A DNA stretch of 62,502 bases, the filler included, from Dugesia japonica (taxonomy: Eukaryota), in assembly GCA_001938525.1 (NCBI GenBank). It is 6 parts of 6 records of this genome, joined end to end, with 100 filler letters (N's around TTAATTAATTAA, not from the genome) between each part and the next. Parts side by side here need not be neighbours in the genome. Positions count along the whole stretch, not along the records: positions 1 to 11,027 come from MQRL01583221.1; positions 11,128 to 20,150 come from MQRL01340437.1; 4 more parts are not named here. The stretch is one strand, 5' to 3'. A program made the position numbers and the translations under genes. The notes under the pieces are model-generated. The model was not told where the DNA came from. It ran no database searches and worked only from the letters and a program-made list of their open reading frames with translations. Positions 1-62,502 of the stretch are shown here, in pieces. Numbering within the stretch: the first letter of the stretch is position 1; each line of letters starts with the position of its first letter.

Positions 1-2014
1 GGCCGCTGTTCCCCATACGAATCATTAAAAACACCAATATTAGATGGTTGTTAGTCAAAAAGAATGAACATGGTAATGAGAGGTGACNNNNNNNNNNNNN
101 NNNNNNNNNNNNNNNNNNNNNNNNNNNNNNNNNNNNNNNNNNNNNNNNTAGTAATGGCCATAACTCAAAATAATTGTCATAACAGAAATTGTGTGCAATA
201 GAAAATCATAGTAGTCTTATCAGTGACAATAAATAGTAGTGCCACTAACAAGGCCGATAACATAAATAAATAATTAAATTAGTAAAATTAAAATTTAATT
301 TAGTTTAAAAGTTGCACACGTTGTTGTCACTTGGCGACCTTTCTCCTTGACAACAGTGTGACATAATATATTAATTTGCCACCTGGGGTGTGCATCNNNN
401 NNNNNNNNNNNNNNNNNNNNNNNNNNNNNNNNNNNNNNNNNNNNNNNNNNNNNNNNNNNNNNNNNNNNNNNNNNNNNNATACTTTTCTTGTATCGTGAAT
501 TAATATGGTGGCAAACGAGTGATGTCTATTATTTAATGTCTATACACAACGGAGGTTGGAACTATATACTGATATTGGCAATTTAAAACTGGTGCCTTTC
601 AGAATTTCCCTGCTGCTGTCACATAGTGGATCTCTTTTTTTGATGGATTATAGCAGGATTTTATCAATTATCTGTGTGGAATTATTCTCGTGCATTTTCA
701 TCATATCAAGATTGTAACACGTTCGGAAACTAGTGGACAAACAACTTAACGGAACAGGGGATATTACTCACTGCGGTGTGTTATGTATTGAGAGGTTAGT
801 GAAACAATTTNNNTTTGATGTCACCGATAGAATAGTCGATTATTTTTAAATAAAAAGGTTTTGCTTTGAATTTATTTTTAATATACACTTATCACCATTA
901 TGTACATACTATCAATGATTTACAAAACATATTATTTATCCATCAATTTGATACCCTAATTTTTTCATGATTANNNNNNNNNNNNNNNNNNNNNNNNNNN
1001 NNNNNNNNNNNNNNNNNNNNNNNNNNNNNNNNNNNNNNNNNNNNNNNNNNNNNNNNNNNNNNNNNNNNNNNNNNNNNNNNNNNNNNNNNNNNNNNNNNNN
1101 NNNNNNNNNNNNNNNNNNNNNNNNNNNNNNNNNNNNNNNNNNNNNNNNNNNNNNNNNNNNNNNNNNNNNNNCCGAATTAACTTTTACTTTAACTGTTCAA
1201 AATAATTCGTTGGTTAATTTGCAATTCCGAAATAATAAATTACTGCGCGATAACTGATATAACCGTAACTTCTCGGTGATAAGAGACAAATTTGTGGTTA
1301 AACTTTTTCTGCTGCGTAACAATTAGAAATTTGTTGAGGGTTTTGATTGCGTTCTTGACTTGAATTAACTTGAAAAAAATAATGAATGTTTTCTGCTAAA
1401 ACCGAGGGTCCTTTTATAGGATTTTCTGATACACCCCGGCATCATTTTTATTGGCGGGTATTTTTGTTTTCGGATACCGGTGTCTTATTGGTGCTGGTCC
1501 CATGATTCCAAAATTTTTACAGAGTTTTAGAACTNNNNNNNNNNNNNNNNNNNNNNNNNNNNNNNNNNNNNNNNNNNNNNNNNNNNNNNNNNNNNNNNNN
1601 NNNNNNNNNNNNNNNNNNNNNNNNNNNNNNNNNNNNNNNNNNNNNNNNNNNNNNNNNNNNNNNNNNNNNNNNNNNNNNNNNNNNNCTCTTCTTGAATTTT
1701 CTTCACCGGATTCTCTCCGACTTTCCTGACCGGAATTATTTACCAAAAACAGATTTTACTTTAATTTTTTTGTTTAAATTAATTATTATTTTCTTGCATT
1801 CATTTCTTCATTGGATTTTTATTTTCTTTAATAATTTTAATAATTTTGTGATTTCTCTAATTAATCACATTGAGCTTGATCTTTTAAGTTTCTTGTTTAA
1901 TATTATTGATTGGTTTTTTCATTCTGGCTTCCTCCCTGGTTCTTTAATTTGGTACCGTTCATTTGTGACCCCTTTAACTTGGATTATCGTTCCTCGGGGT
2001 GTTTCGCCCCAACA
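1..2014 (-). mobile_element. 5' part of a giant-LTR-family element (relative of 14171-18573), cut by window start
   Basis: Minus strand begins TGTTGGGGCGAAACACCCC. About 1380-2014 is colinear with about 17850-18573 (shared ttttctgct.aaa, cagagttttagaact, atttgtg.ccc.tt.actt, gtttc.ccccaaca). Confidence 0.75.
1411..1495 (-). promoter_or_regulatory. LTR-type Pol II promoter (CCAAT boxes + TATAAAAG)
   Basis: Minus-strand TATAAAAG at 1411-1418 with two upstream CCAAT boxes. Same position as TATTTAAA/CCAAT in the 14171-18573 copy. Confidence 0.55.
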
Positions 2015-2189
2015 ATTGTGCGTCCCTAATATCTTCTTTTACGAAAGTTTCATCCGAATCCCTGCTGAGCCCCCGAAATTCTTGTTGGGGTTTTATCTAG
2101 GTGGGTTGATTTTTTCCATATAATTAAATCCATGGTGGTCGGCCTAGTAAAACCCCGCGGAGAATTTAATATGGTGTCCCCAAAAATCC

Positions 2190-2384
2190 AGATCTTCGGA
2201 ATGGAGCCGTAAAGAAGCAAAGGTCTCACATGAGCAAGAACGACTTTGGAAAGGTCAACTAGAGTCACTTGCGGAAATCATTTGGTACCTCTATGACCGT
2301 GAAAATAAACTGGTGGCGGACGTAATGGAGCTGCGGAACCCCATGCTACTCTAGCTCTTAATGGTAGACATGTCGACACAGACC
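2190..2384 (+). pseudogene. Giant-LTR cassette module B remnant
   Basis: Translates VSHEQERLWKGQLESLAEIIWYLYDRENKLVADVMELRNPMLL*LLMVDMSTQT. Homologous to 3152-3389, 9901-10236 and 14806-15126. Confidence 0.75.
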
Positions 2385-2434
2385 CCGCGTCCATAACTTG
2401 GTGTGATTCTCTTTTATATATAGAATAAAGTCTT

Positions 2435-3151
2435 TGTTGTACCTTTATGTATAGTATCGATTTGAAATGGTTGATTTATAATAATTGAATTGCATCTTAT
2501 CATTTGAATATAAATTTTATTCTTTTTATTTTAATTTTATATATATCAAATTTTATTATTTCTAATTTTATTTTTTAACTTAATGAATTTAATGATTTTT
2601 GCAATTCTATTTTCATGTGTATTAACAATTTCACAACGGAAAGAATAATAATAATCGGTAAGAACAGATTTATTGATTTTTGTAAACTGTTATAATAATT
2701 TTATGCAATTATCGAAAACTTTTATAAATATTTATTTTTAATTTGTAAATTTATTGGTAAACAATTACTCGAATTTTAGGTTTAGTGTGTAACGGCCGAA
2801 TGGCTGATTTAGTATAAATACGCTTATGAATTTTAGTTTTTCACCCACTTTTAAATCACAATAAAACCTAAGGTTTACAAAACCAACGCTTAGTGATAAA
2901 ATAATAACGTACCTGTCAAAGTTTTGTTAAAAAAATATAATTTTTTAAAGTAAATATATTATATTTTTACATAAGGTCGACACTATATAGTATATATATA
3001 AAAATATTCGTTATTTATAATAAAGATAATTTAAGGCTATATAAGGAAAAACATATAATTCTAATATACGATAATTGGATTATACTCTTCGTAAAATAAA
3101 TTCACGAAATTGTTGACGTAGGTTCGTAATAATCTTAAATCTATCCCAACA
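2435..3151 (+). mobile_element. Short solo-LTR family copy (5' boundary uncertain)
   Basis: Ends CCCAACA. Shares TAGTATAAATA, AATTTTAGT..CACCC, ACTATATAG and GTTGAC motifs with 3746-4598 and/or 30923-31753. TSD not convincing. Confidence 0.55.
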
Positions 3152-3389
3152 CCTCTATCGCCTCGAAAAAACGTAACTGGGAAGCTCAGATTGCTACAGA
3201 AAATGCCAAAAATAAATCCTATAAGAAAAGATGCTACGAATTACGTGAAGAGGCTTCTCTCACTCACACTCAAGAGTGCCCCTGGAAAGCTCAATTGGAG
3301 TCCTTCGCCGAGTTATTGTAGAATACGTCTTCAAATTAAAAGCTCGTGTATCCGTTAACCTTCTTGTAATAGACAAAGCAACCCAAACC
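3152..3389 (+). pseudogene. Giant-LTR cassette module B remnant
   Basis: LYRL/RNWEAQIATENAKNKSYKKRCYELR...THTQECPWKAQLESFAE...VIDKATQT, with frameshifts. Confidence 0.75.
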
Positions 3390-3506
3390 AAACATTTACG
3401 GTGTCATAAACAGTGTAAATAAATTATTATATACTTGATTGTTTCGTTCTTTAATCTGAAGTCATATTCTTTTGCTTAACGCATTGACCAATCTTGTTAA
3501 TTTTAG

Positions 3507-4645
3507 TACATACAGAACGATTAACTAGAAATTTAAATAAGTTCTATCGGTTGTTACGAGAACTCCGGCTAGAACGGCGGTATTATAAACAGCGGGAACG
3601 CATGTTGCTTCGTCACATCGAGATGAAGAACAAATTCATAAAACAATTTGATACCACTTATAAGAAACAGTCAAATCGTCTTTTAAGTAAGGTGCATTTT
3701 CTTACGCAATACATTTCCGATTTGCCAGCACGTTGCTGACAATAATGTTGTGGAAAGCAGACATTAAAATATAACAACATTAGCAGACATCAACATTAGC
3801 AGACATTAAAACATTAAAACATAACATTAAAAAGCAGAGCTTTTAAATATAACAACCACACACATATACAAAGACAAACACAAGCAATGAAAGCAAGCCA
3901 GAAACCGAATAATCAGCAGAGTGATCAATACAATCAATTCAACCATGCAGAACAATCAATCCAAGCAATTCAAAATACTTTGCATTTATCTGAATATCTT
4001 TTGTATTTATATTTGACATATTCTGTTGAACTTTACAAACTTTCATTTTATTTATTTGACATTATATTTTGTTATAAATTCTCAATTTATTTGAACTTTG
4101 TAAAATTTTAATATATTGGACTTTATGAATTTATATAATTATTAGATTTTACACTAAACAATTAATTGGATTTATTAAAATTATGAAATTTTTATTTATT
4201 TTAAAAGGATGTTTTTATTTATTTAATGTAATATTTTGATATTTCGCATGCATGATTAGACTGACTAAATAGTATAAATAGTCACCACAATTTTATTTTT
4301 TTACACCCCTTTTTTTTAATTATCAGAGAAGACTAATATCTTTTGATAACAGACTCGGAGAAAAATTAATTACTTGTAACGAACAGTATTTNNNNNNNNN
4401 NNNNNNNNNNNNNNNNNNNNNNNNNNNNNNNNNNNNNNNNNACTATATAGCCTATTTATATTTATATCATTCTATATATTAAACATATTAAGTCAAGATC
4501 ATTACATATATATTAATTGGATTTCATTTAAAAGTTTAAACAGAGCTCACGTAAAAATCGTTGATTTGCCTTTGTGAAATCCTAAAGACATCTCAAAAAT
4601 GAGGCAAAATTTAATTTTACGGAGGAAACACTGACAAATTTATAA
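3507..4645 (+). pseudogene. Giant-LTR cassette module C, split by a solo LTR
   Basis: ORF 3494-3739 (LLRHIEMKNKFIKQFD...FLTQYISDL) matches 14417-14800. The C-terminal EAKFNFTEE resumes at 4599 after the insertion. ttttag acceptor at 3506. Confidence 0.75.
3746..4598 (+). mobile_element. Short solo LTR inserted in module C
   Basis: Starts TGTTG and ends TCTCAAAA (CA mutated). Flanks ATAA/ATGA (decayed 4-bp TSD). Removing it rejoins the two halves of module C. Motifs shared with 30923-31753. Confidence 0.75.
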
Positions 4646-4864
4646 CCAATTAAATACAATGAGAATGCACAAGGGCGACATTGAAATGTAGAGCAGATGC
4701 AAATTACTGATTGACTAATTCAGAAAATTTAACTGCAATTTGATTCGCGGTTCAAGAACAAATATTTTAAAAACATTTCATCAATCAAATGCAGAAATAT
4801 TATTGGTTAACCAATCTAAACGCAGATAGTTTTAGTAACAAAGTTTAGATGAAATTAAATTAAT

Positions 4865-5868
4865 GGTAACCGGACAAAATGGTATTGGGCAAAATGGTAC
4901 GGACAAAATAGTATGAGAACAAAATTATAAGGATAAAATAGAGCATTCGAGCATGACAAAACAAATGGAAAAGATCATTTTTACATCATTGTAGTCTCAG
5001 TTGTAATAAATAAAAATACTAAAAAGATCATTACGCAAATGAAGCCAATATAAGTGAGTCATGCATGACGAAACAGATGAAAAATAAAGTTTATGTTAGT
5101 AATAGTAACTGGCTGCATGCTTCATTTTGGTCATTGCGTTTGGAAGAACGTGTAATCAGAAGGCTTCTTAGAATGTCATCGTGGTGAAACAGATTTCTGA
5201 TTTCTTGTCAAGCGTCTTACTTTAGCATCTATTCCATCCAATGACGTAATGTCTTTGAAATTCTCACTGCATATTCAGCATAAAGAGAAATCGAAGTAAT
5301 CTGTGATTATATAGAGAACAACTTCATCAGAAGACAAAGACGTCTATCGAGATTTTCGATTCAACTGTGGAATCAATATTCTAGAGTTATTGATAACATG
5401 NCCCGCAGCAACAATGCACTCGAGGGTTGGCATAATGCCTTCAACAACTTTCTTGGTTGGGCACATTCTTCCAATATTAATATGTCCAGAAAACTACAAC
5501 ACTCAACTAAATTGTAGACAACTGTAACTGAGAATAGCTTTCGGAAGGAAGAAAATCTAAGTTCGTATAAACGAAGCACTTCACAGTATGGTATCAGATT
5601 AAAAACCCGTGATCATATTATATATTTCGGAAAAATTTCACAAGTAATGTTTTGTGATGTGACGGCTACGAAACTGCACAAACTTTTCGCTTTATGATAA
5701 TCGATATTTTAAATGTTTAACAGTTTTGTTTACTAATTGTTTCCACCCTAATTAAAACTTTAAAAAGCACAATAAACTATATTATTTAAAATCGCATATA
5801 TGCACTATTTCTTGTTATAAAATAAATTAAATATATATATTTCTTCAATATCATTTTGTCCTAGAACC
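4865..5868 (+). mobile_element. MULE (Mutator-like) DNA transposon, internally deleted
   Basis: TIRs GGTAACCGGACAAAATGGTA / revcomp GGTTCTAGGACAAAATGATA. Flanks AAATTAAT/AAATTGAT. Transposase motifs GCMLHFGHCVW (~5111) and RSNNALEGWHNAFN (~5404). Confidence 0.85.
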
Positions 5869-6455
5869 AAATTGATGTGTTGAAAATATTAATAAATGAT
5901 TAGTTGACAAAAATATAATTTTCAACAATTAGTCAAAAGCGTGAGTAGAATAAATTAACCAATCAGAAGCAATGGTGAGGAAAATGGTGTAGAAAATTGG
6001 TATAAAAGCAATTGCAAATTTCATTTGTAAGCAAATTTTTTTAGTAGTGAAAATTTTGAGAACCAACCAAATCACCATGAGTAAGTGGAAATATTATTGA
6101 ACTGGAGATGTTATGCGCCGATGTATTGCGATTGCTGAACTGTTAGTAATATGATTCTCCCATTCCAAGTAGATATGCACAATGCATGTTTGTAGGCAAG
6201 TAAGTTTCACTGATTTCTATTTAGAATATTTTCATTCAGAATATNNNNNNNNNNNNNNNNNNNNNNNNNNNNNNNNNNNNNNNNNNNNNNNNNNNNTATT
6301 TTGTAACAGAATTGATTAAAAATTATTTATTTTTAATGTCGTTAATTAGTTTTACTGATTTATTAGTTGATTAGTAATAGTTAATTAAAAATTTTAATGA
6401 TAAGTTTGACTATGTGAGAGTGTTTGAGAATTAAGTGGTCATAATAAATACTAGA

Positions 6456-6480
6456 TATATATATATATATATATATATAT
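6456..6480. repeat. (AT)n microsatellite
   Basis: Direct inspection. Confidence 0.9.
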
Positions 6481-8544
6481 GCCTATGGTTTTCCTGTAAA
6501 ATTTCTGGATATATTGATAGTCGATCAACAATCAGAGTAAAATTCAAGAAATTACAGACAGTGTTGGGTCCATTGAAGCAATTTAATTTAATTTACTAGT
6601 CTAGGATAAAAGAAACTAGTGGAGACCTCTCTTTCTATGTGTTTTGGTTTGTATTCGTTATGATATTAACTTTTGAAAGCGGAATAACTTAGTCTAACAA
6701 CATTATGTTTTCTTACCATTACATAAGTTCACCATTATAAATAAGGTACTTTTAAAAGGTATCGAGTTCTAAAGATTATATAAATATACTATAGATTATA
6801 TAATAATAGACAATAGTCCGCTTGATTACATTCTTCTGCTTCCAATATATTAACCTCTTCTCGTTGCGTTGTGTTTTAGTATGATATACAATATAAAATA
6901 ACAAGAACTCTACTTTGGTATGCAGTCTGAAAACGTACACAGCAGGTATTGAACGGGGTCTTCAACTTCCTGCAGATGGTGCTATTCCCAGTTAAGTCCC
7001 CCATTTAATCTAATTGCTCTCTGACAATTGACCGTTCAGTAAAATACTGATCTACTGAAGTCGAGTTTGATTATTATTAATATTGAATTAGGCTATCCGG
7101 AAAGTTCTTTCGGTTTTTTACGATGCAATAGAAAGAATCATTAAACACACAGAAAATCTTGGTTCTAAAACATATTAGCTATTATTATCGACAATTTGTT
7201 ACCATCACTCTACCAATATCATGATTCTCTTTTCAAAAATTTTCAGATTTTGTTAAGTAAAATATGGTTCCATGTACGTTTTAATACTGCCATCTGAGGT
7301 AAACCTTTCGCGGCCAAAGAGGTTTGCAAAAACTGAAACAAAGTATTGTGGTGGTGCCATATCAATGTAGATGTGGCAGATAATCCTTGCCAGGTTCCAG
7401 TAATTTTTGTCAAGTCTTCAAAGATGTGTAAGGTTTTGCGTTGTCGTATTGGAAAAAAACACCTCCACAATTTACTAATTTTTGGAATTTCTGCTGAACA
7501 GGAATTTCGCCATAATAGAATTAGACAACGAAGTGAGATAGGAGTAGAAAAGATTAGTTGTTTGAAATGCAATTTGTTTTGTAAACCAAAGAGAATGTGA
7601 TGTTAAACAAGTTGAAAGGCTATATCAGTCGGAATCGTAGACAAAATCACCTGAAACGAGGTTTTCGATATGAGAATGGTGAAAAAATTAAAAGACTAGA
7701 AAAATGAACAAGAAACAGGAAAATAATAACTTAAGCTCGATAAAAATGAATAACAGACAAGGAGACGATACCATGAGAAATTCAGAGCTGTGCAAAATTA
7801 GATATGAAGAATTGAATATGACAGTTGACGGGTTAGATCAAGATATAGATGAACGAAAATATGAATATATAATAGTGAAAAGTGGTCTCCAATTATACAG
7901 GAACTAGTTGTAGCCGAATATTATTTATTTATTTTATACGAATGATATTGTCCTGTCCCATACTGAAGAAGAACTCACTTTAATTTATTTAATACTTCTG
8001 ACAACACAGGTGGCACAATAACGAATAAGACGCACTTCTAGAACGTATACCCCAAGATATGTGGCAGCAACCAGCTTTCTCCAAATGACCGAGCGACCCA
8101 ACGCCAAACTGCTAAACTGAAAAAACAGGCTGGAAACTCTTGCGAAGGTGGAATCCGCGATGTAGAGGCTCGTACCGTTTCTTGATACTGATGAGAATGA
8201 ATTTTAACCTGAAACGAACATTAGATGACCTAATCAATGACTTCATTCTGTTATCCTATTCTTGCTCTATTAACGAGGTTATAATATATGAAGCCGTTTA
8301 ACAAACGTTCAACTAAGTTGATTCAAAGTAAGCCTTTTCATCTTTATGTTGGTCTATCTAAATTGCTTAGATGACAAACTTTAGATGACGAACAAAGGCA
8401 TGTAGCGATTTTTACCATACGCAGTCTGAAGTCATCTAGAGCCACGATGACTCCATTATAATTAGCAGAGATAACTTTTATAAGTAGTTATAAATTTTTA
8501 TAATTAGGTGTTTGTTCAATTTTTCCTCATACTGATATTTTAAA

Positions 8545-8559
8545 TAATAATAATGATAT

Positions 8560-8618
<59 letters not shown>

Positions 8619-8724
8619 GTTTAATTAAAATAATTTAAATTTTAAATATNNNNNNNNNNNNNNNNNNNNNNNNNNNNNNNNNNNNNNNNNNNNNNNNNNA
8701 TTATTATTATTATTATTATTATTA

Positions 8725-8772
<48 letters not shown>

Positions 8773-8785
8773 GTTATTATTATTA
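8545..8785. repeat. (AAT)n and (ATT)n tracts either side of an N gap
   Basis: Direct inspection. The strand switch across the gap may be an assembly orientation artefact. Confidence 0.9.
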
Positions 8786-9482
8786 ATGTTACGATTTTTC
8801 TTGGTGTTGCTAGTCTATTTATTTCCAATATTATCATCATTAACATAATTAGTATTTAATCTTAATAACAACATTACGTTTAAAATCGATGCCAGTGTCG
8901 TTATTCCTGGTCAGTATTATTAATACCCATATGATGATTACTTGTCTTATTATCGCCATTATTCTTATTAATCCGATTATTGGGACGTTAAAATGATCCT
9001 TATTAATCCCTAGTCTTCATTCCGATTAATATCCTACCATGATCATTGCCTAGCTTAACAAACTTATTGCCATATTTTATTTTAGTATGACCTCTTCTTA
9101 ATTTATTTCTAGTGAACCCAAACACCAATTCAACATGGAAGTTATATCCGTTGGATGACGGCCTTAAGAAGAAAAAACCTATAATGAATCCGCACAACTT
9201 GTGCTTTGGCATTCTGACCGATAACTCAGATATGCCCCAGCTGAAAAAAGAGCCACGCAGGTCAACGATAAGTAAAAACTGGACTTCAGCCGAGGCTGGC
9301 ATTCGGGTTATACGATTTTTTCGGGCTCCTGTAGTCTCCCCAAACATGGTTTACTGAGGACTTAGAAGCTATACACTTTAATAGACTTGCTGTTAAATGT
9401 CCTATTAATATGATCTAAATAGAATACATGTTTTTGATCTTATTATTATTGCATTTCATTCTACCACTCATGTTCTAATCTT

Positions 9483-9761
9483 TTGTTTTTAAAAGTGTCG
9501 CAATATGGATGGCGCATTTACAACGACATCACTGGTCACACCATTTTCCGTAGGATCGATAATCCCTATGTGCGAGATGCTGGCATCTTCGTTGACCGCT
9601 CTAACATGCCATCAATAAACGAGGAACTACAACGTCGTGCAGATGAGGTCGAACGCTGGCTTTATCAACACTGGCCGGCAAGAGGAACACGGGTGGTTAC
9701 AGTTCAGTCGTCACCAGCTTCCCCTACTTCTTCAACTAACGTAAACGTCGAGAATTATTAG
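9483..9761 (+). CDS. Giant-LTR cassette module A (unknown function)
   Basis: GWRIYNDITGHTIFRRIDNPYVRDAGIFVDRSNM...ERWLYQHW aligns with WEVLWDRRMERTIFKKYKNPHERNAGVLVDYSNL...ERQAFYQW at 15338-15748. T-rich AG acceptor at about 9495. Confidence 0.7.
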   Translation: MFLKVSQYGWRIYNDITGHTIFRRIDNPYVRDAGIFVDRSNMPSINEELQRRADEVERWLYQHWPARGTRVVTVQSSPASPTSSTNVNVENY

Positions 9762-9900
9762 TTCAATGCTTTAGCTAATACAGTATTTAGGACTTAAGTC
9801 TACTTTTATCTAATTCGTAAATCATAAATAACTGCTTAATTAAATCGATCTGATTAGTTTCACATTGCTGATTTTATTTCGTGAACTCATCCTGTTACAG

Positions 9901-10236
9901 GTTGGTAGCACCAATTAAAAATCTCCGCACAGAATGCGACGAGGAGGAAAGGACATGAGACCTCTATCGTTTGGCGAAGCGGAATTGGGAGGTTCACGTA
10001 GCAGCGGAAAAAGGCAAAAAATAAGATTTACATAAAAAGCTGAAGAGAATATAGGATTGAAGCTAAACTCTCCCACCCCCAAGAGAGGGTTTGGAAATCC
10101 CAACTAGAATCGTTCACGGAATCAATCCGATTGCCCCTCGAGAGAAAATAAATTGGTCAACGATATCTCGACTTGCCGAAAACGAATACCGCTTGAACCT
10201 TTGCTGGTCGATAAGACTACCCAGACCCGTAATTGA
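9901..10236 (+). pseudogene. Giant-LTR cassette module B
   Basis: ttacag acceptor, then T*DLYRLAKRNWEVHVAAEK...SHPQERVWKSQLESFTESIR...ENKLVNDI...RIPLEPLLVDKTTQT. Contains stops and frameshifts. Confidence 0.75.
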
Positions 10237-10344
10237 CAGTGTTTTAATTATATGACTTTAATATACTTGTCCTTGTAGTTCAAATTTCTGAATTCATAAA
10301 TTTCCTAGTATATTATTCCTATATTTAATTTTCACCTAATTTAG

Positions 10345-10676
10345 TGCATCGCATCCAGTGTCTACGGAGTCAAACGATGCCACAAGTTATTGTGTAGTGT
10401 CATAATCGAATAATTTTGTGCAAAAAAGTGCGAACGCACCCTCATTCGTCATATTCAGCAAAAAAACCAACTTATCAAGAAAATAGAGTTGGTGCCTAAG
10501 AAGCAGCTGGTTATCGCCAATCGGACCGTGAATAAGCTGCTTAACAAGTCAATCTTCAGACACAATACATAGCAAATCTAACGACCAGACCAAATCTTCT
10601 CCCCACTAGTCCGTGGCACAGCTACGATGACGAAGCTGCGTTCAATTTCACGGATAAAGTTCCAGTATCATTTTAA
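10345..10676 (+). pseudogene. Giant-LTR cassette module C
   Basis: tttag acceptor, then CHKLL...LIRHIQQKNQLIKKIE...TQYIANL...WHSYDDEAAFNF. Homologous to 14417-14800. Confidence 0.75.
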
Positions 10677-10793
10677 TTGAACCATATTTTCTGGTGTACG
10701 GTTAAATAAATCTTACATGTTGTCTCACTGATATTATCTCTTACGATCACGCTTGAATTCAGGGGATTTTGAACCCGAAATCAAAGGGATAAT

Positions 10794-10966
10794 CGTATAA
10801 TACGCAAGTCATAATAAATTAAAATTTTATTAAGGAAAAAATATTGACATAATACGCACAAGCGTATAATACGCAGATATAATTTGTTTAAATTTGCGTA
10901 ATTTAAAATTTATAATTTAATAATTTAAAGTTATCTAACACGTATTTTCTGGCATATAATACGCGA
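10794..10966. mobile_element. Possible pogo/Tc1-type MITE terminus fragment
   Basis: Four ATAATACGC motifs. CGTATTTTCTGGCATATAATACGC resembles TACCGTATTT-type termini (compare 61799). Confidence 0.35.
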
Positions 10967-11071
10967 TTAATACTTAAATAGATATTTATTTTGATGTTTT
11001 AGATAAAAATCATAATGATTAAGGAAANNNNNNNNNNNNNNNNNNNNNNNNNNNNNNNNNNNNNNNNNNNN

Positions 11072-11083
11072 TTAATTAATTAA
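11072..11083. other. Artificial scaffold linker TTAATTAATTAA (also at 20195, 29740, 39416, 53582)
   Basis: Each is centred in an exactly 100-bp N gap. Stop-codon linker. Confidence 0.95.
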
Positions 11084-11399
11084 NNNNNNNNNNNNNNNNN
11101 NNNNNNNNNNNNNNNNNNNNNNNNNNNATTGTTGTTTACACAAAGAGGTGTGAGGTGAACTGTCAATTATCTGAGCCGGTTACTGCGTAACCACCTACTT
11201 CGCTCGTCCTATCAACAATACTTTAAAAAACTCATAAAATTAATTTGTTATCTACACTTTATTTCACTTGTCTTCCTCCTTTTCTTTCTCTACTGGTCTC
11301 ATCTTAAAACTTTATTTTGTATATTACGAATAAAGTTGATAGGTTTTAGGTTCGTTTACGGTCGGAATTTGAGAAAAAGAAAGATATGGTCAATGATTT

Positions 11400-12200
11400 T
11401 AAAATTTCGATTAACTAAAGACGTGTTCATGTAAAAAGTAAAAAGAATTTAAGTAAAGATTATTTTCGAATTAAGAGTTTACAACGGAAAACATTATAGA
11501 AAAGATGCTCGTATTTTGTGAAGATAATAAAATGTTCGAAGAAGTGAATTGGTGGTAAACATATGAGCGGGAAAAAATACATTCTTGAAATTATTGGCCA
11601 GTTCAATAAATATCTAGCTCTTATCACATTGCCTAGGCAAGATAAGGAAATAATACGAAAAGCCATTTTGGTAAGTGAATATTGAGATTTAGAAGCTCAA
11701 GATAGATAGAACTAAATTTGGAAAACACTCCAATTACAGAGTTGTGAGAGAGTTTGCACAGAAGATAAATATTAAACTTTGCTTTTTAGTCCGTATCATC
11801 ACAGTGCAAACAGAAAAATTGAAACTCAGTTTACAATGATTTGAGATTTAAGTAATGAGGGATATCAAATTAGGCAGACATATTATTGAAAATAGAATTT
11901 ACGATGAACAGAAAACGACTGAAAAATAATTTGGAAAGAGAATCAGCAGAGACAAATGGCACTAATCGAATGTATTAGAAAAAATTAAAGAAAAAAATTC
12001 AGAAGTAACTATCAATAGAGAATGTAAAATAGAAGATTACGTCCTTATCAAGTTAGAAACATCAAATAAAAGCTGAGATCGATTTGAATGTTCTTATCTT
12101 ATAATTGAGAAAATTCACTAAAGTCTGTATATTGAACAAGGAAAAAATGGAAAGCGATTGTAGAGAAATGTAGATAAACTTATAGAATTAACTCACTCAA
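11400..12200 (+). pseudogene. Degenerate Gypsy integrase
   Basis: SPYHHSANRKIETQF (~11789, integrase SxYHPxxNGxxER motif). Decayed GPY-like FECSYLIIEK (~12083). Many stops. Confidence 0.65.
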
Positions 12201-12353
12201 TAAAACAAATAAATATTGTTGAGAATATTCTGTATATCTATAAGCCTAAAGTCTTTCTAGGAGTAACTTGATTCATAGTCTTCTATTTCATTTAATTACT
12301 TTATTCTATTCACTTACTCTATTCGATTCACTTATTCTTAATACACTCTATAC

Positions 12354-12836
12354 CATTGGTGGCTAACCCAAATGATCTTCTGGGTAACTTTGGAAATGCA
12401 TCATAACTCCGTGGGCCTCATATAAAATTATAACCCTATATTTGATTTAGACCCTTAATAGACATTTTTTGGAGTTAAAAATTATAACAATATGAATTAT
12501 TATTATTGTGTTTACTATTATTCTTACATGTAAACGTAGATAATATAATAATGATTTTAAACGCGCATATATAATTTAATCTTATAATTACAGTTTTTTT
12601 AATAAATATGCTTAACTTAAAAGAAATCATTCTCAATTTATATGATTTCCTGGATTTTAATGAAATTCTTAAATTGAATGATTTTAATGAACATGCGATC
12701 GTTCATCACACATAAGTTTTCTCTACTTTGGTCATTATAAAATAAGTATATTTTTTAAAAGTGTGATGAATCTCGCGGGCTGGAAAAATGTCCAGAAGAG
12801 TAGCATGCTGTCCGGGGCCTCGTGTTGCCCACCGTG
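12354..12836. mobile_element. Non-autonomous hAT element (MITE)
   Basis: Ends CATTGGTGGCTAAC / GTTGCCCACCGTG with GC-rich subterminal GGGCC motifs. 8-bp flanks CTCTATAC/CTCCATAC. Confidence 0.7.
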
Positions 12837-12849
12837 CTCCATACATTTA

Positions 12850-13900
12850 CCCAATTCCCAGATTTAATTAAATCATTCAATACATCTAGTCAATCTATTT
12901 AAATCATACTATATACTTAATCCACTCACTGAAGACAATAAAATACATTCAATAAAATAAATTCAAAATACATACAAAAATCATCGAAAATGGATTCAAA
13001 TAGCTGTGCTTCGTCTGGAGATTTTATAATTTCTTTAGTTCTACCAGTAAAAACTTTCATTTTCTGATAATTTTCACAACTTTGTACAATATTTCTTATT
13101 ATGTTTGTCATATCTTTCATATAAAAATTATTTTCAAAATACTTTTCAACCTTTTTATGTTCTGTATGACATAATTTATTGTAATAGTTTAAAACGACTT
13201 TTTCTCGTTTACACTCAAGTATCCATATTTTATTAAAAATAGTCTTCACAACACCATTATCACTTTTAAATTGACTTTCCTTAATTTCTATTGAATCTTT
13301 TTGCCAAATATTTTCTTTCTCATTGGTCATCATAGCTAATATTATTGTCTTGAAGTTAGCAATTTATGGGTCTGGATGTATCATTTGACATTGCACACAT
13401 GATGAACATTCTCTTCTTGGCATTGCATCTGCATTTCTATGTATTTCTCCCTTTCGGAATTTCATATCAATATCTAAGCTACTTAAATAATTCACCCACG
13501 TTTGAATTTGAGGTTTAAGTGATTGTTTTGTTTTTTATCATAAACGTAATGGCTTTCAGATCTGTCCTTAACAAAACTCGTTTTCCATACAGGTAATGTT
13601 TGAATTTATTTGTAAAGAAATAAATAGCTAATAATTTCTTTCTAATTATACAGTAACCCAATTCATGCTTGCTCATTGTATGTAATCATCATCTTGTAAT
13701 TGTGATAATACAGCTCTAATTCTGTCGAAGCTAGCATCTGTATCTAGTATTAAAGTTTTCTCGAAATCTGGATATGTCAATACTTGAGTTGAACGTAATT
13801 TATTTTTAATACTTTGAAAGCTTTTTTCACATTCTTCATTACAGATTAATTTTTTGTATTACGTCCACATAAAATTTCCAAAGGTTTCTGTAATTCCCAT
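12850..13900 (-). pseudogene. Gypsy pol remnant (RNase H to integrase N-terminus)
   Basis: Minus strand shows VLTYPDF..ILDTDASF..AVLSQ and HRNADAM. ORF 12926-13333 has a decayed HHCC zinc finger. Confidence 0.8.
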
Positions 13901-14416
13901 TAAACATAATAAAATTCATGAAATTAAAAGTTTCAATTATTCTTTTGTTTTTTCTATTTAGATCTTTTTTAGTGGTTATCCGAAATTTTCAGGAATTTCT
14001 GAAGAAGATGATTGTCAAAGATTTGGATAATTACCAAAAATAGAAATAAAAAGAAACAAAACAATATTTCGATCGAAGCTTTTAATTTAATGAAATTAAT
14101 TTAATGATTAATGGTTAAATCCAGCAATTATTTATTCAATAATTGTAGTTATAATACAACTCAATACATTTGTTGGGGTTCCACCTGAGTGGGATAGTAA
14201 GAAAAGGGTGGCTGGGGAAAAACAGCCTTCAGGGAACCCTTTCAAGAATTTAAATCCAATGCCCCTCAGTTGGATATTCAGTGCAGAGCGGTTGACCTTC
14301 GACCTTTACGGGAGGTTCACACTCGTACACCTTTAATTTGGGTTCATTAATTTCCATATTAGACATAGATACAACATTAGACAAAAGTTATCAAAAACAT
14401 CTATTATCATTACAAC

Positions 14417-14800
14417 TTATAGGTCTTCCAATACATCAGGATCTAACCACTGGTTCGGGTCAGTCTCCCAAAAGTCAAACGCGGCTAAATCGTCATTGTC
14501 ATCCCACTGTGCCCAGACAGGGTTTCCCATTTGGCTTGACAGGTCGGCTATATATTGCTTTAGGAATTCTATTTTCCTTTGCAATAGTTGTTGGGTTTCG
14601 GTTGCCAGGGCCTTAGTTTGGTTTGCTAAATCACTCTGTTTCTTTATTATGTTGTCAAGTTTTTTAATTACCCTATCACGTTGATTTAAATGCCTCAATA
14701 AAGCTTTATCTGTCTTTCGTTTCAAATGGCGCTCCACCAACAGACGGCGCATTATATGATGACATCGGAGGAGGCTGTTAGGGAAGTTGATACGAGGCAC
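14417..14800 (-). CDS. Cassette module C: basic/coiled-coil segment with acidic-aromatic tail
   Basis: Open 127-codon frame beginning at a tttcag acceptor. Homologues at 3507 and 10345. Confidence 0.7.
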   Translation of the reverse strand: MPRINFPNSLLRCHHIMRRLLVERHLKRKTDKALLRHLNQRDRVIKKLDNIIKKQSDLANQTKALATETQQLLQRKIEFLKQYIADLSSQMGNPVWAQWDDNDDLAAFDFWETDPNQWLDPDVLEDL

Positions 14801-14805
14801 TGAAA

Positions 14806-15126
14806 TAATGGTTTGAGAGGGATTTTCTCCCGGAGCAGCAAGATGTCACTAACCAGTTTATTTTATCGGTCATGGCTGGACCGGATCATCTCTGAAAAAG
14901 ATTCTACCTGCTTTTTCCAGTCACGCTCTTGTAAATGGGAGGCCTCTGCTTCTTTTTTAAGAGTACGCATTTTTTCTTATATCGAAGAACTTTACTATTC
15001 GCCGTTGCCACCTCTGCCTCCCACCGTTGCTTGGCGAGCCGGTAGAGATCCCATGTTATTTCGCGGTCTTCACTAGTATCCCGCATCTTTTGGTGGGGGC
15101 TGAGGGACAATTTAGTGATGAGTGCA
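14806..15126 (-). pseudogene. Cassette module B (frameshift, stop, TQT tail deleted)
   Basis: ITWDLYRLAKQRWEAEVATANSK../ASHLQERDWKKQVESFSEMIR..DR*NKLVSDILLLREKIPLKPL. ttgtag acceptor. Confidence 0.75.
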
Positions 15127-15337
15127 CTACAAAATATACATATTATCGTGAATAACACTTAGAATTCTATAATTAAAAACAGGCATGTTAATGATAAGTC
15201 TGGCTAACGATTACCGATAGTAAGCTTACGAGATCTACCTACGAATTGAAAACAAAAAATATTTCTTTGATAACCACTCAAAACATCAAACATTTATTTC
15301 CGTCAATGTAGAACAAGAAAACGCCGAACTCATCTCT

Positions 15338-15748
15338 TTATGGCAACGGGGTTGGTTCATTATTTTTTAACGCTCCGCCACTAGCTTGATTCCGTATATT
15401 CCATAAGGTATTCCCAACGTCTATAGAGAATCTTGTGTTCCGGGGAAGATGGTTAATCGACACAGGCAATAATGTGGGACCATCCTGCCAAGTACTAGTG
15501 ATCTGGTTAAGTACGGATTCGATGGTGGTAGTTCGATGTAACACGTCTTGAGTGCGATCAGGGCCTTTCCATTGGTAAAACGCTTGACGCTCTGCTGCGG
15601 CCCATTCTCTTTCATTGTCAGCGTCTTCACTAGACAAGTTGGAATAGTCCACTAAGACACCCGCATTGCGCTCATGAGGATTCTTATACTTTTTAAAAAT
15701 GGTTCGTTCCATGCGTCTATCCCATAACACTTCCCATACGTGGTCCAT
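15338..15748 (-). CDS. Cassette module A (136 aa, unknown function)
   Basis: Open ATG ORF, GC-richer than its flanks, homologous to 9483-9761. ttgtag acceptor 10 nt upstream. Confidence 0.7.
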   Translation of the reverse strand: MDHVWEVLWDRRMERTIFKKYKNPHERNAGVLVDYSNLSSEDADNEREWAAAERQAFYQWKGPDRTQDVLHRTTTIESVLNQITSTWQDGPTLLPVSINHLPRNTRFSIDVGNTLWNIRNQASGGALKNNEPTPLP

Positions 15749-17880
15749 TTATCAATTTCTACAATAAAGAGCAATTTTAGTACAGAAACATAATATGATA
15801 ACGGAAACATAATGACGATGAGAGTTGACCCATGCAAGTAGATTTATAAATCAAAATATACGAAGTGAAGGTACTGATTTTATTTGAACTAAAACATATT
15901 CAGGGATGGCTTTTATAATGAAATTTCATTCTTCATCGAGATCCACTGAGACGGATAGAGAAAACATCTCCGCGAAACACGCTTAATCGGTTTCGTCGGG
16001 ATGTTCCACGCGATGTGGAAATAATAAATGTCCGATTAATTGACGCGTCCGGGAACGTTTGCGTTCCCGCAGAATCAACCAAAGGGTTCTTAGCAATATG
16101 TTGGACATAGGTTATCTAAAGAAAAACATGTCAACATTAATACCCCATGCTCGATAAATTGATACCAGTTATCATGTATAGTAATAATATACATCACGTC
16201 GCTATTAGTGAAAGGGTCAGACATATCTTTACCTCCCCAAGGGTAATGAGAACTGAGATCTATAAGTATAGACGCAATAACAGAAATAGGGATATAAAAT
16301 GATAATTACAGACCTCAGGACATAAGACTCCCTACTGTGTCATTTGAATTTATATCATTAATGTGCAGGGTATTGCTATTAATAGGAAGCATTTTTCCGG
16401 TGAGTATCAATATAATATTGGCATATGATAATTGAGATTTACATATTTATTTTTTTTCGTATTAATCGGTAATAAAAGAAAATAGTGTAAAAACATCTAT
16501 TTTTCCCCATTTTGAATTGGGCGGTGATTGATCACTTGGCAACTGAAGGCTAATAACAGTCTGCCAATAACACTACACCCGCACACACCACCATCAATAA
16601 AGAAACAGCTGAACAGGCAATGCGGGCCAGATTCTACACACCTCATTTACCTCAACTAGTCAGGATGAATTACCGTCATATATTTTTTTTCATATCTTCA
16701 TAACACCAGTAATCGTGGTAATAGCCGTCGTAATATTAATACAGTTAATGATCATTTTAACACGGATGAAAGAAATAACATCATTTTGATAGGCATACTA
16801 GAGTTAATACCGATAATAAAAGATAATACGGGCTATTTATAATAATAAGTAATATATCGATGGTCATAAAATCGCAAATAATAATCGATTCATTCTGAAA
16901 TTTCTTGTAATACGGTAAATGATAGTAACGGGATGATATTTAATTTGACACTCATTTTCAATTACGAATTGGTAATTACATCTACTGATAGGTTTTACTA
17001 GAACTAAAAATCAGNCATACATATGCAGCCTGATGCTGCAAGAAAATATAGATAGATGTGCATCCGGCGTATGTGTGTTAATGGNGGTTATTAGACAACT
17101 TAGGTTGCTACCCAAAGCATAGAGATAGTGTGTATTACATGAACCGGAGTCGTGTGCAGACTAAAAGGGCAAACTGGATGATGGATACAACCTGTATTGT
17201 GCAAAGTGACCTGGGCACATGATTAGCTATGCTTATTTTAGGAATTTGAGATCTGTTGAAAGGCGAAACATGCATGCCAAAGTATTCTCTTTCTGTGGTT
17301 GAGGCGACTAATAATCACTGTGCATGTCCTAATTGAAAAGTGAACGGCAATATAGACATTGTTAACAGGTGGCATGATGGATTAAAAAAAATCTTTTTTC
17401 TTTTAAAACTCGTTTTCAGATAACCTCCATATTTATTATCAATTATCTAATCAATGGGTTATAATTAAGTTAACCAATAGATATATTTATCAATACAGAT
17501 TTATTCATTAATTTTATTTAACGACACATCATATAATATTTAACATTAAAAATCAATTTCTTTCATAAACAATTACTTACTATCAAATTCTGCAACGGAA
17601 TGATTTTCAATAATAAAAGCGATTCTTTTATTCTGCTATCTTAGTCACTATTTTTCTTCTTACAAATCAACCTTTTTCGATGAATCCTGATTTCGTTTTA
17701 ACTGCGACTACAATTACGATTTTTCTCTTCTATAAAATTAATGATTTGATGAAAAATGATTTTCTATAATAATTGTCCGTTTACGTGGTAAGTTCAATTT
17801 CTTTGATATACAAAATTGTCTGTACTCTGTATATTAATTTATGAATAAATAAGTGCTCTTTTCTGCTTAAAATCAGGGGG

Positions 17881-18015
17881 TTTAAATACCGTTTTACCAG
17901 ACACCCTGACATGTTTGATATTGGCTGGTTATTTTTAGTTTCATTCTTCTGTCTTTGATTGGTTTTGGTGCCAATTTTCTGTAATTTTTTCAGAGTTTTA
18001 GAACTCTAATTGGCC
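17881..18015 (-). promoter_or_regulatory. Promoter of giant LTR (CCAAT x3 + TATTTAAA)
   Basis: Same position as the promoter at 1411-1495. Points toward modules A-B-C. Confidence 0.5.
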
Positions 18016-20056
18016 GTTATTTTTAGGACCTCATGTGATTCCTGGTGCTTTGTCTTATCTTTATTTTCTGAATCCTTATTGGCCACCTCTTTAGATCCAG
18101 GTAGCATCCTTCTGGTTCAAGGTATATTTTTTTTGTGGATAAATTTCAATTTCTATGCTGTTGTTTCTTCGAATTTTTCTTGCTACAAGGTCCTGAAGTT
18201 TCCGTGGACGGAGTTATTCGTGGAAAACTGATTTTGGTTTAATTTTAATTTATTTTTCGTTCGAAATTAATTAACGCTTTCTGATAATTAATTATAATAT
18301 TTTCTTTATATTTTATTTATTTCTATTAATAATTTCTTTGATTAGTAAAATTGATATGGTTGGCTTTGATCGTCCCAACTCTTTGTCTTTACCCTTTCGG
18401 TAGTTTCTTTATTCCTTTCATCATAATTTAGTCCTTCGTGATTTTCTGCGCCTACTTATCTTGTCATTTTCCTTCAGCGTTGATTGATATCTTCTTTTAC
18501 TTTAAACTATTAATTCTTCTTAATTTGTGCCCTTTTACTTTAGCCAATTACGACTGGGCGTTTCACCCCAACACATTTAAGATGCTCGATTAAACAAATA
18601 AATTCATTAAATATAATAAAACTAATACGCTTATTTTATACAATACACTAAATAAATCAAGTACATTTTTCCATCCATATTTTTGCCTTATTGCACCGAA
18701 AACTCGTTTAGCCAACATATTCTAATGAGTTTACTCATTTTTGTTTACTTAAAACAACATTATTAATGATTAAAGTAATAACATGAAAAGAAATTAGATA
18801 TTCATATATATCCACATAGAAAATATGAATTCAGAGTTGACTGAATCAATACCTGCCACCATCTTCGTGAGATAAAAGAAAAGACAAATGAAAGAAATCC
18901 GTTAAAAATGTAATGAAAATTTAAAACCACAGCTCCAAAAAGCTAAGAAAAAGGACCGGAAATTAGAAGAAAAGGCGTCGGCATATCGAGAACAAGAATC
19001 TTTATTGCAAACGCGACCAACACTTGCTCAAAATACTAAATAAGTAGGCCAACCGAAAACAATCCGTGTTTCATAGTTTGAAGTACCACACATATGAGAG
19101 TCGAAATTAAAAACAGTTAAATAAATTTTGTAGTATTAACAGATATTGAAAACCGATTATCAATTAAATTTTGTATTGCTAATACATCTTGCATGTAATT
19201 AAATACAGACCTCATAGATTCAGAGTTTAGTACAAGGAGAACATGTAAAAAAGACAAAAAAAGCCCCTTAATATTACATCTGTGTCGAACGCACTTCATT
19301 AACAAAACGAAACCACTAGAAACTTACCTCATCAGTTCCGAAAAAAAGAGAACTTTGTGAGAAATTCAAAGTTCCTGTGATGACTCCAAAGACGTACTCT
19401 GAGCAAACAGTCATAAATACTTGTGGTTTTTAGAATGGATGATTCTAGTCAAAATATTTTACTAGGTAAAAAAGTTTAAAGCCGGAACGAAACTTATGGA
19501 AACCAAACAAAATGAATGGCTTAATTTGAATTATATACAATGGGAATAAGGTAAAATATATAAAATAAGCTAAAACTTTGACTTGCTGGATTCAAACCAA
19601 AGGATGAGGTCATGCATTTCAAATAATGGATTGGAGTAATTGGAACAAATCTGGGGATGAACTTAGGACATTCGTAAAGATTTGTAATTTTTTGAAGATT
19701 TATCTAGTCATAGAAAATTAACCAGAATAAATAATCCAATCGAACCAACGTGCTGGACATGAAAAAGTATTTATGGATTTGAGAANNNNNNNNNNNNNNN
19801 ACAATTGTAGAAAGCTGGCCTCTCGAATTTGCCAGAAATGTAAGAGTTACGGAAATTCGAATTAATTTTATTATTTTTATTTAATAAATATTCTAATCAG
19901 TTAGTTGTTATTGAAGTTTGATAGTGCGCAAGGATATTGTAACTGACAACCATACCAGAACTGTAAATGCGGTGACAAGGCAACAGCATCAGCAGAAAGC
20001 AATTTTAGATGCGTTTCCAAAAAAAGCGAGTAGGTAGATAGTGGCGCACTGTATCA

Positions 20057-20072
20057 CCCCCTCCCCCCCCTC
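20057..20072 (-). other. Polypurine tract preceding a 3' LTR start
   Basis: Minus strand GAGGGGGGGGAGGGGG is immediately followed by TG (TGATACAG at 20056). Same strand as the Gypsy pol at 21413-23630. Confidence 0.65.
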
Positions 20073-20378
20073 AAGCTCAAATTTTTTCAAGGTCGATGAT
20101 ACAGTATACCTGTATCTGATTGGTCCGTGATTTAGTATACTCAATTCTTANNNNNNNNNNNNNNNNNNNNNNNNNNNNNNNNNNNNNNNNNNNNTTAATT
20201 AATTAANNNNNNNNNNNNNNNNNNNNNNNNNNNNNNNNNNNNNNNNNNNNAACTTGTTTTTCGTTATTACGATCCTGGTTTTTTTTCGCTCTTTATTGCA
20301 ATATTTTGATCTGATTTCACTTTGAATTTGGCTATTTGTAAGATCTCGTTTCTTTTGTTCTACATTGATCCATAATAA

Positions 20379-21412
20379 CTAAATCTCTGTGCATAAAGTA
20401 ATTTGACAACTTCCACATAATTTCTTTGCTGTTGTCATGTTGATTGGACATTTTGTAGGTCTGAAATTTTTACAGTTTCCTTCTACGTTCCATGGTGAAT
20501 GCGCTTCTTTGTTTTTGTCTATCTCGAATCGATTTAGTTTATTAAATGTCCATCTTTCTTTTTGTCTCATCGTAATTCGTAGACATGGTTTACCCAATGG
20601 TTTCCAGTTGTCTACGGATCCGTGTCCTTTCATTCCATATCGTCCACATCTTGGATTGTCGCATATTCGATTTTCTTGAATTATTCCAATTTCCACTGAA
20701 TGACAATATTTATATCTCGTATAAGTATATCTTGTCTATTTTCAATTATAGTTAGATCATTATTCAGCAGAAACTTTTTCATGATCTCCTTAGTTGATAG
20801 TTCAATACTTACTATTAGTGGTTTTGCTGCCGATAAGCCTGTTAAATGATTGAAGACACATCTAACTTCACTACTTATTATTTGCCTCGCATTTGTTATA
20901 CAATTACTACACGATTGTTTATATTTCTCCTTGGACATGTTTAATTTTATTACCACCTCNNNNNNNNNNNNNNNNNNNNNNNNNNNNNNNNNNNNNNNNT
21001 CTCTCCATACTTGCAATGATACTCGCTTAAGTTCTCTATCCACATGTACAATTTTATCTTGTGTCGTTCGTAAACATTGGTAACATATCTTTAACAATTG
21101 ATTCTTTATCAAAGTTTCTGTCTCTTGTCTCGTTTTGTTACAGATTTTACATAGATAAGTTTCTTTGTTTGGTTCTAGAGTCCCCAAAATTCCTTCTCTT
21201 GCTTTTGCTGATAACATCATTACACGATGTATTGATCTGATTGGATATCTCTGTTCCGCATTTGGCTTGTCTAATTTAAAGCGAACTCGTTTCAATTTAT
21301 GCATTTCCGGTTCTGCTTTCACTAGATTTTCTTTATCTGTTTCGATTTCCTTGGCTGCTAATTTACATCTTGGTACATGTACGATACTTGGTTTCTTTAG
21401 TTGTTTTCCCAA
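20379..21412 (-). pseudogene. Cys-rich C-terminal extension of Gypsy Pol
   Basis: ORF 20681-21412 is in frame with integrase ORF 21413-21889, separated by one stop. Motifs CKIC, CYQC, CSNC, then CDNPRC and CGSC in 20379-20696. Confidence 0.6.
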
Positions 21413-23630
21413 TTATTTTAATTTCAAATTTGTTGCCGTTGTTTTGATCACCATATATAGGCCTTTATTTGGTCTCTTTAATTTATCTGTCTTGCCAATA
21501 TCGATGGTCGGTGTGTTTACTAACACTAGATCTCCCTTTTTAAATGTATGAGCTTCTACTTTACAATCGTGTAATTCCTTGTAACTTTCCTGACTAAATC
21601 TTCCATTGGCTTCTGCCAATTCCCACATTTCTTTCATTCGCTCCTTCATGCCTGTCCCGTAATCGTCTTCATCCATGCATTGTGAAATTGGTGGCTGATA
21701 TTCTAAATTGATAGGCATGTTGCATTCTCTGCCATAAATTAAGCTGAACAGTGTTGCTCTTGTTGTCGGATGTACTCCCATTCGATACGCAAATAGACAT
21801 AAATGTAAATGTTTGTCTACTTCTCTTTGATCTTTTGAAGCATAACTCGATATCATTCTTGTTATAGTTTGATTGAATCTTTCTGTCATTCCGTCTGTTT
21901 GCGGATGATATGCTGATGTTTGTAATTTGTAAATATTAAAGAAACTCGTAACGTTTTTTCATTAACTCACTCAAAAAGTTATTCCCTTGATCCGTTAAAA
22001 TTTTCTTTGGAGGTCTATAACGACTAAATACTTTATCTACTAACACTTTGGTAATCGTCGCTGCTTTTTGATCTCTCAACGCAAATGCCTCTGGAAATTT
22101 TGAATAATAATCTACCACTGTTAAAATATATATCTTTCCGATGTTCGTAGGTGATAATGGCCCAATTGTATCCATTGCTATTATATCCATCGATGCTGCT
22201 GGCACTGGGATTGGTTGTAGCGGAACTTTGAATTTCTTTCCTGTTCCTCTCCTTGCTGCGCATATCTGACATTGTTCCACCCATGTTTTTATACTTGTCA
22301 TTATATGTGGCCAATAATATTTTGATCTCAATTTTGATTCTGTCTTTTTAGCTGACATACGGCCTCCAAATATTCCATTATGATATTGTTCTAAAATCTT
22401 TGCTCGTCTATTTTAAGGTATTACTAATAACATTTGTCGCTTTCTTTCATCATCAACCATCCATTGACTATTGCGTATCGTCCACCTCGTTTCTTTAAAT
22501 GTTCTTTCATGCTTTTATTACACTCGACTTTACTCAAATCGTAATGTGTTAGATAATCCAGAATTATCTTAACCTCTTTATCATCATCTTGATCCTTCTT
22601 GAGACCTGTAAAATCTTTGTTCTCTGCTAATATCATACACAAATTTCGTATTTCTCGATTCATTAATTGCTGAATATTAATCACTTCATCATCTTGTACT
22701 TTAGTTATTTGCCTTTTCCTCCGGTTCATCTGTGAATTTCGATCTTGACATATAATCTGCATTTTCATTTGCTTTACCCGATTTGTATTTTATTAATGGT
22801 GCATATTCTTGTAGTCTCATGGCCCATCGTGCCATTTTATTTATCTGTAACGGTTTTTGTCCGATCGTTGTAAGCGGTTGATGATCTGTATACACTACTA
22901 GTTCGTGTCCAAGTACTAATTGATTGAAATGCTTTACTGCTTTTACAATTGCTAAGATTTCTCGTTCCGTTGTACTATAATTCTTTTCTGCACTTTAAAA
23001 CGTTTTACTAAAATATCCGATTACTCTTTCTCGACCTTCTACGTCTAACTGACTCAATACAGCTCTCATTGCATATCCACTTGCATCTGTTGCTACTATA
23101 AACGGTTTCTTAAAATCTGGTTGCACTAATATTGGTGTTTTTCTCGTATTGCCTCGAATGCCTTTTGATGTTAGTCTGTCCAAATAAATGTTACCTCTTG
23201 TCTCACTAATAATTGAATTGGTTTGACTATCGTTGCAAATCCTTTTGATAAATTTTCTGTAATAGTTTACCATGCCTAAAAATACTTGTACATCGTTTAC
23301 ATTCTTCGGTACTGGCAATTTCTTTACTGGCAATTACAATATTTGCTGGGTCTGGTGGTTTTTCTTGATCTGATATTAGGTGACCTAAGTACGCACTTGA
23401 TTTTTTGCCCATTCGCACTTTGTAGGTTTTACTCTGAGATTCCACATTCTTAATTGCACAAATACATTACGTGAATCTTTCAGGTGTTCCTCAAATGTCG
23501 TTGAAAATATTAATAAATCATCGATATATACCATACTCTGTGGTATTCCGTGGGTCACAAAATTCATTGTTTGTTGAAAAGCTGCTAGTGCATTTGTCAA
23601 TCCAAATGCCATCTTCACAAATTGATATAA
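21413..23630 (-). pseudogene. Ty3/Gypsy pol (RT-RNase H-integrase), disrupted
   Basis: MAFGLTNA and YIDDLLIFS (RT). TDASG and YTDH (RNase H). CQIC, MDTIGP, TDQG and ERFNQT (integrase). Order is RT-RH-IN. Confidence 0.95.
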
Positions 23631-23699
23631 GGTTTCCCTGCTGAAAATCCTGTTTTCTCTTTATCTGCTTCTTCTGTTTTAATTCTCTAATATCTTGTA

Positions 23700-24290
23700 C
23701 AGTTAAAGCAGTTTTGATTACCTGCTGATTGCAAATTATATTGTCTACCATTACTTTCTCTTCTAGAGTTATTAAATTGTCCTCGGTTATCTGAAAGATT
23801 CTGACCTGGAGTCAACGATTTTAACAATGGCGGTATATTTGCTGGTATGAAATCAGTTATCTTTGGAATTTTCTCTGCTTCCTCGATTTTAAAGATACTT
23901 GCCTGTTTCTGTGGGACTTCTACCTTTTGTGATACTCCTGCTTCATTTACAGGAGTTTTTTTTTCATCTACCGTTTTTTGCTGTCTTAAGTTTACCTATT
24001 TACGCACATCCGTATTTCTGAGACCTTTATTAAATATTTCAAGAATTCCTTTATCTTGCACGTCTTCTCCAAGCTCTAATTTTTCGAGTCTCCATAGTTC
24101 TGTTGCATAAACTTGTAATAATTCGTCTTTTAATTGTTGTCTCGCTGTAAAATCTTGGACTTCCTGTTCTTGTAATGTCAATTAAAGCTTTTTCGCTTCT
24201 ACCCACGTCTTTATTCCATCTTTGACCAATTTCGCTTTATTCCAATATATCGTCTTTGCCGATCCTTTTAAATACAATGGTATAGAATTT
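23700..24290 (-). pseudogene. Gypsy gag remnant
   Basis: RQQLKDELLQVYATELWRL...FNKGL resembles the retrotransposon Gag capsid C-terminal motif. Protease and RT N-terminus appear deleted. Confidence 0.55.
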
Positions 24291-25429
24291 TTCAGTTCTT
24301 TTTAGTGGTCAAGCAAAATTTGTGTGCAATTACGTAAATTTAATCGTATTTTGAAAAGTTAGCCGAATTATTTTCAAATTTTATGGATTTTAGTTGGGAA
24401 ATTTTTTGAGGCTTATAAAGCGACAGTATTTTTTAGCGTTTTAGTTGGTAATTTTTCACAGGAATCCGGATGAACAGCCCAATCTTTCTCTCGGGATTGT
24501 TGAATTGCTCAAATGTTTTCTTGGTTTCAGCTGATTCGGTCAAATTTTCATCGCTTTCGGTGCAATTTGGATGAATTTTTCCTCGAAGAGTTCGAATCAG
24601 GTATATTTCTGCATGGTTTTAGGTATTTTTATAATATTTTGGGTGATAATTTGCTCTGTGATCGTCGAATCTGAACAATATTGGTCAATTTGAGGTGAAT
24701 TTGGTTGATAATTTACTCGGTGATGTCAGTCTACTTTTATGTGATTTTCATGCAAATTTGGTTGATAGTTTCCTCAGGCTGGTCAATTTGAGTAATTTTC
24801 AGTCGTATCAGGTCTATTATGGGCATTTTAAAATAATTTTTAGATGATTCAATAAATGTTTTCCTCTAATTTGTCAGTTTTAGCTGATTGTGGTCAATTA
24901 TTTCCTCTGAAAAGTTGACGTTTTGGGCTATTTGGTCAACGATTTCCTTGGGCTTGTTACTTTTTGTTTATTTTTGGCTTATTTTTATTGAGTTTAGGTA
25001 CTTTTCGCTTATTTTCATCTGGAATTTCCTCGGTATGATCAGTTTGGGATTATTTTTTAACCATTCTTAATCAATCATTTACTCACAATGATTTTTTTAG
25101 GTGAATATGAGTGATAATTTCCTCGGTGTAATAAACCAAAGTTTGAACTTATAAGCTTAAACTTAAATTCAATTTTAACTTTTTTAACAAAGTAATTTGC
25201 AGATACTTTTTTCTATGATTGATGATTGATGAGAAAGCATCAAATAATTATTGCTAATGGTAATGTGATATTTCATTTTAATTAACTATTTTTCCATAAA
25301 TCTTGCATTAATATTTAATTATTTTACCTGTTTTATATTTTAATGCTAATTTTAAAATTAAATTAGATTTCGTGTGTGTTTTTAATTCATGTTTAATTTA
25401 TAATACGAAATTTTTATTAAGCATTAGAT

Positions 25430-28221
25430 CAGCGTTTCCCAAATTGGGTTCCACAGAACCTTAAGGTTCCATGAAGCACAAATAAGGGTTCCGCCAGATA
25501 ATTTTAAAATAGGAGAATATAAGTTAGTTTCACTATAGAGATTTTTTTAAAAAATTTACAAATTTTAATTTTCAAATAATTCTTATTAAAATGCACTGTA
25601 TTTGCAAGACAAATGCTAGATTTATTTGTAATATATAGTAAGTGTTAATTATTTTTGTTACTATAGCAACTGGTATATTCAAAAAAGTTCTTTAATAGTT
25701 TATTTTAAAAAATTTAATAAATAAACATAGTTAAATAAAGTTAGTGTTCTCAATGGAATGTGTCCAAGTCTGCTTATTTTAAAAAAAATTGTAAGTACAT
25801 ATGTATTTGTAATATTGAAATTTTTATCAATAATTAAATTAATTTCAATATTATTTAAGCAATTTTTTGTTNATTATCTACAAATTATATTTGACTTCGA
25901 AGACAATTCAGTTATATTCTAATAAGAAATTTGTAAATATATATTTCTGCTTATTATATTTTAATAAATAATTATTCAATTAATTAAAATATTAGCTAAA
26001 CAACGTTTTGAGTAAATTACAAATAATATGACTTCGTATTAATTATTAACATTTAGATTTACCATGAATTTGGAAAAATTGGCTAAAAGCTTGATCTTCA
26101 AATAAAAAAAGAAACTTCTTCCACATCTAAGGAAGTGGACAAAGGCTTCCTTTGGTTAATCAAGAAGAAATCTCTTTTGAAAAGTTTATATTATCACAAT
26201 TCAAATATATGGATATAGATGGCCAATCAAAGAAAAATAGAAATATATCCAGTACTAGTGAATCTTCTTCTAATACTAAAAAACGCAAATACGATATCAG
26301 CTATTTTTCATTACGTTTTATGACAACTGGAAATGAAGTTTATCCAGACGCACTGTGTCTATGTTGCAGTAAAATATTAGCCAATAGTTCCTTAGCACCT
26401 GCCAAATTACGTCTTCATTTTGAAATGAATCATTTTGGATATAAAGGTAAAGAAATTGCTTTTTTAAAACGAAAACTGGAAGAATATAACAAATATAAAA
26501 TTTTTATTACAAAATCATTTAAAACCGACAATGAAAATATCACAGAGGCTTCTTACAGAGTAATTTATTGCATAGCGCTTGCAAGAGAAGCTCACACTAT
26601 TGGCGAAACATTGATAAAAAACCATGTGCAAAAGATATTATTTCGTGTATGCTAAGTGATGAGTCAAGTAGAAAAGTAAAGGCTGTTTCACTTTCAAATA
26701 ACACCGTTTCTCGACGCATTAAAGATATTGTTAAAGATATCGAACTAGAACTCATTTCTCGACTATATAAATGTGATGCATACTCATTGCAATTGGAAAA
26801 ATCTACAGATGTTGCAGGCATAGAAACATTGCTAGTTTTTATGCGCTATGATTTCAATAAAGTTATTGAAGAAGATTTGTTTTTGTGCGAAAGTTTACAA
26901 GAAAGTGGCACACGTGGAAATAATTTTAACAGTATCAATCATTTCATGAATAGACATGTTATACATGGAAATAAGTGTATTAACGTGTGCAGTAATGGCG
27001 CCAAGGCTATGGTAGGAAAAATTGCTGGTGCTGTAGCACGCATAAAGATTGTAGCAAAGAATTGCACCAGCAGTTACTTCATTCTTCACAGACATGCATT
27101 GATTGCTAAACGTATATCAACTTCATTTAAAACCGTCAATGCAAATTATAAATTTCGTTAAAAGTCATCAATTACAATCATGCCTTTTTGAAATTTTTTG
27201 TGAAGATATGGGTAGTAATCATGCAACTCTTCTGTTGCATACAGAAGTCCCTTGGTTATCTCGAGGTAAGATCCTCGTTAGATTATTTGAATTACGGCAA
27301 GAGCTTACGATATATTTTATGGGTGGCAAATTTAAATTACTTGATCGATTGACAAATACTATATGGCTATACAAAATTGCTTATCTTGCAGATATATTTA
27401 CTAAATTAAATGAAATATGTTTGTCACTGCAAGGAAAAAATGTAAACATTTTCAATACGAAAGATAAAATATTATCATTGTCTAGTAAGTTGGACTTTTG
27501 GATTTCAGCAAAATAATTTGGACTGTTTTCCAACACTTAATAATTTTTTATTAGAAACGAAACAACTTGAACTAGAAATTCAAACCGACATCGTAAATCA
27601 TCTTTACCACTTAAAAATATCCATCAATCAGTATTTTTCATTTTTAAATAAGAACAGATATAGCTGGGTTCAAAATCCATTCATTCATGCACCAGAAAAA
27701 CCAATTGAATTTTCTGCTGCGGATTTTGAAAAGTTGATTGAAATTATTTCCGATAGCCACTTAATTCCTTAATTCCACTGATTATTTTTGGTGTAAATTA
27801 TCTGAAGAATATTCAAAATTATCGAAACATGCAAGCCGTATATTGTTAACATTTCCGACTACATATTTATGCGAGACAGGATTTTCACTCTATTCGGCAA
27901 CTAAAATAAAGTATCAGCATCGTCTTGACGCTGCACTAGATATGAAAATTTAATTATCGTCTATCACGCCGAATATAAAGAAAATTTTCTTAAAAAAATT
28001 GTTCATTCTTCACATTAAAATTTATGTTATTTATCATGATACTACAAGTTTGAAGTTTTAAAAATTAAATATATAATTTGATAAAAAACAAAACTTTTGA
28101 TTGCTGGTAATAGACGGTATCAACTTAAATTCATTCTGTTGGATTTTAATTTTTTTAACATTATTTGGGGTTTAAAATGTTAAGTAAGAGTTAAATGAGG
28201 AAAAAAAATTGGGAAACGCTG
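25430..28221 (+). mobile_element. Full-length hAT (Buster-type) transposon
   Basis: 13-bp TIR CAGCGTTTCCCAA/TTGGGAAACGCTG and exact 8-bp TSD CATTAGAT with central TA. Confidence 0.95.
26152..28018 (+). pseudogene. Buster/ZBED5-like hAT transposase, frameshifted
   Basis: BED-like CLCC..KLRLHF, LSNNTVSRRI, LEKSTDV, HTEVPWLSRG and YLCETGFS, spread over several ORF pieces. Confidence 0.92.
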
Positions 28222-29039
28222 CATTAGATAAATTCAAATAATTTCTAAATATTTATTGAAAATAAAAAATTGAAATAATTTGTAAGTATTCATTAAAAAT
28301 AACCCATATAATTGATTGAATTAATAATTTTCAAATAACTATGAGAAAAAGTACTTAAAAGAATTATTTTAAGTGTAAAATACTATAACTTTAGACTTTT
28401 TTAAATAAGAAGCGAAATTTAAGCTTTTACAATTATAAAGATGAATAACCTTTACAATTTATGGTTTCCCATTCAGTAAATACTAAATTAAATAATGGTA
28501 ATTCTAAAGTTAAAATTTAATTAATCAATTAATGATAATGTTTATTTTCAATTCGAATATTACAATTTTTATTCGTGTGTTACAATTTCTTGATGTATTG
28601 AATTTATAAGATGAATTAAATATTCTGGATATGTTTAACTATAATTTTACTTTGATTAAATAAAATTTCTATGAATATTTAATTAATTTAAAAGATTAAT
28701 AATAGGTTCATAAACAATTAGTTAGAATGATTGAAATAGTAAATGATTTGAATGGTTAATTGAACACGTTTAAACTAACAAAAGCTTTAGAAAAACAAAA
28801 TCAAATTATTAATACTCGATATTCCTTGTGGAGAATATTAAAATTTGAATTCAATGTTTTTTCTAAGTAATTATCTGAATAAATTAATGGGTTATAAATC
28901 TTGACAGTATTAGAATCTTTATTTCCCATGTATTCTTTTCATGGTTGAAGTTAGAATGCCACATGAGTGGTATTACTATTGCTCATCTTGTATTTGTACT
29001 GATGAACAGAATATTTTACATTGAAATTAACACCTGAAA

Positions 29040-29260
29040 GAAGCGAGTATTATGTATTAACACTGGATGATAGTGAATATTGTACAGTTTGTATGTTAAG
29101 AGTTGTTGATATTGAGTATTGTGTATGTTAATACTAGATGATAGCAAGTATTGTTCATGTTAAAAGCTGTTGATATTGAGTATTATGTATGTTAAGACTT
29201 GATGATAGCGTGAGTTGTGAACTATGTATTAAAACTTATGATAGCGAATATTATACTAAG
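29040..29260. repeat. Degenerate ~30-35 bp minisatellite
   Basis: Repeated GAGTATTATGTATGTTAA.ACT.GATGATAG-like units. Confidence 0.7.
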
Positions 29261-29621
29261 TATAATTAATTGATTCACATTATATTGAATGAACCTATAT
29301 TTTCAAAGGATTTTATGATATAAAAGTAAAACTACGTGAACAATCGACTGGATTCTTTGGTTTGATTGAGTGAACAATTGGTGCATTGTATGAGTAATAG
29401 AGTATCATTATGATAAACCCATAGAAAATTAAAATCTAGCTGTTTTTGGAATATTATGGAATAGTATGATGAAAAAATGTAAAGATTTTTTACTAGTTCT
29501 ATAAAATTTTGTAGAAATTTTCAGTGATGATAAAAAGATTCGTGTCATTTTCCAATGATGTTTTAAATGTTCACGTAAATTTCAGATAAAATTATTTGAC
29601 TTCAAGTAAATTTAATAATAC

Positions 29622-29696
29622 TGTTGGGGTGAAACACCCATTTATTCATAAAATAAATCGATGGAAGAAATAAGGTAAAAGGAAAAGCAATAATAN
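29622..29696 (+). mobile_element. 5' terminus of another giant-LTR copy, cut by gap
   Basis: TGTTGGGGTGAAACACCCA matches the reverse complement of 18555-18573 at 18/19. Confidence 0.6.
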
Positions 29697-29990
29697 NNNN
29701 NNNNNNNNNNNNNNNNNNNNNNNNNNNNNNNNNNNNNNNTTAATTAATTAANNNNNNNNNNNNNNNNNNNNNNNNNNNNNNNNNNNNNNNNNNNNTTCCA
29801 TTCTTAGGACATATTGTCGAGGTTTCTTCCAAGTATTAAATCGGAAAAGATGAGATGAAAAATTAATCAAATGGGCTCTGTAATTAATATTTGACAACAT
29901 TATGTGATTACAATAGTAATTTATGAGGTTTTATACTCTCTCATATACTTTATATAAACAAACTCATTTCCATGGTTACTTTATTTAGAA

Positions 29991-30921
29991 ATGATATTAC
30001 AAAATAATGCAGTTTTTCAAATAGTTGGTCCCAGTGGCAGCGGTAAAACGTAATTTGTTTGCAAATCATTAGAAAGCAAGTTGTTTCGGTCAAAATTCAA
30101 ACATTACAGATACATTTTAACGTGTGTTGATGTATTTAGTCGGTATGCTTGTGCTGTTCCAATGAAACGGAAATCTGCTAAGGACATGCTGTTGGCGTTA
30201 ACGCGTATACTCAAAGATGTACATCCAAAAGCTATTNNNNNNNNNNNNNNNNNNNNNNNNNNNNNNNNNNNNNNNNNNNNNNNNNNTCATATACTTTATA
30301 TAAACAAACTCATTTCCATGGTTACTTTATTTAGAAATGTTATTACAAAATAATGCAGTTTTCCAAATAGTTTGCAAAGCAAGTTGTTTCAGACAAAATT
30401 CAAACATATCTATTGGTATCAAGGTGGTGGAGGTGAATCTGGATTGACTGGAGAAGGGATTTGTAAATTAAAACACATGACGATAATCAATAAATTTGAT
30501 GATGATTGGTACAAGCGATTGAATGCCGGAGATGTTATTGTAATCGATGACTTGTATCAAGAAGCAAATAAACAAATTGATTTTAATAATCTCTTTAAAA
30601 AACTGCTCGTCATATTAATGTAACTGTCATCTTCATAACTCAGAATCTTTTTCAACAAGGTGACATACATCGTACACGTAATTTAAATGTACACTATTTA
30701 GTTTTATTCAAGAATCCTAGAGACCAAACCGTTGTTGATTATGTTTCTCGTCAAGCATTTCCTCAACATAAAGGATTTTATCTGATGCGTTTCGCGATGT
30801 TACTACAAAAACACATGAATATTTATTCATCGATTTTACACAACAATGTTCTGATGATGAACTATTAAAAACCTATATATTCAATTTGCAAGGATTAACC
30901 GTGTACAAACCTTTGGTATAA
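29991..30921 (+). pseudogene. Polinton A32/FtsK-like packaging ATPase
   Basis: Walker A GPSGSGKT, Walker B VIVIDDL, FITQNLF, LFKNPRD, YLFIDF. Disrupted and partly duplicated. Confidence 0.88.
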
Positions 30922-30922
30922 A

Positions 30923-31753
30923 TGTTGGGGAACAACAAAATCAAAATTGATACTCACAGGCATACACAACAAACAACTCACATGCACACGTACAAAACAT
31001 AATATAAAACAATCAGAACATACAGCATCCCAACCAGCCAATATCAACCAATCAATCAACTCAAGACCAATACAATCATCAGAAATCTGAACTTTATTTG
31101 ATCTGATTATACTGATTTTACAACTTTAATTTGACTTTACTAATTGATTCTTATCAATCCTTGTGTGTACAAATTGTGAATCTTATTTATTTGATTGTAA
31201 AATTTTTATTTTTTATTTTTACTAATGCAAATAGTTAAATTACATCTATGCAAATAGTTAAAGTTTATTGATGTAAAATTTTTATGAAAATTTNNNNNNN
31301 NNNNNNNNNNNNNNNNNNNNNNNNNNNGAAAATTTATTTGAATAAATGGAAAATATTTATGTAAGTTCTATTTATTTTGTAAATTTTTCATGATAATCAC
31401 TTTAATTATACATGCTATAGTATTTGTATTTAGTATAAATAGTGATCGAAATTTTAGTCGATCACCCCTTTTGAGACTTACAACTTAAAGCTTTAAAAAT
31501 CTTAACGAACATTAGAATTTTTAATTGTAAAATATTTTGTCATTTAATTATAATTTTAAAAGTAAGTTTTGTTTATTACATCAGGATTACTATATAGCTT
31601 ATATATACTAGATCAATCTATTTATAATAAGCATATTAAGTCTTATAGGGAAANNNNNNNNNNNNNNNNNNNNNNGGATTATTTTAACTGATCTATTGCT
31701 AAACTCACTCAAAGTTGACTTATCTTGGCCAAATCCTCCAAGGTATTTCAACA
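30923..31753 (+). mobile_element. Solo LTR (~830 bp) inserted in the Polinton
   Basis: TGTTG...CAACA with exact 4-bp TSD TAAA and internal TAGTATAAATAG. Confidence 0.85.
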
Positions 31754-31825
31754 TAAACAAACTTAATAAAAGTTCAAATAAAGAAATGAATCGATTTTAA
31801 AAAGTTGTTATTAAACAAAAGGGTA

Positions 31826-32292
31826 ATGGTAAATTGTAATAATTTGAGACGATTTTCTCGAAGTATTCCATACTTTAAAGCAATTTTAAGGGCTCCGTCA
31901 AATTCTCGATGGCAGATGATTCATTCAATGCCGGCATTTGTATTGAACGATTTTATTAGTGTTTTGCAGCAAATTGTTTTGGATCAAGTCGATCTAGTTC
32001 GGAGTAGCGGAAAATATCGATTGAGGAAGTATCAAGAAACTCTTGTAGATATGGCGAAAGCAATGAATTTTGCGGCAAAGAAACGAATACTTGAAAGACA
32101 TTTTGATATACAAAATGAAAACAAGAAGTAGNGAAACAAACAGGTTTATTACGGTTCAACGAGACAAAATGGAAATATATTTATTTGGGCAGCACTTTTA
32201 CCAATTCTTAGTCTGTTAGGTAAAGCTGCTGCAACTGGTGCAGTTGGTGCTGCCACAGAATATGCTACAAGAAAAGTTATTGAATCTGTATA
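31826..32292 (+). pseudogene. Small basic Polinton protein with hydrophobic Ala/Gly-rich tail
   Basis: Basic helical ORF that continues after a break as QNGNIFIWAALLPILSLLGKAAATGAVGAA. Resembles the QxGG-FL..LLP small proteins of Polintons. Confidence 0.55.
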
Positions 32293-32387
32293 AGCGATCA
32301 GACATATAATTTTGTTATCGTTCTAAATGGGTGTGGCACCCTCAAATATATCAAATATTGAATTAAATATTCGTTGCTGTATTTCGA

Positions 32388-33400
32388 GTGATCAAGTTGA
32401 TGGAACAAATATGGTACAATCCAAAAGATCCAGTCGGATACACAGATATTTCAAAGCTTGCAAGTGGTGCAAATGTTTCAGTAAAAGAGACGAAGAAATG
32501 GTTAGGCAATCAACTGGCATACAGTTTGAATAAACCAATGCAAAAACGGTTTCCAACTCGAAAATACAATGTTTCTGGTGTTAATAAATTATGGCAAATG
32601 GATTTGATGGAAATGATCCCATATGCAAGCATAACTAATGGTTACAGATATATTTTGTCGTGTGTTGATGTATTTAGTCAGTATGTTCGTGCTTTATATG
32701 CTGTCGGCTTTAACGCGTATAATCAAAGATGTAATTCCAAAAGTTATTCAAACGGATTTGGGTAAAGAATTTTATAATACCCAGGATAAATCATTATTCA
32801 AACAATATGGAATACTGCATTATTAAGTGTTTTCTCAATACAAGCCTGCTTTAGTTGAACGATTTAATCGTACTTTACGCACTCGACTAAACAAGTTTTT
32901 TACCAAACAAGAAAATGAAAGGTGGATACATGTTTTACCTGATAAAATTTATGCATACAATCATTCTAAACACAGAGGTCTTGGAAAAGGAGGAAAGAAA
33001 CCAGTTGATGTTACAGATGGTGATGATGATACACAATATTTCATCATTAATAGACCAAAGCCGAAATATAAAATTGGTCTGCATATACAAATTTCTCGAA
33101 TTAGTACTACACCATTTATTAAAAACTTTGATAATAACTTGAGTGATGAAGTTTTTAAAATCTCGGAAATTAACTCGAGGCAAACACCAGTCATGTATGT
33201 AATACGTGATGATGATGATGACAATATTTTTCAAGGCAAATTTTATGAGCAGGAATTACAAGTATTTCCGGAAAAACTAAGTATATATCGAATCAAATCA
33301 ATTCTAAAAAACAAAGGTCAAGGACAATATAAACAATATTTAGTTTAATGGCATGAGTATTCAAAGCCTACGAGATTCAAGCATCTTAAATCCAATAATG
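32388..33400 (+). pseudogene. Polinton retroviral-type integrase with chromodomain-like C-terminus
   Basis: WYNPKDP, WQMDLMEM, CVDVFS, QTDLGKEF, VERFNRTL, GKFYEQEL, QYLV*W. Confidence 0.93.
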
Positions 33401-34726
33401 AGTTTCTATACGGTTTTGCTGAGCAATAGTAGCCCAAGAACTTGNNCTGATAATAATGCGAGCAAGTATTTGGTTGACTATGAGAATGCCATCAATTTAA
33501 AAGATGACCATTGGGAAGTTGCCTTGACAGAATTTTTTTTCAATTCTTGTCCGCAGACTATACGGAAAGGTTTAAAAATTGAATATAAAATAAGAGAAGT
33601 GGAGGAAATTGAAGATAAATTTCAATTAAGTATTGTAAATGGTAGTCTTCAACTTAATAATACCGTCTCTATCAATAAATATAATTGGTATATATTTTAC
33701 GAACAAAAAAAGGTAATATTAAAAACAGATTGTCAAGTAGAAATGGAGTTTAACTCGTTATCAGATGCTAAAGTTTTTGGATTCTATTCAATCAATACCA
33801 AAAATAAAAAGCTGTTAGTTTCAGTTATTGAATCTGATAAGCAGTTGATTCTGGAAAATATTCCACCAATATCTTTAAAATTAAAGTTTAATACTATTGA
33901 GGAAGGAAAGGCTAGAATAAAGGAAATTGAAGAAAATGTAAATGTTGAGATTAAAAATGGAAAACCTNNNNNNNNNNNNNNNNNAAAATAAAACTAATTG
34001 CAAAATCAGTATTAATGCTGAAAAGAAAATAATTATCAAATCTGATTGCAATACGGAATTGGAGTTTAATTCATTGTTTGATGCTCGGTTACTAGGGTTT
34101 AATTCGTAAAAGACGAAAAACTTATTGAATCAGATACCCAAATGTTGGTTAATATTACTAAAACTGGTGTTAAATTAAAATTTACTGAAATCAAAACAGA
34201 AATAAATTCTTTTGAATTTGAAAATGATTTAATGGTTACAGATCTGGATAATCTGGTTATATCATATATAAAATTATGCCATAAAATATTTAAAGAATTT
34301 GTTATAGATTCAAAATTTGGACTGGTCATGTTTAAATTACTTGATAATGCTGAATATGTATCATTTGATGAGAGTCTTTCACTAATACTCGGTCTTCCTT
34401 CTGCAAAATTCTACCAGTCTACAGAACAAGTAAAGGGTTTGCATAAAACCTTATTACAGGATGGTATCAGACAACTATATATTTACTCATCGATAATCGA
34501 TCCCATTCTTGTTAGTGATGTACGCGTGCCACTTTTAAGGAGTATATGGATTGACAGTTACAAGCATTCGTTTGGTGATGTTTTTTATGTAAAACTTGAA
34601 AATCCAAGATATTTACCTGTATCATCAACTTCAATCAACAAAATTGAAGTAAACATACGTGATGATGCGGGAAGATTGATTGATTTCCCATATGGATCAA
34701 AAACAAGTTTAACTCTACACTTTTGA
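33398..34726 (+). pseudogene. Polinton minor capsid (penton-like) protein with long insert
   Basis: N-terminal FYTVLLSNSS..WEVALTE. C-terminal LYIYSSII..VPLLRSI..YLPV..IEVNIRDDAG..LTLHF. Confidence 0.85.
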
Positions 34727-34765
34727 CAAGTATAAACAATTTGATTACAAATTGATTCATTACTG

Positions 34766-35150
34766 AAATGGTTGATCGAGCAATTACCGCAATGTATTGT
34801 CGTCCATAAATGGGTGGAGACTTGCCATATTTTATCGGTAGTCAACAACAAGGTGGTGGAAATTGGTTACATAGAANNNNNNNNNNNNNNNTTCCAATTT
34901 TACAGAAATTTGGACTTCCAATTGCAATGTCAGTGAGGTGAGCAGCACTAAAAACTGTTGATAGTGTTATAGGCAAAAAACAGTCATTTAAGGATTCAAT
35001 AAAAAACAAAGCAATGAATTTTTTGCCGGATGTGAAGCAAAATACCATTAATGCAATAAAGGAAGTTGTTGGTGGACAGCATGGTAGTGGAATACGTAAA
35101 CGGGAAAATAAAAAAACATCGAATATAAACAAAAGACGACGATTAGATTG
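34766..35150 (+). pseudogene. Polinton PZ-like core/membrane-penetration protein
   Basis: GGDLPYFIGSQQQGGG...QHGSG followed by a basic tail. Lies between minor and major capsid genes. Confidence 0.6.
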
Positions 35151-35171
35151 GACCATCTTTGCAAAATAAGC

Positions 35172-36419
35172 ATGTACGCTGGAAAAATTGAATTATCGCT
35201 TTTTGACCATAATATACCACAGATTGTTGTTGAAAGCTCTACNNNNNNNNNNNNNNNNNGAAAAGACTCTACAACCGAGTATGCTGGACAACAAATTGAA
35301 TTCAATATTATTGGTTTAGATAATGATTACTTGGATTTGAATGATACGTTGCTTATTATTAAAATGAAGATGGTCAAGCATGATGAAACGGATTTCGCAT
35401 CAACTGATACTGCCAATATGATTCCTTCCAATTATTTGCTTCACACTCTATTCAAAGAACCATCATTATCACTAAATAATGTAAAGGTAGAAGAAACAAA
35501 TAATGCTTATATGCAAAAGGCGGTAATTGAAGCAGCATTGAATTTTGTATAAGATACAAAAGACACGTTTCTTGAAGCCATTGGTTATCATAAAGACGAT
35601 GACAAAAGAAAAGGTTGGATTAAAGCGTCTGCAAAGCTAACGCTCTGTGGTGCACTTAATTTAGATTTCTTTGACCAACCAAAGTATCTATTGCCGAGAG
35701 TTAATGTGACAATTAAGTTAACGAGAAATGTTGGTTCGGTAATTTACAAATATACCATGGGTACTGATACAGTTGAAATGAATCTACAATCATACATTAT
35801 AGAAGCAAAATTAGTAGTGTGACGTGTTTGTGTTGATCAGTCGGTTATGATTGGACATCGTCAAGGATTGGAGCATCAAAATGCAATTTACCCTTTCCAG
35901 AAAACAAAGATCGTGCATTTTACAATTCCTAAAAACTTGTATGGAGAATATAAAGATAATCTCTTTTCCGATGAACGATTACCGAAATTTGTTTTAATTG
36001 ATTTTCAATCATCAAAACAAGCAAGTGGTGATTACGGCTTATTTTGCTGGACATTCTCAAATTTCGGTGTAAAGTCAATATGCTTGGCAAGAAACGTTGA
36101 TTATCGTAAAACATATACTACTGACTTTGATACCGACTATACTGAGGCATATATGCAATCGATTATTCGCAACATGGGTCTGTTAAATGTAGATCAAAAC
36201 AATGGTATTACTAGTAAGGAATTTAAAGATTTCTATACGTTTTTTACCTTTGTGTTGGCTCCAGACTTTGCAGTTGATCAACCGCAATTGCCAAAAACCG
36301 GAAATCTGAAGTTGGATGTGCGATTCCATAAAGCCTTGACAAAATCAGTGACTATGTATGCATATGGAGTTTTTGATTTGGAAATTAAAATCCCCAAGAA
36401 TGGAGTAGTAATTTTATAA
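35172..36419 (+). pseudogene. Polinton major capsid protein (double jelly-roll, hexon-like)
   Basis: ELSLF, IEFNI..YLDLNDT, NYLLHTLF, DFFDQPKYLLP, LPKFVLI, GNLKLDVRF. Internal stops. Confidence 0.9.
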
Positions 36420-36498
36420 ACAATTCGTTTATCCATGTATGTATGTATTGAATAGCATGAAGTAGGAATTGCTTTTATAAAGAGAATTTTATTGATTA

Positions 36499-36746
36499 AT
36501 AGTACTTTTTAGATTGAAACAATATTGAAACATGAATTGTGTAGTAGGCGATTCAAAGGAGTGTATTCATTAGAACGTGTGCCAGACCTATTACAAAATG
36601 GATCTTATGTAATCAATACACATACATCGAATTTAGATGGTGAGCATTGAATTGCTATTCATGCCAAATCAAATATTATTCGTGTATTTGATCCAATGGG
36701 TATGTTTTATCCACCATTGTTGGTAACAAAATTGTAGCGGATCCAG
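36499..36746 (+). pseudogene. Adenain-type cysteine protease (N-terminal part)
   Basis: FKGVYS..YVINT..DGEH*IAI..VFDPMG supplies catalytic His and Asp. The Cys region falls in an N gap. Confidence 0.8.
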
Positions 36747-36914
36747 NNNNNNNNNNNNNNNNNNNNNNNNNNNNNNNNNNNNNNNNNNNNNNNNNNNNNN
36801 NNNNNNNNNNNNNNNNNNNNNNNNNNNNNNNNNNNNNNNNNNNNNNNNNNNNNNNNNNNNNNNNNNNNNNNNNNNNNNNNNNNNNNNNNNNNNNNNNNNN
36901 NNNNNNNNNNNNNN

Positions 36915-37265
36915 AGATAACGATGGTAATTATTTAATTAAAGAATTGTGTATAATGGATGTGAATAATATTCTCAAACCATTCTATTTTATGTTTACAA
37001 TGACTGAATCAATCGGAAGTTTTTCGAAACGAACTCAAACAACCAATGAGTATTTGAGACTTTGTCATCATCATTTTAGATGAATTGATGGTGACTGCCA
37101 ATTCGATCCAACTCATATTCTCAATGACTTGCAAGCAATTTCTAATGATGAATTGTTTTATGTGCTTGATCATGTTAATGGAAAGAAAATCAACACTCTA
37201 AAACACTTTTTCCCGAGTCTTGGATTAGTCAATTATAATATAAACGATTATGAGCAATTGTCTAT
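36915..37265 (+). pseudogene. Polinton-associated DEDD-exonuclease-like ORF fragment
   Basis: YLIKELCI..F.F..TNEYL..HHHFR*IDG resembles a recurrent small Polinton ORF (from recall, not searched). Confidence 0.4.
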
Positions 37266-37589
37266 ANNNNNNNNNNNNNNNNNNNNNNNNNNNNNNNNNN
37301 NNNNNNNNNNNNNNNNNNNNNNNNNNNNNNNNNNNNNNNNNNNNNNNNNNNNNNNNNNNNNNNNNNNNNNNNNNNNNNNNNNNNNNNNNNNNNNNNNNNN
37401 NNNNNNNNNNNNNNTGTATCACTTGACAAGTAAATTATTAATATTATATAATTTCATGCCAAATGCGAAAAAACTAAATTTCTGTGGTTAAAAAATAATA
37501 AAAATATAAAAATCAATTTTTAATTTAATGTGTGAAAATTGACAGCACAGGTGTAAATTTAAAACCACAGATATCATTGTTTACTGTTT

Positions 37590-37920
37590 ATATTAAGGTG
37601 AAAAAAATTAACACGTCAGGTGTCACAGTTTACATTAAAGTATGAAATTTCACAGCTACTGTGACGTTATCCTTTGTTCCAAGTCTACACTTATCCAAAG
37701 TTCACACACCAAGGAAACATTTTACAATAAAGAGCGAAATTTCACAGCTACTGTGTAGCAGCATTTTTTGTTCCAGTCTACTACGTCGGGTGTCACAGTG
37801 TACATTAAAGTGTCGAATTTCACGGCTACTGTATCAGTAAACTACAACGGTTATCCAGTATACATTAAAGTGTGAAATTTCACGGCTAATGTATGGCAGT
37901 ATCCTTTGTTTCAGTCTACC
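37590..37920. repeat. Composite tandem repeat, ~32-bp core x4
   Basis: TACATTAAAGTGTGAAATTTCACRGCTACTGT-like cores at about 37631, 37722, 37801 and 37861. Confidence 0.85.
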
Positions 37921-38379
37921 CGTAACCATATACTCATATGATGTTACATATTTTTTATGTTAATGAAGTAATTTTATTCTGGTAATCATTCTCATTCTTG
38001 TAAAACTATACATATAAAAAATTTGTACTACTTAATTGTATCCAACTTTATAGAGTTAAACATTCAAAGCATTTATTTCTTAACAAAGTTTGCATCTAAA
38101 TTTTCGAAAAAATGTTAATAAAATAGAAATTTTCTATATAAAATAGTATATTATTTAAAATATATGACAAGGTTTTGTTGATGGGATAATGAGACAAAGA
38201 TATACACAAAATGTGGATTCAATAAATTTTTAAAACACGACCCCAAATTTCTTCATTCAGAAAATGCCAAATTTTCTCAATCTTTTTTTCTGACGAGTCA
38301 AATAGTAATGAAAAAGTAATTTTCATTAATTTTATTATTTTATACCCTTAGAATGAAGTTAGTTTTTTGTGAAAAACCG

Positions 38380-39371
38380 TGCATAAACGTTTCTTGATCT
38401 ACTTTATTAAGAAGAATAAAGTAGATCAAGAAACGTTTAACAAATATAAAGAAATAAGTTCTCGCAATAAACAAAAGAAAATAAGTATTCTGCTTAATGA
38501 AAAATCTAAGACTGAAGACAAAATCAAAATCAAAATAAATTCAAATCAAAGCTCTTGTACAACTATTCTTCCTTTCAAAAATCTTACTGGACATACNNNN
38601 NNNNNNNNNNNNNNNNNNNNNNNNNNNNNNNNNNNNNNNNNNNNNNNNNNNNNNNNNNNNNNNNNNNNNNNNNNNNAAATATTGCAATGATTAAAGCTTC
38701 CATTTACAGCTTAAAATGTCAATTAGATAGATTAAAAAATACAGCTAATGAAACATCTAATGATTCCTCAACGTTTTCATCGAAATGGAAGTATACACAA
38801 ACATTCAGACGCACGATACCAACTTACAATTCTCCTATTATGAAAATTGACAACAACATTGAGAACCTTCAATTTAAACTATTACAAACATAAAAACACA
38901 ATAAGAATAACAATAAAAAAAGTAATGAAAATCAAATTATAAAAGAAATTTAAAATAAATTATCATTACACCAACTGATAAAACAAATAAATTTGTAGCT
39001 CTATCTGAACAAACATACAATGAATTTTTTCTAAACATTTAAATAATTATGAAAAAATAGCCCACAAAAGACTACCAACTAAAGAAGAAATTAAATTCAA
39101 CAAACAATTAATCCAAATAGCAGAAAAATATGAAGACCCAATAAAATCTCTACTTTCATCNNNNNNNNNNNNNNNNNNNNNNNNNNNNNNNNNNNNNNNN
39201 NNNNNNNNNNNTCACAAAGAAATAATGAAAGGAAGACCTATTGTAAACGCTTCTGACACTTCTTCTACTGCATTATGCAAACTTTTGGCAGATATATAAA
39301 AATCAATATTAAATTTAATTCCGGCACATTTAAAGAACAGTTATGAGTTTATCGAACGAATTAAAAATTAT
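38380..39371 (+). pseudogene. Penelope-like RT N-terminal remnant
   Basis: HKEIMKGRPIVNAS..LCKLLADI..HLKNSYEFIERIK at 39213-39370. The upstream extent is inferred. Confidence 0.65.
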
Positions 39372-41310
39372 NNNNNNNNNNNNNNNNNNNNNNNNNNNNN
39401 NNNNNNNNNNNNNNNTTAATTAATTAANNNNNNNNNNNNNNNNNNNNNNNNNNNNNNNNNNNNNNNNNNNNTATATATATATATATATTGCAGTTTATAA
39501 TTATTTCTTGTAATTAAAAAATGACTAAACGAAAATTACCTTTGAAGGAATTCGAACAGGATTTCATAAAAACAGGTTGAATATTTATTAATTTTGTAAT
39601 TTTATTAATAAATTTATTTTGAGAATGTTAACGGATATTTTAAAAAAAACTGGGAATTCTTGAAGAAGCAAAAAAATCAATGATTCCGGATGTTATAATA
39701 AACCAGTATATAGCAGCTGAATTTTGCACACCTAACTGTATCGGGTGTGCAAATGTTAATCTTTTTGTTGCCATTGAGAAGTATCAGATAGAACTGCAGA
39801 ATTTCAACAATTATTTTTGTTTTTTATAGTGAACAGAGAATAAATATATTATTATTTAGTCTTTTATTTAGTTTGTATTTATAATTTAAAATTATAATTT
39901 AATCAAAATTAATCAGATTTTTTCATAAAGATATTTTTCAATAAAAATCATAACACCAATTAAACATTAAGTAAACAAATTTGGATCTTCTTTGAAATGT
40001 TTTTGATTTCCTATATAACTCCTACCGAATTAATTGATTTCTTAAAGCCTTTAATTTCAACTTGAATCACCCATTCACTGTCGTCTTCATAATTGTTTTC
40101 ATCACGTTCTTTAAAAGCTATATAAATAGCCTCACTGACTTCAACTTTCTTGCTTAATCTGGCAAAAATGGCTTCCAGTATATTTTTATCCTTCTCGTGA
40201 ATTCCAGATAGAAGCAAATTAAATTTGGATATTTTTATTGAAGCTGGTTTCTGAAATAAAATATTAATTTATAATAAAATGATAAAATGATACTTTGAAG
40301 TCATAGATAATCGAAGTCTTCAAAAAGAACATCTTGTAATTGTGGAAATCAGTAATTTTCCCAAGTTCCACAGTTATTGTTGANNNATGTTCCTTAATTA
40401 GTTGGTTTTCTAGCATTTTTTGAATTGTAAAAGTGATTTCTTTCATGGAAACATTTGCTTACATACTAGTTGCAATACACACATACTCGTTATTTGTGAG
40501 TTCCTATTGGTTAATATTTGCTATATTTGATATGATNNNNNNNNNNNNNNNNNNNNNNNNNNNNNNNNNNNNNNNNNNNNNNNNNNTTAATATTTGCTAT
40601 ATTTGATATGATTTGTTAATATTTCTTTTAAAGTTTATGATTGATTACCGGGCTTATATAAATAGATCCGGTTTTTAAAAAGAAAATTCACTAAAATGAA
40701 TGCTTTTGAGATGTATTTTGAAAGCTATGTCCAAGAAAAAAGAAGATATGAAAATTCCATTAACCAAAAANNAATAGAAAATATAATGGAAGCCAATGAT
40801 AACGAAACAATCAATATTAATGAAGAAATAAATGAAAACAAACTATTAAAGATGAAAAGATGGAAGATACATGCCATGAAAATGATGATAATGATGATGA
40901 TATTGAAAATGTAGACAAAACATATGAAATTATAGTAAGAAATTAATTTACTATTAGTTTATTTAATTTTCTGTTTAGTATTAGTGTTGGAGATATTACA
41001 TGAATGATTTGTTGTCGATAAATGAATAATTTAATCATTTATTGCGGATAACAGCAATAGACATGTTTCAAATTATGAACGATTTCATCATGGATCTTCC
41101 ATAGGATTTCCTTGGCCTTATAAATAAGACCCGTTATGAAATCATTAAAGAAAAAACTTTGAAAATGACTGAAAACGTTGAGAAATAAATGTTGTATTAA
41201 TAAATGTTTTAATAAATAATTCTTTCTTTTTATTTATTATTTTTTTTTAAATATGCAAACCACGATGGCAAATGTTTAATGCAAAATAAGTACCGCCATT
41301 TTAAATAAAA

Positions 41311-41360
41311 CTTTATTGTTATATATTTCGACTGATTAACCATCATCATCATACAAAAAG
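41311..41360 (-). ncRNA. Degenerate minimal hammerhead ribozyme (Penelope 3' region)
   Basis: TTGT-(A)TGATGA-T-GATGG..AGTC-GAAA-TATA-TA-ACAA. C3 is mutated. Helix III is the palindrome ATATAT. Confidence 0.55.
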
Positions 41361-41471
41361 GATATAAACGAGTTTATTACGTTTGTATTTTTCAAACAAA
41401 GATTAATACGATTATACTGAATATAAGACGGCTATAATTCTTAATNTTTTAGCAACTTTTCAATAAAAAGT

Positions 41472-41508
41472 CAATTCCTGACGAAGAGAAGATCGAAATA
41501 TCGAATTG
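41472..41508 (+). ncRNA. Minimal type I hammerhead ribozyme
   Basis: CAATTC-CTGACGA-AGAGAAGATC-GAAA-TA-TC-GAATTG: intact core, 6-bp helix I, palindromic ATAT, AUC triplet. Helix II is weak. Confidence 0.75.
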
Positions 41509-41760
41509 TTATCCAATATCAATAATTAAAACCTAAATTTTTATCAAAGCTTTTATATTAAATGAAATTTCAATAACAGATTTATTTATATAATAATATT
41601 TTAATAATGCTACCATCTAAGTTGTTTTTCCAAAATATTTAACTTTTTTAATTTTAGATTTTATTAAAACTTTTCAAAACCTATGAGAATTAAAATTTAA
41701 TTCAAAAAATAAAATAGAAAAATTTTAAAAGAAATTAAGATTTCAATAAAAATTGAAAAA

Positions 41761-42360
41761 TTACTTTATATACAAAACATTTTGAAAAAATTTAATTAAT
41801 TTAGTCGAATAAGCTGCCTGTACATTAATGCTTGAATTNTGAAATCTAATCATTAACGCCTCATACAATACTCTCTCCCAGTAATTCTTATATTGCTTAG
41901 ACAAAAGTTTTAAAATTGGAAATTTCAACATTCGCATTGTAATTACTTTTATTTTTATTTTTATGCTCAGCAATATTACTATCACCATCAAAACAATTAT
42001 GCTCTTGAAATCTTGTAGAGAGATGACAGACAGTCTCTTCATTGTATGTGGCATCACACCGATTATATTTAAATTGATAAACAAGGTTAGAACACAAACT
42101 ACCTGGTGTATGGGATTTATTAACACAGCTATTTACGATCTTATGTGAAGTAGAGACAGTTTTCAATAAAGAAAGATCCTTAGAAGCTTTCAGAATCGAA
42201 TTCCTAAACTTTATAAAACTTCCAGAATGAGAAATCGATAAAAAAAATGAACCAATACAATTTGATAAAATGTTATCAAATTTAGGGTATTCAAAAGGTA
42301 TTATTCAAATAATACGAATAATTATACAAAGATGAATGTAAGTCACGTAAATTCAATTGA
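41761..42360 (-). pseudogene. Penelope GIY-YIG endonuclease remnant
   Basis: LVYQFKYNRCDATY..T..LSTRFQEH..IAEH..YWERVLYEALMI..INVQ. Confidence 0.85.
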
Positions 42361-42599
42361 GAAATATTGGGAAAGATTGTGCATGTAGAGAAGACAAAGG
42401 TTTCTATTGTAATGATGGGTCAAATAATTATGAAGACGAATACCCAAATGGCCAAGGTCCAACCGACGTCGAGATTGTCGGAGCGTTGAATTAAGTATCC
42501 TGAAAAATCGCAGTATTGTTAATTATTGTAAAAGTAGTAATGATTTCAACAAACATATAAATTTGTTACCCTTACATTGATTATTTCTTCATTATTATT

Positions 42600-44850
42600 G
42601 GTTGGAATACTACAATGTCCATATGGTAAACTGTTTCTTGTTCTATTTAAACTCTTTTATTGTCAGTGTTAGTTAGTGCTATTTTTGAATCGTTAAAACT
42701 AATCAACTGATGATTTTTAGTCTCTATCCTTAATATTTTCAATGATACCTTTTTATTCTTGTTGTAAAAATCAGGATATGACTGATGGTTAATGCCACTA
42801 TCATTCAGTATTACAACTTTAGCTTTCATCGATAATTTTGCTAAAATGACTGTAACACGTAGGTATCAAGAACACCCATTCCTTATACTCATTACACTTA
42901 TTTTTATCTTTAAAGTTTCTTACAACTGAATTCAACTTATTACTATATAGAGGATGTGTTTAAATATAATTTTAACTATCAAGCAGATTATTACGAACCA
43001 TTAAGCCTAACAATATTTCTAATTTGATGTCTTTAACTTCAAGGAAGAAGCAATTGGTATTACAACACAGTAATCAAATCATCATCTATCTTAATAGATT
43101 TCGTAAACCCTGGTTTCCATGAACAAATTATAAGCATTTTAGCCAAATTACAAAGTCTAAAATTCATACATTTCTTAATGTTTTATGAAGATTTTCTATA
43201 CCGACTACTATTCAAGAGTTTATAATAATTATTATCGAGATCAAAATTACTTCGCGGTCTTAATTGCTCTTATTATCATCAATATATTTCTTAAAGATAT
43301 TGTCCTGTCTAAACTTAACTGCTCTATAAACATTATTTATTTCAACACCAACTGTAAGTACATTTGTAACAATCTTCAATGCACAACTTAATTGTTCTTA
43401 ATATAATGTGTTAGCAAGAATTTTTTAATTTTATATACAGGTGGACTTCGATGTTCAGCAGCAATAAGAAGATCATATAAATAGTTATGCAATACAGTAG
43501 CAATTTCTATATCAACCTCAAAAGTATATTTATAAGATATATAATCTAAGTCTAGAATCAAACAATCATTCAACAAGTCATCAAAACCAGAATAAGTCCA
43601 TTCAAAGTCCTTATAAGAAAGTTTTTGGCTTAAAGCCCAACCATACAGATTATTTATATAAATGTATAACAAGTCAGTGTTTTNNNNNNNNNNNNNNNNN
43701 NNCTTGTTAACAAATGTAAGACTTCGTCTAATACTATCCTCACAGAACATGTTCATGTCATTGCAAGTCAATAACTCAATTGGATTAGTTAAAATCATCG
43801 AGATAGAAGCCCATGACATGCTGAAATTCCAAAGATATTAAGCGGTTCAAGTCTATTGCAAGCTAAAGTTTTTTTCTAAATTGATGGAAGATATCAGCTA
43901 AAAGAAAAGCTTCGAGTTTTAAATAGATCGTCATATTGTCATATAGGTTATCACATCCAGTAATGTCCCACATTTTAAGGGCTTTATTATAAGATTCAGC
44001 TGTAATACCATCCTATTTAGGAGGCACTTCATATGTTTATTTTAATATCTGCAAACTGGAAGCAAACTCATATTGAAAAATCCCCTTAGATTTAAAAATT
44101 GTATCATTATTAAAATCAATAGAACGTAAAGGTGTAGAATTAATGGTTTTAACATCAGTTTTAAGAGAAGAACTAATAAACTGAATAAATGAACTTAATT
44201 ATAATGTTACCTATATGTGCAATAATACAAATAAATTTGTCTGCAGATGTAATAATAAAAGAGATGATTTATTCAGTTAAGCGATTGAAAACATTTTTGA
44301 GAACATGATGGAGATTATACCCTCTCAAATTGTGTAAAACAACAGGCAATTCAATTCAAATCTTTCTACTTAAGTTACACTTCGACCAAGAAGAATCTAT
44401 ATATCTGCCAGTAAAGTGATCATGATCACAAATTGGTTTAGTAAATTTCTTTTTACATACATAGGAAGTCTTAGAAGCTTTAAAATCAATTTCCTCAGAT
44501 GAAATAATCATATTTTCCTTATTTCCATTCTTTTTAAGTTATTAACCAGGAAAAGCCCTGCTAAAATAGGCAAGTGCTTATGAAGATATTTTCCATCCTT
44601 CTCAGGAATATACTCAATAACAAAACGAAGATGAAATTGCATTAGCAAAATCTTAAAACTACAAGTTTGGATCAGATGGCATTGTATAAAAGGTTGATAT
44701 TGTTTGGATTCTATTTCAAATACGAATATGACTCTTTAAAAGCAATATCATCAGTAATACCATTCAAGCGATTTTCACTCCATTTCTATCGTATTTTTAC
44801 ACCATCATCCTTTAGGTCTCTATTCAGCAACCTATAAAAATTTATAGCTG
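42600..44850 (-). pseudogene. Protein-primed family B DNA polymerase (Polinton pPolB)
   Basis: DHDHFTGRY..CNL, HNLRGY, KGIF, LLADIF, YINNLYGWALSQKL, KLLNS, C-terminal KNHQL..KIALTNTDNKR..PYGH. Heavily decayed. Confidence 0.88.
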
Positions 44851-45686
44851 CAGTGTAATGATATATTTTAATTTAAGATTAGTTTTTGGACCTCCTTCAA
44901 ACTTACTACTATGAATAACATCAAAATTCGCATATTTCTTAATGGCATCATTTTCATTATCAAAAAGGTTAATAAGGTTCTAAGAAAATAGATTTATGGA
45001 AAGACCAGGGTTATTTTTCTAAAATTTAGGAATATTAACTAACCTCATCGGTATATCTGATTCGTTAAAAACAAGTTTTTCAAAGAATTTTGTAGATTTT
45101 GAAGCTTGATATTAACTTTATTATGTTGAAGTATAGAAAGAATGCTATAGATGAAGCACATATTGTCTTTGTTTTAAATATTAAGAACAGCCTTTTTATT
45201 AAGGTGTTGGTACTATAAAATTCATCGTATGTACATAAACCTAATGTTTCACATTTAAGACATAAATAGTTTTTCGTTTCGTAATGAAAAAGACCATAGT
45301 ATTTCTCCATTTCTCATGACAATCTTCGTTATGTCTTCGATTAACACAATAATTTGTGCACATAGTGCAGATTTCTATAAAAAGCAACTTGTTAATCATA
45401 TATTTTTTATAGATATATAAAATAGTATTTAAGTAAATAATAACATTAACAAGTCTTAAAAAAATTGGTTAAATCTAAAACTTATTTNNNNNNNNNNNNN
45501 NNNNNNNNNNNNNNNNNNCTGAAATTTATAATTATAATTAAATTAAATATAAAAAATTAAATAGTAGTAGCATTTAAAATTAAAAGTGCAATTATGAAAT
45601 GAATAATTAACATGAAAAAAATTTTAAAAAACTTAAGTTCAACTTATTACAATAAATAAATAATTGACAACCATATTTTAAAATAT

Positions 45687-45735
45687 TTAATTGCTATCAA
45701 TTTTGACCGAAAAACCGTCATCGTCAGACAATTAA
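45687..45735 (-). ncRNA. Hammerhead ribozyme in Penelope pLTR (GAAA mutated to AAAA)
   Basis: TTAATTGT-CTGACGA-T-GACGG..CGGTC-AAAA-TTGA-TA-GCAATTAA, with an 8-bp helix I. Confidence 0.7.
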
Positions 45736-45809
45736 ACAATATTAAAACAAACTTTTTACAAAGTTTAAATGATTATATAATTTCAATTGTGCAATCTCAA
45801 TAAAAAGTT

Positions 45810-46148
45810 TCAATAAAATAATTTTAAGAGCGATGTTGAATACATCAACTGAACATTAATTTTAGGTTTTAATGCCTTTAAAAACAAAGCTTCGCACATC
45901 AATCTCTCCCAATAATTATTAAATCCACTGCACAGAATTTTAAAATCAGAATACCCTATTGATTTTGTACATTTTCTTCGATGCTCCACAATATTACTAT
46001 TAGTACTATTTCGACTATGCTCTTGAACTCTGGTGCAGAGATGACATGAAGTCCCTCCAATGTGTGTGGCGTTACACCCATTACATTTAAATTGATAGAC
46101 CAGATCAGAGCACAAGTCTAAAGAGGTTATAGATTTATTATTGAACAT
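45810..46148 (-). pseudogene. Penelope GIY-YIG endonuclease
   Basis: LVYQFKCNGCNATHIGGT..RVQEH..IVEH..ERLMCEAL..INVQ. Confidence 0.9.
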
Positions 46149-46720
46149 ATTTATAACCTTATGAGATTGAGAAACAATCTTTATATTNNAAATATTCTTA
46201 AGAGCATTTTCAATCGAAAGTTTGAATTTTTAAAAGCCTCAGAATAAGGTAAAGATAAAACAATTTTAGGATCCGTTTCTACAAACATAGATACATCATT
46301 ACGTGACAAGTCATTGTTAAGTTTATTCAAAGTTTCATAAACTAATTTGTCCGTAAACAATTTAGAATACCCATTATTATGAAGTAAGNNNNNNNNNNNN
46401 NNNNNNNNNNNNNNNNNNNNNNNNNNNNNNNNNNNNNNCCGTAAACAATTTAGAATACCCATTATTATGAAGTAAGTCAATTAATTTTTTTAGACTCTTG
46501 TCTGCTTTGATTTTAAAATTCTGTGCAGTGGATTTATTAATTATTGGGAGAGAGTGATGTGCGAAACTTTGTTCATAAGGGCATTAAAACCTAAAATTAA
46601 TATTCAGTTGATGGATTCAACTTCGCTCTTAAAANTATTTTATTGAAATTTTTTATTGAGATTGCTTAATTGAAATTATATAATCATTTAAACTTTGTAA
46701 AAAGTTTGTTTTAATAATGT

Positions 46721-46769
46721 TTAATTGTCTGACGATGACGGTTATCCGGTCGAAATTGATAGCAAATAA
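46721..46769 (+). ncRNA. Hammerhead ribozyme in inverted Penelope pLTR
   Basis: TTAATTGT-CTGACGA-T-GACGG-TTAT-CCGGTC-GAAA-TTGA-TA-GCAAATAA. Core intact. Confidence 0.8.
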
Positions 46770-48284
46770 ATATTTTAAAAAATGATTGTCAATTATTTAT
46801 TTAAAAAGATTACCGTTATTTTTTGAGTTATTACAATAAAGTTAAAAATTAATCATTACTTCAAAAATAATTACATTTAAAAAATTAAAAATAACTAACC
46901 TGTTTGAAATTTCATTAAATTATCAATTTGTTTAAAATTGTTGTGGTTCATAAAACAAGCATTAACTTCTTGCTTTGTCATAAAATTCTGATTCAATTCT
47001 TGATTCATTAGCAATTCATTATCATTGATCCTAATGTTTTCAGTGTTCTAGAAATATCAAATTAAATTAAATTCATTTAAAATAAATGCTTGAATTGACG
47101 TCAATTCATAAAAAACACAAAGTCGAAATATAGAATTATTTTTAAAATCCAAAAACAAAAGTATGATCGACGCTTTGATTTTAAATGAATTCTGAAAAAC
47201 GATCAATGGTTACGTCTAACAATTATTCTTACAATAATTGCAATTGTAAAGTTAAATTAAACATCATAATTACTTTATTGATTTTTCTCTTCATTGGGTT
47301 CATTCTCATATTGTAATTTATTTTTCTAATAATGTTATTGTTGATATGGTTGTTTTTAGTCTAAAATAAAAATCAAATATTTAAAAAATTTTTAAATTAT
47401 GACCTTCTATCTTAGTTTTAAATTATGACATAACACTATACATATATTTTATTTATACCCTAAAATATTTAATACACACTTACACACCTGCTTTTTAATT
47501 AAATTTGATGTGAATAAACAAAAAATATTCTTAATATCCTTAATGAAATTATTTTATATATTTATTAAATTTTCCAATTATTATTTTTATTTACACGTAA
47601 CACTATTATAATTATTATTAGACAATTAAATAGAAGAAATTATAGTAAAACCATAGATAATATTATAAAACTACGTGAAATTACTAAAAAGCCGTGTAAA
47701 ATATATTAAAACATCATATAAAATGCCATTATAAAGCCCCTATAAAACTATCATAAATCCCAAAAATTCACGAAAATCCATCACAAATCTCTTAAAAATT
47801 CATGAATTTCCAAAGTATACCTTAAAATCACTAAAACCCAAAAAATCGCCTAAAAGTTAATTAAAACATCACCAAAAATCCTAGAAATTCATGAAATATT
47901 AGGTAAAATCTTTAAAACCAATATAAAAACATAATAAAACCATGTAGAACTTATTATAATATCATAAAATACTATTATAAAACCCTTATAAAACTACTGC
48001 AAATCACTTGTAATTCATTTACTTTAAATTCCGGAAAAACCTGCAAATCCTTTGTAATTAATGAAAACTCTATAAATCCTTAAATTTCAAAAAAACCATA
48101 TATCAAACCATTAAAAATTCACATAAAATAAAATTAATTAAATTTTTAAATATACTTCATGAAGAATCTCAACGTTACAAATCTGTGTAATTTCATTTAG
48201 TTCATTACTAAGATAAAATGTTGAAACTATTAAATTCAAAATTAATTAGCACCCATATATTGTCTAAAGGACCTAAAAAACCAC

Positions 48285-48432
48285 TGTAACACAGAAAAGC
48301 CCATGTGTTTCAATAAAGCCAATAGACACAGTAAGCCCATGTGATACAGTAAAGCCTTTGTGTTTAATTAAATCCATGAATATAGTAAAACAGTAACACC
48401 AGTGTGTTTCAATAAAACCAATAGATAGAGTA
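48285..48432. repeat. ~18-bp minisatellite
   Basis: ACAGTAAAGCCCATGTG-like units. Confidence 0.7.
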
Positions 48433-48789
48433 AATTATTGGACATAACTGGTATGATTTTGTTATTTTTTAGTAAAATTTATTTGATAAGTGTAAGATTT
48501 ATTATTTTATAAGGTAAATAGTATATGCTTGTAATTTTACTTGAATTTAAAATTTATATACCTTTTCTAATGATTGTTGGGAATTTTACTATTATTTATC
48601 AGTGTAAATAAGTTTAAATCATTTTTAAAATTTTAATTAATTATTATTTATAAAAATGACTATTAATTATATTGTTTTTGTCACTATTATTATTAATTAT
48701 TATTATTAGTATTATTTTGATAATTATTTTAATTATCATTATTTTATTTTAATTATTTATTGTAATTAATTATTAATCTTTATTATTAT

Positions 48790-49150
48790 ATAGTAAATTA
48801 TATGCCATTGAGTAAATATTTTCTATTGAGTAAATTATATTCCTTTGAGGAAATTCTATTCTATTGAGTAAATTATATTCTATTGAGTAAATTTTATTCT
48901 ATTGAGTAAATTATATTTTATTGAGTAAATTATATTCCTTTGAGGAAATTCTATTCTATTGAGTAAATTATATTCTATTGAGTAAATTTTATTCTATTGA
49001 GTAAAATATATTTTATATAGTAAATTATATTCTATTGAGTAAATTATATTCCATTGAGTAAATTATATTCTATTCAGTAAATGAATAATTGAGTAAATGA
49101 ATGATTGAGTAAATAACTAACTGAGTAATATGTTTAAATTACTCAGTAAC
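48790..49150. repeat. 19-bp tandem repeat ATTGAGTAAATTATATTCT
   Basis: About 15 near-identical units with higher-order repetition, followed by shorter GAGTAAAT units. Confidence 0.92.
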
Positions 49151-49942
49151 TNNNNNNNNNNNNNNNNNNNNNNNNNNNNNNNNNNNNNNNNNAATAATAA
49201 AAATAATAATTTTCACATTAATACGTTTTCAGTAGTAGTTTATTAAGCCATTATAGATAGTTTTTCATTCAGAGTTAAACTATTTAAATATATTATAAAA
49301 ATTATTATTAATTTAATTACAATTATAATTTATAATTAATTATATAATTATATATTATTTCTAGAATGAAACATTTTAATACAGCAAATCATATATTAAA
49401 TATGTTAATACTTTTATTCTGAGTTCTACGATATCATAAGTATTTCCAGATTAAGTAATTTCTTTTATCCAAGGTGGATCAAGTCCTTTTGTGTGTGCAT
49501 TGGTGAAAATTCAAAATTCTAAAATGTTTCTAAAACGTTTCTTAATTTTCATGAATAAAATGTCAGCATGAATAAACTTTCTCCCTGTTGGAGAGAGGGC
49601 TAGTACGCCATCTTCTATCTACTAGTTTTTTGAAGCATAATAAAAGTTTATCCATAATTATGTTATGATATTTATTTTAATTTTTTAGTTTTGCAAAATG
49701 CAAATTTTTAGCAAAAATTAATTAACTGTATTATTTATTAAGTTCATTTTATGACTTGAATTACAACATTGGGTTTCTTTTAATAAATAAGATTTTCTTC
49801 TCAATAATCAATATTTTCTGTGTTTGTTTCAAATATATGTATATGATTTCTATATGTAAATAATAAATATCGAAAAAAATTGTTGTTTTATAGATATTCG
49901 AATTTTCAACTATTGTCTTCAAACATATCATATTCATAGATC

Positions 49943-49982
49943 GATATTCCTGAAGAAGACAAAAGTCAAAAATTCGTATATC
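49943..49982 (+). ncRNA. Degenerate minimal hammerhead (with inverted partial copy at 49877-49920)
   Basis: GATATTC-CTGAAGA-A-GAC-AAAA-GTC-AAAA-AT-TC-GTATATC. The inverted copy retains GAAA-AT-TC-GAATATC. Confidence 0.65.
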
Positions 49983-52900
49983 TATAAAACTACAATTTTA
50001 TATGATCGAAGCTTTTGTTTTAATGAAACCTATAAATTATTTCGAAATTATTTTGTTTGTGTAGTTTGTTATTTTTCTAAGGCACCTCTATAAGGTTTTT
50101 GATGTAAATATATAAATAAGCATTTATTAGATGGAATGATTTATTTAAATGAATAACCCTGTTATTCAGATTTATATTTAAATCATTTTAATATGTTTAA
50201 TTAAAGGAAATCTAAAAGAGACGAGAGCAGAGTTTTTGAACTTTCATTTTCTAAAGATTTTATCTTGTAATAAACTATGACTTTTTAAATCGGCTTTTGG
50301 CATACTTTTTTAATTTAACAAGGGTGGCTTATTATCTTAGAAAAAGATTAATTGAAGAAATTTCAATAAATTGAAATGTTTTAATTTATTTTAATAAAAT
50401 ATCCTTTAATGACAATATTCTTTGTAAATTAATAAATTAAATAGATCATCAGATACCATTGAATAAATCTTATATAAATAACTGGTAAAAGTCTTGTTGA
50501 AAAATATAAGGTCTTCCATTTTGCACTATACAAGGCTTAATAAAATTTTGCAGGACCTCAATATAGGCAGCAAAGTTTACTTTAAGGCCTTGGAAAAAGA
50601 AGTGAGGAGGCACTATATGTCTTTCATTGCTGATTACCTGTAAACCATGAAAGTTTCAGTAAATTTGATTTGCATTACTCTCGGAACTTCTCTAGAGTTT
50701 CTCGACAACCAATGATTATTTCGCCAGTTTACCTTTCTAATATTGGTCTAAGGTTTTTCATACGAGAAAAAACAAATTGTAATTTTTTCTGTTTGTTTTT
50801 TGAATTTGTTTAAGAACCTTTTGTATTTGGTTAACCGGCAAAATTAAAACATTTGTAATTGATCAAGAAAAACGTCAAAAAATATCTTTTGTGAAGAAAA
50901 TGTATGGAAAAAAGTAGAAACATTTTGTAAAAAAAGAAGCAAAGAGTAAATAAAAGGAAACAAATGAATATGTTTTAAAAACTTACAAAAGTAGTGGAAA
51001 AAAGTTGAGAATGATGAATTGACAATATATATTATTATAAACAAATAAATCGTATGTATTATTTTAATAAATAAATATGAAATTATAAAGATGTATTCCA
51101 TTTTATACTGCATTGATTAAATCATCAAAACCTTTTATAATGAGAAATTTCCAATGATTCATACCATATGAAATAGATGATTTACTTGAAATTATTATAA
51201 ATATTTTTGTGGTAATGTAAACCTAAGTTCGGCCAAAAAGAAAACATTGAAAAAGCACTTTAACTGTGAAGTCTCACGATAAATATATAAAGAATACAGA
51301 AACAGATATAACATTCAAGGAAAATAAGATAATCGTTAGTAGCGATATTAAATTCTAAAGTTAATTTATCATTTGATACTTTGATATGGTAGAGTTGAAG
51401 TAAAAAAAACGGATAACAGTATAAAGTTTGATGATAATATCAAGTCAGCCTAAAACAAATACCAACAAATATCTTATGTATGACAACACTCGATTACATA
51501 TTGCTCACGATACTATTGAATCTAAAACTTCTTTGTCAACCTCCCTAATCACCAGATATAAATATTTAAGACAACTATCTTTAAAAATACTGGAGGTTGT
51601 ACAGATTTTAAACATGTTGATGAAATAAGAACATTTCTAAATAGTAAGCCATCAAAATTTANAAATATTTGTATAAATTGAATACATCTCTTGAAATAAT
51701 TAAGAAAGTTATTGAAGATGGTTGCTGCTATATATAAAAAAACATTTTCTAGCGATTATATATTTTTTATACTGCAGATTTAAAGTTATGTTTATCTTTT
51801 GAATTAATTAAACAAATACATTTAATTTAAACTATTTAAAAACGTAAAAACGATAACGTTTTTCTAAATAACTTATAATTAGAAATGACAGAAAATAAAC
51901 ATGTTTTTTCTTTTATTTTCAAATTATTAACTGATTCTGTATTATATTGTTATTATATTACAGCTAGTGTATGGAATTCTTTGTAGGAATTTTAACAAAT
52001 AATCTTTTCATTAGTTCATTTGGATTTTAGTTTTAAATTCTTCTCAACATTTATCGCAAAAAATCTCTGTCTCAAATTTGGTATTTTATATATTAAACAA
52101 TTTAGTCATTATAATTTATTTTAAAATGACGCGATTAATTGGGGGAGGCTTTTGAATCCTTTTTATAATATTCCTTTTTTACATTACTTATATAAATAAT
52201 ATAATAATAAGTAAACAATTTAAAACAAAATTTTATTGAATTTCAAAATATTAATTATATTCAAACATTTTTTTAACAAACTAAATTAACGAATTTGTTC
52301 ATGCTGATCAACATTTTATTGATAATCTAGAATTAAATTTTAAATTACTTTTGAATACACAATATTTACGTCATCCGTTTCTTGGAAAAAACCCTTTCTT
52401 AATATTTCTATTTCTTGTAAAACCTCAGAAGATTGAATAATCTTTATAATCGATATCATAGAATAATAAAATAAATCCAATTTACCTTGGTTTCAATAAA
52501 TTGAAAATTATTATCTTTAGAAAAAATATATTTGATTACTGATCCAACAAATGACGACTAAAATTATTTTATGAAATTTTTTCTAAAATTCTCATTATAA
52601 AATAATTATTAAAAAATAGTGATTAATTCTACAATAATAAACTAGTTGTTTTCATAAAATGTATGAGTATAATAATTTATACATTAGATTTCAAGAAACT
52701 AATTTAATCAAATAATTACTTGTTGCACTTTCGAAATTCTCTGTTCAATCTTGTAATATTTCTAAAGGATTACAATAAATCTGCAAATTGAAATTTCGTT
52801 TACATCATCTTGGATTTTTTCAAACAATTCTATCAGTCTAGATTCGTAACTTTTATGGAAACTTTCAAAATCGACCATAGGAAAATAGTTTGTGAAAAAA

Positions 52901-54790
52901 TCTTCGCATTTTTCATTTGAAAATTTGCCAAACATAACAAAGAAGAATTCTAAATTTATTAAATAAATTTGAAAATTTTTATTAAAACTTACTAATGTTC
53001 ATCATTGTTCCTCTCATTTTAATTGTTTTGTTCGTTATTGTTGATATAAAATCCGAGTTAAAATTATTTTCATTGAAAAGATTAGTGATTTCATATTTTT
53101 TAATTACTTTGTTTAACAAATCAAAGAGATCTACCATGTCTTGCTTCATTTCATTATTCAAATTTACTTTAAATTTCCTATTAAATAAAGGAATGTAATA
53201 ATTTTTTAATGCATATTTATATTTATATCCGATTGACTGTCTTATAAGTTCAACAACCTGTTGGACCCTTTGATTACAGAATTAAAAGTATTTTACTAAA
53301 ACGATTTTTACATATTAAATAAAAAAACTTAACAAATAAGTATAAACCTCTAAACAAGCGTTTCCAATCTATAATCTGTACAAACAATATATCAGCAGTA
53401 TAAGCAACACATATTGCTGTATGGATCTTAAGAGAAACCTATATGTATTTAAGAAATTGTTTTAAAATATGTAGTTAGTGAGTTTAACCATTTGTCCTGA
53501 AAGAGTAGATTAAAGGTCAATATAAAATAAATGTCCANNNNNNNNNNNNNNNNNNNNNNNNNNNNNNNNNNNNNNNNNNNNTTAATTAATTAANNNNNNN
53601 NNNNNNNNNNNNNNNNNNNNNNNNNNNNNNNNNNNNNTTTTTTTTATTCGTGTTTTTAAATTCTGATATTTTACTTTCGATTGCGTAACTTTAGTTATTC
53701 TTTGTTTTTTGTTACTTTTTTCCTCCTAAAGCCTGTTACCGTCCCATATAAATAGTTTTAATAAAGGCTACTCTGGTTATATATTCACTTTTACCTTATG
53801 TCATCTTTAAACTTGTCGATGTTGTTTTCTTATATTTAATCTGTTAGGATTATTATTTTCAAGTATATTAAATTGTTATCTGTATGGTGTGTAAAAAAAT
53901 ATGAATTGTATAGCCAAATCCTTTGAGATTTCAGCTTTGATTTTCTTAAGAAATTGAAAATAAATTGAAATAAAATATGTTTTAGTTTAAATGAATAGAA
54001 GAAACACCCTATTTTAATAATTTATTATCGAAGTTTAGCTAAAAATCATTTGAAATATATTCCACTTAATGGCGAATTTTATAGTCCGGGTTATCTTATG
54101 ACCTACTTTTATGACCTACTTAATGGATGATATTAGTTAGTTTATAATAAATCTTATCTGTTTTACTTTAGTGATTATTATCACTATAGATTATGTATAT
54201 ATCACTTGCAAAATAACAAACTTCTATTAAAGTTTCATGTGGTCTCATATTTGTGCATGTTAGTCAATATTTTGAGTTTAAATGTTTTCGTTAAATAAGG
54301 ATGTTTTATGACATTCAAAGTGTTCAAAAGTAGGTATTATCAATTATGGTTTTAGTTATTCTTACTAATTAAAATCTTTCATGTCATTCGTAAAAGGGTT
54401 TATTTTTTCATATTTATACTTTTAGAGATATTTATTCTTGTCGTTTAACTCATTTATTTATCTAATTTTTTAATTCATGAATTGTATTACTTCGTAAAAC
54501 TTTTTTTTTACTTTTTCTCTGTGATGATAATTCTAATAGTCTGTTGAAGTTTTAATTACATTAACTATGTTTCGTTGTTTGTTGAGCTTCTATACATATT
54601 TCTTAAGTGCTTNNNNNNNNTTAAGTGCTTTAATACGTTTCAGGTTTTATTACAGATTTTAAGTTTGATGTTTCTTTTTCTACTACTTTCATCATTTTTA
54701 ACGTTGCTTTAAGACCGGTAATGCATTTTAGTTTTTTAAAAGTTTTCGGACATTCACTGCATGTTTCGTTATTAATTTTTATATAAAATA

Positions 54791-54833
<43 letters not shown>

Positions 54834-56158
54834 TTGTTACATTTTATCAAGAATTACCTAATATTATTGATTACAAAATTAGTTAATTGTCTTTCATTTT
54901 GGTAATATTAAAATTTATTATTTTATTATTTCTTATTTTTTATAATAAATATTTCATAAATTATATTATAATTCAAACCTCAATGTTNAGAAAATTTCTA
55001 TTAAATAAATGATAAAAAGTCATCGGAAAATCAAACCGTATATTTATGTTTTATCTATGTTATTCAATAATGATAAACATATACTATTTAATTGTTTGTA
55101 ATCTAATATAACATCTAATATGGATCTTGACATGAAATTTTAGAACCGTGGTTACTCTGAACATTATTTAGAATATTTGATCATTATTTTTATTATTATT
55201 TGTAATAATGTTTTTAATTTATTTTTATGTGTATAAATTAGAAATACGTATTCTGAACTACTAGCAGGTTTGAGTTATTTGTGCTTTAATATAAATTTTT
55301 TTTTGTGCTTTTTTATAAACAAAAATTTAATTTAATTGAATTTATTTTATAAGGCATAAATTTAATTATAAATTCTGTTACATGAAATATTAATATAATT
55401 TGTAAAAGTATTTGTAAAAAGGGTTTTATTCCGGAAAGTTCGTAGAACTCATACGTAAAATAAAAAATAAAATAGTTTTATTAAAACCTAATCGATTTAT
55501 GATCCAAGAGAATCAACAACACTTTGCCAACGATCACATCAAGTAATTAAACCAGCAGTAAAAAAGATTGTTTTTGTATCTTGAAAAAATCACGAACACA
55601 TTCAAATAATTCATCGTCCATGGATTTTCTTTATCTTTTAAATTAAAATTGAATCCATTTTGCAATTGTACTATAAGCAGGGCTGTCTTATCTGAAAACT
55701 GTTTGAAAATCAGCTTAAATTTGCGTTGTACTCAACCAATTGTTTGTGCAAAATTTCAATTTTCAAATTCGTTCATTATTTATAAAGAAATACCTCATAT
55801 GGTATCTTACTTAAATAATTATTATTAAGCAATCAATCAAACATTATTCATACTAATTTCCCAGTAATCGATAATATAGCACTTAAATGAAACTTATTTT
55901 GTCATGACTTCGACAACCTGATATATATTAATTTTTGGTATATTAGTTGTTCAGATTCAAATAAATATATAATTAAAAAGTTTTACCTGTAACTTCATAG
56001 TGTACCGTGTTTAAAATTACAAATTCTATGATAAAATTTTTAGAATAAATTCTTAAAATATTCTTCTATAATTTATTTTAAATATCTGCTTTTTTTAAAA
56101 TAACTTTTAAGTTTGCTTTTATTTAGTTATGTATTGTTATTTTTGTCTTAAAATTTAG

Positions 56159-56425
56159 GTGATGAATTTAAATCAGATTTCATTCCAGTCAATAAATTTA
56201 TTGCAGATCTAGAACAAAGAAAAAATGAAATAAAAATAACGTTAGATAATGATGCCAAATTTATTATGACATTAGCCTATTCAATTGATTGTGATAAAAA
56301 TTACTATGGCCCGAACTGTGAAAATTTCTGTAAGGCCATGGATAAAGAGTCTGGTCATTTTAATTGTACAGAATCTGGCCGAAGAGTTTGTTTGCCTGGC
56401 TGGAAAGGAATATTTTGTTCTGAAG
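56159..56425 (+). CDS. Delta/Serrate-type Notch ligand, exon with DSL domain
   Basis: AG/GT-bounded open exon ending CDKNYYGPNCENFCKAMDKESGHFNCTESGRRVCLPGWKGIFC (six-Cys DSL). The 5' boundary is the most likely AG. Confidence 0.92.
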
Positions 56426-56949
56426 GTTATTTTATATTGCGTTAAAAACCTTTATTATCTGAATAATCTATTTAATTTCAATTGATAATTACCCATATTA
56501 ATTTAAGTGTCAGCCTCTATTGTCTAAGGAATTTACTGTCGACATTAGACCGATTGAAATAATTCAAAAATTTTTTTTGTTGAAATAATTTAAAATTATC
56601 GTAGTAAAGAACTTGATATTTATTGAAAATTATTAAAAATATTCTAGGCTGAATATATATTTTCTCTGTTTGTAATTTGTAATGATTAACCTTTTTCAGT
56701 CCAAATAATTAATACACAGGAAACAGCTGACGCTTCGGTAATATAAATACAGCTAATTATTAGGCTGTAGAATGGCATACATTGAATGGAATATAGTCGA
56801 TGCCATCTAGCGACATAATGAATGCAATAAACAGCAATGGTGACATATGTAGAGCTAATATAAAATTAATTCATTGGATCGAAATGAAACTGGAAAGTGT
56901 TAAAACTATATTCCATAATTTTGAAATATAATCGATGGCAATATAAAAG

Positions 56950-56982
56950 TAGGTGTACAAGTATGATTCTGCCGTTTAGTAA

Positions 56983-57018
<36 letters not shown>

Positions 57019-58040
57019 TTTTTGAAAAAAAGAAATTTTTGAAAGTTGTGTTGTTTATCTGAAGTGCACTTTAAGCACTATCTATTTATATCTTACAATT
57101 TTCAAAAATGTTTACATAACTTTTTATTTTACATTTTCGATGACATCCGTTTGTGGGAAGCATTATTTAACGTTCAATTTGAAGAAAGGTACTATCGATG
57201 CACATAAATTGCTTGTAGAGGCTTATCGCAAACCATGATTTGGCTGAAGGAACTTACCAAGAATGGTTTCAACGATTCATAACTGGAGATTTTTCTGTAA
57301 ACGTCAAGGAGTATAGAATACCACCAAATAAATTTGAAGACAATGAACTTCAAGAGTTATTGAACGAAGACAATGCCAAAACTCTGGAGCAATTTGCTGC
57401 TTCACTGAATGTAACTGAGAAAATTATTTCAAACCACTTACGTGATATAGGAAAAAATCAGAAGGCAGGAAAGTGAGTTATGGATTGACAGAAAGAAATA
57501 AACAGCAGAGAAAAATCACTTGCAAAATTTTGATAAAAAGGAATAAAAGAAAGTTTTTCCTGCATCATATGGTCACTGGAGACGAAAAGTGGATTTATTT
57601 TTTGATAGTCCTAAGGATAAAATATTGTGGGTTGAATCCATAAAAAAGAGTTGTGTGTGNNNNNNNNNTTAAAAGGTATTCTGCACTACGAGCTGCTGAA
57701 AGCAGGAGAAACAGTTACTTGCAATCGTTATGAACATCAAATAATGAAATAAAATAATTAACTAAAAAAATGACTAAAATGGGCTGCCACGTTTAGAAAA
57801 GTGATTTTACTGTATGAAAAAGTCCGGTCTCATATGGAAAAACCTGTTAAAGACAGATTTAAAAAGTTGAAATGAGAAGTCTTACTTTACTAGCTCTACT
57901 CACTAAACATTGCTCCGTCAGATTACCTTTTGTTAGAGTCTATGCACATGGTATGTCAGAGCAGAACTTCACGAATTATGAAGATGTCAAAAATGACCAG
58001 ATAATTGAATTGCCTCGAATTGGTCGATTTTCTAAAATAA
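56950..58040 (+). mobile_element. Mariner (Mos1/mauritiana-like) remnant in intron
   Basis: AGGTGTACAAGTA TIR-like start. Motifs WFQRF, TGDEKWIY, HYELLK, YSLNIAPSDY. No 3' TIR found. Confidence 0.88.
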
Positions 58041-58651
58041 ATGAATCATTTTCATAATGAATCTAGTTTTTCTTCAAATATCTGATTCAGTTTCGCATGA
58101 CAATTTCAGAATCTATATTATTATTTTTCTAAAGTCATCCAAATCATCATCTTATCCATCTACTGAAAATTCATCATTTGTACTGTATTCTTAATTGCGT
58201 CCATTATATCCACACTTCACTCCATTGATAATTATTAAATTGAACAATGTGTAACATAATTAATGTTATTATTTTCATTACTAAAGCTGTTAAAGCACTG
58301 AAAACAAAAGTAAATTTCAATTGCGAATTCGTAGATAAAAATATTTTACAAAACACTGCGGCTTTTTAGTAAAAAGGTTCAGTTTTGACAAATAAAAATC
58401 GCAGTTTTCGGTTCGGTTTTAATCGAATCAGAAACTCAAGTTACTAAATTTCCAATTAATTTTATCATTAAGAAATGAATGTTGATTTTGATATTTTTTT
58501 CATTTCATATTCAATTTACTTCAAAATTCATAGTTTTAATTGCTATTCAATTAATTTATTACTACTTTTAATCAATTTACAATAATAATAATAATAATTA
58601 TTATTTATTGTTATTATTATAAATCTAATCTTATTGTTTTATATTTTTTAG

Positions 58652-58703
58652 CAAATTGTGATAATTGCCTTAATGGTCAGTGCATTGGACCTGGAAATTG
58701 CAG
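58652..58703 (+). CDS. Notch ligand exon, first part of EGF1
   Basis: tttag|...AG|gtaaat. Encodes ANCDNCLNGQCIGPGNC. Phases match both neighbouring exons. Confidence 0.9.
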
Positions 58704-58913
58704 GTAAATTTAATTGTTACATATAATTGTGATTGTATATGAAATGAGAGTTGAATTGTTGATTTTTATCATTAGAAGTTTTAACGTTGAGAATTAATGA
58801 CAGTTTTATGCATGAAAGATTTTTTATATTATTTTGGTGTATGTAAAAAATACTGACGAGTAGCGTTAAAATTGAAATGCAAGTAGTTGATTTTATTTTT
58901 TCATTTAAAACAG

Positions 58914-59083
58914 CTGTTATCGTGGATGGACTGGTAACAATTGTGATATTTGCCAGAAAGCACCTGGATGCATTCACGGTATGTGTCAAATTGAAACTGG
59001 AATTTTCAATTCAATAAAACCACAATTAAAAGCATTTACTTGTTCATGCAATCCGGGATGGGGTGGACAGTATTGTGATATTG
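58914..59083 (+). CDS. Notch ligand exon, end of EGF1 and EGF2
   Basis: SCYRGWTGNNCDICQKAPGCIHGMC...FTCSCNPGWGGQYCDI with cag|...|gt boundaries. Confidence 0.92.
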
Positions 59084-59401
59084 GTTAGATTTTCATTTAG
59101 ATTTTATTTTAGAAAGACTATGTTTTACTAATTATAAAAATTTGAAATCTGGAAAAATGAAAAATTGTAATAATTTTTGGTAAATCAATTATAATACACA
59201 AGTTTACCGACTTGTTTAATAATTAATCGCTTTTTTTTATGATTTCATCATAATATAAATAAATCTCTATTTCAAAATAAAGTTCAAAAAACCACATTCA
59301 ATTTTATTGTATAATTTTGTTTTTTACTATCAATATTTTACTACTACCAATTTTCAAGATTAATCTCATTGAAAATATGCCAAAAATAAAGTAACATAAA
59401 G

Positions 59402-60502
59402 CTATGTATTCCAACCTGGGTTTCGTGAAAGTTTCAAAGGTTCCGCGAAATAATTTGAAAGCAGTTAGAAAAAGCTACCGGTTTTTACAATTTTAAATAA
59501 AACTTCGCACGAAAAATAATAAACCGTTTTTGAATAAAAAACAGCGAAAAAATTAAAAACTTGCTCTTCGTAATCATCAATCCATTCAGAATCAGATTAA
59601 AATTTTTTTAGCTCGTATCAATAAATAGTAATTATTAAATTTAAACGAATTTTTTGCAGTCATCTCTTTATGGCGAGTCTATTCATCTTTTTGTAATATT
59701 ACCCAAAAATTATTAAAGTTAATAATTAAAACAACAAAAATTAGATGGACAAATTCGTGACAAAAACAGACTCAATAAATGACAATAAAGCTCCTCCAGA
59801 AGTTGCGGCGATTGAAAAGAAAATATTTAAACTAATAAATAGAAAAATTTGAGTTTATTACATCTTTAAAAGATAATTCTCTTACTCTGTGCTTGAAGTG
59901 TTCAACAACTCTTACAAATTCTTGCATGAATCCTACAAATTGAAACCGCATTTTGAAGCAAATTATTCTGCAGTAAAGGATTATCATCAAATTTGCAAAA
60001 TCAACACAAAAAAATCAAAAGTTTTTTTTTTGACAATACCACATCGAGCTAGTTTACATTTACTAGTTTCAAATTTCTTCAGTTTCTAGCTAAGAAAACA
60101 ATAACATGTATCAGCAGAAGTTAATTAATTAATTGTAGCTGAATGTTTCTTGACAACTGAGACCCTTGAAAAGTTCCAAAATATACCGTTATCTAACCAA
60201 ACAGTGTCAAGACGAATTCAAAACATGGCTGTTATTACATGGCTGTAAATTATTAAAAACATCGAGTTTCAGTTAAAAGACAACTTTAATAATATTACAA
60301 ATTCTCGAAAATCACTTGATTTGGGATCAAAAGCAGACACAACTCTTGCATTAGTATTCTATTAAATCATAATTTTGTTGTTTTCAATTTTGAAGTTTAA
60401 ATATTTTACTTAAATATAAGAAACTAAAAGATTTTAGCCGTATCCTGCAGGGAAAAATTCCTTACTGGGGTAACATTGAATAAAAAAGGTTGGAATACAC
60501 TG
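59402..60502 (+). mobile_element. Buster-type hAT deletion derivative
   Basis: TIR (C..)TGTATTCCAACCT / AGGTTGGAATACACTG, exact 8-bp TSD ACATAAAG, and fragment IPLSNQTVSRRIQNMA. Confidence 0.9.
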
Positions 60503-61209
60503 ACATAAAGAGATGCAGATTAATAAAATGATTAATCAAATAATATTTATTATCATACTCGATAAGTAATGAGTGACTTTTAGAGCTAAAGCAGATATAG
60601 TTTGATTCAAAAAGAAAATAATTGGAGCTGACAACAAGGAGATTTTTATACTTTATACTCCTTTACGAAACAAAAGTCCTATTATTCTGTCTTTTTGAAA
60701 CTAATTTCAATTAAAATCTCACTTTAATCTTCACATAAATTATTTACATAAATGTTCTACTCTGATGTTTATTCATTATCGTTAATTATCACTATACATG
60801 TTTATGGATGAAATCTGCTGTTACAATTAAGATTGCAAACGAAAACAAAATGTTAATAAATAAGAATATTTAAAGAATAGTAATTGTTAACATTAAATTC
60901 ACGTTGAATTTCAGAACAAGACATAGACATAGGAAATTTATTGCTAAAAANATGTACTTAGATTTTTCCTAAAAACAGAAATTTCTTTAAACTGATATCA
61001 ATTTTTGAAAGATTTATTTACGAAACGATTTATAAAATTGTTCTTAAGATGAATAATAATTTAAATGATGAAAACGTTATTAAAAACCCAGATAAATCTA
61101 ATAAAATCGATAAAATTAGTTACTTTTTAAATATTCCTTAAACTTAGGGCTTTAAAGTTTTGGAAGTAAATCTTCCAAATTTTAAAATTGTCTCGGTCTT
61201 TTAAAATTA

Positions 61210-61790
61210 TTAGGTTGTTAAGAAAATAAATGTCCAGTTTTGATTTTCAATTTTAAACTNAAATAACTCAAATATAACTAAACTTTATTAATTAAAATGG
61301 CAACCATTACAATCAACACATGTATGCCAGCGGGGAACTAGCTTTCTCATTCCAATCGTCTGTAAATTCTATGGTCTGAATTCCATAAAGCCATGAGAAT
61401 TGTCATGGAGAACAATCAAAAATGTTCTGTTAATCCAAGTGGCATGAAGAAATTGCAGCTTGTTATGCATCTCGTCACTTTCTTTACAGTATTTATCTAC
61501 AGTAAAAGTTTCACCCGGAGCCAGAAAGTTAAGACGGTTTAATACCTCTAGAATACCGCTAAATTCTTACCATAACCTTTGTTGACGAATTTCGGGTTTT
61601 AACAATTGTTGAGGAGTCTGGTCATGGGCTAACCACTGTGCGGAAAGCTTGAAGTTATTATAAAACACACATTTTTCATCGCATGTCATTAGCCGATCGG
61701 TGTAAGGGTCGTAGATATTCAGGAGAAAAAGCGACAAACAGACTTAAAAAACCCGACTTTTTTGTTTTCACTTATATGTTGCTGTACACA
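61210..61790 (-). mobile_element. Mariner (cecropia/Hsmar1-like) 3' remnant
   Basis: Minus strand RLMTCDEKCVFYNN..SAQWL, PGETFT..YC, LHDN. TA+TTAGGTTG TIR at 61208-61217. Confidence 0.82.
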
Positions 61791-62502
61791 TTTTTCATTA
61801 CCGTATTTCTTCGAATAAACCTAAAAATAAAAATCATTTTAAAAATAAATTACTTATATTAAATTATTATTATAAATGAAAAATATTTGTTTTAATCGGA
61901 ATATTAATTTAAAGTTTACCGGTTGTTAGTCGTTAGTCGTTTTGATTGATAAATTTATTAATATAATTTTTTTTTCTTAAATATATTTCTTATGATAATA
62001 AAGGAATTGAAATTTCACCAACAAAATAATTTGAAAACTAAATAAATATTCAAAGAAATACAGCAATATCTCTTTAAAAAAAAATTATCATTTGTTTATA
62101 AGTACAAATTTCACTAATNAATTTGTAATGCATTTTAATCCGTTATAATCTAGCGTCCTATTTATACGACAAATTAAAACCGCTTAAATACTTTGTTGTT
62201 TTGATTATTAATAGATATATATTAATTAATAATTAATAAATAAATCAAGCATTAAAATAGGTTATTTGGAAACAAAAAATAATTATGCAATAAAGAATTA
62301 ATTTTACAAATATGAAAATTTACAACGGTGATTCATTAATGTGCCACTAAAATTTGCAAATGTAAACAATATTATTTTTTGCTTTATGCCTAATATGCAA
62401 TTATCTATACACTATTAACAAATTGTAATAACAAGACTTTTTTAAAGTACAATTTTTAAAAATTTTTGATATACAATCAAATTTATACAATATACAATCA
62501 AA

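Follow-up and report, generated by a model that had tools for sequence, protein, structure and literature searches.

A cassette of small protein genes, A-B-C with an A-like module (A') ahead of A in one copy, recurs in the 62,502-nucleotide stretch of Dugesia japonica DNA analysed here (the window; assembly GCA_001938525.1). Its copies have decayed and belong to a family that is highly repeated. We lean towards reading the four modules as accessory genes of an undescribed family of LTR retrotransposons, which would be spliced separately in the style of retroviruses. On this reading, a highly repeated mobile element carries the cassette as a set of small protein genes that were once under selection, likely within a retrotransposon LTR of 4.4 kb, in its transcribed part. 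We propose that it serves as a regulatory or counter-defence module that aids expression of the retrotransposon in its host, comparable to the accessory genes of complex retroviruses.

The window contains two full copies and several partial ones. Copy 2, on the plus strand, comprises A' (9113..9357), an open A paralog with an AG|TG start; A (9496..9761), with an AG|TG start and 87 open codons; B (9882..10236), with a CG|TG start in the kept phase, stops, frameshifts and a VDKTTQT end; and C (10345..10679), with an AG|TG start, frameshifted and followed by AATAAA at 10705. Copy 3, on the minus strand, comprises A (15338..15748), open over 136 aa and with a genomic ATG that lies 10 nt past a T-rich AG; B (14806..15126), with an AG|TG start, frameshifts and a stop, and without the DxxTQT end, its tail overlapping the C acceptor out of frame; and C (14417..14799), with an AG|TG start, 126 open codons and a predicted single helix (residues 7-89) ahead of an acidic-aromatic tail. 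The partial copies, on the plus strand, are a 5'-truncated B fragment (copy 1a, 2190..2396) with one stop and a VDMSTQTP end, and a B and C pair (copy 1b). This B (3152..3400) stands directly after an LTR-like end (CCCAACA at 3151) and closes with IDKATQT, and the corresponding C (3507..3739) has an AG|TA start in the kept phase, is without the acidic tail and is followed by an LTR-like start at 3746.

The recurrence of A, B and C had been reported in a first-pass annotation of this DNA, and tblastx and tblastn comparisons of the window with itself recovered every copy at the places given there, with E-values of about 1e-5 to 1e-12 for the main pairwise blocks and weaker ones for shorter fragments. 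The amino-acid motifs described there are found in the modules, and the A-B-C order is seen in both full copies. Three points had to be amended: the starting positions given for copy 3 (14417, 14806 and 15338) do hold modules, but on the minus strand, so that they are 3' ends; the list of A, B and C stands, but a fourth, A-like module at 9113-9357 had been missed (tblastn E 0.002 to copy-2 A, supported by alignment); and B of copy 2, placed correctly, does not start at 9901 but has a frame that reaches upstream to 9882, matching the start of copy-3 B. Searching the six-frame window with profiles gave no additional module copies. Amino-acid identity between module copies is 34-60%, and the GC content of the modules is 37-48%, compared to 18-31% in the spacers. 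The window as a whole is packed with nested element fragments.

The family extends far beyond this window. In one public run (X3), 8,504 contig pieces match 3 kb of the copy-3 region, 3,287 of them at less than 90% identity, with a summed depth, which is not a copy number, of 77,292 over the 3' half of B compared to 43-154 over 16113-17010. These thousands of diverged relatives, together with element-type ends around copy 3, bear out the earlier proposal that the modules are element-encoded. No homolog of A, B or C was found in the searches made with proteins, profiles, structures and contigs, and a match to a known host or TE protein, which had been named as the refuting result, did not appear. 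Word-index protein searches with C, with a B profile at its longer lengths and with an A profile gave nothing at E 0.01. A HMMER search of 1.84 billion representatives, run with the B profile alone, gave one match. It was rejected because the matched stretch, 18 residues long, was summed over 10 repeats of a repetitive protein of 3,128 aa. The ESM Atlas gave no usable match with A and C, Pfam on 64 frames (9 from modules) gave no module match at cut-off, PHROGs with 8 proteins gave four weak matches, all on C, and the best E-values among PDB sequences were 0.054 (B) and 0.15 (A). Furthermore, nothing was found in a viral contig collection with B, A or the B pattern, in metagenome contigs with the B pattern, or in the Rfam search of positions 1-30000 and the tRNA scan of the window.

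The modules bear the mark of purifying selection, as had been suspected from their conserved motifs. Across 545 aligned codons, pN/pS is 0.42 and codon positions 1, 2 and 3 differ by 0.43, 0.29 and 0.65, with synonymous sites between module copies saturated. This exceeds a control for selection bias, in which 200 neutral simulations with best-block picking never gave a pN/pS below 0.59 and gave a gap between positions 3 and 2 of at most 0.16, compared to 0.36 observed. The antisense mirror frame has a pN/pS of 0.55, which is the expected shadow of third-position bias; despite this value, the stated strand is preferred because acceptors and amino-acid identity point to it. Selection on the cassette is historical, and the copies in the window have decayed: stops or frameshifts are present in all four B copies and in C of copy 2. 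Moreover, eight of nine read differences within the open frames of copy 3 are non-synonymous (among 40 listed of 500 differences), an excess that is consistent with drift of this copy.

The starts of the modules suggest how the genes might be expressed. AG|TG is present at 5 of 8 module starts, compared to 42 of the 680 T-rich AGs of the window (P 4e-5 for the enrichment, a pattern noticed post hoc), and the phase is kept in 7 of 8. The exceptions are A of copy 3, with its genomic ATG, B of copy 2, which is without the A of the AG, and C of copy 1b, with AG|TA; the phase of the module C acceptor is identical in all three copies, as first noticed. Every module closes with its own stop codon; in copy 3, no intron separates B from C, which it enters in another frame. 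This suggests separate genes, each with an ATG that a shared leader with A as its last nucleotide would complete: one such leader, spliced to alternative AG|TG acceptors, would build each ATG on a separate mRNA. We regard a split start codon made by splicing as fairly likely. Such ORFs are easily overlooked by gene callers because most of them are without a genomic ATG. A trans-spliced leader ends in AUG and would put the modules out of frame, and was set aside as the source of the ATG.

Read mapping covered copy 3. A search for RNA data sets containing these sequences listed none, which counts neither for nor against expression. Raw RNA depth over its modules is at most 2.1 in run X22 and at most 0.7 in run X21, and these two runs contain no spliced junction reads on copy 3, no pile-up of read starts or ends and, among the joints listed, no read support. 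No leader exon or donor for the cassette was identified. Contigs of run X8 over A and B were left out as expression evidence, the RNA nature of this run being a guess, and the small share in 'organism B' was left out as well.

Copy 3 lies within a 4,403-bp unit (14171..18573, minus strand) with TG..CA ends that form a 9-bp inverted match (TGTTGGGGT) and a 4-bp flanking duplication, AATG as read on the minus strand (single-trial P 0.006, for one insertion only). In three joints in related contigs, the matched side begins at 14170-14171. A TATA-like box (TATAAATAG, 16833..16841, minus strand) precedes the cassette, and an ATTAAA poly(A)-like signal (14332..14337, minus strand) follows it, lying 80 nt past the stop of C with about 160 nt left to the end of the unit; both are consensus matches only, in AT-rich DNA. 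Their placement before and after the cassette would suit an LTR. The upstream end of the unit is found at two other places in the window, which favours an element origin: one (1364..2014, minus strand) has the same terminal word and hairpin and shares a 170-bp block (blastn 69% over 175 nt, E 9e-18, to 17833-18005), and the other (29622..29643, plus strand) is a truncated occurrence of the terminal word and hairpin. We consider the unit probably an LTR and, most simply, a candidate solo LTR.

Another end in the window, CCCCAACA, is followed by a tRNA-Pro-type PBS-like sequence (2059..2090, minus strand), its motif having been compared with that in PMC10309623. The likeness of this end, at 2083, to the end at 14171 is not significant (16 of 200 shuffles reach the score without the terminal word), and the B fragment beside it faces the opposite way. 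No gag-pol tied to the LTR of the unit is present in the window, the unit has no tblastx match to Gypsy pol elsewhere in the window, and no integrase or RT was seen inside it, the frames selected for scanning having no integrase Pfam match. No ends or duplication were found around copies 1 and 2, which upstream resemble the copy-3 unit only weakly (3 of 200 and 0 of 30 shuffles).

Other mobile elements might account for the same unit. It is unlikely to be a non-autonomous DNA element, Ginger-like or otherwise integrase-mobilised, with the cassette as cargo. Ginger elements do have TG..CA ends, 4-bp duplications, a length of 2.6-7 kb and in some cases introns, and the missing gag-pol link in the window fits them as well, but their TIRs of about 40-270 bp contrast with the 9-bp inverted match here, the frames scanned in the unit gave no integrase, and the CCCCAACA end followed by a PBS-like site implies that this word belongs to an LTR-type end here. 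We give somewhat less weight still to the cassette as an accessory region inside a large Gypsy element (Burro- or Cer1-like) or an endogenised DNA virus, with the ends and duplication around copy 3 coincidental or part of nested pieces; the abundance of nested fragments and the other LTR-like ends that the copy-1 pieces abut would suit it, but the duplication flanks the facing pair 14171/18573, the matches of relatives start at 14170-14171, and neither the viral contig collection nor BFVD gave a match. An expanded host multigene cluster, which the host-like promoter, acceptors and poly(A)-like signals and the purifying selection would allow, is very improbable, given that every B copy is disabled, that the copies lie amid TE debris in both orientations, that their diverged relatives number in the thousands and that poly(A) RNA coverage is near nil.

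The cassette might instead encode one spliced protein with A, B and C as its exons, the shared phase then being that of phase-1 introns. All acceptors share a phase, the low GC content of the spacers is intron-like and the ends of B have GT sites of the right phase nearby, but a conserved donor at the end of A is not evident, each module has its own stop, copy-3 B enters C out of frame and copy-3 A has its own ATG; moreover, a single protein would not need a TG after the acceptors of unrelated modules. We therefore hold this reading to be improbable, and of the two splicing models proposed in the first-pass annotation, alternative acceptors on a common leader fit better than one spliced protein, while neither is seen in reads.

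Coding sequence in an LTR has precedents in MMTV sag and HIV nef, ORFs in or overlapping the LTR. The cassette is like these in that coding ORFs would lie within an LTR; however, sag and nef are single ORFs in the U3 of retroviruses, whereas the cassette has several acceptor-led ORFs downstream of a putative TATA box. The accessory ORFs of a vertebrate retrovirus related to the WEHV viruses sit outside the LTR. As is proposed for the cassette, this retrovirus expresses a number of small accessory ORFs from subgenomic RNAs that are spliced separately. An acidic activation domain is present in one of them and Orf A has a cyclin fold, and gene duplication in WEHV viruses is cited in a reference title.

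Among the components of invertebrate retrotransposons, accessory genes are understood least. The few that have been studied, e.g., CERV of the Caenorhabditis elegans Ty3/Gypsy element Cer1, proved essential for the life cycle of the element; CERV is made from a spliced mRNA and has a predicted leucine zipper. The cassette proteins would be like CERV in being lineage-restricted, homolog-less and derived from a spliced retrotransposon mRNA, and the PBS-like sequence in the window is of the same tRNA-Pro type (PMC10309623), but the cassette differs in that there are 3-4 short ORFs, apparently inside the LTR. Completion of a start codon at a splice junction is described for env of springer-subclade errantiviruses (bioRxiv 10.1101/2023.08.03.551782); there, an AU dinucleotide joins one env ORF, whereas here a single A would join the TG of up to four small ORFs, none of them env-like. 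The giant Gypsy elements Burro and Ogre (PMC6431247) have multi-kilobase LTRs (1.9-6.5 kb in Ogre), thousands of copies and extra ORFs, but the additional domains of these elements (MATH, BIR, BCL2, ankyrin, env) are internal to them, outside the LTRs, and none of these Pfam domains was found in A, B or C. The layout of several acceptor-led ORFs apparently in an LTR, together with a split start codon, was not found described in the literature searched, and the cassette adds three protein families without a match in the searches made.

B ends in DxxTQT, an LC8-type motif absent from the first-pass annotation, in all three copies that keep this end, with codons that differ synonymously, and the motif has 4 matches in the window compared to a mean of 0.2 over 30 shuffles. 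VDMSTQTP, IDKATQTK and VDKTTQTR agree with LC8-client rules in having a polar residue at -4, a large one at -3, a TQT anchor and no upstream proline; D at -4 and K or M at -3 fit the published rules, and the favoured +2 residue is present in VDMSTQTP only. TQT motifs do give false positives, with 7 of 19 predicted peptides bound in a published LC8 study. We nevertheless judge it probable from the motif that B binds LC8, and docking would dimerise the helical body of B, as LC8 does with other clients. Clients with a TQT anchor include Panoramix, and LC8 acts in flies as the hub through which the piRNA silencing complex is dimerised (PMC6607443 and PMC7919418). B is like such clients in having DxxTQT beside a predicted helical dimerisation region, but differs in that its docking is predicted only. 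A literature search on LC8, the TQT motif and retrotransposons returned only a paper on the host silencing complex. LC8 would be a concrete host target; it is used by the transposon-silencing machinery in flies. A rather unlikely extension is that a multi-gene cluster is built into the LTR, with one leader contributing the A of the ATG for as many as four alternative genes and B recruiting or soaking up LC8 and thereby blunting transposon silencing; every solo LTR would then be a self-contained gene cluster.

The predicted form of C is a single long helix, basic at its start and followed by an acidic-aromatic tail, a layout that resembles bZIP-type transactivators, in resemblance only. The bZIP profile did not match C, weak generic coiled-coil Pfam matches were all below cut-off, and its model, a single helix, had no BFVD match, which is uninformative. 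With this layout, C would act as a dimeric nuclear regulator such as a transactivator, which we consider possible rather than probable. The model of A was unusable (pLDDT 38); its AG(I/V)xVD core resembles LC8-type strands, but this is not claimed, as the central Q is missing.

Finally, an exon-like block (15900..16125, minus strand, 42% GC) occupies the position of A' in copy 3, behind a T-rich AG. It does not match the A profile, and pairwise comparisons with the A family gave P 0.05-0.09; NP..AGTQT at 16088, considered as a second LC8 site in an A-like module, was dropped, as the A profile misses that reading. The block is common to many relatives, with a depth peak in their contigs at 15907-16009.

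The A-B-C cassette, made up of small coding blocks (modules A, B, and C), is a real feature. It belongs with the accessory genes of retroelements, and its protein families are unassigned. The evidence comprises the window, which is AT-rich (GC content 20-39% per 2 kb) and consists mostly of transposon debris, four public runs aligned to copy 3, and database searches. Self-comparison of the window recovered all copies described in the first-pass annotation, and profile searches revealed no further ones there. Copy 2 (9113-10679, +) has the order A'-A-B-C, where A' is an extra module paralogous to A (E 0.002), and copy 3 (15748-14417, -) has the order A-B-C and is accompanied by a GC-richer block (15900-16125) that the A profile does not detect. 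Copies 1a (B, at 2190) and 1b (B-C, from 3152) are fragments, the latter beginning directly after one LTR-like end and ending just short of another. Three short segments (2784-3151, 3746-4385, and 30923-31480) look LTR-like, having a TG start or a CA end, and each contains TAGTATAAATA; the first two adjoin copy 1b, and no flanking duplication was seen at either.

Ten module pairs, 545 codons in total, were compared; the pairs are not independent, since their blocks overlap. Codon positions 1, 2, and 3 differ at 0.43, 0.29, and 0.65, respectively, and synonymous sites are saturated in 9 of the 10 pairs. Because the blocks had been picked by protein alignment, 200 neutral simulations with best-block picking were run. 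These gave a pN/pS of at least 0.59 (0.42 observed, range 0.29-0.52 over the pairs), an amino-acid identity of at most 0.40 (0.47 observed), and a gap between positions 3 and 2 of at most 0.16 (0.36 observed). The purifying selection proposed earlier is supported, with pN/pS below the simulated range. The coding constraint is real and lies in the past: stops or frameshifts disable each of the four B copies as well as the C module of copy 2. The cassette is almost certainly an element-borne, once-selected coding unit.

Among public data aligned to 13950-17010, run X3 (type not on record) covered 30 of 30 bins with 8,504 matching pieces (388 at ≥99% identity, 1,276 at 95-99%, 3,553 at 90-95%, and 3,287 below 90%), a count that stems partly from an unrelated repeat at 14045-14097. 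Summed depth, which is not equivalent to copy number, peaked at 77,292 in the 3' half of B, and was 25,000-35,000 at the downstream end of the 4.4-kb unit enclosing copy 3, 16,702 at 15907-16009, and 43-154 across 16113-17010. This shows that the cassette family is large and diverged. These many diverged relatives, together with the element-type ends around copy 3, bear out the earlier view of the modules as element-encoded. The repeat at 14045-14097, which adjoins the unit, is short and of very high depth, has A-rich loose ends, and attracts most of the matching RNA reads.

Two of the six exact TGTTGGGG words in the window, at 14171 and 18573, face each other across copy 3 and delimit this 4,403-bp unit (-). 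Its ends share a 9-bp inverted match and identical 4-bp flanks (single-trial P 0.006), and in three joints the matched side begins at 14170-14171, where an element boundary would place it. Further copies of the 18573 end lie at 2014, together with a common 170-bp block (E 9e-18), and at 29622, there as the terminal word plus a hairpin. The two copies of the upstream part of the unit that share this block (1364-1534 and 17833-18005, -) have diverged; the block is 69% conserved between them and is possibly an enhancer or structured element. Within the unit, the cassette has TATAAATAG on its upstream side and, after C of copy 3, an ATTAAA approximately 160 nt before the unit end; in copy 2, an AATAAA lies approximately 25 nt past the C stop. 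No enzyme-coding sequence was found in the frames of the unit that were scanned, and no gag-pol in the window could be tied to it. Short inverted TG..CA ends, a 4-bp duplication, and no internal enzyme fit a solo LTR, and the carrier is probably an LTR. Ginger DNA transposons have similar ends, but their terminal inverted repeats measure 40-270 bp (PMC2836005), compared to the 9-bp match here. After a CCCCAACA end at 2083 comes a PBS-like site of the tRNA-Pro type (motif as in PMC10309623). However, past the terminal word this end shows no significant likeness to that at 14171 (16 of 200 shuffles reach the score), and the neighboring B copy 1a has the opposite orientation, a layout that seems explicable solely as nested debris.

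Eight modules retain their 5' end, and 5 of them start at a T-rich AG|TG (A', A, and C of copy 2; B and C of copy 3), while TG follows 42 of 680 T-rich AGs in the window (P 4e-5, for a pattern noticed post hoc). The other three are one CG|TG, one AG|TA, and A of copy 3, where a genomic ATG follows the AG 10 nt on. The conserved frame follows the two post-acceptor bases in 7 of the 8 modules, directly so in five; C of copy 2 and B of copy 3 have their first residues in this frame, matching sister copies, before a frameshift. The simplest explanation for a TG at acceptors of unrelated proteins is a leader with a terminal A, which, when spliced onto AG|TG, would complete an ATG. With such a split ATG, the starting Met of A in copy 2 would align with the Met encoded by the genomic ATG of A in copy 3. 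Springer-type env is a precedent for a start codon divided by splicing, there to an AU dinucleotide (bioRxiv 10.1101/2023.08.03.551782). One long spliced protein is less likely, since every module carries its own stop and B of copy 3 runs over the C acceptor in a different frame. We somewhat favor a separate mRNA for each module, with the start codon completed by splicing. Against this reading, no splice donor or leader was identified for the cassette. From the raw reads of two RNA runs (about 25% and 6% sampled), 440 and 16 partial reads matched, nearly all left of 14362; depth on the modules of copy 3 did not exceed 2.1, and none of the 15 joints listed, out of 19, had read support.

Protein, profile, structure, and contig searches returned no homologs of the modules, which the first-pass annotation could not assign to a family; the match to a known host or transposon protein that would have refuted its reading did not appear. 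A single HMMER match was a repeat artefact. All three B copies that keep their C-terminus end in a DxxTQT motif (VDMSTQTP, IDKATQTK, and VDKTTQTR), within which codon changes are synonymous; the motif occurs 4 times in six frames of the window, compared to a mean of 0.2 in 30 shuffles. These ends match the published rules for binding the host hub protein LC8 (TQT anchor, D at -4, large residue at -3), under which only 7 of 19 predicted peptides bound (PMC6607443). Judging from its sequence, B would likely bind LC8. LC8 typically stabilizes homodimers of clients with adjacent helices, the fly piRNA silencing complex among them (PMC7919418). That B counters silencing is improbable. C of copy 3 is predicted to form a single helix (residues 7-89, mean pLDDT 83), with 14 K/R among its first 50 residues and a 37-residue tail containing 11 D/E, 0 K/R, and 10 W/F/Y/L; this acidic-aromatic tail is partly kept in copy 2. 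This predicted layout resembles that of a dimeric activator, and C may tentatively be considered a transactivator. The predicted structure of A was unusable.

The closest working models are CERV of Cer1 (PMC10309623), the accessory ORFs that walleye dermal sarcoma virus expresses by splicing (PMC3185748), and the extra ORFs of Burro and Ogre (PMC6431247) and of rotifer elements (PMC5408684). The cassette would work like these, but its sequence places it in none. A literature search that covered few subscription papers, on ORFs inside retrotransposon LTRs and on LC8 motifs in retrotransposon proteins, listed no description of this layout; repeat databases may already contain the family under an LTR entry that lacks annotation.

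The neighboring debris includes parts of Gypsy pol (12926-13858 and 21936-23660), with Pfam matches to RT, RNase H, and integrase. The decayed Gypsy at 20379-24300 (-) has approximately 350 more codons after the integrase, one stretch of which resembles a C4 zinc finger (PF06689, E 4e-4, below cut-off); a G-rich run resembling a polypurine tract, with TG after it, lies at ~20055-20072. Fragments at 29950-36420 (+), presumably Polinton/Maverick, carry a P-loop ATPase motif, integrase, and capsid-like frames, with a weak rve match as the only Pfam hit; an integrase-like piece lies at 32367. We take the broken frame at 26131-28000 (+), with no Pfam matches at the cut-off, to be a hAT-like transposase. 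Mutually related fragments at 41761-42304 and 45650-46800 resemble, we assume, a Penelope GIY-YIG endonuclease, and a 296-bp inverted duplication (45653-45948 and 46508-46803, 93% identity) lies in this region. The TTAATTAATTAA islands between N runs (11072-11083, 20197-20208, and 29740-29752) are probably masking or assembly artefacts. Minisatellites occur at 29061-29218 and 48783-49114 (periods of 32 bp and ~19 bp), and a host Delta/Serrate-type exon with a DSL domain (Pfam E 1.7e-16) is located at 56152-56445 (+).

Follow-up and report, generated by a model that had tools for sequence, protein, structure and literature searches.

A likely solo gypsy-type LTR in Dugesia japonica that carries coding modules and may build their start codons by splicing

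Solo LTRs are usually regarded as regulatory debris. A unit found in DNA of Dugesia japonica raises the question of whether such a repeat can carry genes of its own and, if so, how these would be expressed. We analyzed it within a window of 62,502 nucleotides, which is a concatenation of genomic parts with artificial 100-bp linkers; the features are collected in Table 1. The reading that we favor, and consider on balance probable, is that the unit is a solo gypsy-type LTR carrying modules that serve as alternative last exons, with the final A of a shared leader completing their start codons.

Table 1. Features of the unit, its surroundings, and its relatives (positions along the window)
Feature	Position	Strand	Remarks
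Whole unit, likely solo LTR	14171..18573	-	4,403 bp
TSD CATT, 5' side of unit	18574..18577	+	
TSD CATT, 3' side of unit	14167..14170	+	
5' short inverted repeat TGTTGGGGT	18565..18573	-	Fits TGTTRNR (PMC3601003)
3' short inverted repeat ACCCCAACA	14171..14179	-	
Decayed gypsy pol, insertion site of unit	12929..13870	-	RT connection, RNase H, integrase zinc finger
Promoter-like block, putative function	17844..18005	-	CCAAT 17962, CCAAT 17924, TATA-like 17888
Predicted leader exon	17581..17887	-	307 nt without ATG; final A, then GTAAGT donor at 17580
Module D	15926..16108	-	Short frame, EHPDETD motif; acceptor-like AG at 16115
Module A	15338..15748	-	136-codon open frame
Module B	14800..15126	-	Starts AG|TG; broken here
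Module C	14417..14799	-	Starts AG|TG; 126 open codons past split codon
Relative: 5'-type end at 2014 and homologous promoter block	1374..2014	-	
Relative: 3'-type end	2083..2110	-	CA at 2084-2083
PBS candidate, tRNA-Pro-like	2058..2075	-	7 nt behind 2083 end
Relative: B fragment	2208..2351	+	Inverted relative to 2083 end
Relative: decayed B and C	3148..3739	+	B 3148-3330, C 3507-3739
Relative: decayed collinear cassette	8915..10664	+	Upstream block, extra AG|TG frame 9113, A 9496, B 9882, C 10345
Relative: 5'-type end	29622..29695	+	Cut off by linker

The borders of the unit read CATT|TGTTGGGGT at 14171 and ACCCCAACA|CATT at 18573, which verifies the TG..CA ends, the inverted repeat, and the exact 4-bp TSD described in the initial annotation. 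The inverted repeat extends over 9 bp, beyond which the two ends are divergent, and the terminal sequences (TGTTGGG...CCCAACA) match the LTR end consensus TGTTRNR...YNYAACA (PMC3601003). By themselves, the ends are only modestly beyond chance: a 4-bp TSD match alone has a probability of 0.6-0.8%, and among 300 shuffles of the 9-kb piece that contains the unit, 30 held some 9-bp inverted repeat that starts in TG and is accompanied by a 4-bp direct repeat. The insertion call carries weight because three further related termini, the collinear interruption of the decayed pol around the unit, and a multi-copy signal point the same way. Both flanks map to adjacent parts of one gypsy RT with fitting spacing, the match of the right flank (18700-18593) to the RT core being weak (E 2.7). 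The unit is multi-copy along all of the tested part (13950-17014), in which 30 of 30 bins were covered by contigs from both DNA-type runs (X1 and X6), mostly 90-95% alike to the unit. Summed depth over this part was very uneven (about 12 to 75,000), with peaks at 15907-16009, the region of module D, and on module B.

A six-frame domain search (stops read through as X) detected no RT, integrase, transposase, BIR, or RING in the unit, and tblastn with two gypsy polyproteins likewise gave no RT, integrase, or transposase, as initially stated. The related termini reported at 2014 and 29622 are indeed present as 5'-type ends, the latter 74 bp before a linker. Behind the homologous 3'-type end at 2083 lies a candidate PBS that matches the MLV PBS-Pro at 14 of 18 positions, the best match in the whole window, and an errantivirus Pro-type PBS at 10 of 12, the only such match, although it sits in a diverged relative, is 7 nt away from the end, and starts with C rather than T. 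An exact-pattern search for a tRNA with a fitting 3' end returned no viral loci and five metagenome loci, none of them a tRNA. Purines make up 10 of the 20 bases before 18573, where no polypurine tract is expected if the LTR is solo, and 11 of 20 before 29622; there is no clear tract before 2014 either (13 of 20). We regard it as likely, with good confidence, that the unit is an LTR, the lone end-repeat of a gypsy-type retrotransposon. The end consensus, the TSD, the misfit with Ginger transposons considered below, and the tRNA-Pro-like site that follows a homologous 3' end all support the original solo-LTR proposal, which nevertheless stays at the level of likely.

The claim of a protein-coding cassette is borne out by comparison of modules A, B, and C with their paralogues in the window. 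Over 368 codon pairs, which were picked by protein similarity and are to that extent biased toward low pN, pS was 0.80 versus a pN of 0.39. Identity at the three codon positions of the same pairs was 0.54/0.68/0.35, and stop-containing pairs numbered 4 in the true frame versus 28-60 in the five other frames. Judged from these comparisons, all three modules are truly protein-coding and under purifying selection. None of them could be assigned to a family in the libraries searched: Pfam gave only sub-threshold coiled-coil matches, module A had no homologues in these libraries, and module C had none in the word index, among 1.84 billion representatives, or in metagenome contigs. A search of viral folds with module C yielded nothing below E 9.5, the best Atlas match of module C (0.86) is a lead only, and the fold model of module A was unusable (pLDDT 38). 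Module D showed no significant similarity to the 9113 frame (73 of 100 shuffles were as good) or to the next frame upstream (29 of 100).

How might these modules be translated? The CCAAT/TATA promoter initially placed about 690 bp from the 5' end is recognizable in its motifs, the TATA-like element lying 686 bp from that end, and the layout of this putative promoter is kept in the copy starting at 2014 (1374-1534; 68% identity over 162 bp). The predicted leader downstream is free of ATG, a property matched by 13 of 1,857 windows of similar length and by 4 of 2,000 shuffles, and a second candidate donor at 17576 likewise follows an A. The proposal that modules A, B, and C each follow a pyrimidine-rich AG holds in part. 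AG acceptors are found at 15126 for module B and 14799 for module C, but their pyrimidine tracts are unremarkable, as 45 of the 241 AGs in the unit score equally well, and the paralogue places the start of module A in the ATG register at 15748, not at 15758. The modules begin AG|TG in one phase. Among seven module copies, which represent three families rather than seven independent cases, TG was found at the homologous first codon in six, a preceding AG in five, and both in four, compared with a background frequency of TG after AG of 5.4%. Both the leader and the AG|TG tests were picked after inspection of the data. Since the starts read AG|TG and the leader, itself free of ATG, has an A as its last base ahead of a canonical donor, each start codon would be created at the splice junction.

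A more conventional interpretation accepts the solo LTR and the modules but supposes that the latter use their own genomic ATGs or a coding upstream exon, AG|TG then being a conserved phase-1 acceptor. Module A does have a genomic ATG at 15748, codon 17 of module C is a Met, and no junction read was found in two RNA runs over 14362-15906. Yet the paralogue of module A aligns from codon 1 while its first Met is at codon 38, module B and its paralogue have no Met ahead of their breaks, and the leader lacks ATG throughout; we leave this interpretation a real if small chance. Alternatively, the unit may be a recombined or deleted derivative of a larger element with shorter true LTRs, the modules stemming from an internal accessory region between the outer ends. 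The uneven depth, which implies that some parts are common to far more abundant relatives, would fit such an origin, as would the rearranged state of the 2083 relative and the fact that within the window ends and modules occur together in one copy only (14171..18573). Against it, the unit encloses neither a direct repeat nor a PBS nor a second terminus, and the 8915-10664 relative is collinear across the upstream block and modules A, B, and C. For that relative no termini were found, and a candidate homologue of the 3' end behind it did not reach significance (163 of 500 shuffles). We consider a derivative of this kind unlikely.

It is also conceivable that an LTR picked up parts of a lineage-specific family of host genes and passively carries them as the modules. 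The layout is exon-like, and the selection signal is old (synonymous sites are saturated) and could predate capture. However, every copy in the window stands in a repeat context and most are broken, no host homologue was found in the libraries searched, and a host seldom retains a single exon in thousands of copies, as the depth peak on module B would require; the chance of a host origin therefore appears slim. Least credence goes to a Ginger-type DNA transposon that is non-autonomous, moves by cut and paste, and carries passenger genes. According to the excerpted description, Ginger1 and Ginger2 share with the unit a similar size, 4-bp TSDs, and TGT ends of the pattern TGTNR, but their TIRs measure 40-270 bp as against 9 bp here, and their TSD is CCGG/CCGT (Ginger1) or lies within RTATAY (Ginger2) as against CATT (PMC2836005). 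They also encode a gypsy-integrase-like transposase, which the unit lacks, as non-autonomous copies would too, and the PBS candidate behind the homologous end of the 2083 relative is again at odds with Ginger. For Sola, the other transposon type named in the initial annotation, the six-frame search likewise gave no transposase in the unit.

Under the favored model of a solo LTR with splice-built start codons, the element would have inserted into an old gypsy pol with duplication of 4 bp and would then have lost its internal part through LTR-LTR recombination. U3 would comprise approximately 700 bp, and the modules would occupy a very long R/U5 region ahead of the PBS, where they would be copied into both LTRs and hence persist in solo LTRs. 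Transcription would start near 17860, and the leader would be spliced to one of several acceptors, with A and TG joining to ATG; a start codon made in this way would restrict the accessory proteins to spliced RNAs. The predicted structure of module C, a long helix with a basic N-terminal part and an acidic aromatic tail, would resemble the layout of a transactivator (basic coiled coil, acidic aromatic tail), and regulation of the life cycle of the element itself is the most likely role of the module proteins, though only a weak suggestion. Equally tentative is the broader view of a giant gypsy LTR family in which alternative splicing makes R/U5 an operon of orphan accessory genes, with start codons splice-built from one leader. 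In that family, thousands of solo LTRs would be self-sufficient cassettes (one product likely a transactivator), still expressible and acting on the element family or the host.

LTR-borne accessory genes are already a known kind, e.g., MMTV sag, which is placed in U3. Like the modules, sag is a protein-coding gene in an LTR that is under selection and is present on solo LTRs of its family too, but it is a single gene in a vertebrate retrovirus LTR according to the portion of the source used here (PMC11998498), whereas in the unit at least three or four modules follow the promoter block, and the LTR is an invertebrate one of gypsy type. We found no sequence similarity between sag and the unit. 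Excerpts on Burro/GYPSM1 portray planarian gypsy elements of >30 kb with an internal part of up to 25 kb, implying multi-kb LTRs, and with thousands of copies and accessory ORFs (PMC6431247). The likeness, by description only, extends to what is likely the same kind of host; the Burro/GYPSM1 accessory domains (BIR, MATH, BCL2, ankyrin, env) are internal and absent from the unit, and these excerpts mention no LTR ORFs (PMC6431247). Six Smed errantiviruses have also been described, with neither an LTR nor a PBS listed for them (PMC13524379). A splice-built start codon has a precedent in env of springer-subclade errantiviruses in Drosophila, where, in the excerpt consulted, splicing joins an AU dinucleotide to a single env ORF located downstream of pol (bioRxiv 10.1101/2023.08.03.551782), as opposed to the A plus TG predicted here for several alternative exons within the LTR. 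Among gypsy-type elements, the MDG1 group (sORF1/sORF2; PMC11952523) and rice Retrosat2 (ORF0; PMC3485330) are described as having small orphan accessory ORFs ahead of gag, the latter with LTRs of >3.2 kb and many solo LTRs. Unlike the modules, these ORFs lie between LTR and gag and are lost from solo LTRs, and MDG1 transcripts are given as unspliced (PMC11952523), in contrast to the spliced RNAs predicted for the unit.

The suggestion that every solo LTR works as a self-contained unit of expression is not supported for the copy at 14171..18573. Module B has frameshifts near 15087 and 14955 and a stop at 14865-14863, module D has an in-frame stop at 15985-15983, and the portions read of two RNA runs (X22 and X21; 88% likeness) contained no reads on modules A, B, or C (14362-15906). 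This copy is decaying and probably silent. If the model is true of the family, recombination that deletes gag-pol leaves behind whole accessory genes with a promoter, at high copy number, and a retrotransposon would have gained, by an unusual route, a gene programme like that of complex retroviruses, with one leader, several acceptors, and a junction-made start codon. Strong-stop DNA of about 3.7 kb would then be needed. Planarian LTR elements are, from what is excerpted of one study, the main piRNA targets, with tissue-dependent activation (PMC8532177).

Two further candidates in the region were rejected. The gypsy pol at 20700-24100 was discarded as the unit's own internal region, as an artificial linker stands between them and the TSD closes the unit, and a Cys/His-rich stretch at 17030-17400 that is RING/BIR-like by eye left Pfam empty in six frames. 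No tRNA or Rfam families were found in the region. The unit contains 17 AATAAA/ATTAAA motifs, with no RNA 3' end seen in the runs examined. Module D, the 3'-type end at 2083 with its PBS candidate, and the artificial linkers are features beyond those of the initial annotation.

The unit at 14171-18573 is confirmed as observed: the TG...CA ends, 9-bp inverted repeat and exact CATT TSD described in the initial annotation are all present, with CATT abutting the unit on both sides and the orientation running from 18573 to 14171. A 4-bp match is expected by chance in 0.6 to 0.8% of cases. When the piece was shuffled 300 times, 30 of the shuffles produced at least one 9-bp inverted pair starting with TG and accompanied by a 4-bp direct repeat; the real piece (11128-20150) holds exactly one, the unit itself. 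Searched separately against a gypsy polyprotein, the right flank (18700-18593) matched RT residues 663 to 697 weakly (E 2.7) and the left flank, from 13870, matched from residue 795 onward (E 1.6e-7), 320 bp of flank corresponding to 98 residues. That the flanks are collinear with adjacent RT parts on one strand further supports an insertion; the left flank also carries RNase H and integrase remnants by Pfam. Consistent with the earlier claim for the first three, no RT, integrase, transposase, BIR or RING was found inside the unit by six-frame Pfam and gypsy polyprotein searches.

The unit is probably an LTR, judging from its ends, the end types of its relatives in the window and a candidate primer site. 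Its ends match the LTR consensus TGTTRNR...YNYAACA (PMC3601003), and they depart in TIR length and target from what is described for Ginger (PMC2836005), one of the DNA transposon types that had been named as rival identities. Beyond 9 bp the two ends diverge, and the relatives carry each type separately: the related termini claimed at 2014 and 29622 are indeed both 5'-type, and a 3'-type end occurs at 2083 besides. Seven bases behind the latter lies the primer-site candidate, which agrees with the MLV tRNA-Pro primer site used as query (PMC4587795) at 14 of 18 bases, where no other position on either strand exceeds 12, and with a Pro-type errantivirus PBS (PMC13524379, supplementary file 1) at 10 of 12, the only match of at least 10. 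Counting against LTR identity, the candidate belongs to a relative and its first base departs from the reference; its exact end gave 0 viral loci and five metagenome loci, none of them tRNA, and the 68 bp before 2014 contain no clear PPT. Just these 68 bp (2015-2082) separate the 3'-type end and primer-site candidate from the same-orientation 5'-type end, a layout that reflects either a nested insertion right behind a PBS or a minimal LTR-PBS-LTR element. An inverted B lies 125 bp from the 3'-type end at 2083.

Coordinates of the unit, its modules and relatives, and other features of the window
Feature	Position	Strand	Remark
Unit	14171-18573	-	4,403 bp; in piece 11128-20150
Module A	15338-15748	-	open, 136 codons
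Module B	14800-15126	-	frameshifts near 15087 and 14955, stop at 14865
Module C	14417-14799	-	open, 126 codons past first
Module D	15926-16108	-	fourth frame, in-frame stop
GC-richer stretches	17030-17400; 16497-16646; 16090-16224	-	short or broken frames, one Cys-rich (49 codons); no Pfam match
Collinear relative	8915-10664	+	decayed; in piece 1-11027
Paralogues of A, B, C	9496; 9882; 10345	+	order retained
Upstream frame	9113-9357	+	80 codons, AG|TG start; unrelated to D
Other relatives	1374-3739		in piece 1-11027
Further paralogues of B, B, C	2208; 3148; 3507
Short repeat, left flank	14054-14097		highly abundant; RNA reads in both orientations
Broken gypsy pol	20379-24110	-	RT, RNase H, integrase; Cys-rich frames at 20379-21412, weak C4 zinc-finger match
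hAT-like remnant	25427-28222		short inverted ends, by eye; no Pfam hAT match in two pieces
Polinton/Maverick-like cluster	29941-37491	+	decayed, by eye; integrase core at 32367 (Pfam); ATPase- and capsid-like frames without Pfam match
Penelope-like GIY-YIG remnants	41897-42304; 45653-46803		weak Pfam match; 296-bp inverted repeat
DSL/EGF exon	56152-56445	+	Delta/Serrate-like host gene; Pfam DSL domain
Linkers, n=5	11028-11127; 20151-20250; 29696-29795; 39372-39471; 53538-53637		artificial, identical, 100 bp (44 N, TTAATTAATTAA, 44 N)

The proposal that modules A, B and C are protein-coding is supported by ten ungapped paralogue pairs (368 stop-free codon pairs), in which pS was 0.80 and pN 0.39, although picking pairs by protein similarity biases toward low pN, and codon-position identity was 0.54/0.68/0.35. 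Stops occurred in 4 pairs read in the true frame; the other five frames gave 41, 60, 35, 28 and 28. One opposite-strand frame likewise had pS above pN (0.70 versus 0.40), as expected when third positions coincide. In the unit copy A and C are open and B is broken; all three keep their order in the collinear relative, whose upstream DNA is also homologous to that of the unit (0 of 500 shuffles). Sequence searches returned no homologues of A or C, including 1.84 billion representatives and metagenome contigs for C; for B, compared in pieces with Pfam, no match reached the threshold. C is modeled, from a two-row alignment, as a single helix over residues 8 to 91 (mean pLDDT 80), with no viral fold match to the model; it has 15 K/R in residues 10 to 60, and 11 D/E and 6 W/F in its last 32 residues. 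The structure model of A was unusable. The frame at 9113-9357 is a candidate extra module, and the GC-richer stretches are possibly further decayed ones.

How such modules might be translated is suggested by their starts. Among the seven copies with a placeable start (A, B and C in the unit and at 9496-10345, plus the C copy at 3507, with truncation or decay excluding the B copies at 2208 and 3148), the homologous first codon has TG at bases 2 and 3 in six, AG directly before it in five and both in four, TG following AG in 5.4% of background sites; this test and that of the leader were chosen post hoc. The frame at 9113 also begins at an AG|TG, the fifth, accompanied by a T-rich tract, and the paralogue of A can be aligned from codon 1 yet has its first Met only at codon 38. 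The CCAAT/TATA promoter proposed about 690 bp from the 5' end corresponds to a promoter-like block 686 bp in; the copy ending at 2014 retains this CCAAT/CCAAT/TATA layout at a distance of 597 bp, with 68% identity across 162 bp. From the TATA-like box to GTAAGT at 17580, a candidate donor preceded by A, run 307 nt free of ATG, part of the unit's longest stretch lacking that codon; 13 of 1,857 like-sized windows, and 4 out of 2,000 shuffles, did as well. Given the AG|TG starts, one such leader spliced to alternative acceptors would supply the A that completes ATG in each module; a splice-assembled start codon is described for springer-subclade env (bioRxiv 10.1101/2023.08.03.551782). An AATAAA at 17632 precedes the candidate donor by 52 nt; with such spacing a donor might suppress a 5'-LTR poly(A) site.

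On balance we lean toward a gypsy solo LTR with modules spliced from a shared leader whose A completes their start codons. The original observation was borne out; of its interpretation, the LTR identity and the coding modules gained support, but not the "self-contained expression unit". Two of four raw RNA runs were mapped: X22, read to a quarter (13.6 million reads), gave 208 partial reads in 5 of 30 bins and X21 (10.5 million reads) 5 reads in 2 bins, with none on 14362-15906, and the suggested mapping of splice junctions yielded no junction read in either. That the unit is silent in normal animals would agree with LTR elements being under piRNA control (PMC8532177) and lends the expression claim no support.

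Parts of this arrangement are already known: an LTR-encoded gene in MMTV sag (PMC11998498), orphan ORFs upstream of gag in the MDG1 group (PMC11952523) and rice Retrosat2 (PMC3485330), and giant planarian gypsy elements (PMC6431247). No gypsy LTR holding a spliced cassette of several genes appeared in the literature searched, though the primary Burro paper, a recent Burro1 study cited in PMC13465017 or Repbase/Dfam may record one. Supplementary file 1 of PMC13524379 lists no LTR or PBS, from a 3-kb flank search, for six of six Schmidtea errantiviruses, the outcome that very long or distant LTRs would produce, which makes them candidates for the parent element.

Over 13950-17014, all 30 of 30 bins have contigs of the DNA-type runs X1 and X6, most of them 90 to 95% identical. 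Within this range summed depth, which does not equal copy number, is lowest (about 12) over the exact, apparently unique piece 16104-16484 and peaks at about 75,000 (14774-14876), 26,000 (3' end) and 15,000 (15907-16009). This shows that the unit belongs to a repeat family in which far more abundant relatives have B, D and the 3' end in common. Run X17, from a second organism, held a 0.06 share of the unit's words. The window is AT-rich, and its five linkers mark six concatenated pieces, so that adjacency across them carries no meaning; the DSL-domain exon identifies it as animal.
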